Source: an uncultured Acidobacteriota bacterium (lineage in GTDB: Bacteria > Acidobacteriota > Thermoanaerobaculia > Multivoradales > UBA5704). Taken from it: a DNA stretch of 64,000 bases. The DNA lies in NCBI GenBank assembly GCA_963700145.1, contig OY969474.1:1856001-1920000 (forward strand). The letters run 5' to 3'. Position numbers and translations under genes: made by a program. How positions within the stretch are numbered: position 1 is the stretch's first letter; the number at the start of each line of letters is the position of its first letter. This document shows, piece after piece, positions 1 through 64,000 of the stretch. The notes beneath the pieces are model-generated. The model worked only from the letters and a program-made list of their open reading frames with translations. It did no database searches and had not been told where the DNA came from.

Positions 1-639
1 GGGCGGAGGCGCGGCGAGCGGCGCCGGCGCCGGCGCGACGATCGGCTCGACCGGCGGCCCGAAGGTCCGCGCCGCGAGGTCCGGCAGCGAGAGCGAGGCG
101 AGCGCCGGGTTGGAGACGACGGGAAGAGGGACGGCGGCTACTTCCACTTCCACGTCGCCGGCCTCTTCCACGTCGCCGGCCTCGCTCGCCTCGTCCGCGG
201 TGTCCAGCTCGCCGCTCTCGCTCTCCGCGACCGCCGCCGCAGCGCTCGTTTCCGCCTCCGGCCCCTGCTCGACGTCGAAGGGAATCCCCCCCTCGTGGAT
301 GTACTCGTCCACCATCTTGTAGATCAGCTCGCGGCTCCCCTTCGACAGCCGCAGGAAGCGGATCCCCATGCCCGCGGGCTTGGCGGCGCCCTGGTCGTCG
401 CTGCGGGTCCAGACGACCTCGCCGGTGCCCTTGATCAGCGGGTAGCCGTCGCCGAGCTGGAACTCGAAATCGAGGAGGGTCCCGACCGGCGAGGGGGCCT
501 GCGTCTTGACGAACAGGCCCCCCGGCGAGACGTTGGAGGAGTACTCGCTGATGAAGCCCGAGAAGCGCTCGAAGCGGAGCTGTACCCGCGTCTCGAGCGG
601 TACCCGGCGGGAGTCCCGCGAGGTGGCGTAATCCGTCAT
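1..639 (-). CDS. PilZ-domain protein (TIGR02266-like), 3' end runs out of the window
   Basis: Absent from the ORF track. Manual translation from ATG 639 gives MTDYATSRDSRRVPLETRVQLRFERFSGFISEYSSNVSPGGLFVKT...GEVVW...GMGIRF, with the RxxxR and N-x-S-x-x-G PilZ motifs, followed by an acidic Ala/Pro-rich linker. Confidence 0.85.
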   Translation of the reverse strand, partial: MTDYATSRDSRRVPLETRVQLRFERFSGFISEYSSNVSPGGLFVKTQAPSPVGTLLDFEFQLGDGYPLIKGTGEVVWTRSDDQGAAKPAGMGIRFLRLSKGSRELIYKMVDEYIHEGGIPFDVEQGPEAETSAAAAVAESESGELDTADEASEAGDVEEAGDVEVEVAAVPLPVVSNPALASLSLPDLAARTFGPPVEPIVAPAPAPLAAPPP

Positions 640-667
640 CAATGACTGCTCAATTGCAGGAGTGGAG

Positions 668-696
668 AGAGTAGTGCCCCGGACCGGGGCAGTCAA
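668..696 (-). promoter_or_regulatory. sigma70-type promoter for the PilZ gene, with a palindrome in the spacer
   Basis: Minus strand TTGACT(696-691)-N17-TACTCT(673-668). The inverted repeat TGCCCCGG-A-CCGGGGCA spans 675-691. Confidence 0.65.
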
Positions 697-717
697 CAAC
701 CGACGCGCCCGCCGGCG

Positions 718-1989
718 TCAGGTCGTGCGGCGGCGCTCGCGCTTCAGGAACTCGGCGAGGTGGCGGGCCAGCTCGAGGGTGAGGGTCTCCTCCTCGGCGG
801 CGTGCTGGAACATGAGGAGAGCGGCCATCGCCTCGCGGTGCACCTCGCGCGACTCGAAGACCGGCAGGAGCTCGGCGGCGAGCTGCTTGAGCTCGGCGGT
901 GCACCCCTCTTGGGCGTAGAGCATGGCGAGGTCGAGCGAGACGAGCGCCGCGTCGTAGCCCATGCCGCGTTCGAAGAACTCCTTCTGCACCTCGCGGAAC
1001 GACGCCTCCGCCGCGCCCAGCCGCCCGAGGCCGAAGGCGATGCGCCCTTCGGCCCAGGCGACGCGGACGAGGTCGAGAGGGTTGCGCTGGTCGAGCGCGA
1101 CGCGGCGCAGCTCGGGCAGCGCTTCTTCGGCCTCCCCGTGCTTGCCCGCGGCGATGAGCAATGCAACCAGATTCAGGTGGGAGCAGAAGATGAGACGCGG
1201 CTCGCGGAGCGGATCGAGCAGGGGGCTGGCCTCGTGCAGGAACGCGATCGCGGGCTCGAACTCTCCCTGCTCTTCCAGCACCGAGGCCTTGTTGATGAGG
1301 GACCTGCCGGCGCGGTGGAGGTCGCCCAGCTCGCGGAAGATGTCGATCGCTTGATCGAGCAGGGTCAACGCCTCGCCGAACCGCCGCTGGCCGCGCCGGA
1401 GCGACGCTTTCAGGTCGTAGACCTCGGCGCGCACCTTGAGATTGCCCGTCGTGCTCGTCGCCAGGAAAGTCTCGGAGCGCCGAAACGCCTCGTCGGCGCT
1501 CCACAGCTCCCCGAGCACCCGCCGAGCGTTGCCCAGATGAGCCCAGCACTTCGCTCGGAGGTCGGTGACCCAGTGCGGGTCGTAGGCTTCGCCGGGAAGG
1601 AGGTCGGCGATCCGGACGCCGAGCTCGGCGAACGAGACGGCTTCGGCCGGGTCGTCCAGGGCCGCCTCCAAGCTGCGCTTCAAGAGGAGCTGACAGAGCC
1701 CCCACGTCTGCAGCTCGCCGTCCTGGTCGATGCGCGCGAGCCGCTCCTCGAACGGCAGATCGGCTAGACGGGCGAGCTGCTCCGGGGCGCGCAGCCCTTC
1801 GTTGACCACAATCACTTCGTTCCAGTGCTCGACCTGCTCTTGGAGGCGCAGGATCTCCTCGCAGCGCTCGCGACAGGTAGGACAGTGGGCGAGGAAGTGA
1901 GGAATGACGTGTCGCTGGAGATCCTCGTACGGCAGCTCTCCGGAAAGCCAGCTCGCGAGCGCCTCCATCGACAGATGTTCATTCCTCAC
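718..1989 (-). CDS. Zinc-finger (HxxxCxxC, anti-sigma-like) plus TPR-repeat protein
   Basis: GTG start at 1989 after GGAGG. N-terminal EHLS..L..WL.GEL....HFLAHCPTC; helical TPR-like repeats follow (AHLGNARRVLG, ASLRRGQRRFGEAL, ASVLEEQGEFEPAI). Confidence 0.8.
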   Translation of the reverse strand: MRNEHLSMEALASWLSGELPYEDLQRHVIPHFLAHCPTCRERCEEILRLQEQVEHWNEVIVVNEGLRAPEQLARLADLPFEERLARIDQDGELQTWGLCQLLLKRSLEAALDDPAEAVSFAELGVRIADLLPGEAYDPHWVTDLRAKCWAHLGNARRVLGELWSADEAFRRSETFLATSTTGNLKVRAEVYDLKASLRRGQRRFGEALTLLDQAIDIFRELGDLHRAGRSLINKASVLEEQGEFEPAIAFLHEASPLLDPLREPRLIFCSHLNLVALLIAAGKHGEAEEALPELRRVALDQRNPLDLVRVAWAEGRIAFGLGRLGAAEASFREVQKEFFERGMGYDAALVSLDLAMLYAQEGCTAELKQLAAELLPVFESREVHREAMAALLMFQHAAEEETLTLELARHLAEFLKRERRRTT

Positions 1990-2078
1990 TCCGATGCCTC
2001 CTAGAGGTAACAGAGTCCGGGCAGCCGGTGCCCCTTCTAGATCATCTGTTTCCAAACTCGGCGATTTCGTGACAGGGA

Positions 2079-2294
2079 CTAGCCGTTCGGATCTCCCGCC
2101 AGCCCCTCCTGCTCCCAGATCCCCGCCAGACCCCTCCACACCCGCTCCACGGCCTCCAGCATCCAAGTACGGCCCGGGGCGGTGATCCGCCCTTCGTGGC
2201 GGTCCCGGCCGCGGCTCCAGGCGGCGGCGGGGACGGTGCCGAGGGCGGCGAGCAGGACGAGGGCGGCGAACGCCCGGTTCCATCTCCTAGACAT
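2079..2294 (-). CDS. Small secreted peptide precursor (71 aa) ending EGLAGDPNG
   Basis: GAAGGAGAG RBS before ATG 2294. Sec-type signal MSRRWNRAFAALVLLAALGTVPAAA, a Trp-rich amphipathic segment and a C-terminal GDPNG-stop. Confidence 0.7.
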   Translation of the reverse strand: MSRRWNRAFAALVLLAALGTVPAAAWSRGRDRHEGRITAPGRTWMLEAVERVWRGLAGIWEQEGLAGDPNG

Positions 2295-2500
2295 GGTCTC
2301 TCCTTCTTCCCGGGGCGGGTCCCTGGACGCTCTAGTGCGGCCCGGGCCAAGCCTCCAGAAACAAAGTTGACCCGTCCGGAACAAACGTGACATCGGAGGA
2401 GATAACTTTTCGCCCTTTTCGGCACCCCTTGGCCGCCATTTGGATCGCCGCCCGGCAGGCGCTGTGGTACAAAGGGCCGACTTTTTCGCCCGGAGGGACA

Positions 2501-3727
2501 ATGACGACCGCGCTGATGGAGACGACGAAGGCCCAGGAGCTGGTCGCGCTCGAGGAGCGCTACGGCGCCCACAACTACCACCCCCTGGACGTGGTGGTGG
2601 CGCGCGCCGAGGGCTGCTGGGTGTGGGACGTGGAAGGCCGCAAGTACCTCGACTTCCTGGCCGCCTACTCGGCGGTCAACCAGGGACATTGCCACCCGAA
2701 GATCGTCGCGGCGCTGGTCGAGCAGGCGCAGAAGGTGACGCTCACCTCGCGCGCCTTCCGCAACGACCAGCTCGGCCCCTTCTACAAGGAGCTGTGCGAG
2801 CTGGCCGGCTTCGCCAAGGCGCTGCCCATGAACAGCGGCGCCGAGGCGGTGGAGACGGCGATCAAGGCCGCCCGCAAGTGGGCTTACACGGTCAAGGGCG
2901 TGGCCGAGGGGCAGGCAGAGATCCTGGCCTTCGAGAACAACTTCCACGGCCGCACGACGACGATCGTCAGCTTCTCGACCGAGGAGCAGTACCGGCACGG
3001 CTTCGGACCCTTCACCCCCGGCTTCCGGGTGCTCCCCTACGGCGACGCCGAGGCGGTCGCCGCGGCGATGCACTCGAACGTGGCGGCGGTGCTGGTCGAG
3101 CCGATCCAGGGGGAGGCCGGGATCGTCGTCCCGCCGGCCGGCTTCCTGCGCCGCCTGCGCGAGATCACCCAGGAGCACCGGGCCCTCCTCATTGCCGACG
3201 AGATCCAGTCAGGACTCGGCCGCACCGGCCGGCTCTTCGCCTACGAGCACGAGGGGATCCGGCCGGACGTCGTCATCCTCGGCAAGGCGCTCTCCGGCGG
3301 GGCTTACCCGGTGTCGGCGATCCTCGCCGACGACGAGGTCATGGGGGTCTTCAGGCCCGGCGACCACGGCTCGACCTTCGGCGGCAACCCTTTGGCCGCC
3401 GCCATCGGGCGGGCCGCGATGCGGGTCCTGGTCGAGGAGCGGCTGGTCGAGAACTCGGCGGCGATGGGCCCCTACTTCCTCGAGCGGCTGCGGGCGATCC
3501 GCTCGCGCCACGTCAAGGAGGTGCGGGGCGTCGGCCTCTGGATCGGCGTCGAGCTCCACCGCGAGGCCGGCGGCGCCCGCCGCTTCTGCGAGGCCCTGCA
3601 GCAAGAGGGGCTCCTGTGCAAGGAGACCCACGACCACGTCATCCGCATCGCGCCGCCGCTGACGATCCAGAAGGACGAGATCGACTGGGCGGTGGAGCGG
3701 CTGGAACGGGTGCTGACGACGCTGTAA
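2501..3727 (+). CDS. rocD: Ornithine--oxo-acid aminotransferase (class III PLP)
   Basis: [62 protein letters not shown]; GGAGG RBS before ATG 2501. Confidence 0.95.
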
Positions 3728-3732
3728 AGAAA

Positions 3733-3759
3733 ACGCCCGGCACGTAGGCCGGGCGCTAC
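3733..3759. repeat. GTAG-type REP-like palindrome, copy 1
   Basis: ACGCCCGGCACGTAGGCCGGGCGCTAC, identical to 12450-12476. The reverse strand begins GTAG followed by a stem-loop. It lies between convergent genes. Confidence 0.7.
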
Positions 3760-4643
3760 CTTACGTTCTCTGGCAGCCAGGCCTCGCCGCCCGGGTCGTG
3801 CATCTCCCAGTAGGCGAGGCGGTCGCACTTGGCGAGCTCGTATGTCGTTCCCTCGTGGTCGGCGAAGCGCCGCAGGCGGTGGGGCGCCGCCTTCTCGAAG
3901 GTGTAGGCGAGGAATCGCTTGCCGGCGGTGAGACGGAGGGTCACCTCGTCGCCGGCCTCCCGGCGCTCCAGCGCGTAGCTCGTCGGGCGGAACTCGGCGA
4001 AGCGGCCGTAGAGAAGGGAGGGGAAGACGTCGAGGGTCGCCGGCGCCGGGCCGGCGACGTAGTCGCGCAGGTGCGCCGGCAGGCCGTCCTGCGGCAGCGC
4101 TCCGGCCGGCCAATCCATCGCGCGATCCCCTTGGCCGTCGAAGTACGAGTGGGTCTCGAGCCGCCCGCGCACCATGTCGGCGCTGGCGACGCCGCAGGCC
4201 TCCGAGCTGGTGGCGGCGATCTTGCGCAGCGCTCCCGAATCGCGCCGCAGGTAGACGCTCCCCATCTGGTGGTAGGTGTAGATGCCGGTCGGCACGTCGC
4301 GCACGTGGTTGAGCTTAAGGACGTCGAAGCCGTCCGGGCGCGGTTGGTCAGCCTTGACCTCGAGGTCGGGGGCCCAGGGCTCCTTGACCAGGATGAGCAG
4401 GGCGCGGCCGGGGTAGTGCTTGCCGTAGCGCGCCCAGGACACCTCGTAGGCGCAGAACTCGGCCTTGCCGTCGTCCCAGAGGCGGGCGTGGCGCCAGGCC
4501 GGGTCGCCCGGCGGCGGCGCGGCGAGCTCGCCGGCCGGCGCCGCGGCGGCCGCCGAGCGCGGCTCGGCGACGTCGCTGCGGATCGCCCAGACGACGAGCG
4601 CCAGAAAGGGCACCGCCGCCAGCGCTTTCCAGAAGGTCTTCAC
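3756..4643 (-). CDS. Exported or membrane-anchored hypothetical protein
   Basis: GTG start at 4643 with an N-terminal hydrophobic anchor. Conserved-looking motifs WDDGKAE, VLKLN, PTGIYTYHQMGSV, SSEACG, HSYFDG, RLAYWEMH. Confidence 0.75.
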   Translation of the reverse strand: MKTFWKALAAVPFLALVVWAIRSDVAEPRSAAAAAPAGELAAPPPGDPAWRHARLWDDGKAEFCAYEVSWARYGKHYPGRALLILVKEPWAPDLEVKADQPRPDGFDVLKLNHVRDVPTGIYTYHQMGSVYLRRDSGALRKIAATSSEACGVASADMVRGRLETHSYFDGQGDRAMDWPAGALPQDGLPAHLRDYVAGPAPATLDVFPSLLYGRFAEFRPTSYALERREAGDEVTLRLTAGKRFLAYTFEKAAPHRLRRFADHEGTTYELAKCDRLAYWEMHDPGGEAWLPENVR

Positions 4644-4714
4644 TCCAGGGCTCCCTCGGAAGATCGAGAACGTGCGGCCGGCGGGCGCCGGCCGTTCTGC
4701 CAGTATACGGCGCG

Positions 4715-6309
4715 ATGAAGTGCCCCGGCAGCGCCCCCGCCTCGCCACGCTCTCGCCGCGCGGCGTTGGCAGCGCTCGCCGCCCTGGCGCTCGCCTGCGC
4801 CGGTCCCGGCGGCGGCGAACCGCGGAACGAGACGGACCCGCCCCGCCCCTCCGGGACGCTGCGTGTCGCCCTCCGCGCCGCGCCCCGGACGCTCAACCCC
4901 AACACCTGGGACGAGGCCGCCGGCTCGGTCGGCCGCAACCTCTACAACCAGCTCGTCTCCCTCGACACCGACCTCCACCCGATCCCGGACCTCGCCCGCT
5001 CCTGGGAGGTCTCGGCGGACGGTCTCGCCTACACCTTCCACCTCGCGGAAGGGGTGACCTGGCACGACGGCCGCCCCTTCGGCTCCGGCGACGTCGCCTG
5101 GACCCTGCGCGCGCTGCGCTCCGAGAAGGCCTTCGCCGGCGACCTCGCGGCCCGCATCGCCGCGGTCGAGACCCCCGACGCCGCGACCGTCGTCGTCCGC
5201 CTCACCGAGCCCTGGGCGCCCTTCCTCACCACCCTCGCCTGGTATGGCACCTACATTCTGCCGCGCCATCTCCACGCCGGCGCCCCCTTCGGCGAGGCCG
5301 CCGCCGACCGCGCGCCCGTCGGCACCGGCCCCTTCCGCCTGGCGGCCTGGGAGCCGGAACGGATCGTGCTCGCCGCCAACCGGCGCTACTTCCGTCCGGG
5401 GCCGCACCTGGAGCGGCTGGTCTACCGCGTCCTCGCCGAGCCGGACGCGGCGTCGGCCGCCCCGGTCCTGCGCGGCGAGATCGACTACCTGGCGCTGCGG
5501 CCGCGGCCGGACCTGATGCAGGCGCTGCGGCGGGCGCCCGAGCTGGTCCTCGACAGCCGCCCGAGCGACGCCCGCTACTACGCCGGCTTCAACGTCCGGC
5601 GCCCGCCCTTCGGCGACCTGCGGGTGCGCCGCGCCGTCAACATGGCTCTCGACCGCGAGGCCCTCGTCGAGCGCGTGCTCGCCGGCTACGGCGCCCCGGC
5701 CTACGGCTTCTACACGCCGGCCGTCGCCTGGGCCTTCAACGAGCGGGCGCGGGCGCCGGCCTTCGACCCGGCGGCGGCCGCGGCGCTGCTCGACGCCGCC
5801 GGCCTGCGCCCGGGCGCGGACGGCGTCCGCTTCTCCGCCACGCTGGTCTGCCCCGACGCCGCGCCGTACACCGGCCTGGCGCGCGAGATGACGCGGCAGC
5901 TCGCGGCCGTCGGGATCGCGCTCGACGTCGAGGCGCTCACCGTCGACCGCTACCTCGACCGGCTCCTCGGCGGGCGCGACTTCGACCTCGGCCTCATGGG
6001 CGGCAGCCACGGCCCGGACCCCGCGAACCTGGAGATCCGCTTCGGCGCCCGCGGCAAGCAGCAGTTCATGGGCTACGCCGACCCGGCACTGGATCGGCTG
6101 CTGGCGCGCGGCGCCCGGCAGACCGACCCGGCGCTGCGCGCCCGCGCCTACGACCAGGCGCAGGCGCTCCTGGCGCAGACGCTGCCGATGGCGCCCCTCG
6201 CCGAGGCGGTGGGGTTCGTGGCCTACCGGCGCGGCCTGGCCGGGCTGCCCCAGGGCGACGCGCGCGGCCTCGTCGCCGGCGGCGACTTCAGCCTGGCACG
6301 GTGGCGGCG

Positions 6310-6313
<4 letters not shown>
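4715..6313 (+). CDS. ABC-type family-5 (DppA/OppA-like) solute-binding lipoprotein
   Basis: Lipobox LALAC; PDLARSWEVSADGLAYTFHL, WHDGRPF, PVGTGPFRL, PPFGDLRVRRAVNMALDR. Confidence 0.9.
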
Positions 6314-8814
<2,501 letters not shown>

Positions 8815-8882
8815 TGAGGTCTGCGCCCTGCGGCTCGACCTCCCTCCGGTCGCTTGACCCGGCCGCTGGCCGGCTCAAGGGA

Positions 8883-9863
8883 TCACCGCGGCGCCGCACA
8901 CGCCCAGCGCGCCGCCCCCAGCACCGCCGTTTCCTCGTTGAGCACCACCCGGATCGGCACGCGCTCGAGGAGGTCCCGGAAGCGCCCCTTGTCGCGGAAG
9001 GCGCCGACGAAGGTGCCGTCGGCGAGCTTCGGCAGGAGCTTCGGGGCGATGCCGCCGCCGACGTAGACGCCGCCGGTCGCGAGACCCACCAGCGCCAGGT
9101 TGCCGGCGGCGGCGCCGTAGGCGGCGGTCCAGAGGTCGAGGGCGCGGGCGCAGAGGGCGCACCGTCCGGCCTGCGCCGCCTCGGCGATGACCGGCGTCGC
9201 GTCCCCCTCGGGGTCGGCGAGGGCGTCCGCCACCTCCGGCGTCTCCTCTCCAAGCCCCTCGTCGCGCAACGCCTCGTAGACGTGCCGCAGCCCCGGCCCG
9301 GAGACGACGCGCTCGACGCTGACGTGCCCGCCCCAGCGGCTGCGGAGGCGCCGCCAGACGGCGGCCTCCTCGTCCGTGCGCGGCGCGAAGTCCATGTGCC
9401 CCCCTTCGGAGGCGAGCGGCCGGCACCCGGCGGGCAAGAGCGCCATGCCGAGGCCGGTGCCAGCGGCGATCAGGGCGAGCGTGCCGTCCGGCTCGGGCTC
9501 GCCCGGCTGGAGGACGGCCAGCTCCTCAGGGCCGAGGAGCGGCAGGCCGTAGGCGGTGGCGACGAGGTCGTTGATCAGCTCGACCCGCCCGATCCCCGCG
9601 GTGCGCTCCAGCGCCGCGCCGTCGACCAGCCAGGGGAGGTTCGTGGTCTCGGCCCGGTTGTCGAGGACCGGCCCCGGGATGCCGAAGGAGGCGGCCGCGA
9701 CGCCGCGCTCGCCGGCCAGGAACTCGGCGACGATCGGCCCGAGCCCCGGATAATCGGCGCTCGCGAACTGCGCCGTGCGGAGGAGGCGCGGCGGGCCGTC
9801 GCCGGCGGGCTCGTAGAGGGCGAGGTTGGTCTTGGTGCCGCCGACGTCGCCGGCCAGGATCAC
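8883..9863 (-). CDS. glk: Glucokinase
   Basis: ILAGDVGGTKT, TNLPW, LINDL, AGTGLG, SEGGH, ERVVSGPG, GGVYVGGGIAPK, FRDKGRF. Confidence 0.93.
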   Translation of the reverse strand: MILAGDVGGTKTNLALYEPAGDGPPRLLRTAQFASADYPGLGPIVAEFLAGERGVAAASFGIPGPVLDNRAETTNLPWLVDGAALERTAGIGRVELINDLVATAYGLPLLGPEELAVLQPGEPEPDGTLALIAAGTGLGMALLPAGCRPLASEGGHMDFAPRTDEEAAVWRRLRSRWGGHVSVERVVSGPGLRHVYEALRDEGLGEETPEVADALADPEGDATPVIAEAAQAGRCALCARALDLWTAAYGAAAGNLALVGLATGGVYVGGGIAPKLLPKLADGTFVGAFRDKGRFRDLLERVPIRVVLNEETAVLGAARWACAAPR

Positions 9864-11554
9864 CGCGGCGCCCTCTCCAGCGCCTCGAGGCCGGCGAGTG
9901 GGTCGGCGCCGAGGTCCACCCGCAGCACGCTGCGGCCGCGCTGGAGGAGGGCACGGCGGTCCCCCTCGGCCTGCGCCGCCAGCAGCTCGCCGAAGCCGTA
10001 ACCCGCCTCGGGCACCGCCAGCTCCGAACGCGGGCGGTCGACGAGCTGGAGGAAAAGGCCGCCGTCCGGCCCTCCCTTGTGGAGCTGGCCGGTCGAGTGC
10101 AGGAAGCGCGGGCCGTAGCCGGCGGTGGCGGCGAGGCCGGTCGAGTCGCGCAGCGCCCCCTGGAGCCGGCGCAGCGCGGCGGTCGCCGCCGGCGCCGGCG
10201 CGAGGTAGGCGTGGAGGGCGAGGTAGCCGCCGGGCTGCGCCCCCTCCAGCCAGGCGGCGAGAGCGCGGTCGAGCCCGGGCTCGGTGACTGAAACCGCCTT
10301 GCCGGCGGTGGAGACCGCCTTCCCGTCGGGCGAGACTGCCGCCTCTCCGGCGGCCGGCTCCCGCTCCGCCGGCGACGCCATCGCCGCCCGCGCCAGGTCC
10401 TTGGCGAGCTGGACGTCCGGCTGATCGAAGGGGTTGATGCCGAGGACCGCGCCGGCGGCCGCCACGGCGATCTCCCAGCGCAGCATCTCGGCGCCCAGCT
10501 CGGCGCCCGCCGCGATCTCGAAGAGGATCGCCGGGTGGCCGGCCTCGGCCAGCCGCTCGACGTGCTGGCGGGCGAAGTCGTCGCCGGCGCCGGCCAGCGC
10601 CACGAACACCCGGTCGCCGCCGTAGGCCGCCGGCGCGGCGGGAGGCTCGGCGACGACCGGCACGATCCCCTTGCCCTCCTTGCCGGTGCTCTCGGCCACC
10701 AGCTGCTCGATCCAGTCGGGGAAGAACTCGAGCCCGGGCGCCGCCGCGAACGTCAGCTTGTCGCGGCCGGCCAGGGCCAGCTCGCCGAGCGCGGCGCCGA
10801 GGGCCAAGGCGGCGTTGTCGCGCGCCGGCGTCGAGGGGCCGCAGGCGGCGGCGAGGCGGCGGGCCGAGGCGAGGAGCCCGGCGACGTCGGCGCCGATCCC
10901 GACCGCCGGCACCACCCCGAAGACCGAGAGCGCGCTGTAGCGCCCGCCGACGTCCGGCGGCGCCTCGAAGGTGCGGCGGAAGCCGCGCTCGCGCGCCAGC
11001 TCGGCGAGCGGCGTCCCCGGGTCGGTGATCGCCGCGAAGCGCTCCCCGGGCGCGGGGAGCTTGCGCCGCGCCAGGTCCCAGAAGGCGCGGAAGAAGGAGA
11101 GCGTCTCGGTCGTCGTGCCCGACTTGCTCGACACCAGGAAGAGGGTGTGCGCCAGGTCGAGCCGCGCGGCGAGCCTCTGCACGGCGTCCGGATGAGTGCT
11201 GTCGAGGACGGAGAGGCGGGGGTGGCCGGGGCGGGGGCCGAGGATGCGCGCGAAGACCTCGGGCGCCAGGCTCGAGCCCCCCATGCCGAGGACGACGAGG
11301 TCGCGCACTCCCTCGGCGGCGAGCGCCTCGCCGAAGCCCTCCAGCTCGGGCAGCGCCGCCGCCATCGTCTCGGGGAGCGCCAGCCAGCCCAGCCGGTCGG
11401 CCAGCTCGGGGAGCGGCTCGGGCGACCAGAGGGTCGGGTCGCGAGCCCAGAGCCGGCGTGCGAAGTCCTCCTCCTGCCAGCGCGCCAGCCGCGCCTCCGC
11501 CGCGCGCCCGTGCTCGCCGAGCCGCAGCTCCATGCCGTCGAAGTTCCAGCGCAT
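9860..11554 (-). CDS. pgi: Glucose-6-phosphate isomerase (type found in Tal/Pgi fusions, here standalone)
   Basis: GMGGSSL, SSKSGTTTET, DVGGRYSALS, QLVAESTGKEG, NPFDQPDV, GPRFLHSTGQLHKGG. Confidence 0.85.
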   Translation of the reverse strand: MRWNFDGMELRLGEHGRAAEARLARWQEEDFARRLWARDPTLWSPEPLPELADRLGWLALPETMAAALPELEGFGEALAAEGVRDLVVLGMGGSSLAPEVFARILGPRPGHPRLSVLDSTHPDAVQRLAARLDLAHTLFLVSSKSGTTTETLSFFRAFWDLARRKLPAPGERFAAITDPGTPLAELARERGFRRTFEAPPDVGGRYSALSVFGVVPAVGIGADVAGLLASARRLAAACGPSTPARDNAALALGAALGELALAGRDKLTFAAAPGLEFFPDWIEQLVAESTGKEGKGIVPVVAEPPAAPAAYGGDRVFVALAGAGDDFARQHVERLAEAGHPAILFEIAAGAELGAEMLRWEIAVAAAGAVLGINPFDQPDVQLAKDLARAAMASPAEREPAAGEAAVSPDGKAVSTAGKAVSVTEPGLDRALAAWLEGAQPGGYLALHAYLAPAPAATAALRRLQGALRDSTGLAATAGYGPRFLHSTGQLHKGGPDGGLFLQLVDRPRSELAVPEAGYGFGELLAAQAEGDRRALLQRGRSVLRVDLGADPLAGLEALERAPR

Positions 11555-11619
11555 CCACGCCTCCCCGTTCGACTCTACGCGATCCGCGGCGCGCGACTCG
11601 CATGCTACGATCGCGCGCC

Positions 11620-11985
11620 ATGCAACGGGTGGCGATCGCGCTGCTGCTCGCGCTCGCCGCCTGCGCGCGCACGCAACCGGCGGCGACCGCCAGCCGCGGC
11701 GCGACCTACACGGTGCGCGGCGTCGTCGTCGCGCTGCCCGCCGGCGGCGGCGGCGACCTGACGCTGCGCCACGAGGCCCTGCCGCACTTCGTCGACCGCG
11801 GCGGCGAGCGCGTCGGAATGATTGCCATGACCATGCCGTTCCCGCTCGCCGCGGAGGTGGCGCTGCCGGGGGTCGCCGTCGGGGACCCGGTCGAGTGCAC
11901 GCTGCGGGTGGACTGGGAGGCGGAGCGGCCGGCCGAGCTGATCGCGGTGCGGGAGCTGCCGGCGGGCACCCGCCTGGCGATCTAA
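11620..11985 (+). CDS. CusF-like copper-binding periplasmic lipoprotein
   Basis: Lipobox LALAAC; L.HE.LP....G...GM.AMTMPF motif; extended -10-like TGCTACGAT just upstream. Confidence 0.75.
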   Translation: MQRVAIALLLALAACARTQPAATASRGATYTVRGVVVALPAGGGGDLTLRHEALPHFVDRGGERVGMIAMTMPFPLAAEVALPGVAVGDPVECTLRVDWEAERPAELIAVRELPAGTRLAI

Positions 11986-12020
11986 CGATTCAATCAGACG
12001 ATCGACAAGGAGCGAGAGCG

Positions 12021-12464
12021 ATGGCGGTACGCAGTGCGAACGCGGCATGGGAGGGGGGGCTCAAGGACGGGCAGGGCACGATGGCGCTCGGGAGCGGCGC
12101 CTACGAAGGGCGGTACTCCTTCGGTTCCCGCTTCGAGGAGGCCCCGGGGAGCAACCCCGAGGAGCTCCTCGGCGCGGCGCTCGCCGGGTGCTACTCGATG
12201 GCCCTCGCCGGGGCGCTCGGCCGCGCCGGCTTCTCGCCGGAGCGGATCGCCACCGCGGCCAAGGTGCACATCGAGAAGCTTCCCGCGGGCGGCTTCGGCG
12301 TCACCCGGATCGAGCTCGACAGCGAGGCCCGCGTGCCGGGGATCGACGACGCGGCCTTCCAGGAGCAGGCGCGCCAGACCAAGGAGACCTGCCCGGTCTC
12401 GAAGGCGCTGGCAGCGGTCGAGATCGCGCTCAACGCGCGGCTGGCGACGACGCCCGGCACGTAG
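12021..12464 (+). CDS. osmC: OsmC family peroxiredoxin
   Basis: YSFGSRFE..PGSNPEELLGAALAGCYSMAL and KETCPVSKAL (two catalytic Cys); AAGGAG RBS. Confidence 0.93.
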   Translation: MAVRSANAAWEGGLKDGQGTMALGSGAYEGRYSFGSRFEEAPGSNPEELLGAALAGCYSMALAGALGRAGFSPERIATAAKVHIEKLPAGGFGVTRIELDSEARVPGIDDAAFQEQARQTKETCPVSKALAAVEIALNARLATTPGT

Positions 12465-12476
12465 GCCGGGCGCTAC
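12450..12476. repeat. GTAG-type REP-like palindrome, copy 2 (supplies the osmC stop codon)
   Basis: 27/27 identity with 3733-3759. Confidence 0.7.
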
Positions 12477-12513
12477 GCGGACGGCGAGCGGCGCCGCCCG
12501 GCGCCGCTTCGCC

Positions 12514-12542
12514 TTGACTTGACTTGCTTCGGGCTCTACTCT
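12514..12542 (+). promoter_or_regulatory. sigma70-type promoter for the bactofilin operon
   Basis: TTGACT(12514-12519)-N17-TACTCT(12537-12542), upstream of an AAGGAAGGAG RBS. Confidence 0.65.
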
Positions 12543-12580
12543 CACATTCCCAATCGTCGATAAGAAGGAAGGAGAGTCCC

Positions 12581-13222
12581 GTGGTCCAGTGGAAGAAGCC
12601 CGACAGCGATCCACCTGCGCCGGAGCCCGTCTCCGCCCCCCCGCGCGCTTCCTACGCCACCCCGAACCCCCCGCCCGCCACGACTGCTCCCACCGCCGCA
12701 CCGGCCCCGGCCGCGCGCGGCGAGCGCGCCACGATCGGCCCCTCCATCTTCATCAAGGGCGACTTGGCCGGCGAGGAGGACCTGATCATCGAAGGGCGCG
12801 TCGAAGGGCGCGTCGATCTGCGCCAGCACAACCTGACGGTCGGCAAGAACGGCCGCGTCAAGGCCGACCTCGTCGGCCGCGTCGTCACCGTCGAGGGCGA
12901 GGTGGACGGCAACGTCTTCGCCGAGGAGCAGGCGGTCGTCCGCACCTCGGGCACCGTGCACGGCAACATCACCTCGCCGCGGGTGACGCTCGAGGACGGC
13001 TCGAAGTTCAAGGGCTCGATCGACATGGAGACCAAGGCGCCGCCGCGCAGCGTGCAGGCGGCGGCCGGCGACCGGCCGCGCCGCGACGAGAGCGCCGCCC
13101 GCGAGGCGCCGCGCGACGCCACGCCCGGCACCGGCCCGGCCCGCGCGCCGGAGACCGCGACGGCGACCGCCGGGGCGGGCGCGGCGAGCGCCGGCGCCGC
13201 GGCGGCACGGACGACGGCCTGA
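12581..13222 (+). CDS. Bactofilin (polymer-forming cytoskeletal protein)
   Basis: ATIGPSIFIKGDLAGEEDLIIEGRVEG..VTVEGEVDGNV..VHGNITSPRVTLEDGSKFKGSIDM, flanked by Pro/Ala-rich tails. Confidence 0.92.
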   Translation: MVQWKKPDSDPPAPEPVSAPPRASYATPNPPPATTAPTAAPAPAARGERATIGPSIFIKGDLAGEEDLIIEGRVEGRVDLRQHNLTVGKNGRVKADLVGRVVTVEGEVDGNVFAEEQAVVRTSGTVHGNITSPRVTLEDGSKFKGSIDMETKAPPRSVQAAAGDRPRRDESAAREAPRDATPGTGPARAPETATATAGAGAASAGAAAARTTA

Positions 13223-13926
13223 TGAGCTGGCTCTCCGTCCTGCGCAAGCGCGAGGCTCCCGCCGCGCCCCAGGCGGCGCCGGAACTCCACCGCTCGCTCG
13301 CCTTCGCCGAGATGCTCGACGGCGTGCGGCCGGACCACAAGCTGCAGGTGCTCGACCTGGGGCCCGCGGTGGGCGGCAACGTCGAGTTCCTCCGCCGCTT
13401 CGACTGCAAGCTCTACATCGAGGACCTCTACGCCGCTCTCGCCGGCCGCTCGGCCGGCGAGGACGGCGTGCGCCACCAGGGGATCGAGGACCTGCTGCCG
13501 CTGCCGGAGACCGCCCGCTTCGACCTGGTCCTGGCCTGGGACCTCTTCAACTACCTCGAGCGCGAGGAGCTGCGGCGGCTGGTGCGCCACCTCGCCCGCT
13601 ACTGCCGGCCGGGGGCGGTGCTCCTCGCCATGGTCTCGATCCACAAGCAGATGCCGGCGCAGCCGATCCGCTTCCGCATCGTCGACGACCGGAGCCTGCT
13701 CTACGAGCTGCGCACGCCGCACCTGCGGCCGTCGCCGCGCTACGCCTCTTACGACCTCTCCGAGATGCTCGAGGGGTTCCACGTCGACCGTTCCTTCCTG
13801 CTGCGCCACGGCATCCAGGAGTACCTCTTCGTCCGCGAGGAGGACGAAGAGACCTGGGTGGCGAAGCCGGAGTGGATGGGCGAGGCAGCGGAGGCGGTCG
13901 CCGCCGCCCCGCCCGGCCCGCACTAG
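13222..13926 (+). CDS. Class I SAM-dependent methyltransferase-like protein
   Basis: TGATG coupling to the bactofilin gene; QVLDLGPA, FDLVLAWDLFNYL, CRPGAVL. Confidence 0.75.
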   Translation: MSWLSVLRKREAPAAPQAAPELHRSLAFAEMLDGVRPDHKLQVLDLGPAVGGNVEFLRRFDCKLYIEDLYAALAGRSAGEDGVRHQGIEDLLPLPETARFDLVLAWDLFNYLEREELRRLVRHLARYCRPGAVLLAMVSIHKQMPAQPIRFRIVDDRSLLYELRTPHLRPSPRYASYDLSEMLEGFHVDRSFLLRHGIQEYLFVREEDEETWVAKPEWMGEAAEAVAAAPPGPH

Positions 13927-13938
13927 CCGCCGGGAGCG

Positions 13939-14736
13939 CTACTGCCGCTGCCCCGCGAGCCCCGCGGGGATGAGCTCGATCTCTTCGTAGCCCGCCGGCA
14001 GCGCAAAGCTCGCGTCGGCGATGTCCGTGCGCTCCAGCGCGGTCACCTCCATCGTCGTGCGGGTGACCGTCTCCTTCCCCTTCTTCCCTTTCGTCGTGCT
14101 GACGGTCACGCTCTTGAGCGGGAACCCCTGCACCTTCTTCATCTCCGTCGCGATCAGCTTGTCGAGCTGCTCGTTGCCCGAGCGCGGCGAGGCGCGCAGC
14201 CAGACGCCGAGCCCGACGTCCTGGAGCTGGTCGGTCGTCCACAGGTCCTGCTCGGTGACCACGTCGGAGGTGTTGCCCATGCCCATCACCTTGACGGTCA
14301 CGGTGTAGCTGGTGCGGAACTTGGTGTGGCGGGTGGGGTGGCCGGCGACCCTGCCGCCGTCCTCGTCGGCGAGCTGCTGCACCTGCGGCTCCGAGAAGTC
14401 CATTTTTAGCAGCGACCCCATGGCGCCGCCGGTGAGCGCCCCGGCCATGCCGAGCATGGCCTGGAGGTCCCACTCGGCGTAGGTCTTCTCCTCGGGATCG
14501 ACGAGGTAAATGGTCTTGCCGCCGTCGCGGGTGAGCAGGTAGGTGCCGGCCTCGGTGATCGGCTGGTCGCTGTCGCGGAAGAGGATCTTGGCCTTCTCGC
14601 CGCTCACCCAGCCTTCGACCTTGGTGTTGCCGCCCTGACCGTCGGTCTTGGTGACGGCTTCGTAGCGGAACCCCGCGGCGGCCGGGAGGGCGGCCAGGAG
14701 CAGGAGGGCGGCGAAAGACGACAGGGTACGACGCAT
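13939..14736 (-). CDS. Secreted DUF4412-like protein
   Basis: Signal peptide MRRTLSSFAALLLLAALPAAA; IYLVDPEEKTY, GFPLKSVT, FALPAGY; GGAGG RBS. Confidence 0.75.
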   Translation of the reverse strand: MRRTLSSFAALLLLAALPAAAGFRYEAVTKTDGQGGNTKVEGWVSGEKAKILFRDSDQPITEAGTYLLTRDGGKTIYLVDPEEKTYAEWDLQAMLGMAGALTGGAMGSLLKMDFSEPQVQQLADEDGGRVAGHPTRHTKFRTSYTVTVKVMGMGNTSDVVTEQDLWTTDQLQDVGLGVWLRASPRSGNEQLDKLIATEMKKVQGFPLKSVTVSTTKGKKGKETVTRTTMEVTALERTDIADASFALPAGYEEIELIPAGLAGQRQ

Positions 14737-14847
14737 CGTGAGACCTCCGTCTGAGTTCGAGGCGGATTCTCGCACAGCGCCCCCGCGGCGAGGGGGAATT
14801 CGCCCGCCGCCGGGCGTCTTACACTCTTCACTCCGGAGGACGCCCGT

Positions 14848-16059
14848 ATGGCCGCCGACCGATCCACCTCCGAGCGCCCCGCCCCGCCCTCCGACCGCCT
14901 CCGCCGTGCCCTCCAGCTCCTCGCCGAAGAGGCGCGCGAGCGGGTGGAGCGCCATCCGCTGGGGCACCTGCTGCGCGGCCGCGGCGACGCCCTGGAGCTG
15001 CGGCTGGCGCTGCCCAGCGCGCTCCGCCCCGGCGGCCTCGACAAGGTGGCCGCGGAAGCCGCCGACGCTCTGCGGGAGGCGATCCAGGGGCTCCTCGAGC
15101 ACCGCGCCGTCCTGCGCCCCGGGCGGGTCGTCTGCCTGCGCTGCGGCGGCGCCGACTGCGGCCACGCCGCGCCGGCCGCGCCGCGGCAGGTCTTCGCGGG
15201 GTACGGCCCGACCGGCCTCCCCCGCTTCCTCGACTTGGGCGCCTGGCTCCTCGAGCGGCACGACCCCCGGGTCGACCTCCTCTACCGCCAGCCGCCGCCG
15301 CTGCTCGCCGCGGTGGCGACGGGCGCCGAGCTGACCGGAGGGCTCCTCCCGCCCTTCCGCGCCGGCACCGCCGGCTCCTTTCGCCTGCACGGCCAGGTGG
15401 CGGCCGGCTGGTACGCCGGGCCGGGCGCGGGGGGCGCGCCGGAGGCACTGGCGGTGACGCTGCAGGTGGTCTCCTCGCGGGCGACACGCGGCCCGCGGCG
15501 CTACGGCGTCAACGTCCTCGGCGTCGGGCCGCAGGGCGAGCCGCTGGAGCACCTCTGGGACCGCATCGGGGAGATCCCGTGGAGCGACGCCGTGCGCTGG
15601 GCGCAGGCAGCGCTCGACGGCCTCGCCCGCTTGCGCGTCGCGCAGGCGGACGACGGCGCCGAGGTGGCGGCGCGGCTCGACGGCATCCTCCACGGCCTGG
15701 CGCGCCGCCTGGAGAAGGGGCGCCGGGCGCGCGAGCGCAAGACCCGCCACGCCCGCGAGCGCCACGCCGGCGGCGACCGCCCGACGCGCATGGCGCTCGC
15801 CGACCTGGCGCGCGCGCCGCTCGCCGAGGTGCTGGTGGACACCCGCAGCGCCGTCCTCGTCGTCCTCGGCGACCGCGGCCGCGCCCACCTCTTCAGCCCC
15901 GAGGGCCGGCTCGTCACCTCGATCCGCTACGCCCCCGCCGCCATCGAGCGCCGCCGCAAGAGCGGCCTCTGGCGCCCCGCCGACCGCGGCGAGGTCGACC
16001 TCCTCCGCGCCCGTGTCGAAGAAGCGGCGGCCCTGGAACGGGAGCCGGCGGCGGGGTGA
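14848..16059 (+). CDS. Hypothetical protein with a CxxC-x4-CxH zinc-binding motif
   Basis: GGAGG RBS; PGRVVCLRCGGADCGHAAP..RQVFAGY..TG.P; C-terminal GRAHLFSPEGRLVTS. Confidence 0.7.
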   Translation: MAADRSTSERPAPPSDRLRRALQLLAEEARERVERHPLGHLLRGRGDALELRLALPSALRPGGLDKVAAEAADALREAIQGLLEHRAVLRPGRVVCLRCGGADCGHAAPAAPRQVFAGYGPTGLPRFLDLGAWLLERHDPRVDLLYRQPPPLLAAVATGAELTGGLLPPFRAGTAGSFRLHGQVAAGWYAGPGAGGAPEALAVTLQVVSSRATRGPRRYGVNVLGVGPQGEPLEHLWDRIGEIPWSDAVRWAQAALDGLARLRVAQADDGAEVAARLDGILHGLARRLEKGRRARERKTRHARERHAGGDRPTRMALADLARAPLAEVLVDTRSAVLVVLGDRGRAHLFSPEGRLVTSIRYAPAAIERRRKSGLWRPADRGEVDLLRARVEEAAALEREPAAG

Positions 16060-16637
16060 GCGGCAGAGGGCAGGCGGCGCTCCGCGCCGGTGCGCTCGCC
16101 GTCGCCCTCGCGGCCGGCGGGGCGCAGGTGCATCTCGAGCCTTCCCGCGCCGCGAGTGGCACCCGCGAGGGTGTCGGCACGGGCGTCGTGGACTTCCCGC
16201 CCGAGCGGGTGTTCCGCGCCGTCGCCGATCTGGAGCACTGGGAAGAGTGGGTGCCGTTCCTGGTCGAGGCCGGCGCGCGGCGGCTGCCGGACGGCAGGAT
16301 CGAGAGCGCGCAGCGGCTGGAGGCGCCGGCGCTCGGCCGGCCGCTGGTCTTCACGGTGCGCGCGCGAGCCGAGGTCGCGGGCGAAGGCCGCGCCCGCCGC
16401 TGGACGCTCACCTGGAGCCACGTCCCCGGCTCCGGCAACGTCGCCGGCCACCGCGGCTCCTGGACCCTCGCCGAGCACTCCCCCGGCCGCACCCTCGCCA
16501 CCTGTCGCCTCTTCACCGACCCCGGCGGCGACACCCCCGCCTGGGCCATGAACCAGGCCACCCGCAAGATGATCGCCTGGATGTTCGACTCCCTGCCGCT
16601 CCAGACCAACCGCGGCCGGTATCAGGAAAGAGAGTGA
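16056..16637 (+). CDS. SRPBCC/START-fold protein
   Basis: GTGA overlap with the upstream gene; PPERVFRAVADLEHWEEWVPFL, GSWTL, TDPGGDTPAW. Confidence 0.7.
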   Translation: MSGRGQAALRAGALAVALAAGGAQVHLEPSRAASGTREGVGTGVVDFPPERVFRAVADLEHWEEWVPFLVEAGARRLPDGRIESAQRLEAPALGRPLVFTVRARAEVAGEGRARRWTLTWSHVPGSGNVAGHRGSWTLAEHSPGRTLATCRLFTDPGGDTPAWAMNQATRKMIAWMFDSLPLQTNRGRYQERE

Positions 16638-16639
16638 GG

Positions 16640-16810
16640 CGACTTCCTCCTAGCCGTCGATCGCGCCGCGCGGCGCGCCGGGAGACCCGGAATCGATCCG
16701 TGACACGCGTGCTCGAAGAGGCTGTTCGAGCCCAACGCGATGCATGCCTCACGCAGCGGCTGAACGAGCTTTTCGCCGATCCTGGGCTCGTCGAGGACAG
16801 ACCCGCGTAG
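16640..16810 (+). pseudogene. Possible degraded ribbon-helix-helix antitoxin remnant
   Basis: Fragments AVDRAARR / NRS..VLEEAVRAQRDA.LTQRLNELFAD lie in shifted frames; there is no clean start. Confidence 0.3.
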
Positions 16811-17032
16811 CGGGGGAGCTCGACGCGGCCGGCACCGATTGGAGCGACGAGCGCTGGTGATCCACGCCACCGAGCGGCCTGCCGGAGGCGCTGCTCAGGC
16901 GACGGGCGTCGCCGGGTAATCTGTCGCGCTTCCCTCGTACTGCGACACTGCATCACCGAAAGGAGGAGGACTCGGCACGGAGGTGGTGCGGGAGGTGACG
17001 CTGAAGCCGATCCCGTAACGCGACCGGGCCTC

Positions 17033-17305
17033 AGGATGATCTTCCCGGGTGTCCGGATCATCTGCCGGAGCGCCGGGATGATCTTCCCAGGCGTCGGGAT
17101 GATTAGCCGGAGTGCCGGGAACATCAACCGGGTTGCCGGGATGATCTTCCCAGCTCTCGGGATGATTTGCCGGAGCGTCGGGATGATTAGCCGAGGTCTC
17201 GGGATGATCAGCCGGACTCTCAGGATTATTAGCCGGAGACTCGGGATGATCTTCCCGAGTGCCGGGATCATCATCCCGAGCGCCGGGAATGCTTTCCGGA
17301 GCGTC
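17033..17305. repeat. Tandem array of 13 degenerate 21-bp units
   Basis: Units such as GGGATGATCTTCCCAGGCGTC, GGGATGATTAGCCGGAGTGCC and GGGATGATTTGCCGGAGCGTC repeat at an exact 21-nt period. Confidence 0.9.
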
Positions 17306-17321
17306 CGGCCTGTCTTTCGCC

Positions 17322-17795
17322 CTACCCGAATTCCCCCCGCACGACCCGCCCCAGCCTTTCCACGGCCTCCTGCAGCATCTCCGGGGCGCAGTTGGTGAAG
17401 TTGAGCCGCAGGGCGTTGCGGGCGCCGCGGCCGTCGAGGGTGAAGGCGGCGCCGGGGACGAAGACGACCTGCTCGCGCTCGACGGCGGCGCGTAGCAGGT
17501 CAACGGTGTCGATGCCGCGCGGCAGCTCGACCCAGACGAACATGCCGGCGCTCGGGCTCCCCCAGCGGGTGCCCGCCGGCAGGTGCCGCGCCAGCGCGCC
17601 CAGGAGCGCCGCGCGGCGCGCGCCGTACTCGCGCCACAGCCGCGGCAGGTAGAGCACCCAGTCCGCGTCGAGGGCGCGCAGCGGCGGCACCGGCCGCTCG
17701 CCGTACCAGAGGAAGCCGTACGGGTCGTCCTCGACGATCGGCACCTCGTAGCGCCGCGCCAGCTCGACCAGCCGCTCGCGCGCCGCCGGCCCGCC
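17322..17795 (-). pseudogene. Truncated class I PLP aminotransferase (MocR/aminoadipate type) fragment
   Basis: RERLVELARRYEVPIVEDDPYG..VLYL joins directly to the C-terminal part (GMFVWVEL, FVPGAAF, LRLNF). The N-terminus and the PLP-lysine (SFSK) segment are missing. Confidence 0.75.
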
Positions 17796-17804
17796 GCGGC
17801 GACG

Positions 17805-20120
17805 TCAGAGGAGAAAGGCATAGCCCACCTTGGCGAAGAACGTGCGGTCGGTCTGGGTGAGGTCGATCTCCCGCAGCCCCTGGCGGGTGTCGGTATAGCC
17901 CAGGAAGAGGACGGTCTGCGGGTTGAGCCGCCAGGAAAAGAGGAGCTGCGAGAAGACCCGTTCGCTCTCCGGCTCGACGCGGAAGGTGTAGAGGCCGGGG
18001 TCGCGGGTGATGTCGGTGCGCTGGACGATGGCGCGCACCGCCGTCCGCACGTCGAACTGGTAGACCAGCCGGAGCTGCGAGAGGTGCGCCTCGAAGAGCT
18101 CGCCGCCCGCGACGTCGAGCCACTGCGCCTGGTGCGAGACGTTCGCCGAGAGCCGCCGCCCCAGCCGCCACTGCAGCGCCGGCGTCAGCGACAGCACCTC
18201 GCCCGGGCGGACGTTGTCCACGTCCACCTCGTCGCCGGCGCGGCCGGAGAGCGTCAGCCGCAAGTTGCCGCTGGGGCTCGCCTGGAAAAACCAGCGCAGG
18301 CGGTCGAGCTCGAAGCTGGTGCCGCCGACCAACTCGCGCGTCCTTTCCGCGATCAGCTCGACCGTCGATTGCAGCGCCCCCTGCCAGGTGCCGAAGAGCT
18401 CGAAGGTCTCGTCGGTCAGCCGGCCGCCGTGGTCCTCGGTGCGCAGGCCGCGCAGGCCGGCGTCGATCCGCGTGTACCAGCCGCCGCGCTTGCCGTGCAG
18501 GATGCGCTGGAGCGTGGCCTCGGCGGTCTTGATGTCCACCCGCGGCACGAAGCCGCTGTCGGCGCGGAAGGCCGGGTCGAGGTCGGTGTAGCCGATCGAG
18601 GCGCGCCAGGTCCTGGCCAGGTGCTCGTAGTGCGCGAGGAACCCTTCGCCGCCGAGCTCGTCGAGCGACTGGCGGCGCCGCCGCGCCACCGCCTCAGGGT
18701 AGAGGGTCTCGGAGTGCACGGCCTGGAAGCGCAGGGAGTCGGAGTCCGTGAAGTTGATCTGGCCGTCCACCCCGAGGAGACGGTTGTGGTAGTCGTCCCC
18801 TTCGCGCCCGGTGTAGAGGACACCCAGGAGCGACCGCGCGCCGACGTCGCGGCGGTAGCGGAAGACGCCGCTCGTCACCTCCGTCGCGAGCACCTCGAGA
18901 GCGGAGGCCTGGTTCGAGGGGATGAGCAGGCTGTTGCGGTCGTCCTCGGCGAGGAAGACGCCGAAGGCGCTCCCCCCCTCCTTGCCGGTGAGCTTCACCC
19001 CCCAGGCCGGATCGACCAGCGTGCGGGTGAAGACCGCCTCCAACGGCGTGGTGAAGAAGTCCGCGCCCTCGAGGAAGAAGGGGCGCTTTTCGGGAAAAAA
19101 GAGGGCGAAGCGGGTGTTGACCTCGAGCTGCGCCGAGTCCGCCTCGACCTGCGAGAAGTCCGGGTTGGCGGTGGCGTTCAGGCTCAGGTTCGAGGTGATG
19201 CCCCAGCGCGCCGAGAGCCCGGGCTCGAGGTCCTCGTCGCCCGCCACCAGGTCGCCGCGCAGCGGCACCGCCTGGCGGTCGGTGCGCAGCGCCGTCGCCG
19301 TCGGCGCGATCTCCAGGTTCCGCCCCGAAGAGACGCCGGCGAAGCCGGTGAGCTTGTTCTCGCCGCAGAGCTGGCAGCGCTTGGCACGGAGGTTGAGCTT
19401 CGAGGAGATGCGGTGGACGACGTTGCGCGGATAGGAGCGGAAGGCGAAGAACCCCCAGGTCTGCGCGCCGTGCGTGCGCGGGAAGCGGAGCTGCTGGAAA
19501 GGGACCGCGAACTCGGCCGTCCAGCCCTCGGCGGAGGGGCGCGCGGCGGCGTCCCAGATGGCGTCCCAGGTGGTGTCGGTCACCCGGTCCACCTCGCTGA
19601 AGGAGGCGTCGAACTGCACGCCCAGCGGGTTGACGCGGAACTGGAAGCCGCGGCGCTCGTCGTTGAACGGGTCGAGCTGGAAGCCGACGTAGTCGTCCTG
19701 GAGGAAGCCGTTGATGTTGTCGCGCTCCATCAGGTGGGCGCGGACCGCCTCGGGCTTCGGGTCGCCGACGCGGAAGGCGACGTAGAGCCGGCGGTCGTCG
19801 AAGGTCACCAGGCACTCGGTCGCAACCGGCGGCGGCACGTTGTCGCCGGGGAAGAACTCGTACGGCAGGTCGATCACGGTGGCCGCCGACCAGGCAGGCT
19901 CGTCGAGGTGGCCGTCGATCCGCACCTCGGAAACGGCGGGAGCGACCTCGAAGTGGCGGGAGGCGGGCGGCTCGGCCGCGGCCGGCGCCGGCGTCGGAGC
20001 AGGCGCCGGGACCACCGTCGGCGGGACCGGCGGCTGCGCCGGCGGCGCCTCCTGGCCGACGGCCGGCGCGGCGGCGAGCAGCAGCGGGAGGAGGGCGCGG
20101 GCGAAGCGGCGCCGGCGCAT
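17805..20120 (-). CDS. CBM9-like plus DUF5916-like outer-membrane protein
   Basis: Signal peptide; IDGHLDEPAW, FRVNPLGVQFD, AEFAVPFQQLRF, ANPDFSQVEAD, FFPEKRPFFLEG; C-terminal FFAKVGYAF beta-signal-like end. Confidence 0.85.
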   Translation of the reverse strand: MRRRRFARALLPLLLAAAPAVGQEAPPAQPPVPPTVVPAPAPTPAPAAAEPPASRHFEVAPAVSEVRIDGHLDEPAWSAATVIDLPYEFFPGDNVPPPVATECLVTFDDRRLYVAFRVGDPKPEAVRAHLMERDNINGFLQDDYVGFQLDPFNDERRGFQFRVNPLGVQFDASFSEVDRVTDTTWDAIWDAAARPSAEGWTAEFAVPFQQLRFPRTHGAQTWGFFAFRSYPRNVVHRISSKLNLRAKRCQLCGENKLTGFAGVSSGRNLEIAPTATALRTDRQAVPLRGDLVAGDEDLEPGLSARWGITSNLSLNATANPDFSQVEADSAQLEVNTRFALFFPEKRPFFLEGADFFTTPLEAVFTRTLVDPAWGVKLTGKEGGSAFGVFLAEDDRNSLLIPSNQASALEVLATEVTSGVFRYRRDVGARSLLGVLYTGREGDDYHNRLLGVDGQINFTDSDSLRFQAVHSETLYPEAVARRRRQSLDELGGEGFLAHYEHLARTWRASIGYTDLDPAFRADSGFVPRVDIKTAEATLQRILHGKRGGWYTRIDAGLRGLRTEDHGGRLTDETFELFGTWQGALQSTVELIAERTRELVGGTSFELDRLRWFFQASPSGNLRLTLSGRAGDEVDVDNVRPGEVLSLTPALQWRLGRRLSANVSHQAQWLDVAGGELFEAHLSQLRLVYQFDVRTAVRAIVQRTDITRDPGLYTFRVEPESERVFSQLLFSWRLNPQTVLFLGYTDTRQGLREIDLTQTDRTFFAKVGYAFLL

Positions 20121-20122
20121 CG

Positions 20123-21511
20123 TCAGGCGCCGGCCGGCGCCTCCTCCGCGGCCCGCTCGTCCGGCAGGGGTTCCGGGGCCCGCTCCTCGCGCGCCGGCGG
20201 CTTGTCCCCCACCCGGTCGGGGAGCTCCTCCTCGACGTTGCGCAGCCGCGGGTAGAGGTAGCCCCAGGTCGAGACCGCGAGCGGCAGGATCGCCATCAGG
20301 ATGAAGATCAACGCCATGCCGCGGCCGGGCCCGACGCCGATCAGGCGGCCGACGCTGCCGGCGAGCGCGCCGCCGGGGGCGAGCAGCGGCTCGAACACGC
20401 GGTCGGCGAGCGGGCCGGCGATCAGGTAGCCGAGCGGAGCGGTGAGCTGCGCCGCCATGCGCCGCACCGCGAAGATCCGCCCCTGCATGTCGGCCGGCAC
20501 CTTGCGCTGCCAGATCGCCTGGCTCGAGCCGTTGATGATCGGCACGCCGAGCATCTTGAGGAACGAGGCGGCGGCGATGAGCGGGGCGTACGGGCGGGCG
20601 CCGGTGAGCAGCAGGGCGAGGCCGAAGAGGTAGCCGTAGCCGAGGACGCCGTGGATCTGCCGCCGCGGTCCGCCGGTGAGCGTCATCACGAGGCTGCCGG
20701 CGAACAGGCCGGCGCTCGACACCGCGAGGACGCGGCCGAGGAGCTTCGGGTCGCTGCCGGGCAGCGAGAGGACCATCGGGATGAGGAGCACCGTCCCGAC
20801 CGAGAGGATCAGGTTCATCAGCGCGAAGTAGAGGAGCAGGCCGACGAGCCCCGGCCGCGTGCGGATGAAGCTCCAGCCGGAGCCCGCCTCGCGCCAGAGC
20901 GACCCGCGGGCGGCCCGGCCCTCGGCCGAGGTCTCGGGGTCGGGGATGCGCACCAGGAAGAGAGTCGCGGCGGCGATCAGGAAGGTCGCGAAGTCGATGA
21001 AGATGACGCCGGCCAGGCCGATCTCGACGACCAGCAGGCCGGCCAGGACCGGTGCCACCACCTCGGAGGCGGCGGCGCCGAGCTGCATCATGCCGCTGAC
21101 CCGCCCGAACTGCCGCTTGGGCACGAGGAGGGTGGTCGCCGCGGTGTAGGCCGGCCACTGGATGTGGTTGAAGATCGAGCCCACGCCGACGAGCAGGTAG
21201 ATGTGCCAGAGCTCGAGGGCCTCGGCGCGGAAGAGCAGGGCGATGACGACGGTGCAGAGGGCGGCGCCGAAGTCGGAGAGGAGGAGCGCCCAGCGCCGGT
21301 TCCAGCGGTCCACGAGGGCGCCGAGGAAGGGCGCGACGAGGAGACCGGGCAGCGAGGCGAAAAGGGCGATGAGGGCGAACTTGGTCGCCGAGCCGGTCTG
21401 CTGGTAGACCCAGACGCCGAGCGCGAAGCGGGTGAGCCCCGAGCCGACGAGGGAGACGAGCTGCCCCCCCCACATGGCTCCGAACGCCCGCATCGACGTG
21501 AGACGACCCAT
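20123..21511 (-). CDS. MFS transporter (DHA3/MefA-like)
   Basis: WGGQLVSLVGSGLTRFALGVWVY, GALVDRWNRR, QRKVPADMQGRIF; about 12 hydrophobic segments; GGAGGAGG RBS. Confidence 0.9.
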   Translation of the reverse strand: MGRLTSMRAFGAMWGGQLVSLVGSGLTRFALGVWVYQQTGSATKFALIALFASLPGLLVAPFLGALVDRWNRRWALLLSDFGAALCTVVIALLFRAEALELWHIYLLVGVGSIFNHIQWPAYTAATTLLVPKRQFGRVSGMMQLGAAASEVVAPVLAGLLVVEIGLAGVIFIDFATFLIAAATLFLVRIPDPETSAEGRAARGSLWREAGSGWSFIRTRPGLVGLLLYFALMNLILSVGTVLLIPMVLSLPGSDPKLLGRVLAVSSAGLFAGSLVMTLTGGPRRQIHGVLGYGYLFGLALLLTGARPYAPLIAAASFLKMLGVPIINGSSQAIWQRKVPADMQGRIFAVRRMAAQLTAPLGYLIAGPLADRVFEPLLAPGGALAGSVGRLIGVGPGRGMALIFILMAILPLAVSTWGYLYPRLRNVEEELPDRVGDKPPAREERAPEPLPDERAAEEAPAGA

Positions 21512-21615
21512 CCCCACCTCCTCCGGAGGGCTCCGATGCTCCAGTGAGGCGGCGGCGGGGAAAGGGGACAGGCGGGGGCGCTCGCCGGCCCCCGCCGAGC
21601 TGATAGAAACCGCGC

Positions 21616-23232
21616 ATGGAAGAGGACTTAGCGGCAGGGTCGCTCTACGAGCGGGCGCTCGCGGCGCGGCCGGCGGGGGCCCCGGCGGCGCGGCCGCCGC
21701 GCCCGTCGGCGGCGGTCGTCCTCTGGCGCCGCGGGGCGGGCGGCGCGCTCGAGGTCTTCTGGGTCCAGCGCGCCGAGACGCTCGCCTTCATGGGCGGCTG
21801 GCACGCCTTCGTCGGCGGCGCGCTGGCGCGCGAGGACGCCGGTCTCGAGGTCGCCGGCACGGCGCGCGGGCTCGACCCGGGCACCGCCGCCCCCGCTCCC
21901 GAGAGCCTGCTCGACGGCCTGCCCGAGCTGCCGCCCGACCTCGTGCCCGGCCTTCTCGCCGGCGCGCTGCGCGAGCTGTTCGAGGAGACCGGCCTGCTCC
22001 TGGCGCGCGAGCTGCCCCCCACGGCCGAGGAGCCGCTCAGGCTTGCGGCGGCGCGGCGGCGGCTGGTGGCCGGCGAAGCGGGGATGGCGGAGATCCTCGC
22101 GGAGCTCGGCGCCACCCTCGACGCCTCGCGCCTGGTCTACGCCGGCCGCTGGCTGACGCCGCCGTTCGGCCCGCTGCGCTTCGACAACCGCTTCTTCCTC
22201 GCCGAGTGGCCGTACGGGGCGGCGGTGCAGCCCGAGGTTGAGGAAGGGGAGCTGGCAGCGGGCGAGTGGATCGAGCCGGCGGCGGCGCTCGGGCGCTGGC
22301 GGCGCGGCGAGGTGATGGCGGCGCCGCCGGTCCTCCACCTGCTGCGCGTCCTGGCCGAAGACGGCCCCGAGCGCGGCCTGCCGCGCCTCCTCGACCCACG
22401 GGAGGCGAACCTCGGACCCTGTCGCCGCATCGAGTTCCGCCCCGGCTTCCTCGCCTTCCCCATGCGCACGGCGACCCTGCCGCCGGCCACCGCCACCAAC
22501 GCCTTCCTCGTCGGGCACGGCGAGACGGTGCTGATCGACCCCGGCTCGGGCGACCCGGTCGAGCTCGACCGCCTCCATCGCGCGCTGGCGGCGGCGCTCG
22601 CCGCGCCCGGGCGGCGGCTGGCCGCGATCTGGCTCACCCACCACCACCCCGACCACATCGGCGGCGTCGAGGCGACGCGCGCCGCCTTCGGAGTGCCGGT
22701 CCTCGCCCACCCGGCGACCGCCGAGCGGCTGGCGGCGCGCGGGCTGCGGGTGGACGGGACGCTGGAAGACGGCCGGGAGGTGACCCTCGCCGGCGAGCCG
22801 CCGCTGACGCTGCGCGTCGTCCACACGCCGGGGCACGCGCGCGGCCACCTCTGCTTCTTCGACGCGGCAGGAAAGACCTTGGTGGCCGGGGACCTGGTGG
22901 CCGGCGTGGGGACGATCGTCGTCGACCCGCCGGAGGGGGACATGGACGACTACCTCGCCTCGCTCGAGAAGGTGCTGGCGCTGGCGCCCGCCACCCTCCT
23001 CCCCGCCCACGGCCCCGCCGTCCACCACGGCGCCGCCAAGCTCCGCGAGTACCTCGACCACCGCCTCTGGCGCGAAGAGCGCGTCCTCGCCGCCTGGCGC
23101 GCCGGCCTGCGGGAGCCGCAAGTGATGCTCCCCACCGTCTACGCCGACGTCCCCCCCGAAGCCCACCCCCTGGCCGCCCGCCAGATCGAAGCGCACCTCG
23201 CGAGGCTCCGGCGTGCCGGACGGCTGCGTTGA
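21616..23232 (+). CDS. NUDIX hydrolase / metallo-beta-lactamase-fold fusion
   Basis: ALRELFEETG and RWLTP....RFDNRFF (NUDIX); THHHPDHIGG, HTPGHARGH, AGD, PAHG (MBL). Confidence 0.88.
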   Translation: MEEDLAAGSLYERALAARPAGAPAARPPRPSAAVVLWRRGAGGALEVFWVQRAETLAFMGGWHAFVGGALAREDAGLEVAGTARGLDPGTAAPAPESLLDGLPELPPDLVPGLLAGALRELFEETGLLLARELPPTAEEPLRLAAARRRLVAGEAGMAEILAELGATLDASRLVYAGRWLTPPFGPLRFDNRFFLAEWPYGAAVQPEVEEGELAAGEWIEPAAALGRWRRGEVMAAPPVLHLLRVLAEDGPERGLPRLLDPREANLGPCRRIEFRPGFLAFPMRTATLPPATATNAFLVGHGETVLIDPGSGDPVELDRLHRALAAALAAPGRRLAAIWLTHHHPDHIGGVEATRAAFGVPVLAHPATAERLAARGLRVDGTLEDGREVTLAGEPPLTLRVVHTPGHARGHLCFFDAAGKTLVAGDLVAGVGTIVVDPPEGDMDDYLASLEKVLALAPATLLPAHGPAVHHGAAKLREYLDHRLWREERVLAAWRAGLREPQVMLPTVYADVPPEAHPLAARQIEAHLARLRRAGRLR

Positions 23233-23239
23233 GGGCCGA

Positions 23240-23506
23240 GTGGTGGTGATCTGGACCGAATATCTCAAGTACCGTGCCGCACTGCGAGGCTATGATCTCG
23301 CCGTGATCGAGCAGATCGCGAGCTTCGCTGAGGAGCGGTACTTCGACACCGCCACGCAGCGGATGGTCGCCATAGGGCGGCACGGGGACAGATTGGTCGC
23401 AATTCCGTACGAAGAGAGCGACGAGGGATTGATTCCAATCACCATTCACGCCACCACTCGGCAACAGGTCAACTTCCGCCTGCGTGCTGGAAGGTTCAAG
23501 CCATGA
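23240..23506 (+). CDS. Putative RelE-like (DUF4258-type) toxin
   Basis: About 88 aa, W.EY..YRA..RG...LIPITIH; ATGA-coupled to a DUF2283-like gene. Confidence 0.55.
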   Translation: MVVIWTEYLKYRAALRGYDLAVIEQIASFAEERYFDTATQRMVAIGRHGDRLVAIPYEESDEGLIPITIHATTRQQVNFRLRAGRFKP

Positions 23507-23736
23507 GCAAGCCTCAGATGGCGTACTTCGCCGAAGAAGACATCCTCCACCTCGTGATCTCCGAGGAAGAGGAGGCCAACAGCGTCGAGCTGAGTCCCAA
23601 CATCACCGCCGAGCTGAACGGCAAAGGCGAGCTGATCGGGATCGAGATCCTGCACGCGAGCAGCTACGTCCGTGACGCCATCCTGGAAGGCGTGCAGGCG
23701 AAGGTGTTGAACTTGACGACCGCAGGCGAGAGGTAG
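23503..23736 (+). CDS. DUF2283-family protein (putative antitoxin)
   Basis: Y...EDILHL.IS....S.E......ELNGKGELIGIEILHAS signature. Confidence 0.8.
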   Translation: MSKPQMAYFAEEDILHLVISEEEEANSVELSPNITAELNGKGELIGIEILHASSYVRDAILEGVQAKVLNLTTAGER

Positions 23737-23754
23737 TTAGCTCTCTACGAGACC

Positions 23755-26262
23755 TCAGTCCCGCGCCAGCACTTCGTGCCGGGCGTTGAGGACGACGCGC
23801 TTGGGTTGGCGGGGGACTTTGAAGGTGGCGTCGATGGGCTTGGTGGTGCTGCCGACCATGGCGATGATGCCGAAGCGCAGGACGTCGCCCTTGCCGAGAT
23901 CGACGTAGAGGGGGAGGAGGACGCGGAAGTCGGGCGAGACGCCCTCCTGGGTCACCGTGCCGCGCACCCGCACCTCGCCCTTGCCGGCCGACTCCAACAC
24001 CAGGTCGTGGGTGTAGCGCGGCAGCTCGGCGCCGTAGACCCACTGGTGGAAGAACCAGTCCATCTTGCCGTCGCCGGTGGCGTTCATCGCCGGCACCATG
24101 TGGCGCTCGACGACCGCCTGGAAGTCGGCGGTCGTCGCCTGCTTCCCCGCGTAGCTCGCCGCGAAGTCCCGCATCAGGGCGATGAAGTTGGCGTCCGGCG
24201 TCTTCGCGGCGCCGTCCCACATCAGCATGCGCAGCATGTGGAGGACGAACCCTCCCTTGCCGTAGACGATCGCCGGGTAGGCGAAGGGGCTGCGCTGCGT
24301 CGCCAGGCGCATCCCCATCGTCATCGGCCCCGCCTGCCAGTTGGGGATGGCGTTGCCGCGTGTCTTCTCGAGCAGGAACCGGCGCGTGCCCTCCCAGAAC
24401 TCGCCGTACCGCCCCCACCCTTCGGCGTGCTGCAGCGCCAAGGCCGACGAGAACTCCGCGAACCCTTCCGAGAGCCACTGGTCGCGCAGCGTGCGGAAGC
24501 CCACCTGGTGCCCCCACCACTGGTGGGCGAACTCGTGGTAGCCGACCTCCTCGACGTAGGCGCCGGCGCCGCCCAGCCCCAGCCGCTGCCGCTGCGTGCC
24601 GTCGAGGAAGGAGAGGTAGGGCATGAAGATGAGCGCCGGCCACGACTGGCCGAAGGTCCACTGCGCCTGCTGCGTGATCGCCACCTGCTTCTGCGGCAGC
24701 GGCCCGAAGTAGGTGGTGAAGACGCGCGCCGAGTTGAGGCCGTCGACCAGGATGCCGTCGGCCAGCCGCTCGGGGATGATCTGCCCCAGCCCTTCGCCGG
24801 CGGCGGGCGAGAACTCCTCCGCCCCCTCGACGTCGGCCGCCACGTCCATGGCGCTGCCCATGAGCGGGATCGCCTGCGTGCGCCGGCTGGTGTAGACCGC
24901 GACCTCGACCTCGGTCTGCTCGTCGGTCCGCGCCTGGCGCTTGAACTTGCCGTAGTTGAAGCCCGCCACCTGCACCGGCTCCGCGGCCCGCCAGACCGAG
25001 ACGCTCTGCCCCTTCTCCTCGCGCAGCTCCTGGCGGGTGCCGACCGAGACCACGTCCTTCCCTTCCGGCACGCGGTAGACGAGCGTGAAGGTGGCCGGGT
25101 CGATGAAGACGCCGAGGTTGGCGTACCAGCTCTCGCGCGCGCCGACGACGAAGGTGCCGTCGCCGACGTCGTCGAGCACCTCGCTGCCGCCGTAGCTCAG
25201 GCGCAGCAGCACCTCCTGCCCCGGCGGCAGCGCCTCGGGGAAGACGACGGCGGCGTCGGGGTCGTCGTCCTTGCCCTCCTGCACCCACGGCAGATCGGTC
25301 CAGGCCGCGGGCTCGGCGCCTCCCGCCGGCGCGAGCGAATACGCCGCCTGCTCGATCCGCAGGTCCTCCAGCAGGTGGACCGGCAGCACCCGCAGGCCGG
25401 GCGCCAGCGCCTTGAAGCGGACGGTCGTCGTGCCCGCGACGTCGGCGTTGCGGGCGACCGTCGTCTCGATCCGGTAGTCGAGGGCGTCGGCCGCCGGCTG
25501 CGCCGGGGTGGCGCGGCCGGCCGCCACCACCGCCGCCGGCTCGGAGAGGTACCAGAGGCCGCCGCTGACGTCGTGCGCCACGAAGAGGAGCGAGTCCTCG
25601 CCGCCCAGGAGCGCCCCCAGCCGCAGCGCCTCGGCGCCGCGCGGATCGACGGCGAGGAGCGCCGGCGGCACCTTCTTCCCTTCCGGGAAGGCGAGGAAGG
25701 CGCCGCCCGCCGCGCCCGGCGGCTCGAGCAGGTCGTGCAGGACGCGGAGGTGGAAGTTGGTCTGGAAGTCCTGCCGCTGCCGCGCGAGGTGCCGCTCGAA
25801 CGCGGCGGCGGCGCGCGGGTCGGAAGCGCCGGTCCGCAGCTCGCCGTGGCGCAGGACCTCGGCCGCGGTGTCGTCGCCGAAGAGGAGGACCAGCGCCTCG
25901 AAGCGGTCCTCGAGCGCCTCGAGCCCGTCGTCGCCGGTGACCAGCGCCAGGTGGCGGCGCTCGGCGGCGGTGGCCGGAGCGAGCCGCCAGCTCCCCTCCC
26001 CCAGGAAGACGGCGCCGACCGTCCGCCCCGCGACCGGGGCCAGGAAGTGGACGGCGCCGGCGTCGAGCCGGAAGCGGAAGACGTCGCGCTCCAGCACCAG
26101 CCCCTGGACCGCCACCGTCCGCCCGTCCGGCCGCGCGGCGCGGAGCGCCGCGTAGGTCGGGTCCGGCGGCGCGGCCGCGGCGGCCGGGGCGGCGGCACCC
26201 CCGGCGAGGAGCATGAGGAGCGCGAGCAGAAGGGGCGGTGCGGGACGGCGGGGGAACGACAT
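23755..26262 (-). CDS. Secreted M1 family aminopeptidase
   Basis: Signal peptide; gluzincin YHEFAHQWWG-x-WLSEGFAEF; YGKG.FVLHMLR; WFFHQWVYG. Confidence 0.9.
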   Translation of the reverse strand: MSFPRRPAPPLLLALLMLLAGGAAAPAAAAAPPDPTYAALRAARPDGRTVAVQGLVLERDVFRFRLDAGAVHFLAPVAGRTVGAVFLGEGSWRLAPATAAERRHLALVTGDDGLEALEDRFEALVLLFGDDTAAEVLRHGELRTGASDPRAAAAFERHLARQRQDFQTNFHLRVLHDLLEPPGAAGGAFLAFPEGKKVPPALLAVDPRGAEALRLGALLGGEDSLLFVAHDVSGGLWYLSEPAAVVAAGRATPAQPAADALDYRIETTVARNADVAGTTTVRFKALAPGLRVLPVHLLEDLRIEQAAYSLAPAGGAEPAAWTDLPWVQEGKDDDPDAAVVFPEALPPGQEVLLRLSYGGSEVLDDVGDGTFVVGARESWYANLGVFIDPATFTLVYRVPEGKDVVSVGTRQELREEKGQSVSVWRAAEPVQVAGFNYGKFKRQARTDEQTEVEVAVYTSRRTQAIPLMGSAMDVAADVEGAEEFSPAAGEGLGQIIPERLADGILVDGLNSARVFTTYFGPLPQKQVAITQQAQWTFGQSWPALIFMPYLSFLDGTQRQRLGLGGAGAYVEEVGYHEFAHQWWGHQVGFRTLRDQWLSEGFAEFSSALALQHAEGWGRYGEFWEGTRRFLLEKTRGNAIPNWQAGPMTMGMRLATQRSPFAYPAIVYGKGGFVLHMLRMLMWDGAAKTPDANFIALMRDFAASYAGKQATTADFQAVVERHMVPAMNATGDGKMDWFFHQWVYGAELPRYTHDLVLESAGKGEVRVRGTVTQEGVSPDFRVLLPLYVDLGKGDVLRFGIIAMVGSTTKPIDATFKVPRQPKRVVLNARHEVLARD

Positions 26263-26299
26263 CGACGGCGACCTCGGTTATCCTTGACCCGAGTCTATC

Positions 26300-28237
26300 G
26301 TGCGCTGCCGACGGTCCCTGGCGCTCGCCGCCCTGCTCCTGCTCTGCCCGGCCCTGCCGGCCGGCGCCGCGCGCCTGGGCGCCGAGCTGCGGCTCAACGA
26401 GTCCACCGGCTGGTACCAGATCGAGCCGGTCCTCGCCGCGCGGCCGGACGGCTCCTTCCTCGCGGTCTGGAACGACACGTACGACGCCATCGTCGCCCGC
26501 CTCTTCGCCGCCGACGGCCGGCCGCTGGGCGGCGACGTGGGTGTGGGCGTGCGCACCCTCCCGACGGCGGGCCGGTACCTCTATCAGCCGCGGGCCGTGG
26601 CCCTGGCCGACGGCGGCTTCGCGGTGGTCTGGATGGACGGCTTGACGCTGTTCTCCCGCGTCCTCGGCGCGGACGGCGCGCCGCGCGGCCCGGCGTCCCT
26701 CCTCTCGGTGGCGGAGGAGTCTTACCTCTACACCTCGACCCATCCGCCGTCGATCGCTGCGGCGCCGGACGGCGGCTTCGTCGTCGCCTGGCAGCACGCG
26801 ATGGACTTGCCGCCGGCCGTGTTCGGGCGCCGCGAGCTGGTCCGCTGGCGCCGCTACGCCGCCGACGGCTCGCCGGCCGGGCCGCAGGTCGAGGTCGCGC
26901 CGAGCAACGGCGTCGCCGACTGGCCGCGGGTGGCGGTTGACGCGGCCGGCCGGGTCGCAGTGACCTGGCAGAGTGGGAACATCCGGCTCAATCTCTATGA
27001 CGCGGAGGGGAACCTGGCCGAGGGGCCGGTGGAGATCGGCCACGGCTCCACCCACGGCGGCGGCATCCCGCGGTTCGAGCCCGACGGCGAGCTGGAGGTC
27101 ACCTGGCAGAGCGGCGCCGCCTGCGGCCTCCGCCGCTTCGCGCCCTCCGGGGCGCCGCTGGCCGAGACGAAATGGCTCCACAACACCGACGAGCCGTTCA
27201 GCGGCGACTTCGTGTTGCACGCCGCCGTCGCCGACGGCGCCGGCCATCGCCTGCTCGTCTGGTCCCAGAGGAGCACGCGCGACCCCGACGGCGGCGTCCA
27301 CGCGCGCCTCTACGACACCGCCTGGGACCCGCTCGGGCCGCCGTTCCTGCTCAACGCCGCGGCCCAGGCCCACCAGCTCGACGGCGCCGCGGCCGGGCTC
27401 GAGCGCGGCTTCCTCACCGCCTGGGCCGGGGGCGAGCACGAGTCGGGGGCCGGCGTGCCGCTCGGCCACGAGGGACGGTGCACCGGCGACGGCAGCTTTT
27501 TCGGCATCTTCGCCCGCCACCTCGATCCGGAGGCGTCGGGCGCGGCACCGGAGGCGCTGCTCCTGGGCGACGGGCGCTTCGCGCTGGAGGTGGAGTGGCG
27601 GACCGGCGGCGAGAAGGGGACCGGCCGTCCGCTGCCGCACAGCGACGAGAGCGGCGCCTTCTGGTTTTTCGGCCCGGACAACCCCGAGCTGCTGGTGAAG
27701 CTCCTCGACGGCCGGGCCGTCAACGGCCACTTCTGGGTCTTCCACGCCGCGGCGACGAGCGTCGACTACACGCTGACGGTGACCGACCTCGACACCGGCC
27801 GGCAGAGGCGCTACGAGAAGCGCGTGGGACCGCTGGCCAGCGCCGTCGACACCTCCGCCTTCGCCGCCCCGGGCACGCCCGCCGGCCCGGACAAGAGCGT
27901 CTGCGCGGAGGGCCTGCCGCTGCTCCACCTCGGATACGGTGACTTCTACCTGACGGTGACTTGGCGCGACCCGAAGACCGGCGCCAGCGGGCGGGCCTCC
28001 GGCCAGGCACTGACCCGCGACGGCGGCCTGTTCTTCTTCTTCGGCAACGCCAACCCCGAGATCCTGGTCAAGATGGTGGACGGCCGTCCGGTCAACGGCC
28101 ACTGGTGGTTCTTCCACGCCGCCCTGACCGACCTGGAGTACGAGATCGTCGTCCGCGAATCGGACACCGGCGCCGAGCGCACCTACAAGAAACCCGCCGG
28201 CACCCTCGGCGGCGGCACCGACACCCGGGCGTTCTAG
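26300..28237 (+). CDS. Secreted protein: N-terminal beta-repeat region plus a tandem C-terminal domain pair
   Basis: Signal peptide; DGSFLAVW, DGGFAVVW and DGGFVVAW repeats; two copies of F.FF...NPE.LVK..DGR.VNGH.W.F..A.T..EY...V.D..TG....Y....G......DT.AF. Confidence 0.8.
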   Translation: MRCRRSLALAALLLLCPALPAGAARLGAELRLNESTGWYQIEPVLAARPDGSFLAVWNDTYDAIVARLFAADGRPLGGDVGVGVRTLPTAGRYLYQPRAVALADGGFAVVWMDGLTLFSRVLGADGAPRGPASLLSVAEESYLYTSTHPPSIAAAPDGGFVVAWQHAMDLPPAVFGRRELVRWRRYAADGSPAGPQVEVAPSNGVADWPRVAVDAAGRVAVTWQSGNIRLNLYDAEGNLAEGPVEIGHGSTHGGGIPRFEPDGELEVTWQSGAACGLRRFAPSGAPLAETKWLHNTDEPFSGDFVLHAAVADGAGHRLLVWSQRSTRDPDGGVHARLYDTAWDPLGPPFLLNAAAQAHQLDGAAAGLERGFLTAWAGGEHESGAGVPLGHEGRCTGDGSFFGIFARHLDPEASGAAPEALLLGDGRFALEVEWRTGGEKGTGRPLPHSDESGAFWFFGPDNPELLVKLLDGRAVNGHFWVFHAAATSVDYTLTVTDLDTGRQRRYEKRVGPLASAVDTSAFAAPGTPAGPDKSVCAEGLPLLHLGYGDFYLTVTWRDPKTGASGRASGQALTRDGGLFFFFGNANPEILVKMVDGRPVNGHWWFFHAALTDLEYEIVVRESDTGAERTYKKPAGTLGGGTDTRAF

Positions 28238-28256
28238 GAGACGCAGCCGGCGCCGG

Positions 28257-29585
28257 CTACGCCGCGCTGAGGGCGCGGCGGCTGCGGCGTTGGGCGCGAG
28301 CGCGGTCGGGGAGGGGGAGATCGCCGAGGGCCTCCAGCGCGCGGCCGCGGCCGCCGCGGAGGATGGCCAGCACCTCGCGGAACTGCTGCTCGGCGCGCTC
28401 GCGGTGGCCGAGGCGGAGGAAGCAGTCGCCCAATAGCACCCGCACCTGGAAGAGGCCGGGCTCGAGGTAGAGCGCGGCGCGGTAGGCGGCAACCGCTTCC
28501 TGCAGGCGGCCGGTGAGGTCGTGGAGGAGGCCGTGGACGGCGTGGGCGGCGGGGTCGGCCGGGTCGGCGGCGAGGGCCGAGGCCAGGTGGTGCGCCGCGG
28601 TGTCGCGCTCGCCGGCGGCGAGGCAGCGGGCGGCGGCGAGGAGGGGCGTCGGGACGACGACCGGCACCGGCACCGGCCGCGACGGCGGCGCCACGGCGGC
28701 GGGCCGCCCGGCCGGGAGGACCGCGGGATCGCCCGCCGCGTCCTGTCCCGCCGCCGGGGCGGCGCGGTGCCGGTAGGCGTAGCAGTCCCCGAGGTCCACC
28801 GCCGCCAGCCCCTCGTGGATCTGCCAGAGGGTCTCGGAAGCGCCGAGGAAGAGGTGGCCGCCCGGAGCCAGGTGGCGCTCCACCTCCGCCATCACCTGCC
28901 GCTGCAGCGGCCGCCGGAAGTAGATCAGCAGGTTGCGCAGCAGGACGAGGTCGAACGGCCCGCCGGGCAGCGCGTACGGGGGGCGGGCCAGGTTGAGCGG
29001 CCGGTAGTCGATGCGGCGCCGCAGCTCGGGGTCGAGCTCGACCAGGCCGCTGCGTGCGCCGTGCGGCGCCAGCCAGCGCGCGGCCGAGGCCGGCGGCACC
29101 TGCGCCACGGCGCGGGCGTTGTAGACGCCGCGGCGGGCGGCGGCGAGCGCCTCCTCGTCGAGGTCGGTGGCGAGGATCGTCCAGTCGCGCCCGGCCAGGG
29201 CCGGGCTCTCGGCGCAGACGATCGCCAGGGTCGCCGGCTCCTCGCCGCGGCCGCAGGCGGCCGACCAGAGGCGCAGCGGCCGCGCGTCGTCGAGGCCGGC
29301 GGCGAGGGCCGGCAGCAGCCGCTCGGCCAGCGCCCGGAACTGCTGCGGCGCGCGGAAGAAGTACCCCTCCTTGACGGTCAGGAGGGCGACCAGGCGCGGC
29401 CACTCGCCCGGCAGCTCGCCGGCGGCGAGCGCCCGCACGTAGGCGTCCACGCCGTCGCGGCCGGCGGCCGCCGCCCGCCGCTCCGCCACTTCGATCAGGA
29501 ACGGCAGGCGCGACGGCGGCAGGTGGTTGCCAGTCGCCTCGCGCACCAGGACGGCGAGCCGCTGGATCGCAGACTCAGCGCTCAT
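28257..29585 (-). CDS. cheR: Chemotaxis methyltransferase with C-terminal TPR
   Basis: TVKEGYFFR, LWSAACGRGEEP, ILATDLD, LLRNLLIYF, LFLGASETL; TPR tail AYRAALYLEP. Confidence 0.9.
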   Translation of the reverse strand: MSAESAIQRLAVLVREATGNHLPPSRLPFLIEVAERRAAAAGRDGVDAYVRALAAGELPGEWPRLVALLTVKEGYFFRAPQQFRALAERLLPALAAGLDDARPLRLWSAACGRGEEPATLAIVCAESPALAGRDWTILATDLDEEALAAARRGVYNARAVAQVPPASAARWLAPHGARSGLVELDPELRRRIDYRPLNLARPPYALPGGPFDLVLLRNLLIYFRRPLQRQVMAEVERHLAPGGHLFLGASETLWQIHEGLAAVDLGDCYAYRHRAAPAAGQDAAGDPAVLPAGRPAAVAPPSRPVPVPVVVPTPLLAAARCLAAGERDTAAHHLASALAADPADPAAHAVHGLLHDLTGRLQEAVAAYRAALYLEPGLFQVRVLLGDCFLRLGHRERAEQQFREVLAILRGGRGRALEALGDLPLPDRARAQRRSRRALSAA

Positions 29586-29599
29586 CGTCGCGCCGTGCT

Positions 29600-29624
29600 C
29601 CCTCCCCCGCGCAGCGGGGGAGGG
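29600..29624. repeat. Perfect 11-bp-stem hairpin (REP-like)
   Basis: CCCTCCCCCGC-GCA-GCGGGGGAGGG followed by CCGGGGAGGGGGG, in the gap between the GGDEF gene and cheR. Confidence 0.6.
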
Positions 29625-29700
29625 CCGGGGAGGGGGGTATCGAAGTCAATTGCCTTGCCGGGTGGGTGGCCAGCGGCAGGCCCGCGTGGGTTTAACCAAT

Positions 29701-31125
29701 TCAAGGGCACACCCGGTTCCGGCCGGCCGCCTTCGCCTCGTAGAGGCGGCGGTCGGCGAGCGAGACGAGGAGGTCGCCGTTCAGCCGCTCGGCCAGCTCG
29801 CCGCTCGCCGCGACGCCGAAGGAGGCGCTGATCCGCACCTCCTCGCGCGTCGGCAGCACGATCGAGCTGCGCTCGAGCGCCTTGCGCAGCCGCTCGGCGG
29901 CCTGGCGCGCCGGGTCGAGGTCGACCGAGGGGAGGACGGCCAGGAACTCCTCGCCGCCGTAGCGCCCGAGGACGTCGGTGGCGCGCAGCACGCGGCGCAG
30001 CGCCGCCGCGCCTTCGCGCAGCACGCGGTCGCCGGCCAGGTGGCCGTGGGTGTCGTTGACCTCCTTGAAGTGGTCGAAGTCGCAGAGGATCACCGACACC
30101 GGGTGGCCGTAGCGGCGCGCCCCTTCGAGCTCGACGGCCAGGCGGTCGAGGATGGCGCGGTGGTTGAGCAGGCGGGTCAGGCTGTCGAGGGTCGAGAGCT
30201 CGCGCAGCCGCTGCGCCAGCCGGGCGTTGTCGAGGACCAGCGCGAGATGCCCGGTCAGGCCTTCGCAGAGGGCCCGGGTGCGCGCGTCGAAGGCCTCCGG
30301 CTCGCGCGGCAGGAAGCAGAGGGTGGCGGCGGCGCCGCGCACCGCCAGCGGGAACCAGACGCAGCGGTCGAGATCGATCGGCTCGCCGTCGCCGCGGCCG
30401 CCGCTGAACTCGACCTCGACCGGCGTCGTCGGCCCGAGCTCGAGGCTCTCGACGAGCCGGCCGGTGAGGTCCTCGAGGTCCTCCTCGCGGATCGGCTCTT
30501 GGAGCAGGACGTGGATCATCGCCTCCTCGCTCTCGCCGACCGCGACGGCGAGGAAGCGGGCCGCCACTACCTGGCCGAGGGTCTCGAGGGCCGAGCGGCT
30601 GGCCTCGTCGAAGTCGGGGGCCGCCATGCCGCGCTCGAGGAGCGTGTTGACCAGCGTCGCCTGGAGGAGGCTGCGGTCGAGCTGCCGCGCCACCCGGCCG
30701 AGGACGTCGAGCGGCCCGGCCGGCGGGCCCTCCTCCGGCGGCGCGGCCGGCGGCGCCTCCCGCGCCAGCCGCTCCACCATCTCGATGAGGGCCTGCGGCT
30801 CGTGGGTCTTGGTCAGGTAGCCGTCGGCGCCGGTGCGCAGGCTCCAGAAGCGCGAGGCGGCGCCCGACTCGCCGGTCAGCACCAGGACCGGGATGTGCGC
30901 CGTCGCCGGGTCGGACTTGAGCAGGCGCAGCAGCGGGAACCCCTCGAGGTTCGGCATGTCGAGGTCGGTGACGACGACGTCCGGCCGCTCGCGCAGGGCG
31001 AACACGGCGCCTTCGACGCCGTCGCGCGCCTCGAGCACCGCGAAGCCGGCGCCGCGCAGCGTGCGGGCGAGGACGGCGCGGGTGACGTCGCTGTCGTCGA
31101 CGATGAGGACGCGGCGCTCGCTCAT
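29701..31125 (-). CDS. Response-regulator diguanylate cyclase (REC-linker-GGDEF)
   Basis: RVLIVDDS, TDLDMP; D.LT.L.N, DFDHFKEVNDTHGHLAGD, RATD I-site, GRYGGEEF. Confidence 0.92.
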   Translation of the reverse strand: MSERRVLIVDDSDVTRAVLARTLRGAGFAVLEARDGVEGAVFALRERPDVVVTDLDMPNLEGFPLLRLLKSDPATAHIPVLVLTGESGAASRFWSLRTGADGYLTKTHEPQALIEMVERLAREAPPAAPPEEGPPAGPLDVLGRVARQLDRSLLQATLVNTLLERGMAAPDFDEASRSALETLGQVVAARFLAVAVGESEEAMIHVLLQEPIREEDLEDLTGRLVESLELGPTTPVEVEFSGGRGDGEPIDLDRCVWFPLAVRGAAATLCFLPREPEAFDARTRALCEGLTGHLALVLDNARLAQRLRELSTLDSLTRLLNHRAILDRLAVELEGARRYGHPVSVILCDFDHFKEVNDTHGHLAGDRVLREGAAALRRVLRATDVLGRYGGEEFLAVLPSVDLDPARQAAERLRKALERSSIVLPTREEVRISASFGVAASGELAERLNGDLLVSLADRRLYEAKAAGRNRVCP

Positions 31126-32177
31126 ACCGTCACCCTCTGCCAGGCGCGCGCCAGCGTCCGCCCCAGCTCGCGCGGCGGCAGCGCCAGCTCGGCGGCGCCG
31201 CGCTCCAGCGCCACCCGCGGCATGCCGAAGACGACGGCGCTCGCCTCGTCCTGCGCCATGGTCAGCCCGCCGGCCTGCCGCAGCGCCAGCAGGCCCTCCG
31301 CCCCGTCCTGCCCCATGCCGGTCAGCAGCACCCCGGCCGCCTGCCGGGGGCAGCTCGCGGCGCAGGAGAGGAAGAGCTCGTCGATCGACGGCCGGTGGCC
31401 GGCGCGCGGCGGGCGCTGGGCGTCGAGGCGGAGCGCGCCGTCCGGCTCGAGCAGGAGGTGGGCGCCGGCGCGGGCGATCCGCACCGCTCCCGGCCGCGGC
31501 GCCTCGCCGTCCGCCGCCAGCCGCACGTCGGCGCGCAGCTCGCGGGCGAGCCAGTCGGCGAAGCCCAGCTCGAAGCCGGCGGCGATGTGCTGCACGACGA
31601 GGACGCTGACCGGCGGGTCGGGGAGCAGCTCCGCCAGCAGCTCGCGCAGGGCGGCGGGGCCGCCGGTCGAGGCGCCGACCGCGATCCAGCGCAGGTCGTG
31701 GGGGGAGGGCGCGGCGCACGGCGCCGGCGCGCGGCGCTCCCCGGGCTCCGGCGCCGCCGTCGCGGCGCTCCGCGCCGGGACCGCGCCGGCCAGCTCGCGG
31801 ACCATCGCCGGCAGGCCGGCGGCGAGCTGCTCCCAGCCCGCGGGGTCCTCCGGCTTCGGCAGCACCTCCAGGGCGCCGCGGCGGATGGCCTCGAAGCCGG
31901 TCGTCGTCGCGTCGCGGTTGACGAGAGAGGAGAGGACGACGATCGGCGTCGGCCGCCCGGCCATGATCCGCTCGATCGCGGCGTAGCCGTCGACGACGGG
32001 CATCTGCAGGTCCAGGAGGATGACGTCGGGCGCGAGCGCGGCGGCCGCCTCGACCGCCGCGGCGCCGTCCTCGGCCTCGCCGACCACCTCGATGTCCGGG
32101 GCGCGGGAGAGGAAGCGGCGCAGCACCGCCCGCACGGAGAGCGAGTCGTCGACGATCAGCACCCGGACCACGGTCAC
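31122..32177 (-). CDS. cheB: Chemotaxis methylesterase (REC-CheB)
   Basis: RVLIVDDS, LDLQMP; GASTGGP, VVQHI, HRPSIDELF, LTGMGQDG. Confidence 0.92.
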   Translation of the reverse strand: MTVVRVLIVDDSLSVRAVLRRFLSRAPDIEVVGEAEDGAAAVEAAAALAPDVILLDLQMPVVDGYAAIERIMAGRPTPIVVLSSLVNRDATTTGFEAIRRGALEVLPKPEDPAGWEQLAAGLPAMVRELAGAVPARSAATAAPEPGERRAPAPCAAPSPHDLRWIAVGASTGGPAALRELLAELLPDPPVSVLVVQHIAAGFELGFADWLARELRADVRLAADGEAPRPGAVRIARAGAHLLLEPDGALRLDAQRPPRAGHRPSIDELFLSCAASCPRQAAGVLLTGMGQDGAEGLLALRQAGGLTMAQDEASAVVFGMPRVALERGAAELALPPRELGRTLARAWQRVTV

Positions 32178-34237
32178 CGCCCCACCAGCCGGCGCAGCAG
32201 CATGACCAGCTCGCCGGCGTCCAGGCCCTGCTTGGTCAGGTAGGCGTCGGCGCCGGCGCGCAGGCCGCGCAGCCGGTCCTCCGGCTGGTCGCGGGTCGAG
32301 ACCACGACGATCGGCAGCTGCGCCGTGCGGTCGCCGGCGCGTAGGCGCTCGGTCAGCTCGAAGCCGTTCATCCCCGGCATCTCGATGTCCACCACCATGC
32401 CGTCGAAGCTCGCCTCCCCGAGCCGCGCCAGCGCCTCCTCGGCGTCGGGGGCGGCCGTCACCTCGAAGCCGGCGTCCTCGAGCAGGCGCCGCTCCATCTC
32501 CCGGGTGGCCGGCGAGTCCTCGACCAGGAGCACCCGCGTGCGCGCCGCGGCGATCGTCGGGCGCGGCCCGGCCGCAGCCAGGCTGGCCTCGCGGCGGGCC
32601 AGCGCCGTCGGCGAGAGCACCCCGACCGGCTCGCCGGAGGCGAGGAGCGCCACCCCTTCGAGCAACCGGTCGCTCGCGACGGTCGTGGTCACCGGGCGCA
32701 CCATCACCTCCTGCTCCCCTTCGACGTCGTCCACCAGGAGCGCCAGCGGCGCGCCCGACACCGACCCCTCGAGCAGCAGCGGCCGCTCCGGCAGCGGCTG
32801 GCCGTAGCGCTCGGCGAGGGCGGCGTAGGGGACGAGACGCCCGTCCACCGCCGCCAGCCGCCGCCCGTCGCGCTCGACCAGGTCGGCGCGGGCGACCCGC
32901 AGCGCGCGGGCGACCGCCGCCGCCGGCAGCGCCAGCCGGAGCTGCCCCACCCGCACCAGCAGCACGCACGCCGCGCGGCGCGCGACCGGCACCTCCAGGG
33001 TGACCGTCGTCCCCAGGCCCGGCGTCGAGCCGAGCCCGGCCTCGCCGCCGACCCGCGCGGCGACCGCGGCCACCGCGTCCAGCCCGACGCCGCGGCCCGA
33101 GATCTCGGAGACCTCCTGCCGGGTCGAGAAGCCGGGAGCGAAGAGCAGACGGTAGACCTCCTCGCGGCCGAGACCGCCGGCCGCGCCGGCGTCCACCAGC
33201 CCGGCGCGCACCGCCTGCTCGACCGCCCACGCCGGATCGATGCCGGCGCCGTCGTCGGAGATCGCCAGCCGCACCCGCCCCGCTTCGCTGGAGGCCACGA
33301 TCCGGATCTTACCTGCGCGCGGCTTGCCGCGCGCCTGCCGCTTGGCCGGCGGCTCGATGCCGTGGTCCACGGCGTTGCGCACCAGGTGGATGAGCGCCGC
33401 CTCGAGGTCGCGGGCGATGCGGCGGTCGAGGCGGGTGTCCTCCCCGGCGAGCTCCACCTCCACCTCCTTGCCCAGGGTGCCGGCGAGCTCGCGGGCGTGG
33501 CGGGCGAGGGCGCGGAGGGGGGCGCGCAGCGGCTGGAGCTGGACGTTGACCAGGGTGTCGAGCTGCGCCTCGGCGGCGCGGGTGAGGCGGCGCTGCCCGC
33601 CTTCGACCTCGACCGCCATCCGCCGCAGCGTCGTGGCGAGGAGCGCCAGCACCTGCTGCGGCGCCGGCTCGTGGAGCCCCTCCTCGGCCAGGCGCGCCAG
33701 CTCGTAGAGGCGCTCGACGGCGCGGTGGGCGCCGCGGGCCATCAGCCGCACCTGGGCGGCGCGCTCGGCCAGGGCGTCGAGGACCTTGGGCTCCACCCGG
33801 AGGTCGCCGGCGGGGGTGGCCACCGCCGGCGCCGGGTGAGCCGCCGCGGCCGTGGGCGCGGTGCCGGCGCCGTTGCCGGCGGCCGGCTTGCCGGCCGTCC
33901 CGGCGAGCTGCGCCAGGAGGTCGCTTTCGACCGGCGGCTCCTCGCCGCGCGCCACCGCGTCCACCATGCCGCTCAGCCGGTCGGCGGCGCGCGCCAGCAG
34001 CGGCCCCGTCCCACCCGGCGGCCCCTGCAGCGCTCCCTCGACGGCGTGGCAGAGCTCGGCGAAGGGACCGAGCTGGAGCATCCGCGCCGCCCCCTTGAGC
34101 GTGTGCAGCTCGCGCCGCGCCTCGACCGCCGCCTGCGGCTCCCCCGCCAGCCGCGGCAGCAGCCCTCCCAGCCGCTCCAGCCGGTCGCGCGCCTCCTCGA
34201 CGAACAGGGGCAGGAGGTCCGAGAACTCGGGGTTCAT
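32174..34237 (-). CDS. cheA: Hybrid CheA kinase (Hpt-dimerisation-HATPase-CheW-REC)
   Basis: RELHTLKG, HLVRNAVDHGIE, DDGAGID, PGFST, SGRGVGLD; C-terminal REC with VEDS, DIEMP and YLTK. Confidence 0.92.
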   Translation of the reverse strand: MNPEFSDLLPLFVEEARDRLERLGGLLPRLAGEPQAAVEARRELHTLKGAARMLQLGPFAELCHAVEGALQGPPGGTGPLLARAADRLSGMVDAVARGEEPPVESDLLAQLAGTAGKPAAGNGAGTAPTAAAAHPAPAVATPAGDLRVEPKVLDALAERAAQVRLMARGAHRAVERLYELARLAEEGLHEPAPQQVLALLATTLRRMAVEVEGGQRRLTRAAEAQLDTLVNVQLQPLRAPLRALARHARELAGTLGKEVEVELAGEDTRLDRRIARDLEAALIHLVRNAVDHGIEPPAKRQARGKPRAGKIRIVASSEAGRVRLAISDDGAGIDPAWAVEQAVRAGLVDAGAAGGLGREEVYRLLFAPGFSTRQEVSEISGRGVGLDAVAAVAARVGGEAGLGSTPGLGTTVTLEVPVARRAACVLLVRVGQLRLALPAAAVARALRVARADLVERDGRRLAAVDGRLVPYAALAERYGQPLPERPLLLEGSVSGAPLALLVDDVEGEQEVMVRPVTTTVASDRLLEGVALLASGEPVGVLSPTALARREASLAAAGPRPTIAAARTRVLLVEDSPATREMERRLLEDAGFEVTAAPDAEEALARLGEASFDGMVVDIEMPGMNGFELTERLRAGDRTAQLPIVVVSTRDQPEDRLRGLRAGADAYLTKQGLDAGELVMLLRRLVGR

Positions 34238-34244
34238 GGCGGGC

Positions 34245-35888
34245 TCAGATCTTGGTCCAGTTCTCGACGTTGACGTCGAGGCCGAGGACGCCGAGGAGCC
34301 GGCCGCCGCCGTCGTGGAGCGGCGTGGCGGCGGTGAAGATGGGCGCGCCGGTCAGGAGCGAATCGAAGAGCGGGGTGATGATTGTCCGCCCCGCCTCGGT
34401 CGCGGCTCGGTACCAAGGCCGGTCGGTGAACCCCTCGCCGGCGCGCACCGCGGCGGGGACCTCGCGGTCGCCGAGGAGGCGGCGGTTGACGGCCAGCGCC
34501 GTGTGGCCGTCGCGCCCGTCGATGAAGTAGAGGCACTCGACGAACGGCCGCTCCTGCGCCAGCTCCTCGATCAGGCGCTCGAGCGAGGCCCACTGGTGGA
34601 GCGAGCGGGCGACCTCCTGCGCCCAACGCTCGACCGTGTGCTTGAGCGAGTGCGGCGAATCGACGTGGAACGACTGCGCCAGGAGCTGCATCTCGAGCCC
34701 CAGGCGGTTCAGGCGGTCGGCGGTGTGCGAGAACTGGCGCAGGCCGAAGGCGGTCTTCTGCACCACCTGCGAGACCTCGCGCAGCGTCAGCACCACCTCG
34801 TCCGCGGCCGCGGTCTGCTGCTGGGTGGCGAGCGAGATCTCGCGCGCCACCCGCGCGCTGTCGGTGGCCGCCTGGCGCAGCGCCGCGATGGCGCCGGCGG
34901 CGGCACGGGCCTCCTCCAGCACCCGCTCGGCCTCGCGGCTCCCCTCCTCGCCGGCGACGACGGTGGCGTGGATCGACTCGGCCACCTCGCCGAGCAGGCT
35001 GCGCACCGACTCCACCGACTCCTGCGAGCGCTGGGCGAGGCGGCGCACCTCGTCGGCGACTGTCGCGAAGCGGCGCCCGTGGGCGCCGGCGGCCGCCGAC
35101 TCGACGGCGGCGTTGAGCGACAGCAGGTGGGTCTCGTGGGCGATCTCGGTGATCAGGTCGAGGATGCGGTAGATCTCGCGCGAGCGCGCCCCGAGCGCCT
35201 CGGCGCGGCCGGCGGCGCCGCCGATCCGCCGCCGCACCTCCTCGACGCCGGCCACCGCCTCCTCGACCGCCGCCGCCCCCGCCTCGCCGCTCTGCTGCGC
35301 CGCCAGCGCCAGGTCCGCTTGCGCCGCGGCGTTGTCGGCGATCTGCGCGGCGGTGCGCGCCAGCTCCTCCATCGCGGCGGTGATCTCGACGACCGACGCC
35401 GCCTGCTGCGAGGAGCCGGCCGCGAGCTCGGAGGCGACCTGGTGCACGGCGTGCGCCGCTCCCGCCACCTCCAGCGAGCTGGTCTGGATCTGCTGCGCCA
35501 GGAGCACCAGCGACCGGGTCGCCCGCAGGCCGGCCTCGGCGAGCTCCCCCGGCAGCTCCTCGGCGCGGGCGGCGCAGGTCACCAGGTCGCCGGCCTCCAG
35601 CGCCTGGAGCGCCTCGGCGATGCCGCGCTCGACCTCGGCGGCGCGCCGCTCGACCGCCGCCGTCCGCTGCGCCAGGTCGGCCTCCCCGCGATGCACCAGC
35701 GGCAGGTAGAGCCCGGCCGCGGCGAGGGCGAGGAGGAGAAACGCGTCGAAGAACCAGCCCGGCGCGCCCTGGCCCTGCGCGACGAGCAGCAGCGCGAGCC
35801 CGGCGGCGGCGAGGACGGCGAGGAGCGGCCAGCCGGCCGCCGCCTCGTCCTGCCGCGGGCGCGCGACGGCGACGGTGGCGGCGCTCAC
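34245..35888 (-). CDS. Methyl-accepting chemotaxis protein with a C-terminal Cache-like domain
   Basis: Two short-loop TMs; IAHETHLLSLNAAVESAAAG..GRRFA.VADEVRRLA; C-terminal DRPWY...IITPLFDS...FTAATP......GVLGLDV. Confidence 0.9.
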   Translation of the reverse strand: MSAATVAVARPRQDEAAAGWPLLAVLAAAGLALLLVAQGQGAPGWFFDAFLLLALAAAGLYLPLVHRGEADLAQRTAAVERRAAEVERGIAEALQALEAGDLVTCAARAEELPGELAEAGLRATRSLVLLAQQIQTSSLEVAGAAHAVHQVASELAAGSSQQAASVVEITAAMEELARTAAQIADNAAAQADLALAAQQSGEAGAAAVEEAVAGVEEVRRRIGGAAGRAEALGARSREIYRILDLITEIAHETHLLSLNAAVESAAAGAHGRRFATVADEVRRLAQRSQESVESVRSLLGEVAESIHATVVAGEEGSREAERVLEEARAAAGAIAALRQAATDSARVAREISLATQQQTAAADEVVLTLREVSQVVQKTAFGLRQFSHTADRLNRLGLEMQLLAQSFHVDSPHSLKHTVERWAQEVARSLHQWASLERLIEELAQERPFVECLYFIDGRDGHTALAVNRRLLGDREVPAAVRAGEGFTDRPWYRAATEAGRTIITPLFDSLLTGAPIFTAATPLHDGGGRLLGVLGLDVNVENWTKI

Positions 35889-36244
35889 GCCCGGCCTCCG
35901 GCGAGGGCCGCCAGGTCGAAGGGCTCGACGCCGTCGGGGAGCTCGGCCACCACCGCCAGCGCGGCGTCGGCGGCGAGCCCCACGAGCTCCCGCCCCGCAC
36001 CCTCCCCCGCCCAGGCCACCACCGTCACCGGGCAGGGCGCGGCGCCGCCCGGCGGCGCGGCGAGGAGGCGGGCGAGGTCGAGCACTGGCAGCGGCTCGCC
36101 GGCGTACTCGGCGAGGCCGCGCAGCGCCGGGCCGGCGCCGGGCAGCGGGTGGAGCGGCAGCGGCCGGAGCACCCGCCGCACCGCCGCGACCGGCAGGGCG
36201 CAGACCGTGGCGCCGGCGCGCACCAGGAGGTGTCGGCCGCTCAT
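35885..36244 (-). CDS. cheW: CheW adaptor
   Basis: LLVRAG...ALPV..V, LPGAGP.LRGL..Y.GEPLPVLDL, VGLAAD; 119 aa. Confidence 0.8.
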   Translation of the reverse strand: MSGRHLLVRAGATVCALPVAAVRRVLRPLPLHPLPGAGPALRGLAEYAGEPLPVLDLARLLAAPPGGAAPCPVTVVAWAGEGAGRELVGLAADAALAVVAELPDGVEPFDLAALAGGRA

Positions 36245-37923
36245 GCCGTCTGCGTCCAGCTCGTCAGGTTGACGTCCATGCCGAGGACGCCGGTGAAGTC
36301 GCCGCCGGCGCCGTTCATCGGCGTCGCGACCGTGAAGCAGAGCTCGCCGCTCTGCAGCGAGTCGTAGAGGGTGGTGAGGCTGGTCCGCCGCTCGCGCGCC
36401 ACGGCGCGGAACCAGGGGCGCTGCTTCATGTCCACCTGCCGCGCCCCCTCCTCGGAGAGGCGGCGGCGCTCGCCCATCAGCTTCTTGCTGTGGCAGAGGA
36501 CGACCAGCTTGCCGTCGGCGTCGGCGAGGTAGCCCAGCTCGATGAACGGCGTCCCCTGGACCAGCTCGTCGAGGCGCGCCGCGACCTCCTCCCGCCCGGC
36601 GCCGTCGAGGCGGTGCGACCACTGCTCGATCAGGTGCTTGAGCGAGCGCGGCGAGTCGGAGTGGAAGGTCTGGGCCACGAGCTGGATCGAGAGGCCGAGC
36701 TGGCTCAGGCGCACCGCCGTGTCGGCCAGCTCTTGGAGCCCGCCGGTCATCCGCTGCACCACCCGCGTCACCTCGCGCAACGTCGTCACCACCTCGTCGG
36801 AGGCCGCGGTCTGCTGCTGGGTGGCGAGCGAGATCTGACGCGCCGCGTTCGCGGTCTCGCCGGCCGTGCCGCGCAGGGCGCCGATCGCCGCCGCCGCCTC
36901 GCGCGCCCGCTCCAACACCCGCGCCGCCTCCTTCCCGCCTTCCTCGGTGGCGACGATCGTGGCGTGGATCGAGCCGGCGAAGTCGTCGAGCATGGCGCGC
37001 ACCGAATCGACGGACTCCTGCGAGCGGTCGGCGAGCCGCCGCACCTCGTCGGCCACCACCGCGAAGCGGCGCCCCTCCTCGCCGGCGGCGGCGGCCTCGA
37101 TGGCGGCGTTGAGCGACAGCAGGTGGGTCTCCTGCGCGATCTCGGTGATCAGCTCGAGGACGCGGTAGATCTCCTTGGCGCGGCTGCCGAGGGCGTCGGC
37201 GCGCCGCGCCACGGCGTCGATGCGGCGCTGCACCTCCTCGACGCCGCCGACCGCGCCGGCCACCGCCGCGGCGCCGGCCGCGCCGCTGCGCTGCGCGGTC
37301 TCGGCCAGCTCCGCCTGCCGCGCCGCGTTGCCGGCGATCTGGGCGGCGGTGTGGGCCAGCTCCTCGAGGGCGGCGGTGATCTCGACCGCCGAGGCCGCCT
37401 GCTGCGAGGACCCCGCGGCCAGCTCGCCCGAGACCTGGTTGACGCCGTCGGCGGCGGCGGCGACGTGGATCGAGCTGTCCTGGATGCGCTCGGCGAGGGC
37501 GGACAGCGCCCGGCCGGCGGCGGTGAAGCTGCCGGCGATCCCTTCCGGCAGCCGCGCCGAGCGCTCGCCGCCGCGCAGCAGATCCCCGGCGCCGAGGTGG
37601 CCGAAGGCGGCGGCGAGCTCCCCCTGCAGGCGAGCGAGCCGCTCCTCGCCGCGCGCCAGCCGGCCGGCGAGCCGGCGCGAGCGAGCGTCCACCCGCACGC
37701 CGTAGGCGACGAGGACGGCGAGGGCGAGGGCGGTGTAGATCCAGGCCAGTCCTTCCGAGGCGCCTGAGGCGCCGGCCGCTACGCCGGCGCCGCCGGCCGC
37801 CGCCCACAGCAGCGCCGCGCCGGCGGCCGCCAGGCCGGCGAGGAGGAGCCAGCCGAGGAGGTGCCGTCGGGCCGTCCGCATCCAGAAGTTCGCCTTGGGT
37901 CGGGCGAAAGGATAAAGCAGCAC
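36241..37923 (-). CDS. Methyl-accepting chemotaxis protein with a C-terminal Cache-like domain (paralog)
   Basis: IAQETHLLSLNAAIEAAAAGEEGRRFAVVADEVRRLA; C-terminal QRPWF...LTTLYDS...FTVATP......GVLGMDV. Confidence 0.9.
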   Translation of the reverse strand: MLLYPFARPKANFWMRTARRHLLGWLLLAGLAAAGAALLWAAAGGAGVAAGASGASEGLAWIYTALALAVLVAYGVRVDARSRRLAGRLARGEERLARLQGELAAAFGHLGAGDLLRGGERSARLPEGIAGSFTAAGRALSALAERIQDSSIHVAAAADGVNQVSGELAAGSSQQAASAVEITAALEELAHTAAQIAGNAARQAELAETAQRSGAAGAAAVAGAVGGVEEVQRRIDAVARRADALGSRAKEIYRVLELITEIAQETHLLSLNAAIEAAAAGEEGRRFAVVADEVRRLADRSQESVDSVRAMLDDFAGSIHATIVATEEGGKEAARVLERAREAAAAIGALRGTAGETANAARQISLATQQQTAASDEVVTTLREVTRVVQRMTGGLQELADTAVRLSQLGLSIQLVAQTFHSDSPRSLKHLIEQWSHRLDGAGREEVAARLDELVQGTPFIELGYLADADGKLVVLCHSKKLMGERRRLSEEGARQVDMKQRPWFRAVARERRTSLTTLYDSLQSGELCFTVATPMNGAGGDFTGVLGMDVNLTSWTQTA

Positions 37924-37942
37924 ATCCTGAAGGACTTGCCGG

Positions 37943-38491
37943 CTAGTTGGCGTCTGCGGCCGGGCCGAACGCCTTGAGGAGGATCTTCTCGATCACCGTC
38001 CCCACGACGCGTTCGGTGCCGGAGACGACGTTCTTGGGCCGCCCGCTCCCTCGCCCGCTCATGCGCAGCTCGCCTTCGCGGGTGACGAGCCGGACCTCGA
38101 CCCGGGCCTCGGAGCGGCGCTTGCCGCCGAAGCCGTCGCCGCGGTTCGCGAACGGCACGCGGATCTCGAGGACGCCGTCGACTCCGAGCTTCTCCAAGAT
38201 CGCAGGGCGGAGGTCATCGGACAGCTCGGTGGCGCCGCGGGCGAAGAGCTCGTCGCGGATCGCGGACGGTGAGACGACTTCGAAGCCGGGCTTCCGGCCC
38301 GTCAGCTCCTCGGCCGCCGCGTCTTCGACTTGCGTGCAATCGACGCTTTCGTGGCAGGCGACCGCGATCACGGCGACGCGCCTCAGGCCGGCGGTGAAGT
38401 CCGGAGAGGCGGTGACTTCGGCGTCGAAGTCGGCACGGGCCGCCCCGGCGGCGAGCGAGAGGATGGCGGCGGCAAGGAGTGCTCGGCGCAT
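37943..38491 (-). CDS. Secreted hypothetical protein
   Basis: Signal peptide MRRALLAAAILSLAAGAARA; RRVAVI..., EKLGVDGVL. Confidence 0.65.
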   Translation of the reverse strand: MRRALLAAAILSLAAGAARADFDAEVTASPDFTAGLRRVAVIAVACHESVDCTQVEDAAAEELTGRKPGFEVVSPSAIRDELFARGATELSDDLRPAILEKLGVDGVLEIRVPFANRGDGFGGKRRSEARVEVRLVTREGELRMSGRGSGRPKNVVSGTERVVGTVIEKILLKAFGPAADAN

Positions 38492-38508
38492 CGAGAGGTC
38501 TCCCGCGA

Positions 38509-38910
38509 CTAGGCCGTCTGCGGTACCACTTGCGCCGTGCAGTAGGCACACCGCCGCGCCGCGGCGGGGATGCTGCTCAGGCACTCCGGGCATTCCCGGG
38601 TCGGCTGCGGCGGCGGCTCGGACGGCTTGACCCGCGCGAGCAAGCGGCTCATCGGCGCGACGACGAGGAAGTACACGACGGCGAGCGTGACCAGGAAGGT
38701 GAGGACGTCGTTGAGAATGTTGCCCCACAAGAACGGCCCGGTGCGGATGGCGGAGAAGTCGGCGAACCCTCCGGCCGAGGCGATCAGCGGGGTGATGAAG
38801 TTCTTCACCACCGAACCGACGACGGCCCCGAAGGCCGCGCCGATCACGACGGCGACCGCGAGGTCGACCACGTTGCCGCGCAGGACGAAGTCTCGAAACC
38901 CCTTGAACAT
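38509..38910 (-). CDS. mscL: Large-conductance mechanosensitive channel with a C-terminal zinc ribbon
   Basis: FRDFVLRGNVVDLAVAVVIGAAFG; tail CPECLS.IP..A.RCAYC; AGGAGG RBS. Confidence 0.93.
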   Translation of the reverse strand: MFKGFRDFVLRGNVVDLAVAVVIGAAFGAVVGSVVKNFITPLIASAGGFADFSAIRTGPFLWGNILNDVLTFLVTLAVVYFLVVAPMSRLLARVKPSEPPPQPTRECPECLSSIPAAARRCAYCTAQVVPQTA

Positions 38911-38982
38911 CGTGAAGCCCTCCTTTCAGTGACAGCCGCGTCCCTACAATATCCGCACCCCCTCATTCGTCTACAACCGCAG

Positions 38983-39567
38983 ATGACGGACGCGGCGAGG
39001 CTGGAGCGGATGCCACTCGAACAGGACCAGCGGATCTCCCAAGTGGTCCAGCGGGAGCAGTCGCGGCTGCGGAGCTTCATCCGCCGGCGCGTGCCCGACC
39101 CGCGCGACGCCGAGGACATCCTGCAGGAGGTCTTCTACGAGCTGGTGGAAGCCAACCGCCTGCTGATGCCGATCGAGCACGTCACCGGCTGGCTGTTCCG
39201 GGTGGCGCGCAACCGCATCACCGACCTCTTCCGCAAGCGGACGCCGGAGAGCTTCGGCGACCTCGCCGTCGTCGACGAGGACGATGAGCTGCTGCGGCTG
39301 GAAGACCTCTTGCCGTCGCCCGATGCCGGACCGGATGCGCTGTACGCCCGCACCGTGCTCCTCGCCGAGCTCGAGGCGGCGGTCGACGAGCTACCGGCGG
39401 AGCAGCGCGAGGTGTTCGTCGCGCACGAGCTCGAAGGGCGCAGCTTCAAGGCGCTAGCCGTCGAGACCGGCGTCGGCGTGAACACCCTGCTCTCCCGCAA
39501 ACGCTACGCGGTGCTCCATCTGCGCGAGCGCTTGCAAAGCATCTACGACGACTTCACCAACGCGTGA
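38983..39567 (+). CDS. ECF RNA polymerase sigma factor
   Basis: DAEDILQEVF, WLFRVARNRITD, LPAEQREVF..HELEG.SF, NTLLSRKRYA. Confidence 0.92.
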   Translation: MTDAARLERMPLEQDQRISQVVQREQSRLRSFIRRRVPDPRDAEDILQEVFYELVEANRLLMPIEHVTGWLFRVARNRITDLFRKRTPESFGDLAVVDEDDELLRLEDLLPSPDAGPDALYARTVLLAELEAAVDELPAEQREVFVAHELEGRSFKALAVETGVGVNTLLSRKRYAVLHLRERLQSIYDDFTNA

Positions 39568-39577
39568 GGAGCCGAAC

Positions 39578-39925
39578 ATGAGATCGAAAGCGAAGAAAAT
39601 GATCCTGATCGCGCCGCTGGCGATCCTGGGAATGCTGCTGTTCATCGCCATCGGCGGCGTCATCGTGCTGCAACTGTGGAACTGGCTGGTGCCACCGCTC
39701 TTCGGCGGGCCTCAGGTCACGTTCTGGCAAGCGATCGGGCTGCTGGCCCTGTGCCGGATCCTCTTCGGCGGCTTCCGGATGCACGGCTCCGGTCGCGCCG
39801 ATTTCCGCCGGCGCCGGGCCGAGCGCTGGGAGCGCATGACGCCCGAGGAGCGGGAACGGTTCCGCCAAGGCATCGGCGGGCGCTGCGGCTTCGGCCCATC
39901 CGGCGGCGAGAGCGAAGGGCCATGA
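39578..39925 (+). CDS. Small membrane protein co-transcribed with the ECF sigma factor
   Basis: LWNWLVPPLFG...TFWQA.GLL.L.RILFGG; RWERMTPEERERFR tail. Confidence 0.8.
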   Translation: MRSKAKKMILIAPLAILGMLLFIAIGGVIVLQLWNWLVPPLFGGPQVTFWQAIGLLALCRILFGGFRMHGSGRADFRRRRAERWERMTPEERERFRQGIGGRCGFGPSGGESEGP

Positions 39926-39936
39926 AGCCTCGACGC

Positions 39937-41532
39937 CTAGGGCCACTCCTGTCCAAGCCGCGCCATCAGCAGGGCGTAGATCTCGATCCCGTCCCAGAGG
40001 TTCTGCAGGCGGAGGTTCTCGTCGGCGGCGTGCTGGTTGTTGTCGTGGTTGACCATCGGCACGACGAGGAGCGGCGCGTCGAGGACCTCGGCGAAGAGGT
40101 GGAGCGGCAGGCTCCCGCCGAGGGTCGGGGTCTCGATCGCCGGCTGGCCGGTCGCCTCGCCGACGATCGCCGCCACGGCGCGCGACACCGGCAGCTCCAT
40201 CGAGGTGCGCGCCGCCGGGTACCCCTGGTCCCAGACCAGGCGCGCGATCCGCGGGTGGGCGAGGCGAGTCGCCAGATCGGGCGCCTCGCGCACGACGTGG
40301 AAGCCGGCGCCGCGGACGTGCTCCTCGACCAGCGCCTGCACTTTCTCCGGCGTCTGGTCGGGGACCAGCCGGAAGTCGAGCGAGGCCTGCGCCTCGGTGG
40401 GGATGGCGTTGCGCGCCTTCTCGCCGACGTCGCCGGCCGCCAGGCCGCGGACGTTGAGGGCCGGCAGCATCACCCGATCCTGGAGGCGGCCTTCGCCCTC
40501 GCTGCGGGCGAGCCCGACCTCGCGCAGCAGCCCCTCCTCGACGGGCGGCACCGCCGCCGCCGCCCGCCGCTCCAGCTCGGTCGGCGGGCGGACGTCGTCG
40601 TAGAAGCCGGAGATCAGGATACGCCCCTCGGCGTCGCGCATGCCGGCCAGGAGGCCGGCGAGCAGGAGCGCCGGGTTGGGCGCCCAGTTGCCGTAGTTGC
40701 CGCTGTGCAGGGCGCGGGTGGCGCCGTAGACCGTCAGCTCCAGCCCGACGACGCCGCGCCCGCCGTAGACGACCTGGTAGCGGCGGGTCGGGTGCACGGG
40801 GCCGTCGGCGAAGATCCAGGCGTCGGCGGCGAGCAGGTCCTTGTGCGCCGCCAGGATCTCGCGCAGGTGCGGCGACCCCGCCTCCTCCTCGGCCTCGAAA
40901 AAGAACTTGAGGTTGACCGAGGGCGCGGCGCCGGCGGCGCGCAGGGCGTCGAGGGCCGCGAGGAGGCCGACGATCGGCCCCTTGTCGTCCGAGGCCGAGC
41001 GGGCGAAGAGCCGCCACTCGGGGTCGAGGGGCCCGGCGACGGCGGCGAGGTCCACGGTCTCCGGCACGGCGCCGCCGGCGGCGGTCGGCAACGGCCCGGT
41101 GCGCAGGACCGGCTGGAACGGGTGGCTGCGCCACTGCGCCGGGTCGGCAGGCTGGCCGTCGAAGTGCGAGTAGAAGACGACGGTGCGCGTGGCGCCTGGC
41201 GTGCGCAGCTCGCCGTAGACCGTCGGCGGCGCCTCGCCGGTGCGCAGCACCCGCGCCGCGATCCCCCGCCGCTCGAGCATCCCGACCAGGTGCCGCGCGT
41301 TGGCCTCGATCTCCTCGCGGTTGGCGGCGAGGTTGGGGAGGGCGAGGAGATCGGCGAGCTCGCGCACCACCTCCTTCTCGTGCGCCGCGCGCCAGGCGCG
41401 GACACGGTCGCGCAGCGCCGCCGCGTCGCCGGCGGCACCGTTCGCGCCGGCAGCACCGGCGCCGAGGAGCGCCTGCACGGCAACCAGGAGCGCCGCCGGG
41501 CCGAATCGTCGGAGTTGCGTCAGTGACGTCAT
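39937..41532 (-). CDS. M20/M25/M40 family metallopeptidase
   Basis: Signal peptide; YSHFDGQP, ARSASDDKGP, EAEEEAGS, HSGNYGN, NNQHAADEN. Confidence 0.9.
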   Translation of the reverse strand: MTSLTQLRRFGPAALLVAVQALLGAGAAGANGAAGDAAALRDRVRAWRAAHEKEVVRELADLLALPNLAANREEIEANARHLVGMLERRGIAARVLRTGEAPPTVYGELRTPGATRTVVFYSHFDGQPADPAQWRSHPFQPVLRTGPLPTAAGGAVPETVDLAAVAGPLDPEWRLFARSASDDKGPIVGLLAALDALRAAGAAPSVNLKFFFEAEEEAGSPHLREILAAHKDLLAADAWIFADGPVHPTRRYQVVYGGRGVVGLELTVYGATRALHSGNYGNWAPNPALLLAGLLAGMRDAEGRILISGFYDDVRPPTELERRAAAAVPPVEEGLLREVGLARSEGEGRLQDRVMLPALNVRGLAAGDVGEKARNAIPTEAQASLDFRLVPDQTPEKVQALVEEHVRGAGFHVVREAPDLATRLAHPRIARLVWDQGYPAARTSMELPVSRAVAAIVGEATGQPAIETPTLGGSLPLHLFAEVLDAPLLVVPMVNHDNNQHAADENLRLQNLWDGIEIYALLMARLGQEWP

Positions 41533-41603
41533 GGCGGCGATTATCCCCCGGACCGACGCCCAGAGCGCGGCGTTCACTCGATCGACTCGAAAGGAGCCCA
41601 CGA

Positions 41604-42089
41604 ATGAAGCCCAAGAACACGATCTGCCTTTGGTTCGACAAGGACGCGGAGGAGGCGGCGCGCTTCTACGCCGACACCTTTCCGGACAGTGAAGTGACCG
41701 CCGTGCACAAAGCGCCCAGTGACTACCCGGGCGGCAAGAAGGGCGAGGTGCTGACGGTGGATTTCACCGTCCTCGGCATCCCCTGTCTCGGCCTCAACGG
41801 CGGGCCGGAGTTCCCGCACAGCGAGGCGTTCTCCTTCCAGGTCGCGACGGACGACCAGGAGGAGACGGATCGCTACTGGAACGCGATCGTCGGCAACGGC
41901 GGCCAGGAGAGCCAGTGCGGTTGGTGCAAGGACCGCTGGGGGCTCTCCTGGCAGATCACCCCGCGCACGCTGACCGAGGCGATGGCGGCGGGGGGCGACG
42001 AAGCCAAGCGCGCCTTCGAGGCGATGATGCCGATGCGGAAGATCGACGTCGCAACCATCGACGCGGCGCGGCGGGGCGGGGCGGGCTAG
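41604..42089 (+). CDS. VOC/PhnB-like (3-demethylubiquinone-9 3-methyltransferase family) protein
   Basis: CLWFDKDAEEAARFY, LNGGP.F, QEETDRYW, CGWCKDRWGLSWQI; AAGGAG RBS. Confidence 0.9.
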   Translation: MKPKNTICLWFDKDAEEAARFYADTFPDSEVTAVHKAPSDYPGGKKGEVLTVDFTVLGIPCLGLNGGPEFPHSEAFSFQVATDDQEETDRYWNAIVGNGGQESQCGWCKDRWGLSWQITPRTLTEAMAAGGDEAKRAFEAMMPMRKIDVATIDAARRGGAG

Positions 42090-42170
42090 TTCCTTCTCGG
42101 CCTGGAGAAGGTGGCGCGTAACGCTCGCCGGAAGCCCCGGAATGTCCCCGCGCGACCTTCAGACGCCCCG

Positions 42171-42422
42171 GTGGGGGTCCTCCCGGGACCTCGGAACCTC
42201 CTGCGCGCCCTCCGGAACCTCCTGCGCGACGCCGGGAATCGATTGCGCGACGCCGGGAACGGGTTGCGCGCGCTGCGGAACCTCCTCCGAGCCGCTCGGA
42301 ATAGGTTCCCGGCGCTCCGCAACCCATTCCCCGGCCCGCGCAACCCATTCCCACGCTCCGGGAAAGGGTTCCGAAGCCACCGCAGGAGGTTCCACGCCTC
42401 CCGCAGGCCATTGGGCGCCGCT
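42171..42422. repeat. Second tandem array of about 12 degenerate 21-bp units
   Basis: CGGAACCTCCTGCGCGCCCTC, CGGAACCTCCTGCGCGACGCC, GGGAATCGATTGCGCGACGCC and others at a 21-nt period. Confidence 0.85.
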
Positions 42423-42449
42423 TGGCGGGCGTCGCGGAGCCTCGAACCC

Positions 42450-42882
42450 TCAATCCCCGCCGCTCGCCGCTCCCTCCTTGAGCCAGGCGCTGGCGTCCAC
42501 CAGGGCTCTTTCGGTGGAGGCCCCGAAGACGGTCGAGGCGGGCACTAGCGAGACCGACCGATCGAGCTTGCCGCTGCGGCGGAGCTGGGCAGCGACGTCG
42601 GCGTGCACGCCGCTGAGGTAGAGCCGCCCGCCGACCCCCGCGAGGTCGTCGGCGTAGTCGTCGAGCACGTCGACCAGCGTCGCGCCCACCTCGGTGCGCC
42701 CCCGCAAGCGCAGCACCACCACGGGCCTCGTCGCGCCCCGCGGGGTCGGCAGCGCGTCGGCGAGCGTGCGCGCGCCGGCGAAGAATAGGCTGCCAGTCAC
42801 GCCGAGGACCGTCACAGTGTCGCTCGCCAATCGCGCTGGCGGCTCAGCCTCCGCGAAGCGACCGTCCTTGAGCCGGACGATC
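42450..42882 (-). pseudogene. C-terminal STAS fragment of a SulP-family transporter
   Basis: VTVLGVTGSLFFAGA, VVVLRLRG, GATLVDVL, GGRLYLSGV; no transmembrane domain upstream. Confidence 0.7.
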
Positions 42883-42947
42883 AGTTGCCGCTGTGCAGGG
42901 CGCGGGTGGCGCCGTAGACCGTCAGCTCCAGCCCGACGACCCCGCGC
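42883..42947. repeat. Direct copy of an internal M20 peptidase segment (40695-40759)
   Basis: 58 bp are identical (AGTTGCCGCTGTGCAGG...GCCCGACGAC); 65 bp match with one mismatch. Confidence 0.9.
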
Positions 42948-43001
42948 GGGGTCGGTCGAATCGAAGGCGGCGACCCAGATGCTGGCGTCGAGCGCGAGCA
43001 A
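42948..43001 (-). pseudogene. 5' stub of a PIN/VapC toxin
   Basis: LALDASIWVAAF..DP (the PIN N-terminal Asp motif) lies directly after the antitoxin and is then interrupted. Confidence 0.55.
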
Positions 43002-43004
43002 GGC

Positions 43005-43277
43005 TCAGCGCCTGTCCAGCCGGCTCCGGTCGGCGGCGAGGATTTCGGTGGCCGATGGCTTCGGCGGCAGGCACCGAGTCGCTGACTCTCCGAGCTTCAC
43101 CCACTCGTCGTCCCACTGCGCCATTGCCTGGACCTCGGGAGGACCCGCTGCGCGTCGCGCGCCGAGCCCGGCCCGCACGAACTCGGGAACCAGCTCCTTG
43201 AGCTTCTTCTTCTGCCGAGCGGCCTCGATCCTGACCTCGACCGCCAGCTCGTCGGGAAGCTCGATCGTCGTCTTCAT
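43005..43277 (-). CDS. VapB-like ribbon-helix-helix antitoxin
   Basis: MKTTIELPDEL...A......LKELV...VRAGL; acidic and basic tail ATEILAADR. Confidence 0.75.
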   Translation of the reverse strand: MKTTIELPDELAVEVRIEAARQKKKLKELVPEFVRAGLGARRAAGPPEVQAMAQWDDEWVKLGESATRCLPPKPSATEILAADRSRLDRR

Positions 43278-43352
43278 GCCAGCCATTTCCCCATAGAACG
43301 AGCGCCCTTGCGGATCGCTGAACCGGCGAGAAATCAGTTGCTGTGGGTGGGA

Positions 43353-43383
43353 ATGGTCGGCCTTCCTGGACAGATTTGAACCG
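43353..43383. mobile_element. att-like remnant 1 (resembles a tRNA 3' end in reverse)
   Basis: ATGGTCGGCCTTCCTGGACAGATTTGAACCG; the first 20 bp are identical to 44974-44993. Confidence 0.45.
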
Positions 43384-43491
43384 ATTCCACTCCTCAAGGC
43401 GCTCGACGAGCTCCGCAAGGGGCTTCGGGAAGCCGCTGGCTGAAGGCGCCTCCCTCGATGGCTCACCGGTGGGAGGCCAGCGAGTCCCACG

Positions 43492-44121
43492 TCACCCCAG
43501 CTTCAGGGCAGCTGCGACGATCGCCTTGGCCCAATCCGGGGTGGCCCTGAGGTCGGATGGCCCGACAATTCGGCCGCGCTCCAGCTGCAGCACCAGGACC
43601 GGTTCCGGCGCCCGGCCGGTAGCAGGATCGGCCTCGGCGCTGTTGTCGAACACCGCCAGCCCGGTGAGCCGGGGCATCAAGCGGATCAGGTTGATTTGAC
43701 TGCTCGTGTAGCGCCGGCGGATGTCCGCTTCCGGAATGTCATGGCCGCCCCTGCGCACGCGGGAAGCCACGCGCCGGATGTGCAACTCCGGGCTGCTCAG
43801 CCCGGCGTACCACACCCAGATCTCCCGTCCGGATTCGGCGGCCTGCTCGAGCAGCCCCACGATGGTGCTCCCGCCGAGGGTTGTCTCGAAGGTGTAGTCC
43901 TCTCCGCTCTGGATCGCCGCCCGCAACCGCTCGACGCCCTCCTGCCAAGCCAACGCATTCGCTTCGGCCAGCGTGAGCGCCGGGCTCACCTCCAGGATTC
44001 GCCGCGCCGCCTCGTCGGGATTGAAGTACTGGCCGCCTTCGCCGCGGACCATCTGACCGGCGATGCTGCTCTTGCCGGCGCCGTTGGTTCCCGCCAGAAC
44101 GGAAATGCGGCCCTTAGCCAC
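43492..44121 (-). CDS. Zeta-toxin-like P-loop ATPase/kinase
   Basis: AGTNGAGKSS, FNPDE, FETTLGG, RVASRVRRGGHDIPE.DIRRRY, FDNS. Confidence 0.85.
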   Translation of the reverse strand: MAKGRISVLAGTNGAGKSSIAGQMVRGEGGQYFNPDEAARRILEVSPALTLAEANALAWQEGVERLRAAIQSGEDYTFETTLGGSTIVGLLEQAAESGREIWVWYAGLSSPELHIRRVASRVRRGGHDIPEADIRRRYTSSQINLIRLMPRLTGLAVFDNSAEADPATGRAPEPVLVLQLERGRIVGPSDLRATPDWAKAIVAAALKLG

Positions 44122-44464
44122 CGCGGGCGGCGCCCTTCACGGCCGCGCGCCCCAGCTTCTTCGACGTTGCCTGGAACAGCGTATCCACCGCCTTGCGGGC
44201 CTTGGGCGTTTGCATGGCCGCGACCAGCTCATCGAACTCGCCGCGCAACTGCGCGAGCGGATCCGGAAGCCGGCGCAAGAGCGCCTCGTACTCTTCCAGC
44301 GACAAGATCACTGCGCGAGTGTGGTTCTGTCGCGTGATGGCCACGATGCCGTCGGCGATGGCGGCATTCAGGATCGCGCCGAACGACTTCTTCGCGTCGG
44401 TGGCACTGAACGCCTCGACCTCGACGGGGCGGCCAGATGGGTGGTTGAGGGTCAATACAGTCAT
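44114..44464 (-). CDS. Phd/YefM-family antitoxin
   Basis: FSATDAKKSFGAIL......VAITRQN...AVILSLEEYE; overlaps the zeta-like gene. Confidence 0.85.
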   Translation of the reverse strand: MTVLTLNHPSGRPVEVEAFSATDAKKSFGAILNAAIADGIVAITRQNHTRAVILSLEEYEALLRRLPDPLAQLRGEFDELVAAMQTPKARKAVDTLFQATSKKLGRAAVKGAARGG

Positions 44465-44487
44465 TGTCGCGCTCCTCACGTCTGACG

Positions 44488-44528
44488 CAGAATAGCACAC
44501 TATGGGTATAAAGGGTAATATGGGTAAA
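44488..44528 (-). promoter_or_regulatory. TA promoter with operator-like repeats
   Basis: Minus-strand TGCTATTCT extended -10; three GGGTA-core repeats at a 9-bp period (TATGGGTA twice, AAGGGTA once). Confidence 0.45.
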
Positions 44529-44565
44529 CGGCTCCAGATCGACGCACCGCTCCGACGCTGCGTTC

Positions 44566-44893
44566 GTGCTCGCCGAGGCGGCGCACAAGGGTGCCGACGT
44601 CGCCCCCGCGCTGCCGCACTTCGCGCCTCTGTTGGGCGCCGATGCCAGCGCCCGGTGGGTGCTCGATGCGATCAAACAGGCAGCCTGGAGGGGGGGCCAA
44701 CGTGGCGGTCCTGCTGCCGGAGCTGATCGCACGTCTGAGCGAGCGCAAGGACGTCGACCGAGTCGTCTACGTGCTGCACGCGCTCCAGGAGGACGGGGTC
44801 GACATCTCCGCCGCCTTCGAAGCATTGCGCGCGGTGGCGACACCGGGGAGTCACGCCAGCGCGCTGCTCGAGCGCGCGGGCCAGCAGGTCTAG
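44566..44893 (+). pseudogene. Frameshifted helical-repeat protein fragment
   Basis: GADVAPALP / GANVAVLLP / GVDISAAFE repeats are split across two frames by a G7 run at 44690-44696. Confidence 0.4.
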
Positions 44894-44973
44894 ACGCGAC
44901 CGAGGAGGTTGGTCCGCGCACGTCTCTGCTGTTCAACGAAAATAGCGGAGGAACCGGTGCTACTTGTAGGGAG

Positions 44974-45005
44974 ATGGTCGGCCTTCCTGGACAAATTTTG
45001 AACCG
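44974..45005. mobile_element. att-like remnant 2, immediately upstream of repA
   Basis: ATGGTCGGCCTTCCTGGACAAATTTTGAACCG. Confidence 0.45.
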
Positions 45006-45061
45006 GTCTCCTTCCTTAAGTCACTGCAAACACTACGCGAGGACCTCGCCAGGGAGGCGGC

Positions 45062-46012
45062 TTGAGCGCCCTGGGGGCGCTCGAGCTGCCATTCGACGGA
45101 ACCGCAGAGGAAGCGGGACCGCCACAGTTTCATCCAACACCTGTTGAGCGAGCCCCACGCCGCGGCGGCAGTCTCATCCGCCGAGCGCTCCTCCTCGACC
45201 AGGAGGACGCCTACTCCGCCGGCGAGATCGGCTTCCTCGCACGCGCCTTGGTGCAGGCGACCCTGCCGCACAGCGACCCCAAGTCCAACGAGTTCGTCCG
45301 CCGCAACGGCCATTTGACCCTGTCGATCCTGGCGCCGAGGAACGTCGGCCTGCCGTACGGGCGCTATCCCCGCCTTGTGCTCGCCTACCTCAGCACCGAG
45401 GCAGTGCGGCGCAAGACAAGGCGCATCGAGCTCGACCGGCACTTCTCCCGCTTCTGCGGAGCCCTCGGCATCCCGGCGACCACCGGCCCGCGGGGCTCGC
45501 TGCCCATGCTGCGCGAGCAGCTCCAGCGGCTCTTCGCCTCGACCTTCCAGTGCATCTACCACTGCGAGGGCGAGGCGTGCCATGCCGCTGAGGGATTCTT
45601 GATCGCCGAGAAGCGGGCTCTCTGGTGGGACTCGGGCGACGGCGATTCCGGGAGTGGGTCTTACGTCGAGCTCTCGGAGCGCTTCTTCGTCGAGGCGACC
45701 GAAGCGCCGGTGCCGCTGGACATCCGCGTGCTCCGCGCGCTCCGCTCGCCATTCGAGATCGACCTCTACGTCTGGCTCACCTGGCGGTTCTTCCGCCTGC
45801 GACGACCAGTAACCATCCCCTGGGAGTCGCTGATGCTGCAGTTCGGCTGCAGCTACACGAACCCGCGCCACTTCCGCAAGCGCCTCCTCGACTACCTCCG
45901 CAGCGTCCTGCTCTTCTATCCAGAAGCGCGCCTGGAGGCCCGGGCGACTGGGCTTCTGCTGAAACCATCGCCGACGCACGTACCCCCGCGCGTCCTGCCG
46001 ATGAAACTGTGA
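45062..46012 (+). CDS. repA: Plasmid-type replication initiator (RepA_C / pBBR1-like)
   Basis: GFLARALVQATLPHSDP, FVRRNG.LTLSI, GLPYGRYPRL.LAYL.TEAVR, LREQLQRLF, PVPLD.RVL.AL, DLYVWLTWR, IPW.SL.LQFG. Confidence 0.85.
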   Translation: MSALGALELPFDGTAEEAGPPQFHPTPVERAPRRGGSLIRRALLLDQEDAYSAGEIGFLARALVQATLPHSDPKSNEFVRRNGHLTLSILAPRNVGLPYGRYPRLVLAYLSTEAVRRKTRRIELDRHFSRFCGALGIPATTGPRGSLPMLREQLQRLFASTFQCIYHCEGEACHAAEGFLIAEKRALWWDSGDGDSGSGSYVELSERFFVEATEAPVPLDIRVLRALRSPFEIDLYVWLTWRFFRLRRPVTIPWESLMLQFGCSYTNPRHFRKRLLDYLRSVLLFYPEARLEARATGLLLKPSPTHVPPRVLPMKL

Positions 46013-46091
46013 CGCTCGAAGGCGTGGCGGCTGGAAGCAGGAGCCGCGAGGCCGCGCTGGCGGCCGCCGTTGGTCTGTAAGTCTCGGTTCC

Positions 46092-46240
46092 TCAGACACC
46101 CGCCGCCGGGTAAGGAAAACTCGATGGCGCCGCGAGGCCGAGCTCGGACACGTTGCGGCGCAGAGCAGCGTCGGAAGCGGCATAACCCCAGTTGATCAGC
46201 CGCTCCTGGAGAACGCGCGGAAGAGCGGCGACGGCAGCGG
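46092..46240 (-). pseudogene. Probable C-terminal remnant of a patatin-like phospholipase
   Basis: LQERLINWGYAASDAALRR....PSSFPYP resembles the end of bacterial patatin proteins (from recollection); no catalytic N-terminal part is present. Confidence 0.4.
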
Positions 46241-46464
46241 AGCGCAGGGGGCGCATCGTAGTGGTGATACGTGCGGGTTGTGAGGGTTTCAGCGCGGCCA
46301 CCGACCAAGTCGAGCCCGGATTGTGCTATCGCGACGAGCGCTGCGCCTCAGCCGACACCGGGAAGCGACTGCTGCGTCGGCTCGCCAGGCGCCGCTCGCC
46401 ACCGACACGCGCACCTGCGCCACCACCTGAACGAGCCGGGTGCGAACAAACGAGTTCCGCGGCG

Positions 46465-49400
46465 CTACACCGTGAGCTCATTCTGCTTCAAGTTCACCAA
46501 CCCCGAGGAGTTCACGACCAGGACCCGGAACCGATGATAGAAGGGGTTGCCGGCGCTGTTCTCCTTGAGAAGGACGCCCGTTCCGAGCGTCGTGTCCTGC
46601 AGCTTTACCTGCATGACCGCCGCATCGCCGACGGAGGCGATCTTCACCCACATTCCGACATCGTTCAGTTTGTAGAGGTGGTAGGTGCCGTTGTACGTCG
46701 TGCGCGGCCAGCTCAGTTGCACGTTCGCGTACTGGAACGGATGCGTGAGCGACAACGGATCAGACGTCATGGTGATCTGCGGAGGTTCGGGATTGACGGT
46801 GTCCGCTACTCTCGCCGTGGCCATCTCCGAAGGCTTCGACGGGATCCTCTCCGGCAGTCCCTGTTCGTTGATGATGCTGCGGAAGGCGAGAACGCGGTAG
46901 TGGATCGGCTGCGCGAACGGAACGTAGCCAAGGTCGGCGAAGTCGTCGAACACCGGATCGCCTAGCATGAACTCCCTCACTTCGGTCATCGTGCGGACGT
47001 TCAACGCATCGTCGGCGTCGAGAGAGCGGTACAGCTTGTAGCTGGTGACGCCTTCGCTCGGCAGGTAACCGCTTAGCAGGAAGTCGACCCGCGGCGTTGC
47101 TCCCGCTCCATCGTCGAGTTGCGCCGTCACCTTGCGGATCACCGGCGCCTCGGGCGGCGCGGCGTTCACCAACTGCACCGGGCCGGTGATCGGGCTGCGC
47201 GCGCTCACCTTCATGGTGCTGCTCAGCTCCACCGCGAAGTAGAAGTAGACGTTGGTCGAGGCGCCGTCGATGGTGTAGTCGGTGATGCGGACCCACCGCG
47301 TGTTCGTGGCGCTGCCGTGGCCGGGATCGCCGTCGTGCATCACGTCGCCGTTGGCGTTCTTCTCGTAGCGCACGGCCATCGGCCACGGATCGGCGTCGTC
47401 CGGTGGGAGGCGCTGGCCGTTGGGGCTGCGCAGCTTCGGCGGGCGGCCTGACGTCTGGAGGGTCTTGTCGTTCAGTTGCTGGTAGATCAGCGGCAGCTCG
47501 GTGATCGGGACGAACGCCTTCTCGACCGCTTCCTGCACCACCGACTTCATCGTCCGCCCGCCGGTTCCCGGCACGACGGCGCTGCTGCCGGGAGGCGTGG
47601 TGTTGTTCAGCGCGAAGGGGAAGACCGGCGGGTCGAGCGACGGATCGGGAATGACGTAGGTGTCGTCGTTGGGGGGAGGAAAGCGAAAGCCGTCCAAGAC
47701 GTACTGGACGAACTCGTCGTTGGCGTCGGTGACGACGTGCACGAGGTCGCTCCACCGCTGCGGCTCGAATGTCTTCTCGAAATCCGACATGCCCTCGAGC
47801 CGTGCCACGATCTCGCGGGCCGTCTTTGGCTCATAGAGCTGATCGATGATCTTGCGGTCATTCGCCTTGTAGAAGACGAGCGCGTACGGATCGTCGACCT
47901 GGACGTCGACGGTGAAAGTCGCCTTGCCGAAGAAGTTGGGCCGGGTGGCGAAGAGCGGTCCGCGGAGCGGCCCCGGCGCCACCGGCTCGCGCAGCTCCTG
48001 CGCCAGGATCACGGCCGGCTTCGACATCCGCGACGTCAGGCTGGCGGCGGTCGCTCGCGAGCGAACCGTGAAGAGTGTCTGCCGCGAGCCCTCGCCGCGA
48101 GCGGGGAGAACGGCGGGCTCGCCGAAGTTGTGGCCGGGCGTGGTGACGTCGGCGGTCAGGTAGACGCGGTACGAGGGATGGAAGTTGACCGCCACGCTGC
48201 CGGTCTGCACCGGAACGTATCCGTCGACCGGAACGAACTGGGTTCCGGCGAGCAGGAACTTCCCGGAAACGGGATCGCGCTGCAGGCCGAGCTCGGCGTC
48301 GTACGCGATCACCTGCAGAGTCGCTCCGCTGTTGTCGACGTTCCACACCCGCAGCACCTTGGTCTTGCCGTTCAGATCCGGCAGCCGAACGATGCCTTCG
48401 CAGAGCTCGACGTCGGGATCGCTGCTGGCGGCGAGCTGCCGATTGGCCAGGGTGATGGTGTAGGCGCCGGAGGGGACCGAGGACGGCCCGCCCGCCGGAA
48501 TCGCCGCGACGACGCCGGGATCGAGGTCGGGAATCGCCACCACCGTCGCCGAGTCGGCGATGCCGCCAACCACGACGCTCCGGCCCTGGCCGTCGTTGTT
48601 GACGATGAACTCCATGAACGGCGGGGAGAACTGCGCCAGCGACACTTCCTTCGTCAGCTTGGTATCCCATACCGCCGGGTTGTCGAGGTTCTCCGCCATC
48701 AGGAAGCGGTCGCCGGCGTGCGGGCTGCTCCACTTTTCGACCGTGCAGAAGGAGTTGTCGTGGTCGGCGTCGACCGACGCCGTGGTGCGGATCTGCTGCA
48801 ACACCAGAGTCGGATTCGGTCCACTGCTGGTGACCGACTCGACCACCCACGACTGCCCGTTTGCCGTCAGGCGGGCGCCGACGTAGCGCTGAACGTCGGC
48901 GGCGGCGATCTCCGGCTGCACGATTTGCGGCGGCTTGGTGCTGGCGATCGGATACGACTTGGTGGTCACCGTCGTGGTGTGCGTCGACGGGTGGTCGGCG
49001 ACCGCCGCGATCTCGCCGCGCACCACCTGTGGCGGGAGCGTGCGGAAATAGAGCTCGACCGTGTCGACGCCGAAGTAGGCGCGGTTCTGGACGTCGTTCC
49101 AGTCGAAGGTCACGCGCAACAGCGTCTGGTCGCCCGCCGGCAGTTGGGCCAGGCGCAGCTGCTCGTCGGCCGAGGTGAAGATGCGCGGCTCCTCCTTCTG
49201 AATGAGCTGCACGGCGAGGTTCGACGGCGGTAGCAGCGTATTGCGCGGCGCAAACACCGTGGCGTCGGTCTGCACCTCGTTCGACGCCCCTGCCGTGCGC
49301 GAGAAGATGTTGATGCTGTAGAGCTGGTAGTGGTGCACTCCCGCGGACCGCTCGCCATGCGTGTAGACCGGATTGCTGCCGCGCTCCGGAATCGGCGCCA

Positions 49401-52245
49401 CTTCCGCGTAGCCGGCTGAATCGAGCCACGCGTCGTTGTGGCTCAGCTCCGGCCGCACGTCGTTGCCCGCTCCGACCGCTCCCGCGCCGTAACGGACGCC
49501 GAAGCCGACCGGTGTCGTTTCTTCGTAGAGGTTGAACTCATCCGCCGTCTGGAAGAACCCCTCCATCGGCATTTCATGCCGGAAGCGCGCGCGGTCGAGA
49601 TTGACGAAGCGGATCTGATCGAAGACGGCGTAGCCGTTGGCATCCGTCAGCGCCGAGGTCGTGCCCTCGCACTCCTCGGGCGGCAGTCCGTAGCTGAGGG
49701 CGATCGCCGGCGGCGGCGGCGGCCGGTGATCGGTGATCCGCACCGGCGGCGTCATGAAGCAATGCCTCACCGTCGACGCCGTCTCGTGCTCGAGCTGCGC
49801 CTCGGTGACGTATTGCATGAGGTAGATGAAGCGCGCCCCGCTGCCGGCGGTCGGGCTCGGATCGATGGTACCGAGGCCCAGCATCCGGGCGACGTGAAAG
49901 TCGAGCGAGACGAAGTTGAGCAGGTCGAGGTAGCTCAGCTCCGTGGTGGAGAGGTTGGTGACCGGGTCGGAGTTGGCGACCACGACGTTGGCGCCGACGG
50001 CGGTCCGGCTGGCGTCGAGATAGGTGATCACGCCCTGTTTCAGGCCGTCCGCCGGCAGCAGCCAGCGGTCGCGATAGCTCTGCGCGTTGACGCGGAACAC
50101 CCCGGGGTCGGAAACCTGCTGGAACTTCGGCCAGAGGTTGTCGACGACGACGTCCGGCGACTCTTCGAGGCGGCGGAAGACGTTGGTGTTGGCGTCCGCG
50201 TTGCCGTCGTCGAGGCTGTAGTCGCCGACCTTCTCCCATTCGCGCCGCGCGTTGGAGGTGTGGAGGAAGTCGTCATACGTAGCGATGTGCAGCCCGGTCG
50301 GAGCGAGACCCGAGTAGTCGAAGCGAACCGAGTCGATGTTCTCGCCGACGATCGAGGCATCGACGGCCGCGGCGAAGGTGCGCCGGCAGCCGATCCTGCG
50401 CGAAGTGTTGTCGAGCGGATCAGGAAGGGTCAGCGCCTCGAGGCGAAAATGCGGCGGACCGGTGGGAGCGCTGACGACCAGGGGGATGGCGACGGAAAAG
50501 GCGAGCTTGCCGATCGCGCGTGCCTCGACGACGCCGCGGTATGCGGCGATGAACTGCCGCGGAGCGGAGTGCGGATCGATCGTCTGCCGGACGGCGTCGT
50601 ACTCGGGGAGGTCGGCAAAGCGGATCGAGACGTCGGTGGTGCGGCCCGCCGACGGAACGAGGTCTTCGTACAGCCACTCCCGGAACGCACCGCTCTCGAA
50701 GAGCGCCGACGGCGGATGGGCGAAGTCGACGTCGACGCCGTAGTCGCTCTTCATCGCCGTCCTGAAGATGCGCACGAAGTCGTCGGCGCGGTTGTACCCG
50801 ATCGTCGCCGCCCACGGCCCGTTCGGCGCGGCGAGGTTCCCTTTCGGGAGGTGCGCCTTGCCCAGGCTGCGGAGCAAATCCCAGCGGAGATGGAAGCCGC
50901 GAACGGTGCGGTCGCTGAAGTCGGAGCCGGCGGCCTGCAGGTAGATGTAGGGCGATTGCACCCGCGCGCCTTCCAGCTCGATGCCGATCCCGGACGGACA
51001 GATCTCCGAGAGGATGGGCGTGACGCTGCGAACCGTCACCCGACGCGAGGTGACCTCCATGGTCACCCGCTCGATCTGGGCCGCCCAGTCCGCCGCGTCG
51101 AAGCGAACCCTCGCTGGCTCGGGCAGTGGGCGATCTCGGGTGACGCAGCTTGCGAGATCGCCGTCGGCGTAGGCGAGCAGCGGCCGGGTGTACGCCTGCG
51201 GCTCGGCGACGACTCCGCAGACGGCGAGGCCGCCGGCCGCGTCGCCGGCGTCCTTGATGTCGATCAGCGCCGTCGATCCGGGCAGCGCCAGCTCTCTCTG
51301 CCAGAGCAGCTCGAGCGACGGATCGAAACAGGCGACGAAGCTGCCGCGCGGCGCGTCGTTCACCGTCGCGGCGAGAAGGATGTTCCCCGCAGAGTTGGTC
51401 GGGCCGCCCGACTTGAGGAGCCGGCGTCCGCCCACCTCGGATTGCGGCCGGAACCTGTACACCTGCCCGGTGACCTCGGTGTCGTCCGGCGTCAGCTCGG
51501 CAACGAAGCTCCTGCGGCCGTCACCCGTTTCACCGGCGATGACGAACTTCGGACCGCTGGCGCCCACCGGAGGGGAGGTGTGAACGATGTCGACCGCCTG
51601 CTGAAACTGGGAATTGCCGATGACCCTCTTCCATGAGAGGTTCAGCTTGTCGTCGAGAGCGACGACGAAGCAGTCCCACGTCCCCCTTCCATTCGAGCCT
51701 CCGGCCAGCACGCAGCCGCCGGCGTACGGAATGAGAGAGTTGAGCTGGTCGTCGCCGCTAGTGTGGATGCTGAGCGCCGCCAGGACCTTGCCCTTCCCGT
51801 CGATCCTCGCCACTTCGACGTCGTCGGTGGTGCCGCGCTCGTTGTACCAGCCGGCGAAGATGTAGGTGTCGCCGCTTCCCCTCACCAGCCGGATGTTGAT
51901 GCGGGTGCGATCGCGCGCGTAGGAGTTCGCCCAGATCACCTCGCCGGCCGGCGTCAGGCGCATCACCAGGGCGTGGCTCTGGCTGACGCTCGTCACCAAC
52001 GAGCCGTGAACCATCAAGTCGCCGTTGGGGCAGCGGACGCCGCTCCAGAAGCGCAGCGGCCGGTTGGCGACGGTGTAGGTCTTCTGCCAGACGGTGCGGC
52101 CGTCCGCATCGATCGACGCCAGGAGCGCGACGGAGTCGGCGAACGTTCCGGCGACGATGAAGCCCTCGCCGGCGGCGTCGGCGGCGATGATGGCTCGATA
52201 CGACGCGTCCTCGCCGAAGGTGAAACCGTTGACGAAGTACGTCAC
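46465..52245 (-). CDS. Giant hypothetical protein (1926 aa): N-terminal beta-propeller plus beta-sandwich/FN3-like segments
   Basis: GTG 52245 overlaps the upstream stop. Blade-like repeats WQKTY, WANSY, WKRVIG, WQREL; later segments HYQLYSINIFSR, YKLYRS, HYRVLA, YHLYK; no signal peptide. Confidence 0.8.
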   Translation of the reverse strand: MTYFVNGFTFGEDASYRAIIAADAAGEGFIVAGTFADSVALLASIDADGRTVWQKTYTVANRPLRFWSGVRCPNGDLMVHGSLVTSVSQSHALVMRLTPAGEVIWANSYARDRTRINIRLVRGSGDTYIFAGWYNERGTTDDVEVARIDGKGKVLAALSIHTSGDDQLNSLIPYAGGCVLAGGSNGRGTWDCFVVALDDKLNLSWKRVIGNSQFQQAVDIVHTSPPVGASGPKFVIAGETGDGRRSFVAELTPDDTEVTGQVYRFRPQSEVGGRRLLKSGGPTNSAGNILLAATVNDAPRGSFVACFDPSLELLWQRELALPGSTALIDIKDAGDAAGGLAVCGVVAEPQAYTRPLLAYADGDLASCVTRDRPLPEPARVRFDAADWAAQIERVTMEVTSRRVTVRSVTPILSEICPSGIGIELEGARVQSPYIYLQAAGSDFSDRTVRGFHLRWDLLRSLGKAHLPKGNLAAPNGPWAATIGYNRADDFVRIFRTAMKSDYGVDVDFAHPPSALFESGAFREWLYEDLVPSAGRTTDVSIRFADLPEYDAVRQTIDPHSAPRQFIAAYRGVVEARAIGKLAFSVAIPLVVSAPTGPPHFRLEALTLPDPLDNTSRRIGCRRTFAAAVDASIVGENIDSVRFDYSGLAPTGLHIATYDDFLHTSNARREWEKVGDYSLDDGNADANTNVFRRLEESPDVVVDNLWPKFQQVSDPGVFRVNAQSYRDRWLLPADGLKQGVITYLDASRTAVGANVVVANSDPVTNLSTTELSYLDLLNFVSLDFHVARMLGLGTIDPSPTAGSGARFIYLMQYVTEAQLEHETASTVRHCFMTPPVRITDHRPPPPPAIALSYGLPPEECEGTTSALTDANGYAVFDQIRFVNLDRARFRHEMPMEGFFQTADEFNLYEETTPVGFGVRYGAGAVGAGNDVRPELSHNDAWLDSAGYAEVAPIPERGSNPVYTHGERSAGVHHYQLYSINIFSRTAGASNEVQTDATVFAPRNTLLPPSNLAVQLIQKEEPRIFTSADEQLRLAQLPAGDQTLLRVTFDWNDVQNRAYFGVDTVELYFRTLPPQVVRGEIAAVADHPSTHTTTVTTKSYPIASTKPPQIVQPEIAAADVQRYVGARLTANGQSWVVESVTSSGPNPTLVLQQIRTTASVDADHDNSFCTVEKWSSPHAGDRFLMAENLDNPAVWDTKLTKEVSLAQFSPPFMEFIVNNDGQGRSVVVGGIADSATVVAIPDLDPGVVAAIPAGGPSSVPSGAYTITLANRQLAASSDPDVELCEGIVRLPDLNGKTKVLRVWNVDNSGATLQVIAYDAELGLQRDPVSGKFLLAGTQFVPVDGYVPVQTGSVAVNFHPSYRVYLTADVTTPGHNFGEPAVLPARGEGSRQTLFTVRSRATAASLTSRMSKPAVILAQELREPVAPGPLRGPLFATRPNFFGKATFTVDVQVDDPYALVFYKANDRKIIDQLYEPKTAREIVARLEGMSDFEKTFEPQRWSDLVHVVTDANDEFVQYVLDGFRFPPPNDDTYVIPDPSLDPPVFPFALNNTTPPGSSAVVPGTGGRTMKSVVQEAVEKAFVPITELPLIYQQLNDKTLQTSGRPPKLRSPNGQRLPPDDADPWPMAVRYEKNANGDVMHDGDPGHGSATNTRWVRITDYTIDGASTNVYFYFAVELSSTMKVSARSPITGPVQLVNAAPPEAPVIRKVTAQLDDGAGATPRVDFLLSGYLPSEGVTSYKLYRSLDADDALNVRTMTEVREFMLGDPVFDDFADLGYVPFAQPIHYRVLAFRSIINEQGLPERIPSKPSEMATARVADTVNPEPPQITMTSDPLSLTHPFQYANVQLSWPRTTYNGTYHLYKLNDVGMWVKIASVGDAAVMQVKLQDTTLGTGVLLKENSAGNPFYHRFRVLVVNSSGLVNLKQNELTV

Positions 52246-55200
52246 GGCAGCACCACCTCGGCCTGAGCCGATTCGACGGGCGAGTACGCGGCGCCGTCCC
52301 ACTGCTTGTAGTCGAACGCGAAGCTGCAGGTGGCGCCGGCGGGGATGTTCATGCTCCCGCCGGCGTTGGTGACGAAGGCCCGCGAGAGGTCCTTGGAGTG
52401 AATGGCCAGGTAGTCGCTCTCGTTGCCGCCGTTGACGGAGAGGCGGATCGAGGTCGCGATCTCACTCGCCGGCAGCTTCGGATCGTTGAACGGCTCAGGA
52501 TTCCATACCAGGATGCCGAGGACGCGTGAGGTGGTGGTATCGCGAATGATGTTGAATTCCGTTCGTTGCGGCGGCGGCAGCGCCTCCATCTTCAGGGCGC
52601 CTTCCATGAGGCGGTTGAACGGATCGGCGAATGCCTGCTTCAGCGGATCGCCGTCGGCCATGCTGCCGTCGACGATGCTGGTGGCCACCGCAAGATCGGC
52701 AGCGTCGAACGCCTTCCCCGCCTCGAAGACGGCTGCCTTGAGCACGGTGCCGTCGCCTGCCACTTTCAGCGCATAGCTGCCGACCTGCTCGGCGAAGCTC
52801 GCATAGCGCGAGGTCTGGAAGCCGTAGTGCAGCAACTCGCTGTTGGTGTAGTCGGGTTCGCCCGGCTTCCTGAAACGCAGCCGGAAGATCGCGGTGTAGA
52901 GCTTCAGCGGCTGGAGATGCTGGGTGTCGAGCGGGAACTCGGAATAGAGCCAGGTCGGATGAATCTCCGCCACCGTCCCGCAAGGGGTGCCGTACGCGAT
53001 CATGTTGTTGAGGATCGTCACGTCCTGCGACACCAGCGGTAGGGGGCTGAGCTTCCACGTCGCCTCCACCGGCCCCGGGTCGGCGATGCTGGCGTCGGGC
53101 GCCGGGTCTTTCACCACCACGTCGAAGACGGCGTCCGCCGCCCCGAGCCCTCCCCATGGAGCCCAGCCGCAGAACATCCGCGCCACATAGGTCTGCAGAT
53201 AGAAGAGCAGCAGCTTCGGGTTGCTGTAGAAGAGCGGCTTGGCGTTGATCAGTTGCCCGTCGGCGTTGGGGTACGACTTGTCGAAGTCGAGGTAATGCAG
53301 GAGCCCGACGAGCTTGAACTCGTCGCCGTGGCCGGCCTGCTCCAGCTGGTGGAAGTCCGCACGCGGGACCAGCTGGCCGGTCGCGTCGCGATAGACGTGG
53401 AAGTGGCCGAGCGGTCCCGCGGTGCTGAATCCGAAGACTCGCGAGCTGCCGTCGTGCGGATAGAAGGTCTCGACGTTGCTGCTTCCCTCGCGGAAAAGGG
53501 TGTCCCGGGTGGTCACCCGAATGGCATAGCGCGTGTACGGCCGCCACAACGGCTGGATCGAGCCCTGAAACGCGTTGACGATGCTCGCCACCTCGGCGTC
53601 GACGCTGCTCTGGGCCGGAAGCGTTGCGTTGAATGCCGCCGACGGGTAGTCGAGCACACAGACCGCGTAGACGTAGACCGCGCACTCGCGGGTTGGCTCC
53701 GCATCGCTCCCGCCCGGCGGAGCGACGCCGCGTGGCGGGACGCTCGCCGCGGTCGGCAGCGCGGCCGGGCCGGTGGAAGCGGTGGTGTCAGGCGATGTGC
53801 CAACGGTGGCGATCGTGAACGGCGCCTCGCCCCGCAGCACCACCGTGCTCTCCCCTTCCCACGTCCGCACGCGCGCATCGACGAGGAATCCGCGGTTGGG
53901 GCCGTGCACGAGGTTGCCGGCGTCGGCACGGAGCGCGGAGAATCCGCTGACGGCGTCGAAAGTGAAGCTGGGCCGCGGCAGCGGCAGCGCCAGCGACACC
54001 GTTCCTCCCACCGCACCTTCGCTCAGCGAGATCTCGAGGCGCGGCAGCGCCGTGGGAGCGGGAGTGGCCGTGATCCAGACCTTGCGGCCGGAGACCGGGG
54101 AGTTGCGGCGGCCGGTGCTGAACGCGCGGTCGAACAGATCGGTCTCCTGCGGCGACAATTTTAGCCGGGGCTGCGCGAGGCGATTGTTCGCAGCAAGGTA
54201 GTCGAGCAAGCCGCCGAGCGCTTCCGCTTCCGCGGTCACCGGGCCCGGAGTCGGGACTCCGCTGTAAGCGCAGCGGCTGATCGGATAGCACGAACGGCCA
54301 CGGAAGGTGACGCGCTGGCGCCCTTTCGAGGTCAGCACCTCGCCGTCGATGAGGAAGGTGTAGTTCATCCCGGCGACCTTCTGCGAATCGGCGCGCAGGT
54401 TGCGCAGCACGGTGAGATGGACCCAATCGATCGCCCGCGCCCCTTCGATCAGCGTCAGGTCGATGAGACAGGTGAATCCCTGCCAGTCGGTGAGGCGTCC
54501 GTGCAGCTCCGTGCCGGTCGAGGAAACGAGGCTGTAGCGGTAGAAGTCGGGAGTCACCGGCGCGGCGTGAAGCGTCGACTCGAAGAAGGCGCCGTCCCAG
54601 ACCTGGTAATCGTGGACCAGCAGCTCCGCCCGGGCGCTGGTGTGCTCGCCGCGGTCGACCAGCAGCGCCAGGAAGCGCTCGAGGTCGCGCGCTGCCGGCG
54701 TCAGCGTCGGATCGCAGACCAGCGGCGGGCCGACGCTGCACGCGCCTGCCTCCACCACGATCTTGTCCACCGGTTCCTGGATGTCCTCGTAGAGCACCTC
54801 GACCGGTGCACCGCGCGGGATGCCGCGCGTGGCGACCAGCACGTAGTCGTAGGCGTCGAGCCCGTTCGGCGACGGCGGCAGCGCCTCGCGGCGGTAGTAG
54901 CGCACCGCGGCATGGTCGGTGCTGGCCTGCGCCTTGAGCCGCACCAGGACGGCCGGCTCGGTAAGGAAGATCTCCAACGCGCTGACGGCGTCCACTCTCA
55001 CGGCGCGCTCGAAGTCGCCCCATGCCTGGTCGAGCACGTGGCCGTCGGCTCCGGTGACGCGGAACTGGAACTGGTGATGGAAGAAGCGGCGGCGCTCCCG
55101 CAGCGTGACGATCTCCTTCGGCGCGCCGAAGTCGTTGAAATTCGTGCAGGTCTCGGCGATCGGGTCGGGTGCACAGAAGATCGACTCGCTGGTGATTCCC

Positions 55201-58200
55201 GAGTCTTCGGGGACGAAGTCGCCCGCTCCCTGCGAGACGTAGGTGAGAGGGGTCTGCGCCAGCACGCGCAGTTTGTTGTGGAGGTTCGGCTGCTGGTATT
55301 GCCAGAAGCCCTGCCTGAGCGTCGCCGGATCGCTGGTGATGAACGGCTTCAGCTGCGGCGGCACCGCCGCGCCGTAGATGTCGTACGGCTTCCACGCCGC
55401 ACCGTCGTGATAGAGGATCTCGACGGCGTCGAGGGTGTACTCGTGCCGCACCCGGTCGGTTTTTCCGCGCTGCGGGGCGACGAATTCGACGTAGTCGCTC
55501 CCCATCGTGTTGCCGCCAAACGCCGCGATCACCGGCGCCGACGGCTTCACCCCCTTCATGAGCTCGATGTCGACGTACGAATCGAGCGGAATCATGTGGC
55601 CGTCGAGGACTGCTGGATCGGGAGGAAGCGAGCTCCCCGCCCACAGTTCGTAGGTCTCGTGGGTATGGATGTTGAGCGCTTTCCCTGACTCCTGCAGGTT
55701 GTCCTTCAGCAGCTTGGTCTCGCTCAGGTCGAGGCTCTGATTGAAGATCCAGGTGAAGGCGAACTTGGCGCAGCGATCCTTCCGCAGCACGCGCACGCAG
55801 ACTTCGATCGATCCGGTGATGGTGAACGGCTTGGTCCCCTCCGCCGCCAGCGAGGCCGCGGCGCTGATGCCGAAGCCGAAGCCGAAGATGGAGATCTCGA
55901 CATTCCCGCCGATACGGATGGACGCGCCGATCTGCTTCGGCCGGAAGCTGATCCGCCCCGCCGTGTCGAGGTATGCGTGCAGCTCGGCCGACAGCGGTCC
56001 GAATTTCTTGCTGAGGTGATACGACGCTCCGGCACCCGCGCGGATCCCGGAGTTCGAGATCATGAAATAGAAATAGGCATCGATGATCGACAGCAGACGC
56101 ACCAGGACTCGCTCGCTGGCGGGCGTCTCGCGACCGATGTTCAGGTACCAGGCGAGCCCGTTCCCCCAGAAGAAGCCCATCTCGATGACCGCGTCGACGG
56201 TGACGATGCCGCCCGCTTTCTTGCCGTCGCTGTCGTCGTCGGGCACCGCGTACTTCAGGCCGAACGCCGTCTCCACCGAATTCTTGGTGACGGCGATGAG
56301 GGCGAAGAACGGCGGATCGGTCTTGTCGGTGAGGAGGATGCGCCCCTTGAGAATCTGCCCCTGCCCTTGCAGGAGGAAAGCGTCCGGCAGCGACAAAAGG
56401 AAAAAGATCTTGGCGGCGAAGGTGTAGCCGGTGTCGGCCACGGTGGCCAGCGACACGCCGGCGCCCAGCGAGAAGCCGGGAATCCGCGCGAACTTCGAGA
56501 CCTGGATGCCTTCGCGGTTGTCAGGCGCGATTTTCTTCTTGTAGTACTTCCACCATGGATCGGCGTCGGTGAGCTGCAACGCCTGAACGTTTTTCGACGC
56601 CACGTAGCGCAGGCCCAGCAGCCCTCGGAATCCGAAGATGCCGAGCCCCGTGGAGCCAAGGAGGATCGGCGTGGAGATCTCCAGCCCGACATCGACGAGG
56701 AACGCCGGCACGTCCGGACTGAAGCGCATCGAGGCCGCGCCACCCATCTTCAGCTTCGGCAGGGTGAAGGCGATCGACCCCGCGTACTCCGTGCCGCTCG
56801 ACGGCGGATCGGCCGCGCGCATCGAGAGATAACCCTTGAGCAGCAGCACCGCGCTCTCCGGCGACGCGCTCCCGGGGAACACCAGGTCGAGGGCGATGCT
56901 CTGAATGCGCATGAAGCTGTGCGGATCGCGGCCGGCGTTCGTGTCGTTGTCGACCGTGTAATAGAACGCGATCCCGCTGCCGCTGACGTCGACCCCGCCC
57001 GGATTGACGCTCACCCCGCCGTCGAAGGTGAAGTACTTGTATTGCCGCAGCGTCCCCTTGTGCATCTGCTCGTGCGAGCCGAAGCCGATCGCCGTCACCG
57101 ACAGCTTCACCGGCCCCACCTTCAGCGACACGGCGCGCGGGAGGGTGATCTTCCCGCCTTCCAGCTCGATCTTTCCGTCATCCCAGATAAGCAGCTTCTG
57201 GATCTCGATCTTGTCGGGGAGGAACTTGCCGATCGCGCCGCCCTGGGTGAAGTCGACGGCGCCGGCCACGGCGACGAAGAAGCGCTTGTTCTTCCGGCCG
57301 ACCGAGAAGCTGTTGACGATGAAATCGAGCACGCCCGGGATGCGCAGGGCGCGAATGCCCTGATCCTCGGAGGCGGTGACGCTGAAGTTCCCGTCGTTCC
57401 CGATGTTGACCGCGATCTTGATCTCGGCGTCGTTTCCGGCGGTGTCCTTGAAGTTCGGAATCTTCATGAACCCGCGAATCTCGGACCGGGTGAGGACGTT
57501 CTGGTGGAAGGAGACGCTGACCGCGCTGAGGCCGAGCACGAAGCCGGAGCCGAACTGCGCCTTCACCAGTGCCGGCGTAGTCGACGACGAGTTGAGCGCC
57601 TTCAGTTCGATCGTTCCCGACAGGCCGCCGTGGCCGCCGATGAGCAGGTTCCTGCCGATCAGCTCCGCGCTCGACGTCGGGCTCTGATTGAAGAAGTCGG
57701 GAAGGGTGATGACCGCCTTTTCGATGAAGACGCCGATGAAGTCGTCCGGCCGGCCGTCCGCCGTCGCCTCGGGAATGTTCTTGGTGCGGCTGAGATCGAG
57801 GCGCGCCTTCTTGACCTCGATCGCGAATCCGCTCTCGCCGATCTGCGACGGCGTCAGGTTGGCGGTCAGGGTCTCGTCGTAGCCGATGCCCGACTCTGTG
57901 CTGAAGGAAAACCTGCCGGCGTCGAAGGTCAGCCGGGAGAAGGCGGTCGGGTCGGGGTCCGGCTTGCCGTTCTTGAGCGGCATGAGCACGTTGCGCGGAA
58001 AGCGGAGAGCCGCGCCGATCTTCAGCGTGGCGTGGACGCGCGGCGTCACCAGGTCGAGGAAGTAGGTCTTGAGCGACCCGCCGAACAGGCTGCCGAGGAA
58101 CTCCTCCAGCCGCTTTTCGGTCCCCTCCAGGTCGAGATCGTTGAGGATGTACGTGGCGAAGACGACGGCCGACGCGCCCTGGCCGAGCGTGGTCTCGATC

Positions 58201-58744
58201 TTGGTGAGAGCCTCGCCGAGCGGGTCGGCGCCGAGCGGATCGACGGGGTGATGGCCGTCTGATAGGCCTCGTTGAGATCGAGGACGAGCTGGTCGAGCCG
58301 GTCGAGCGGACTGGCGCCGGCGACGAAGATGCCGAGGGCACGCTCGAGGAGCTGGCGCTCAGTCAGGCCGGTGGCGGTGAGGGCCAGCTGGTAGAAGTCG
58401 GCCGGCGAGAACGAGAAGGTGGAGAAGTTGAACTGGCGAAGCCAGGCCAGGATGCCCCACTCGTAGCGGAGCGTCACCGGGAACTCCGATCGCCCGCCCT
58501 GATGTCCGGGATTGAGCTCGAGGAAGAGGCCGGTGCCCGGCACCTCGAAGTCGAGCAGCTTCCCGCTGACGATGATCAGGCTGTAGTTCGCGGCGTCGCC
58601 GCGCGGGCTGACGCTGTACTGCAGGTCGCGGAAATAGAGGCCGTCGAAGATCTTCTCGATGCCGTCCTTGACGAAGCTCAGGGCCTCCGGCAGCTTGTCG
58701 GTCGGCACCAGCAGAGAAAGCCGCGGGTAGTAGACGGCGGTCAT
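52242..58744 (-). CDS. Giant beta-strand-rich hypothetical protein (about 2167 aa) with a 1-nt frameshift at 58245-58248
   Basis: The 232-aa and 1935-aa ORFs join if one base is added to a C4 run, giving ...AYQTAITPVDPLGADPLGEALTKI...YFLDLVTPRVHAT... Confidence 0.8.
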
Positions 58745-58756
58745 CGGCGCGTCTGG

Positions 58757-61700
58757 CTACAGGCCCGCGAGAGCGCGCCTGATCAGCTCCTCCACCTGAT
58801 CGACGACGGCGGTGATGCCGTTGGTGACCTTCGACGCGAAGGGGATGTGGATGTGGCCGGTCAGCGTCAGGCTGTGGCGCGTCTCGCGCTCTCGCGCGAC
58901 GCGGTAGAAGACCTCGTTGGAGAGAAAGTCTCCGCCGGATCCTTTCACTGCCTCGGCCGTTGGCGTCGCGGCAGGATTCTTCTTGTTGTCGTTGACGTCT
59001 CCCTCGCGCGGGTGAAACTGGGAGGCAGTGGTCAAGGTTCGATAGGACTGGTCGAAAAACACCTTTTGAGAGTGGTCGGGCGGGGAGAGGAAAGGGCCGA
59101 GAACCATCTTTTCGACCGGCAGCGTCGACTCGTAGAAAGGAGCCCACGTCAAGTCGGAGTCGCCGATTTGTTGCGGGATGAGCCGGCGCTCGTTGGCGTT
59201 ATCCCGAGTCGACCATCCCCGCTGTCGTCCCGCCAGGCGTTCCACGTCGTACCCTTCGACAGGGATCTGAGAGTCCAGGCTGACGGTCACGATCATCGCC
59301 GCACACGTCGGGTCGGGCGTCTGTCCCATCAGCCATTTGCCAGCGAGCTTCTCCACCGCGCCGGCGTCGAAGTCGGCGTAGCGCACCGGGAACACGGCCG
59401 ACTCGACATACGCTGTCTTTCCCGATCCGGCGATCGTTGTCCCGTGGAGCGCCAGGGCGACGGCTCCTGAGGGATTTAGCCGGTACTCGAGACCCTCCGG
59501 AACGTAGGGATCGAAGCCGGTCACCAGGACCCGCAGCGAGTCTGCAGGGGCATTGGCAAAGTCGAGGTCGTAGCCGCGCGACCGCTCTTCGAGCGAGACC
59601 AGCAGCGGCGTGGGGTCTTGGGCGGGTTCTTCGGAGAGCGAGCGGCAGAACTCGTGGCTCTTCAGGGCCACCGCCATCCGCAGGCGGGCGTAGTAGAGCG
59701 ATCGCGCCGCTTCGTCCGCGGCGGCGCGGTCATCGTTCGCCAGCCACCGCGCGCGCTTCAAGATCTTGCTCGCCGCCGTGTCGACCAGCGCCTGCAGCGA
59801 CGACTTGGCGTTGGCGTCGGAGGCGGCGACGAGGTTGATGGCGCCGACGAAGCCGTCGACGAGCGCGCGCAGGCTGGGGATGCCGTTGGGGTTGGCCGGC
59901 CGGTAGTCGCGGTCGATGAAGAAGTCCTCGACCGTCCGCGCGATGGTGAAAACGCTCCCCCACGGTGCGTCGGTCAGTAGCACCGGCGAGCCGCTCAGCA
60001 CGATGACCGTATCGGTCCCGTTGAACGTCACCGAGGCCGCCGTATATGGCCCGTCATTGTTTTCCGATCCCGAGATCTCCAGGCTGTTGCCGGCCACGAG
60101 CTCGGAGCGCCAATCGTCGGCGGCGATGGTGATCGAGGAGGTCGCCACGTCGACCGCGTCGATGCGCCGCTGCCGGACCGGCCAGGGATCCGCACCCCGC
60201 GCTTCCTCCCAGTTGCGCCCGTATGGCCCGGGCGGCGGCTCGGCGGCGGCGAAACCGGGCGAGGCGAAGACGCGGCCGTCGACCGAATAGACGTGGATGT
60301 CGGCGGAGGGGAACTCCGACGCAGGCGTGCCGTCGGTGGCCAGACCGCGCACGCCGAGGCGGTAACGGTCGGCGCTGGCACCGCCATTGGTCACGGTGGT
60401 CTTGCCGTCGAGGATCAGGGTGCGGTCGTAGTCCGTCGTCATCGTCGTCGCGCCGAGGCCGCGCAGCGTGGTCAGCTCCGCATCGGTCACGCCGACGAGC
60501 ATCGCGCCGGTCGGCGGGTAACCCTCCTCCGCACTCTGCCGGAGGCTCAGCGTGCGCACCGGCGCATTCGCATCGACCACCACTCCTTGGTCCAGTCCGT
60601 AGAGGCCGAAGAGGCCGCGCTCCTGGAAGAAGCTCGCTGCCGAGCTCACGCCGTCGGGCACACCGCGCACGGGGACGAATTCGGGATCCTCGAAGTCGGG
60701 AGCGGTCGCCATCGCGTACAGCAGCGATCGTGGTGTGGGACCGCTCTGCTGGGCGATGCCGGTGCGCATCATCTGCCGCCAACCCTGAGTGCCCTCGGCA
60801 TCGACGTAGTGGCTCGGCTGCACCGTCGCCCACTTGATGACCGGGTCGCTGACCGCGACCGGCGTCGCCCAGCCATCGGTACGGTCGATCGGGCCGAAGA
60901 TGTTGTCGGTGTAGGTCGCGGTGGGAACGACGCCGGGTTTGGGCGGCGGCGGCGTGGCTGGCGGAAGCACTTCGCGACGGCCGTAGTAGAGCCTCAGCGG
61001 CCAGGCAACGTTGACCTTCGTGGTGGAGAGATTCGGGAAGCGAAGGCCGACCGGCGCCGTCCACGGAGCGGTTCCCAGCTCGTCGCCGCGCAGGAACGGC
61101 CCGCCCGCGGCCGCGGCGAGCAATGGACCGTGCTCGACAAAGAGAACCGGATCGACGTTGTCGTCGCGCCGCAGGCTGACGTGAAGCTCGTTGTGGTCGG
61201 CGTTGGGATCGGCGGCGGCAACGGAGTCGAGGAGCACGATGGGCCAGCCGTCGGTGGCGTAGGCCTGTGCGGTCACTGATGCCGCTGAGGTGCCGGTCTG
61301 GATCTGATGGCCCGATCCGTCGTCGTAGTTGCGGTGGAAGTTGAGCGACCGTCCGTGCTCGCTGCGGACGTCGAGATAGAGACGATGCTGCGTTGCAAAG
61401 TGCGAGACGACGGTGTTGAAGATCTCCTCGCCGTCGAGTGAAGGCCCGCCCGGGACCTCCACCCGGCCACCCTCGTGCAGGTGGAGGCCGTAGAAGGCAG
61501 CGGGATCTAGGAACGCCAGGATCTCGTCCTTCTTCAGCCGCCGCGCCAGATCGTCCGTTTGCATGGCGCCGATGTCGATCACATTGGCGGCACGCCGCGC
61601 ATACCCGAGGTCGGGGAAGTAAGCATTGTCTTCGAGCACGATCTCGAAGCCGAAATCGAAGGCGCCACCGGCGGCGTGGAAGAGGCCGAGCGGAGTGCCC

Positions 61701-64000
61701 TTCGTGACATAGGGAAGCTGCTTCTCGGTGTCGAGCCGGAAGAAGAGGTTCTGCAGCGTGTCGCCGTCGGCCGCGGCTGGGTCGTAGCCGAGAAAGGTCG
61801 ACGAGATCGTCGTCGCCGACGGATTGAGGTCCTTGAAAGCGGTCCACAGGGCGGCGATGAACGCCGAAGCCCCCGCCTCGTCGCGAACGCGCTTTTCGTC
61901 ATTCGTGGAAGAGCCGCCGAGGAATTCGTCAAGCCGCAGCCCGCGATAGATGAAATACCGCACCGGAGGAAAGCCGGCGACCGGCTGGGTGAGAGGCCGC
62001 AGGATGAGGTTCACCGCGACGTTGCTGCCGGCCTGCCGCTGCACCGCCACCACGCCGTCGGTGACGGCGTAGGCCTGCGTATCGTTCGGCGCGTGGAAGA
62101 GAGCCGTGGTTCGGTATTTGGTGGCCGGAGTCCCGTCGACGGGTCCGAAGCCCTGACTCACTGACTGCGTGAGCGAGGCAACGTCGGCAAAGACGAACGA
62201 CGCCGGCTTCGGCTGCGCCGCGGCGGCCGCCTGTCGCGCGCCGCCCGGCTGCGGGGCGACGCTGTAGATGGCGACGGTGTGAGCTTCCGAGGCGACTGGG
62301 AACTCGCGAAATGCGCTGAGGATCTCCGGCTCGAAGATGAGATCGGTGAAGGTCCGGTCGACGGTGAAGTCGAGGTCGAAATGGATGTCGAACTGCTCGC
62401 CGGTGGCCGGGACCTCGGTGCCATCAGGCCGCCGCGCTTCCACCGGCGGCTTGACCGTCGCCCACGGCGTGGCGATGTCCCAACCCCACCCGTTCGCATA
62501 GCGGAAATAGCGGATCTCGTCCGCGCCGGCCCGCTTCTTCGCCGTCACCTTCACCCGCACACGTTCCGTCTCGAAGGTGCCGGCCGTCATTCGCACTTCG
62601 ACGCGGATCGACTTCGTCTTCGCCGTGCCGACTTCGTCGACGTCGAGGTGCCCTTCGGCGGGATCCGCGCCGCCGTTCCTGGTGAAACGGAACTTCGCGA
62701 ACACCAGCTCGCGGAAGGAGATGTTGTTGTTGGTATCCGCAGTCGTGCCCTGGAGAGCTCCGTCGTGGGGCACGACCTCGCCGAGGGCGAAGAGGCGCAT
62801 GGAGCGCGCCGGCTTCGGGAGGTTGGGGCTGTTCGTCGGCGGACGCAGCGCCTCGGGCCACGTGGCGGTGAAGATCTTCGTGCTGTTGTCGGGGTCCGTG
62901 GCGGGTGCCAGCGACGGCACTTCCTCCTCCTTCAGCCGGCGCGTTCCCGCTTCACCGGTGGCGGGATCGAACGCTCCGGGGTTCACCTCGTCGACATCCC
63001 AGTAGTGGTCGAGGTTCAGAAAGCCGGCGGGCATGGGGCGGGCGGCGATTTCCCAGCGGTCGCCCTCCGTGTGCCCGCCGGCCGAGGCGAACACCACGGA
63101 CACGCCGAAGTCGAGCAACTGCGGCGCCCCCGCGGTGATCGCCACGGACGGCGCTTTCGGCGTGCCGTTGAGGAACCATCGGAAGTGGGCGCCGGAGGCC
63201 AGGATCTCGACCGTGTAGCGCGCTCGATCGGCGCCGTTGTAGGTGCCGCGGACCTGGAGATCGTTCACGCCATGGCCGTAGAAGCGGCAGACCGGCGAGC
63301 CGTCGCTCGCGCACAGCAGCACCCGCGCTTGGGTGACCGGCAACGCGCCGGCAAGCGCGGAACGCGCAAACGTTTCCTTCGCGCCGCGGTTGTGGACGCG
63401 CAGGTGGAAATGGCGTTCCGTCAGTGCCCTCGCCTTGACGAGCCAGCGGTCGCCCACCGTGTGTCCGGCGCTGACCGCGAACCGGATGCTCACGCCGTCG
63501 CTGAGCGGTTGCGCCGCGCCCGTGATGGCAACGCCCGTCGCGCCGGCAACGCCGTCGCGGCTCCACTTGAAGGTGTCCGGCGCCTTGGTCTCGATCTCGA
63601 TCGTGAAGGTGATTTCCGCCGCGCTGGTGCAGACACCGGAGACTTCCAGATCGTTCTTGCCGGCACCGACGAAGATCGCCGGATCGACGGTGACCCGGGG
63701 ATGCTGATGGTTGCCGGGATCATCGTAGGTGAGGAGCACGGTGGGAGCGTCGTTGCGGATCCAGATGTCGGGACTCTCGACGTCCTTCGTGCCGCGATTG
63801 GACGATCCGTCGTCCTCGAGAAAATTACGGATCATCAGGTCGCGGTCGTGCTGGTAGCTCTTCGCCGCTTTCACCGCCTCGAGCGCGTCGATCCGCCCGT
63901 AGCCGTAGCCGTAGCTGTACGTGGCGACGAGCCCCACACTCACCGGCTCCCCCATCTCGTGAAGATGGAGAAGAGGATCGATCTCGACTTTCGTCCCGGC
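58757..64000 (-). CDS. Giant multidomain protein (5' part outside the window): S8-peptidase-like tail, repeated beta domains, C-terminal pyroglutamyl-peptidase (C15)-like domain
   Basis: The frame is open to the window edge. YGYGRIDALEAV followed by DLMIR...ESPDIWIRN; C-terminal VLVTGFDPY, NPSG..ALALHG, FPVRY.DFD, GGDFLSNEVFYR, GHIHIP. Confidence 0.8.
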   Translation of the reverse strand, partial: AGTKVEIDPLLHLHEMGEPVSVGLVATYSYGYGYGRIDALEAVKAAKSYQHDRDLMIRNFLEDDGSSNRGTKDVESPDIWIRNDAPTVLLTYDDPGNHQHPRVTVDPAIFVGAGKNDLEVSGVCTSAAEITFTIEIETKAPDTFKWSRDGVAGATGVAITGAAQPLSDGVSIRFAVSAGHTVGDRWLVKARALTERHFHLRVHNRGAKETFARSALAGALPVTQARVLLCASDGSPVCRFYGHGVNDLQVRGTYNGADRARYTVEILASGAHFRWFLNGTPKAPSVAITAGAPQLLDFGVSVVFASAGGHTEGDRWEIAARPMPAGFLNLDHYWDVDEVNPGAFDPATGEAGTRRLKEEEVPSLAPATDPDNSTKIFTATWPEALRPPTNSPNLPKPARSMRLFALGEVVPHDGALQGTTADTNNNISFRELVFAKFRFTRNGGADPAEGHLDVDEVGTAKTKSIRVEVRMTAGTFETERVRVKVTAKKRAGADEIRYFRYANGWGWDIATPWATVKPPVEARRPDGTEVPATGEQFDIHFDLDFTVDRTFTDLIFEPEILSAFREFPVASEAHTVAIYSVAPQPGGARQAAAAAQPKPASFVFADVASLTQSVSQGFGPVDGTPATKYRTTALFHAPNDTQAYAVTDGVVAVQRQAGSNVAVNLILRPLTQPVAGFPPVRYFIYRGLRLDEFLGGSSTNDEKRVRDEAGASAFIAALWTAFKDLNPSATTISSTFLGYDPAAADGDTLQNLFFRLDTEKQLPYVTKGTPLGLFHAAGGAFDFGFEIVLEDNAYFPDLGYARRAANVIDIGAMQTDDLARRLKKDEILAFLDPAAFYGLHLHEGGRVEVPGGPSLDGEEIFNTVVSHFATQHRLYLDVRSEHGRSLNFHRNYDDGSGHQIQTGTSAASVTAQAYATDGWPIVLLDSVAAADPNADHNELHVSLRRDDNVDPVLFVEHGPLLAAAAGGPFLRGDELGTAPWTAPVGLRFPNLSTTKVNVAWPLRLYYGRREVLPPATPPPPKPGVVPTATYTDNIFGPIDRTDGWATPVAVSDPVIKWATVQPSHYVDAEGTQGWRQMMRTGIAQQSGPTPRSLLYAMATAPDFEDPEFVPVRGVPDGVSSAASFFQERGLFGLYGLDQGVVVDANAPVRTLSLRQSAEEGYPPTGAMLVGVTDAELTTLRGLGATTMTTDYDRTLILDGKTTVTNGGASADRYRLGVRGLATDGTPASEFPSADIHVYSVDGRVFASPGFAAAEPPPGPYGRNWEEARGADPWPVRQRRIDAVDVATSSITIAADDWRSELVAGNSLEISGSENNDGPYTAASVTFNGTDTVIVLSGSPVLLTDAPWGSVFTIARTVEDFFIDRDYRPANPNGIPSLRALVDGFVGAINLVAASDANAKSSLQALVDTAASKILKRARWLANDDRAAADEAARSLYYARLRMAVALKSHEFCRSLSEEPAQDPTPLLVSLEERSRGYDLDFANAPADSLRVLVTGFDPYVPEGLEYRLNPSGAVALALHGTTIAGSGKTAYVESAVFPVRYADFDAGAVEKLAGKWLMGQTPDPTCAAMIVTVSLDSQIPVEGYDVERLAGRQRGWSTRDNANERRLIPQQIGDSDLTWAPFYESTLPVEKMVLGPFLSPPDHSQKVFFDQSYRTLTTASQFHPREGDVNDNKKNPAATPTAEAVKGSGGDFLSNEVFYRVARERETRHSLTLTGHIHIPFASKVTNGITAVVDQVEELIRRALAGL

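Follow-up and report, generated by a model that had tools for sequence, protein, structure and literature searches.

Does the product of a 71-codon gene act as the signal for the TPR protein encoded directly downstream of it? The gene pair belongs to an uncultured Acidobacteriota bacterium (Thermoanaerobaculia; Multivoradales; UBA5704; assembly GCA_963700145.1), one of the soil Acidobacteria, with a host genome of 5.46 Mb, and was analysed within a window of 64,000 nt (contig OY969474.1, positions 1,856,001-1,920,000 of the forward strand), to which all coordinates refer. A sequence-only reading had described co-oriented ORFs of 71 and 423 aa, a ribosome-binding site, an EGLAGDPNG end on the smaller product and an 89-bp gap, and the sequence bore out each of these points, with the peptide gene upstream (Table 1). 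In orthologues, the TPR gene recurrently starts at GTG or at a different start codon, with a GGAG-type motif ahead of it. The same window contains a putative SBP_bac_5-like ORF at positions 4766-6313.

Table 1. Positions of the cassette's features in the 64,000-nt window.
Feature	Position	Strand	Details
Pre-pro-peptide gene	2079..2294	-	ATG at 2294, stop 2079-2081; 71 aa + stop; product ends EGLAGDPNG
Zinc-finger/TPR regulator gene	718..1989	-	GTG start; 423 aa + stop
Shine-Dalgarno AAGGAG of peptide gene	2300..2305	-	5 nt before ATG; read from sequence
Shine-Dalgarno AGGAGG of TPR gene	1997..2002	-	7 nt before GTG
Signal-peptide-like N-terminus, residues 1-25	2220..2294	-	n-region MSRRWNR; 14 hydrophobic residues in h-region; c-region PAAA, then W
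Amphipathic Trp-containing helix, residues 45-62	2109..2162	-	hydrophobic moment 0.63, reached by 2/2000 shuffles
C-terminal unit EGLAGDPNG, residues 63-71	2082..2108	-	candidate mature peptide
ZAS-like domain, residues 1-55	1825..1989	-	candidate zinc ligands H5, H31, C36, C39
Sensor region with TPR superhelix, residues 66-420	730..1794	-	Pfam TPR_12 and TPR_MalT
Promoter-like bipartite element upstream of peptide gene	2365..2392	-	TGTCAC, 16 nt, TCAACT; found by eye in aligned orthologue upstream regions
Promoter-like bipartite element in 89-bp spacer, upstream of TPR gene	2047..2074	-	TGTCAC, 16 nt, GAAACA; found by eye

From sequence and by analogy, we give an even chance to the reading that this cassette is one copy of a family of peptide-sensing regulators analogous to RRNPP systems, with an anti-sigma-like output. 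The 71-aa product would be exported via its signal peptide, and a short peptide would be released from it, namely the C-terminal unit (EGLAGDPNG in this cassette and G-x-x-[ILV]-D-P-x-G across the family). After its return to the cytoplasm, this peptide would be bound by the TPR superhelix in the soluble protein of the adjacent gene, and binding would alter the action of that protein's N-terminal zinc-binding, anti-sigma-like domain. The most likely effect would be to hold or release an ECF sigma factor whose gene lies at another place in the genome.

The small ORF was compared with its orthologues. Its codon-model score was positive, and comparison with the two closest orthologues gave pN/pS values of 0.37 and 0.30, indicating, over an overall range of 0.17-0.37, that purifying selection acts on the peptide gene. 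Conservation, codon bias and pN/pS rule out a chance ORF. Searches of Pfam and NCBIfam found no family for the 71-aa peptide. A putative Sec signal peptide was read by eye from the sequence, with n-, h- and c-region features all present, and the region is almost invariant among 15 orthologues of the precursor. Tryptophans occur at positions 5, 26, 44, 53 and 60, and the amphipathic Trp-containing helix that had been described was recovered at residues 45-62. At the C-terminus, D68, P69, N70 and G71 are invariant and terminal in 13 of the 15 orthologues, and in the remaining two the whole C-terminal unit is duplicated behind a variable spacer; the expected DPxG end is thus kept, with DPNG invariant in all 15 precursor orthologues of the protein collection.

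Many membrane-active peptides have amphipathic Trp-containing helices, and the helix in this precursor is strongly amphipathic. It is conceivable, though unlikely in our judgement, that the two genes are linked as regulator and target only, with the neighbouring regulator, of sigma/anti-sigma or HTH type, switching on a small exported product, for example a Trp-rich peptide that acts on membranes or the envelope, and the TPR domain sensing something else. The adjacency of peptide and TPR genes would also arise if the regulator merely controls the peptide gene. However, the most conserved part of the precursor among the 15 orthologues is the short DPxG unit and not the helix.

The family peptides are built alike: each has a signal peptide, an amphipathic helix with Trp and, at the C-terminus or close to it, between one and three near-identical units of the form G-x-x-[ILV]-D-P-x-G, which end for instance in GIDPWG or SVDPNG in paralogues. 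We scored 29 precursors that had been found by the DPxG motif: two or more D[PG]xG matches occur in 17 (a few of them probably by chance), and the final Gly of the unit is the exact end in 13 and lies within three residues of the end in 21. Within one precursor the units are near-identical and the spacers differ, so the DPxG unit looks like cargo; the precise duplication of units between drifting spacers is easier to reconcile with multi-copy release of a short peptide than with an effector that works through its helix. Cysteines bracket the last unit in 6/29 precursors, which suggests a disulfide loop acting outside the cytoplasm. This counts against a cytoplasmic receptor, and the same bracketed units, pointing to an extracytoplasmic function, would suit a peptide that is only the regulator's target.

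Some RiPP classes typically have multi-core precursors in which variable spacers separate near-identical repeats; RiPP leaders do not usually contain a Sec-type signal peptide. We consider it very improbable that the repeated units are modified and released core peptides of a RiPP-like natural-product precursor, with the TPR protein as scaffold or pathway regulator. The repeat/spacer build does resemble multi-core precursors, and cysteine pairs flank the units in some members, but the precursor carries a putative Sec-type signal peptide, genes for modifying enzymes, proteases or exporters do not recur at the 12 annotated host-genome cassettes, and the neighbouring protein bears regulatory output domains (anti-sigma-like or HTH).

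The flanks of TPR homologues were then scanned for small signal-peptide ORFs with a DPxG end. The sequence-only reading had mentioned such peptides beside TPR genes in this lineage, and the scan agreed: they adjoin most homologues. In the host genome, 12 of the 14 full-length TPR paralogues form peptide+TPR cassettes, and no peptide gene was detectable alongside the other two. The peptide gene is kept at 17/17 orthologous loci, one top-scoring locus being taken from each of 17 genomes of the same family. At 20 further loci in relatives it is present in 14, ambiguous in two and not detected in four. A loose genome-wide filter (signal-like N-terminus and [ILVMFG]DPxG within the last 45 aa) passed 18 ORFs. 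Eleven of them have a family TPR gene no more than 2.5 kb away, ten being real peptide genes and one an antisense artefact; the other seven look spurious. These results indicate, from gene order, that the pairing of peptide and TPR genes is far beyond chance.

The family is large: single genomes have 10-58 matches, roughly 750 family loci were counted, and cluster representatives number 1868 at E ≤ 1e-30. Database labels of its members read only "hypothetical" or "TPR". A scan for related loci with the single protein returned 13, all in Thermoanaerobaculia or Acidobacteriota MAGs, and the carriers known so far are all MAGs of uncultured bacteria. Outside the class, none of 139 other genomes of the phylum gave a match at E ≤ 1e-25 (11 candidates scored per genome), and no peptide gene was found within the 1.5-kb flanks of members from other orders of the same class (L068-L073). 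Literature searches, including RRNPP systems in Acidobacteria and Acidobacteria ECF/TPR anti-sigma topics, found nothing on this peptide/TPR system among the papers listed.

The TPR repeats attributed to the 423-aa protein were confirmed by Pfam (TPR_12, 47.3 bits against a cut-off of 30.1). Its AlphaFold2 model is all helical, with 22 helices (pLDDT 94.2, pTM 0.90), and the protein is predicted to be soluble and cytoplasmic on the basis of this helical soluble model and a sequence with no visible signal peptide or hydrophobic segment. Foldseek placed the TPR domain of LGN/Pins (PDB 4wnd, 3sf4 and 3ro2; E ~3e-6, TM 0.6-0.7 on target length) at the top of the matches to the sensor region, together with Rap proteins at E ~2e-5 to 1e-4, among them a phage Rap with bound peptide. 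In LGN/Pins, extended peptides are bound along the superhelix's inner groove. Its resemblance to the sensor is one of fold only, LGN/Pins being a eukaryotic cell-polarity protein with 16-19% identity, and a likeness to Rap and LGN is common to TPR superhelices in general. The modelled sensor fold fits peptide binding.

We co-folded the TPR protein with the predicted 45-residue mature chain of the peptide. The score was 0.41, the median of three runs (0.41, 0.05 and 0.64, the lowest run counting against binding), and the best of three controls scored 0.00; the runs agreed in at least 33% of contacts, with a partner pLDDT of at least 42. That mark was reached by 116/157 solved complexes and 2/215 mismatched pairs, and at 0.60 or below by only 18 of the 157 solved complexes and by both passing mismatches; as the alignments used here were our own, these counts apply only roughly. 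Co-folding thus lends weak support to binding of the peptide by the TPR protein.

The predicted topology counts against signalling by a released peptide: the peptide is exported, and the TPR protein has neither a signal peptide nor a membrane segment. No importer gene recurs beside the annotated host-genome cassettes. This difficulty disappears if the TPR protein binds the DPxG units before export, as a feedback or secretion-load sensor or as a chaperone, because both partners start in the cytoplasm and neither processing nor re-import is needed. Several units per precursor would then raise avidity, and the weak co-folding support came with the 45-residue mature chain and not with the 9-mer. 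Nevertheless, sensing of the unexported precursor seems improbable to us. It offers no obvious reason for at least a dozen diverged peptide/sensor pairs per genome, and the cysteine-bracketed loops and strongly conserved signal peptides suggest that the exported form matters.

The proposed anti-sigma-like output concerns the N-terminal domain. Its zinc motif is H31-F-L-A-H-C36-P-T-C39, that is, H-x4-C-x2-C; the HxxxCxxC motif claimed earlier, which is the literal ZAS motif H-x3-C-x2-C, is absent. H5, H31, C36 and C39 are the sole invariant columns among 29 N-terminal sequences. Among 127 family members, H-x4-C-x2-C occurs in 77, H-x3-C-x2-C in 30 and neither in 20, and an upstream His is present in 102 of the 107 motif-bearing relatives. 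ZAS factors have a fourth ligand, His or Cys, about 25 residues before the cluster, and H5 takes this place in the 423-aa protein. Pfam zf-HC2 (PF13490) did not match the 423-aa protein at E ≤ 1. Relatives were scanned against Pfam as 48 chosen members of the 127-row family alignment; of the 21 zinc-motif relatives among the proteins scanned, none scored above the zf-HC2 cut-off, and two gave sub-threshold matches (17.2 and 19.2 bits vs 22.2).

Of six sequences matched at E ≤ 10 in a PDB profile search with the N-terminal domain, five, the best matches among them, were ZAS anti-sigma factors, with marginal E-values (DdvA, 0.001 and 0.0047; RslA, 0.012; ChrR, 0.043 and 0.047). The domain was modelled with a pLDDT of 90.5, and Foldseek on it alone returned nothing at E ≤ 0.001. 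In a wide structural search, anti-sigma domains made up 8 of 50 rows (MucA 4.5, RsiW 4.3, PupR 3.9, RseA 3.6, RskA 3.5, RslA 3.4, DdvA 3.0 and ChrR 2.9), and all the matches were weak at Z ≤ 4.8.

Neighbouring sigma genes and exchanged output domains bear on the anti-sigma proposal. Two tandem paralogous cassettes read peptide, ECF sigma, TPR, and the end of the sigma gene overlaps the start of the TPR gene; this arrangement couples translation of the TPR gene to that of the ECF sigma gene. A third sigma gene of the host genome lies divergently to a further cassette, and a fourth is solitary. In coordinates of the host genome (C1), the four ECF sigma genes of the subfamily lie at 796772-797305, 799155-799682, 2755408-2755863 and 4071140-4071664. 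The order peptide-ECF sigma-TPR also occurs in other families of the order. Pfam HTH_3 (XRE helix-turn-helix) lies at the start of five of the 20 motif-less family members and was also found in sister proteins L081 and L089. Two HTH-TPR sister proteins are 42% and 39% identical to residues 66-417 of the 423-aa protein, and both are adjoined by a divergent gene for a three-unit DPxG peptide; a third gene for such a three-unit peptide adjoins a 276-aa HTH protein in which Pfam found no TPR. These comparisons indicate that the output domain is swapped in relatives, HTH for zinc domain, and the peptide neighbour is kept. A link of regulator to target alone leaves unexplained why this one TPR sensor module is the constant neighbour of the peptide whatever the output domain. 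The anti-sigma idea therefore survives in part: the four invariant His/Cys residues, the ZAS profile matches, the sigma-coupled paralogues and the HTH swaps speak for it, and the literal ZAS motif was not borne out.

Class I (ZAS) anti-sigma factors include ChrR, which acts on sigmaE in Rhodobacter sphaeroides, RslA on SigL in M. tuberculosis and DdvA on DdvS in Myxococcus xanthus. The 423-aa protein shares with them a helical N-terminal domain with an early His and, about 26 residues on, a His...C-x2-C cluster, and the overlapping upstream sigma gene of the two paralogous cassettes is a further likeness. In contrast, its H-x4-C spacing, common to the 77 relatives counted above, is not that of ZAS proteins; it is fully soluble, with a TPR sensor of ~350 residues where they have a membrane anchor or a cupin domain; and most cassettes, including the one at 718..2294, have no sigma gene beside them. 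In the available part of Casas-Pastor et al. 2021 (PMC7826278), ECF42 is described by a C-terminal TPR extension and ECF267 by a TPR-bearing putative anti-sigma factor. The coupling of a TPR module to ECF sigma control is shared with both groups, whereas in them the TPR is part of the sigma factor itself or of a FecR-like membrane protein, and that part of the paper describes no paired exported peptide.

RRNPP systems (Rap-Phr, NprR-NprX, PlcR-PapR, PrgX, Rgg-SHP and AimR-AimP) occur in Bacillota and their phages and place a TPR receptor beside the gene of an exported pro-peptide. The present family is similar in several respects: the gene of a soluble TPR-type receptor adjoins a small gene for an exported pro-peptide whose conserved piece is its short C-terminal part, many diverged pairs occur per genome, Rap proteins, some of them peptide-bound, are among the nearest solved folds of the sensor, and the sister proteins combine an HTH with TPRs as PlcR, NprR and AimR do. 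It differs in its diderm Acidobacteriota host; in its output, which in the 423-aa protein is a candidate zinc-binding anti-sigma-like domain and not an N-terminal HTH (Pfam found none) or a Rap-type helix bundle; and in the fixed DPxG end of its peptides, often in two or three copies and sometimes cysteine-bracketed. The 423-aa protein also matched no RRNPP receptor family (Pfam returned generic TPR only, NCBIfam weak unrelated matches). The suggestion of an RRNPP-analogous module thus holds for the TPR receptor fold and the adjacent pro-peptide gene, and falls short on sequence homology and HTH output. The available text of an RRNPP survey (PMC10075063) contains neither "sigma factor" nor "anti-sigma", and "Gram-negative" only in its reference list.

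A wider proposal, which we advance tentatively and with less than even confidence, is that Thermoanaerobaculia run a dozen to several dozen orthogonal peptide channels, in which DPxG-ended peptides released from exported precursors, some of them disulfide loops, would re-enter the cell and be read by cognate cytoplasmic TPR sensors that act through HTH DNA binding or, via zinc anti-sigma domains, on a small pool of ECF sigma factors. In the prevailing view, small molecules are the main signals of diderm bacteria, and to our knowledge RRNPP-type cytoplasmic peptide-pheromone receptors have been described only in Bacillota and on their mobile elements. If true, RRNPP-type peptide quorum sensing would for the first time be on record in a diderm phylum, and peptide binding would for the first time be seen to govern an anti-sigma factor. 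Intracellular-receptor peptide signalling would then have an independent origin or an age far beyond what has been assumed, soluble anti-sigma factors would gain a defined ligand class, and many naturally orthogonal peptide-sensor pairs would be supplied.

Finally, the intergenic regions were searched for expression signals. A sigma-70 promoter and terminator scan of window positions 500-2600 found none of either, and the 89-bp spacer folds no better than its shuffles (z = 0.30). A genome-wide regular expression for the promoter-like motif showed no enrichment over a reversed-genome control (strict, 2 vs 2 hits; loose, 179 vs 187), the strict pattern being one that does not fit the window's own two sites. 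A terminator-like hairpin lies between the peptide gene and the TPR gene in 11/18 cassettes, and a similar promoter-like element precedes both genes of the present one; the separation and the shared element, which would fit a common regulon, are what a regulator and its target might display. The two blocks and 16-nt gap of the spacer element are visible in the spacers of 17 orthologous cassettes, and its -35 half, TGTCAC, equals the ECF41-type -35 given in the available part of Wecke 2012.

The sequence-only reading had placed a small ORF for an exported peptide upstream of a co-oriented TPR gene, and both were present on the minus strand (71 and 423 aa), separated by 89 bp with the TPR gene downstream. 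The peptide gene starts at an ATG 5 nt after AAGGAG, and the TPR gene at a GTG 7 nt after AGGAGG. The peptide has sequence features of a signal peptide (n-region MSRRWNR, 14 hydrophobic residues, PAAA) and ends in EGLAGDPNG, as that reading gave it. The proposed Trp-rich amphipathic helix was borne out: residues 45–62 have a hydrophobic moment of 0.63, a value that 2 of 2000 shuffles attained, and the whole peptide contains five Trp. The TPR repeats were recovered by Pfam as TPR_12 (47.3 bits, cut-off 30.1), together with a sub-threshold MalT-like TPR region. The claimed HxxxCxxC motif needed correction, the actual sequence being H31-FLAH-C36-PT-C39, with H-x4-C-x2-C spacing and hence one residue more than stated; the Pfam scan of the 423-aa protein found no zf-HC2.

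Features of the peptide/TPR cassette (window coordinates)
Feature	Position	Strand	Remark
Peptide gene, 71 aa	2294 to 2079	-	ORF read from sequence
TPR gene, 423 aa	GTG at 1989, end at 718	-	ORF read from sequence
Promoter-like element, TGTCAC-N16-GnAAC	2047-2074	-	before TPR gene; by eye
Similar promoter-like element	2365-2392	-	before peptide gene; by eye
Terminator-like hairpin	spacer after peptide gene, orthologous loci L017-L026, L029, L030		

The window's genome (one 5.46-Mb contig, 71.5% GC) contained 25 matches to the TPR protein, 14 of which were full-length with H-x4-C-x2-C 28–35 residues from the start. A small peptide ORF, recognised by a signal-like N-terminus, a helix (mostly Trp-containing) and a [ILVMG]-D-[PG]-x-G motif that closes the chain or lies close to its end, adjoined 12 of these 14 paralogues; none was found beside those at 3645931 and 4275305 of the contig. 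When a position-blind filter (signal-like start plus [ILVMFG]DPxG within the last 45 residues) was applied genome-wide, 18 ORFs were returned, 11 of them no more than 2.5 kb from a family gene (10 real and one antisense artefact). The other seven, away from family genes, look spurious. The window's peptide/TPR pair is one member of a family rather than an isolated case.

The TPR family occurred in 18/18 same-family genomes, with 10–58 matches each (E ≤ 1e-10), and in 10/12 genomes from other families of the order. Scanning the flanks of homologues for small signal-peptide DPxG ORFs, as had been suggested, revealed adjacent peptide genes in most loci. A peptide gene lay upstream in 17/17 best-match loci inspected, one per genome in 17 of the 18 same-family genomes. 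Another 20 loci were inspected, half from a single relative and half from six genomes of other families; the filter found a peptide gene in 11 and inspection added three (one divergent, one separated by a sigma gene, one downstream), with two ambiguous and four lacking one. The sequence-only reading's statement that DP[ND]G-ending peptides accompany TPR genes in this lineage held, with DPxG-type peptides beside 12/14 paralogues and at 17/17 orthologous loci and 14/20 further loci. In a phylum sample (E ≤ 1e-25), the family was present in 8 of 11 additional genomes belonging to the same class or order (G053, among the eight, is flagged unpublished) and in 0/139 genomes sampled elsewhere in the phylum, where scoring was limited to 11 candidates for each genome. 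The lineage range is narrow, and every named relative is a MAG assigned to Thermoanaerobaculia or Acidobacteriota. In a library of 1.84 billion proteins, 1868 cluster representatives matched at E ≤ 1e-30; the nearest Atlas clusters come from Acidobacteriota and are labelled hypothetical or TPR. A literature search found no publication on this peptide/TPR system.

The 15 peptide orthologues (52–97% identical) share a nearly invariant signal peptide and invariant D68, P69, N70 and G71. The three residues preceding DPNG vary (LAG, TSL, VSP, SVL, SVT), and two orthologues carry the entire EGLAGDPNG unit twice, following a variable spacer. The 12 paralogous and 17 orthologous precursors were compiled into a set of 29, every one of which contains the motif by construction, the motif having been used to find it. 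At least two D[PG]xG matches occurred in 17/29, a few probably by chance; the last Gly was the exact C-terminal end in 13/29 and within three residues of it in 21/29. Within one precursor the units are near-identical and the spacers are not. The pN/pS of the peptide gene was 0.17–0.37, versus 0.15 for the TPR gene. Judged from sequence, conservation, repeats and pN/pS form the pattern of a precursor whose functional product would be the short repeated unit. In 8/29 precursors the n-region also carries RR, one residue and two hydrophobic residues, loosely like twin-arginine signals.

The best-supported reading, which we hold with about even confidence, is a peptide/sensor cassette whose mode of action would resemble that of RRNPP systems. 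It is not itself a member of RRNPP: its sequence matches none of their families, its output domain is of another kind and its host is a diderm. Cysteines bracket the last unit in 6/29 precursors, and such forms count against this reading. The topology also counts against it, since the peptide is predicted to be exported and the sensor to be cytoplasmic, with no importer identified. A RiPP-like pathway is highly improbable. Sensing of the unexported precursor is the corresponding alternative, and we consider it unlikely.

As to the sensor of the preferred peptide/sensor cassette, the AlphaFold2 model of the 423-aa protein (127 family sequences) was confident (pLDDT 94.2, pTM 0.90) and all helical. 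The solved folds nearest to it were the peptide-binding TPR of LGN/Pins (Foldseek E ~3e-6, TM 0.6–0.7 on target length) and the Rap proteins known from Bacillus and Bacillus phages, several of these structures holding a peptide; the resemblance is generic for TPR superhelices. Co-folding of the protein with the 45-residue mature peptide chain scored 0.41 (median of 0.41, 0.05 and 0.64), and the best of three controls scored 0.00; contact agreement between runs was at least 33% and partner pLDDT at least 42. The mark was reached by 116/157 solved complexes and 2/215 mismatched pairs, with only 18/157 solved complexes and both passing mismatches doing so at scores ≤ 0.60, counts that hold roughly because self-made alignments were used. 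Co-folding lends weak support to predicted peptide binding by the 423-aa protein.

Among 29 sequences, H5, H31, C36 and C39 were the sole invariant columns of the N-terminal 95 residues. The profile of this region drew six PDB sequences at E ≤ 10, five of them zinc anti-sigma factors (DdvA, 0.001 and 0.0047; RslA, 0.012; ChrR, 0.043 and 0.047). The domain modelled alone (pLDDT 90.5) gave no Foldseek match at E ≤ 0.001, and a wide VIA search placed eight anti-sigma domains among the 50 matches listed, at low Z (2.9–4.5). Of 127 family members, 77 carried H-x4-C-x2-C, 30 the canonical H-x3-C-x2-C and 20 neither; Pfam gave two sub-threshold zf-HC2 matches and none above cut-off in 21 motif-bearing members. 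The available portions of the ECF reclassification paper predict soluble anti-sigma factors in 10 ECF groups, allow for further soluble variants, and mention TPR only for ECF42 and ECF267.

Locus L033 of the window's genome contains two tandem cassettes in the order peptide, ECF sigma factor (Pfam Sigma70_r2 and r4_2), TPR, in which the sigma gene ends overlap the TPR gene starts by 8 and 20 nt, the usual sigma/anti-sigma layout. This sigma subfamily has four genes in the genome; besides the pair in L033, one is divergent from a third cassette and the last stands alone. The same three-gene arrangement recurred in families of the order other than the window's (L047, L058, L067). No sigma gene lies in the window's own cassette, and any sigma factor that the N-terminal domain of its protein may hold would have its gene outside the cassette.

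In 5/20 motif-less relatives, an XRE-type HTH_3 domain (Pfam) replaces the zinc domain. Two HTH-TPR proteins in related genomes (L081, 505 aa; L089, 521 aa) were 42% and 39% identical to residues 66–417 of the window protein, each with a divergent neighbour gene for a signal-peptide protein bearing three DPxG units, cysteine-bracketed in L089 (C-x-I-D-P-Y-G-x-C). A third three-unit peptide gene (L080) adjoins a 276-aa HTH_3 protein in which Pfam found no TPR. A DPxG peptide gene was present in 3/9 inspected HTH loci (within 1.5-kb flanks). Since the HTH-TPR sisters keep a peptide neighbour, what stays constant is the pairing of peptide and TPR sensor, with an output domain that is anti-sigma-like in some members and DNA-binding in others. 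At L049:1401-4083 and L052/L082 (genome G006), a ZAS-type TPR gene stands immediately before an HTH-type TPR gene of the same orientation, with a DPxG-repeat peptide gene divergent from the pair in L052. Three library proteins of ~1100 aa (P0028, P0029, P0033) carry an HTH in mid-chain, as would result from fusion of two TPR-regulator genes or from read-through between them.

A GC-rich hairpin with a T-rich tail, terminator-like, directly follows the peptide gene in 11/18 orthologous cassettes; neither the window nor the three relatives closest to it have this hairpin, and their spacer is only 89–92 nt. The two-block promoter-like element before the TPR gene also stood, by eye, in the spacers of all 17 orthologous loci (L014–L030), and a strict regex for it returned 2 genome sites versus 2 in the control. 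The first block of this element, TGTCAC, is identical to the -35 element that Wecke et al. (2012; PMC3426412) reported for ECF41 sigma factors. A plain regulator/target relation between the TPR protein and the peptide gene is the remaining alternative and, like precursor sensing, appears improbable beside the peptide/sensor reading.

A PilZ-domain protein gene lies 78 bp past the TPR gene on the same strand (window 1–639 and leftwards; L034:5696-9240, minus), followed by genes for an N-acetylmuramoyl-L-alanine amidase and an MreB/MamK-like actin; this PilZ neighbour recurs behind the TPR gene at 7/17 orthologous loci. A second peptide/TPR cassette (contig positions 1851417–1853068, plus) faces this operon from the far side, so two cassettes bracket it. 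Seven paralogous cassettes (L035, L036, L037, L039, L040, L041, L044) sit in a repeated multi-gene island with an XRE-type HTH gene convergent with the TPR gene, overlapping its 3' end in several cases, small Pterin_4a-like genes, a truncated paralogue of ~255 aa that bears an H-x4-C-x2-C motif itself, and several conserved genes to which Pfam assigns no family. Another cassette locus, L043, adjoins an integrase and a Mutator-type transposase. In the window, 2.5 kb from the cassette, an ORF at 4766–6313 (plus) resembles by eye a periplasmic peptide-binding protein (ABC family 5) and overlaps with the beginning of an ORF for a hybrid histidine kinase (6301–8814, plus).

Follow-up and report, generated by a model that had tools for sequence, protein, structure and literature searches.

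What do three adjoining giant genes encode that together match no described system? The window analyzed here, a 64,000-nucleotide stretch from an uncultured Acidobacteriota bacterium, carries a minus-strand operon of three such genes (g1, g2, and g3 in order of transcription), for which a first-pass annotation of the sequence had proposed a secretion, toxin, or defence machine.

A three-gene operon at tRNA-Pro

The ORF list contains the three tightly coupled genes that had been described. g1 (58757..64000, minus strand) is represented in the window by the C-terminal 1747 of its 2636 aa; its frame is open to the window end, in line with the earlier estimate of more than 1747 aa, and sequence beyond 64 kb places its start at window-equivalent position 66667 (ORF L006:760-8667(-), protein P0006 of the genome contig). 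The g1 stop codon TAG (58759-58757) and the g2 start codon ATG at 58744 are separated by the reported 12 nt, and the g2 TGA and g3 GTG share the reported GTGA overlap at 52245-52242. g3 (46465..52245, minus strand) has 1926 aa, as first counted. A crude hydropathy scan bore out the view that signal peptides and obvious transmembrane helices are absent, yielding no strongly hydrophobic 19-residue window (maximum Kyte-Doolittle value 1.65) and no signal-like N-termini. Searches for promoter and terminator consensus sequences, made before g1 and after g3, returned 0 sites, and no RNA sequencing run containing the operon stretch was found among public runs. A 407-aa ORF 3' of g3 (44960..46183) was dismissed as a likely out-of-frame artefact, being Arg-rich, unconserved, and devoid of a Pfam match.

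The earlier description of g2 as a single gene of about 2167 aa has to be corrected, as it missed a frameshift: the region comprises two ORFs in different frames, of 232 and 1935 aa. Residues 5-161 of the 232-aa ORF product (58046..58744, protein P0003) are matched by residues 3-159 of a 2175-aa relative whose frame is unbroken (E 1e-14), and the first ~166 codons of this ORF (58245..58744, minus strand) form the g2 N-terminal domain. When the intact relative P0011 is aligned to the DNA, its residues 1-169 match in frame 1 and residues 168-350 in frame 3, and this switch at residues 168-169 locates a single frame change of the -1 type to 58241..58247 (minus strand), beside a run of four C. The main body of g2 then extends over 52242..58243 (minus strand) in a frame free of stops from 58358 on, of which 52242..58049 (1935 aa) can be annotated as an ORF. 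Relatives of g2 (170 at E<=1e-3, mostly 1950-2500 aa long) are one uninterrupted protein of 2100-2200 aa, and programmed frameshifting is ruled out because their frames run unbroken. The g2 found here has therefore either lost its activity or been broken by an assembly error in a homopolymer, and this particular cassette may do nothing. Wherever contigs of the public run X1 were compared with the window, the two sequences are identical and no indel is listed; the compared parts may not include the frameshift base, and X1 may itself derive from the source sample. A further public run holding part of the stretch, X2, represents a diverged relative.

The operon lies within a low-GC segment of ~22.8 kb (GC 0.64-0.68 in the operon region versus 0.69-0.78 for most of the window), bounded by ~60-nt direct repeats at tRNA-Pro. 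The left att-like copy (44914..44972) was identified from a 15-nt exact seed and extended alignment, and the right copy (window-equivalent 67732-67790) abuts the tRNA-Pro 3' end; the two share a nearly identical block of ~60 nt, beyond which lies a degraded stretch resembling a tRNA 3' end. The window contains no match to 27 nt from the tRNA-Pro 3' half, and the repeat sits just outside the tRNA. An integrase-like remnant of 144 aa, lacking a Pfam match, adjoins tRNA-Pro, and a Zeta_toxin/AAA_33 gene is located beside the cassette in the island. Together with a distribution limited to 2 of 301 genomes of the own phylum, low GC and att-like repeats at tRNA-Pro support the suggestion that the cassette was acquired horizontally.

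Predicted folds and domains of the three proteins

AlphaFold2 predicts that part of the g2 main body folds into a giant antiparallel beta-meander sheet resembling DUF6603 proteins (55743..58034, minus strand; pLDDT 79), with ~45 long strands over ~760 aa (model residues 71-834). Read off the sequence, these strands alternate hydrophobic and polar residues, and the Gly-rich alternating stretch quoted by the first-pass annotation is indeed present in the translation. LptD leads the Foldseek matches of the sheet (probability 0.97-0.98), and comparison with porin, LptD, TamA, and the ApoB100 beta-belt gave loose resemblances (Z 10-12.6, rmsd 8-12 Å, TM <= 0.19), at which the predicted sheet could equally be a pore, a shell, or a groove. 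It is followed by a predicted CBM-like beta-sandwich (54735..55163, minus strand), which VIA-align superposes on 8wc1_A with Z 10.6 and rmsd 2.7 Å over 119 aligned residues. The conserved C-terminal module of FN3/Ig-like sandwiches (52245..53717, minus strand), delimited by alignment and model, is found in 398 representative proteins at E<=1e-3 and contains the nearly invariant loops PEPFNDPK, YPNADG, and FQTSRY; its model (pLDDT 88.5, pTM 0.80) has FN3-like folds as best matches (Z <= 6.7). One g2 relative carries Toxin_R_bind_N and Laminin_G_3 domains. A complex prediction for the C-terminal module with g3 residues 420-920, run without controls, scored 0.00, which counts neither for nor against contact between the two.

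g2 itself matches no Pfam family at E<=0.1 and none in NCBIfam, PADLOC, or PHROGs. Its profile retrieved from PDB sequences just three chance-level matches to Cas8f-HNH chains (E 0.75-0.9), and an ESM Atlas search matched nameless clusters only. The proposed likeness to DUF6603 finds support in relatives: PF20248 is precomputed in 7 of them among the 120 matches listed and in 16% of the members of an Atlas neighbour cluster, and this genome encodes another, distant giant that reaches 25 bits against the family. DUF6603 giants have a long beta-strand region with a Gly-rich end, as g2 does. PF20248 is, however, a catalogue entry without attached function, and in a text search of a literature library no paper named DUF6603 or PF20248.

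Two enzyme-like domains were recognized in g1. The subtilase-like tail noted at the window edge is the C-terminal end (63863..64000, minus strand) of a Peptidase_S8 domain spanning g1 residues 255-647 (Pfam, E 4.3e-15), the remainder of which lies outside the window; PDB subtilases match residues 587-657 in a sequence search, and this S8 part is the only PHROGs match in the cassette. Motifs at D261, H313, and S614 give the domain what looks like the Asp-His-Ser catalytic triad of the S8 fold. Downstream, the repeated beta modules that had been noticed in the first reading proved to be two true repeats, at approximately residues 999-1083 (63419..63673, minus strand) and 1129-1213 (63029..63283, minus strand), with a pairwise local alignment score of 159 compared with a mean of 27 for 500 shuffles (z 27). 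BLAST self-comparison returned no internal repeats at E<=1e-3, and the g1 repeat surfaced in the direct pairwise test. A weak Pfam match to CarboxypepD_reg was also obtained in the g1 scan.

The C-terminus of g1 harbors the C15-like peptidase domain expected from the first reading (58760..59533, minus strand), matched by Peptidase_C15 at residues 2379-2522 (E 5e-7; 30.5 bits, cut-off 22.7). Like pyroglutamyl peptidase I, the C15 enzyme, it has a fold-level Pfam match and keeps the Glu and His positions, whereas it differs in large insertions, in fusion to a 2636-aa protein, and in a Ser where pyroglutamyl peptidases carry Cys, and thus lacks the Glu-Cys-His triad of C15. We take its Glu/Ser/His set to be E2476, S2583, and H2607. 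Ser, His, and Glu/Asp are jointly retained in 9 of 13 aligned C15-fold sequences, none of which has Cys; Ser and His are jointly lost in 5. These counts include the window's own sequence; at the nucleophile position, the remaining 4-5 of the 13 have other residues.

Between the repeats and the C15-fold domain lies a conserved g1 core at approximately residues 1490-1850 (61118..62200, minus strand), defined by tblastn and blastp coverage. It is covered in 55-57 of 58 relatives, being the sole part of g1 common to nearly all related loci, and its profile has no match to PDB sequences at E<=1. Only 13 of the 58 relatives possess the extended N-terminal arm in which the S8 domain is located in this genome, which identifies the protease as an accessory head and not a fixed part. 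Among 77 upstream pieces of related loci, Pfam detected S8 in 10, CHAT in 1, and patatin in 1.

g3 consists of a variable N-terminal part of ~427 aa (50965..52245, minus strand), common to ~11 of 74 relatives and without a Pfam match, which the first-pass annotation took for a putative beta-propeller, and a conserved body of ~1500 aa plus stop codon (46465..50964, minus strand), covered in 71-73 of the 74. No family was found for g3 in Pfam, NCBIfam, PADLOC, or PHROGs, and neither the protein nor its profile matches PDB sequences at E<=1; a Pfam scan of 27 g3 relatives gave a single match, CBM_4_9.

Conservation of the cassette across phyla

Whether the three genes recur together in other genomes had been set as a refuting test, and they do. 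In 75 of 79 related loci g2 is followed by g3 on the same strand, and the g1 core lies upstream of g2 in 58, making the triad one conserved unit; tblastn matches to the g2 N-terminal domain occur in 70 of the 79. ORF clustering recovered g2 (80/80), g3 (74/80), and g1 (63/80) as conserved families and no others. No other ORF of the window is common to the related loci, and neither the window ORF comparison nor the clustering revealed a lysis, holin, or secretion gene conserved with the cassette.

By record title, the 79 loci include 66 from Bacteroidota, 8 from Acidobacteriota, and 2 from Planctomycetota, and the 189 relatives found in one-per-species genome contigs are likewise mostly from Bacteroidota. 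The first reading had pointed to similar unannotated clusters in this phylum, where the cassette is commonest. Cultivated carriers include Pedobacter, Mucilaginibacter, Sphingobacterium, Chryseobacterium, and Flagellimonas strains, among them Pedobacter nyackensis DSM 19625, Pedobacter alluvionis DSM 19624, and Mucilaginibacter oryzae DSM 19975. The IMG/VR viral contigs yielded no relative. Among 66 ORFs located 3' of g3 in related loci, Pfam identified Peptidase_S74 in 3, BppL_N in 2, and YadA_head, Amidase_2, Peptidase_M15_4, and Patatin in 1 each; these fibre-like and cell-wall-enzyme neighbours may be unrelated flanking genes.

A putative released complex and its alternatives

We propose, with a probability of roughly 0.4, that the cassette encodes a complex that lacks signal peptides, is released from the cell, binds a target, and bears interchangeable enzymes. 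The three co-translated giant proteins would act jointly as one large assembly, the cassette being self-contained. g2 would be the invariant backbone, built from the small N-terminal domain, the sheet, the CBM-like sandwich, a variable middle, and the FN3-like sandwiches, and g3 another all-beta structural subunit, in which a variable head precedes ~1500 conserved residues. g1 would serve as adaptor, its core of roughly 360-700 residues bearing exchangeable enzyme heads, here the S8 subtilase, whose triad looks intact, and the C15-fold Glu/Ser/His hydrolase. The roles suggested by the first-pass annotation, a scaffold or pore, a receptor-binding subunit, and a protease-bearing subunit, are likewise conjectural. 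Because every recognizable module is of an extracellular kind although none of the proteins has a signal peptide, we infer that the complex is assembled in the cytoplasm, reaches the exterior independently of Sec, for example through lysis, and binds a target surface, to which it would apply its enzymes, with the amphipathic sheet perhaps contributing. It would then be a particle of toxin or bacteriocin type, with no kinship to Tc toxins or to the tails of phages. Gene anatomy, conservation, synteny, mobility, the modelled folds of two g2 parts, and the catalytic-residue patterns are established here, and complex formation, export, binding to a target, and antagonism are extrapolated from them. 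No known homologue connects any part of the cassette with export, binding, or toxicity. A doubtful extension of this proposal is that such cassettes form a new class of toxin- or bacteriocin-delivery particle, in which two giant all-beta proteins and an adaptor with swappable enzymes (proteases, lipases, cell-wall hydrolases) would operate independently of Sec, share no descent with Tc, contractile injection systems, or Rhs, and spread between phyla on islands.

Several known systems share individual traits with the cassette. Tc (ABC) toxins likewise have giant signal-less subunits encoded in an operon, a large beta-sheet component, protease activity, and an island location, and they are released without the Sec pathway; their subunit sizes and order differ, however, and Pfam and NCBIfam detected no TcA, TcB, SpvB, or Rhs/YD family in g1-g3. 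A piece of a Tc/Rhs toxin complex or of a phage-tail-like machine (eCIS, tailocin, T6SS) would fit weak Foldseek matches of g2 models, which include the cocoons of Rhs and Tc BC proteins at probability 0.1-0.25 and, in BFVD, tail or fibre proteins of phages, as well as the S74 and BppL_N fibre-type domains of a few neighbours, but TM-scores stay at or below 0.1 (<= 0.07 for the cocoons) and viral contigs of IMG/VR hold no relative. In agreement with the first-pass annotation, which recognized none of the motifs of Tc, Rhs, VgrG, sheath, or tube proteins, no gene for a sheath, tube, baseplate (gp25/gp6-like), spike, or ATPase and no VgrG, PAAR, Rhs/YD, or TcA family was found in the cassette or scanned flanks, and this reading is close to refuted. 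Polymorphic toxins and eCIS/tailocins resemble the cassette in logic only, with a conserved core beside exchangeable enzyme heads and a few loci with fibre-like genes, whereas no protein family common to both and no immunity gene was recognized. The LptD, AsmA-TamB, and ApoB100 sheets, like that of g2, consist of long runs of antiparallel amphipathic strands. A cell-envelope device, with the g2 sheet as lipid groove or outer-membrane barrel, a surface layer, or an adhesin, would account for the strand alternation, for LptD leading the Foldseek matches, and for porin, TamA, and ApoB100 scoring Z 10-12.6. We regard it as decidedly improbable, given the high rmsd and low TM of these superpositions, the lack of a signal peptide or membrane anchor in the crude scan, and the absence of AsmA, DUF490, and LptD families from the cassette (Pfam, NCBIfam); the genes sit in an accessory rather than a housekeeping context, and an essential envelope device would hardly be confined to 2 of 301 phylum genomes or to a tRNA island.

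An intracellular anti-phage or abortive-infection system appears unlikely. Here, the beta-rich giants would sense infection, with S8, C15-fold, or CHAT proteases acting as effectors, and proteases occur in intracellular defence systems too. The island position beside the Zeta_toxin/AAA_33 gene, the patchy distribution, the absent signal peptides, and the exchangeable protease heads, one of them CHAT, are all consistent with such a role. Against this stand the 0 families returned by PADLOC-DB v2 models (2023 library) for all four ORFs, the absence of NTPase, nuclease, and nucleotide-signalling domains from the cassette (Pfam, NCBIfam), CBM-like, FN3-like, S8, and lectin-like modules typical of extracellular proteins, and fibre-like neighbour genes that point outward. 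A reading that concerns this copy and leaves the ancestral role aside is that the operon is a decaying relic that no longer works, which we consider a serious possibility, albeit short of probable. A real frame change at 58241-58247, the fragmentary integrase, and the agreement of X1 with the window would speak for decay, the last to be weighed against the possible identity of X1 with the sample of origin and against a comparison that may not reach the frameshift base. g1 and g3 are nevertheless full-length and align end-to-end with relatives, the defect is the only one in 20 kb, and a change in a homopolymer is a common long-read error.

The cassette matches no described system; a full match to one had been the second outcome that would have refuted the first-pass annotation. 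Some 20 kb and ~6700 codons are devoted to a machine conserved in Bacteroidota, Acidobacteriota, Planctomycetota, and others, to which the window adds a high-GC host outside Bacteroidota, clear island borders, and the pairing of an S8 with a Ser-type C15-fold head. With several cultivated carriers, the function of the cassette is directly testable. If the putative released complex is a delivery or attack device, it would represent a new architecture of bacterial antagonism and a new enzyme-carrying scaffold; if otherwise, the cassette would still count among the more extensive conserved stretches of protein sequence that lack an explanation.

Gene layout and a frame change in g2

The genome carrying the window is a single 5.46-Mb contig, in which three giant minus-strand genes lie in the order g1, g2, g3. 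The g1 open reading frame (58757..64000, minus strand) is open at the window end; extension beyond that point, as proposed in the first-pass annotation, placed its start at 66667 (window numbering carried past the window end), yielding a protein of 2636 aa. Both junctions described there were recovered, with TAG, 12 nt and then ATG between g1 and g2, and a GTGA overlap between g2 and g3. The g3 ORF (46465..52302, minus strand) spans 1945 aa from its furthest start and is assigned 1926 aa, because its start is set by the GTGA overlap. GC content is 0.64–0.68 over 44–64 kb, against 0.69–0.78 in the rest of the window, and consensus scans for promoters upstream of g1 and terminators downstream of g3 returned no sites. 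Directly 3′ of g3, an Arg-rich 407-aa ATG ORF (44960–46183, minus strand) looks like an out-of-frame artefact.

The single g2 of about 2167 aa proposed earlier was instead found to lie in two different frames. Its N-terminal part is a 232-aa ORF (58046..58744, minus strand), whose final ~65 residues appear out of frame, and its main body an ORF of 1935 aa (52242..58049, minus strand), whose frame stays open upstream as far as 58358. Over its opening ~160 residues, the small ORF aligns (E 1e-14) with the N-terminal end of a relative that is intact and 2175 aa long. P0011, an intact relative from Thermoanaerobaculia, aligns over residues 1–169 in one frame and 168–350 in the other (70–73% identity), pointing to a single −1-type change at 58241–58247, beside a C4 run. 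Since the frame is unbroken in relatives, whose g2 protein measures 1950–2500 aa in most of the 120 listed, programmed frameshifting is unlikely, and the change is either a true mutation or a homopolymer assembly error. Contigs of X1, a public sequencing run that may derive from the sample of origin of this genome, equal the window sequence without indels where aligned, aligned parts that may exclude the frame-change base. That the cassette copy in this genome is dead, a question apart from its ancestral function, is a possibility we hold tentatively.

Conservation and genomic setting

Scanning a single genome for each species yielded 189 relatives, and 79 loci were fetched and compared by tblastn. 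The neighbourhood check suggested by the first-pass annotation revealed that the three-gene set recurs: a g3 relative lies directly downstream of g2 on the same strand in 75/79 loci and a g1 relative upstream, likewise on the same strand, in 58/79. Of the four loci without g3, three are contigs that stop inside g2 and one (L075) stops 1.9 kb past it. ORF clustering over all loci gave three conserved families only, g2 (80/80), g3 (74/80) and g1 (63/80), and no further ORF of the window neighbourhood was common to related loci. Pfam identified S8 in 10 of 77 upstream pieces, and CHAT and patatin in one each. Among 66 ORFs 3′ of g3, Peptidase_S74 occurred in three, BppL_N and Shufflon_N in two each, and YadA_head, Amidase_2, Peptidase_M15_4, Patatin and PG_binding_1 once each, alongside plainly unrelated neighbours. 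These small counts agree with, and do not prove, a picture of exchangeable enzymes. Tandem pairs of a 182-aa IS200-like Y1 transposase ORF and a 216-aa ORF are placed upstream of the cassette in Pedobacter sp. R-06 (L055, 2683–6800).

By record title, the 79 loci comprise 66 Bacteroidota, 8 Acidobacteriota, 2 Planctomycetota, 2 Proteobacteria-labelled MAG contigs and one without phylum, the step from genus to phylum being our own assignment. The two Proteobacteria-labelled contigs may be mis-binned. Flanking genes of a MAG locus labelled Hydrocarboniphaga (L029) cluster with those of Bacteroidota loci L028 and L077, and L029 is therefore possibly mis-binned rather than a proteobacterial carrier. 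Within the window's own phylum 2/301 sampled genomes match, the second partially and at 30% identity. A search of 1.84 billion proteins for the C-terminal module of g2 returned 398 representatives at E<=1e-3, of which 306 reached 1e-30, and IMG/VR viral contigs yielded no relative.

A ~60-nt direct repeat is present at 44914–44972, followed by a degraded tRNA-like stretch, and in a block just outside the 3′ end of a tRNA-Pro(cgg) gene located in the genome extension (67792–67868, carried numbering). The repeats enclose ~22.8 kb, essentially the operon and an integrase-like remnant alone; the ~1.5 kb separating the left repeat from g3 contains no recognised gene. A 144-aa plus-strand ORF at 67379–67813 (9379–9813 of L006, the extended own locus) runs into the tRNA-Pro 3′ end, its final ~60 nt being the right repeat copy; it lacks a Pfam match and resembles the last part of an integrase-type gene. 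Past the tRNA lie fatty-acid genes, namely a long-chain acyl-CoA synthetase (the source's name) and an ORF whose translation reads as 3-hydroxyacyl-CoA dehydrogenase-like. Just left of the island border are a Zeta_toxin/AAA_33-like ORF (43492–44121, minus strand) and a STAS-domain ORF (42450–43001, minus strand), and an ECF-type sigma factor ORF is located at 38479–39567 (plus strand).

Domains and predicted structure

Pfam and NCBIfam matches within the cassette fell in g1 only, comprising Peptidase_S8 (residues 255–647, Pfam E 4e-15), Peptidase_C15 (residues 2379–2522, Pfam E 5e-7) and a weak Pfam CarboxypepD_reg at the N-terminus. The S8 motifs, assigned to D261, H313 and S614, look intact. 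The C15-fold domain carries Ser at the position of the family's Cys. This Ser, the His of GHxHxP and Glu/Asp are jointly retained in 9/13 aligned sequences (own included), and Ser and His are missing together in 5 of the aligned sequences (n=13), a pattern that argues for a functional Ser-His-acid site in a subset of these domains. Two ~85-aa beta modules of g1 are true repeats (z 27). Coverage among relatives confines the general part, or core, of g1 to residues ~1490–1850; 45/58 relatives begin at this core and 13/58 have a long N-terminal arm.

For g2, g3 and the g1 core, nothing significant was obtained in Pfam, NCBIfam, PADLOC, PHROGs or PDB sequences, profiles included, the g2 profile giving chance-level PDB matches alone (E 0.75–0.9). 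Of 27 g3 relatives scanned, a single one matched any Pfam family, namely CBM_4_9. All 170 g2 relatives from a database search (E<=1e-3) are named 'hypothetical', and 7 of the 120 listed carry PF20248/DUF6603. Outside the window, the same genome encodes one more DUF6603-type giant, a distant one of 2970 aa (C1:21785–30697; L086 13785–20000 plus L087 1–4697), with 28% identity to g2 residues 64–840. It contains a pair of 3keto-disac_hyd domains, which are lectin-like, as well as one Rax2-like propeller; the preceding 1519-aa ORF weakly matches the g3 C-terminus.

The residues of g2 past the frame change were modelled (1180 aa, alignment of 62 sequences; pLDDT 79, pTM 0.47) as four helices, ~45 long antiparallel strands (residues 71–834), a mixed region and a beta-sandwich, in this order. 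Residues 1028–1170 gave a clean CBM-like match in VIA-align (Z 10.6, rmsd 2.7 Å). Given these strands and the looseness of the fold matches, the sheet is predicted to be a very large amphipathic meander, be it closed barrel, shell or groove. The C-terminal 491 aa of g2 were modelled (pLDDT 88.5, pTM 0.80) as a set of FN3/Ig-like sandwiches (best Z 6.7) whose loops are nearly invariant; an enzyme fold was not found there.

A putative extracellular assembly

The three gene products very likely form one assembly, because their genes are tightly coupled and conserved. Taken together with recognisable modules of the kind usual in proteins outside the cell (S8, CBM-like, FN3-like, lectin-like), with some neighbours that are fibre-like or are enzymes acting on cell wall or lipid, and with the absence of signal peptides from the cassette proteins in a crude hydropathy scan, this favours action outside the cell. 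The complex would be assembled in the cytoplasm and then act on a target surface, with g1 as an adaptor carrying exchangeable enzymes, a reading to which we give a probability of roughly 0.4.

An intracellular defence system would be an unlikely alternative; the island-like setting speaks for it, the empty PADLOC search and the extracellular-type modules against it. Slightly less probable still is an envelope or lipid-transport device, to which the g2 sheet bears some likeness: Foldseek against the PDB returned LptD (probability 0.97) and ushers, all as loose matches (TM <= 0.19), and VIA-align returned porins, Tom40, TamA, MtrB and the ApoB100 belt (Z 10–12.6) at an rmsd of 8–12 Å. Membership in a Tc or phage-tail-like machine is very improbable; the g2 model gave weak BFVD matches to phage tail or fibre proteins and, in Foldseek, loose matches to Rhs/Tc cocoons at probabilities of 0.1–0.25.

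Searches of a literature library for 'DUF6603' or 'PF20248' found no paper, and broader terms gave nothing relevant among the abstract openings covered. The cassette stands apart from every described system tested, in keeping with the novelty proposed by the first-pass annotation, and its family, though recurrent, is undescribed.
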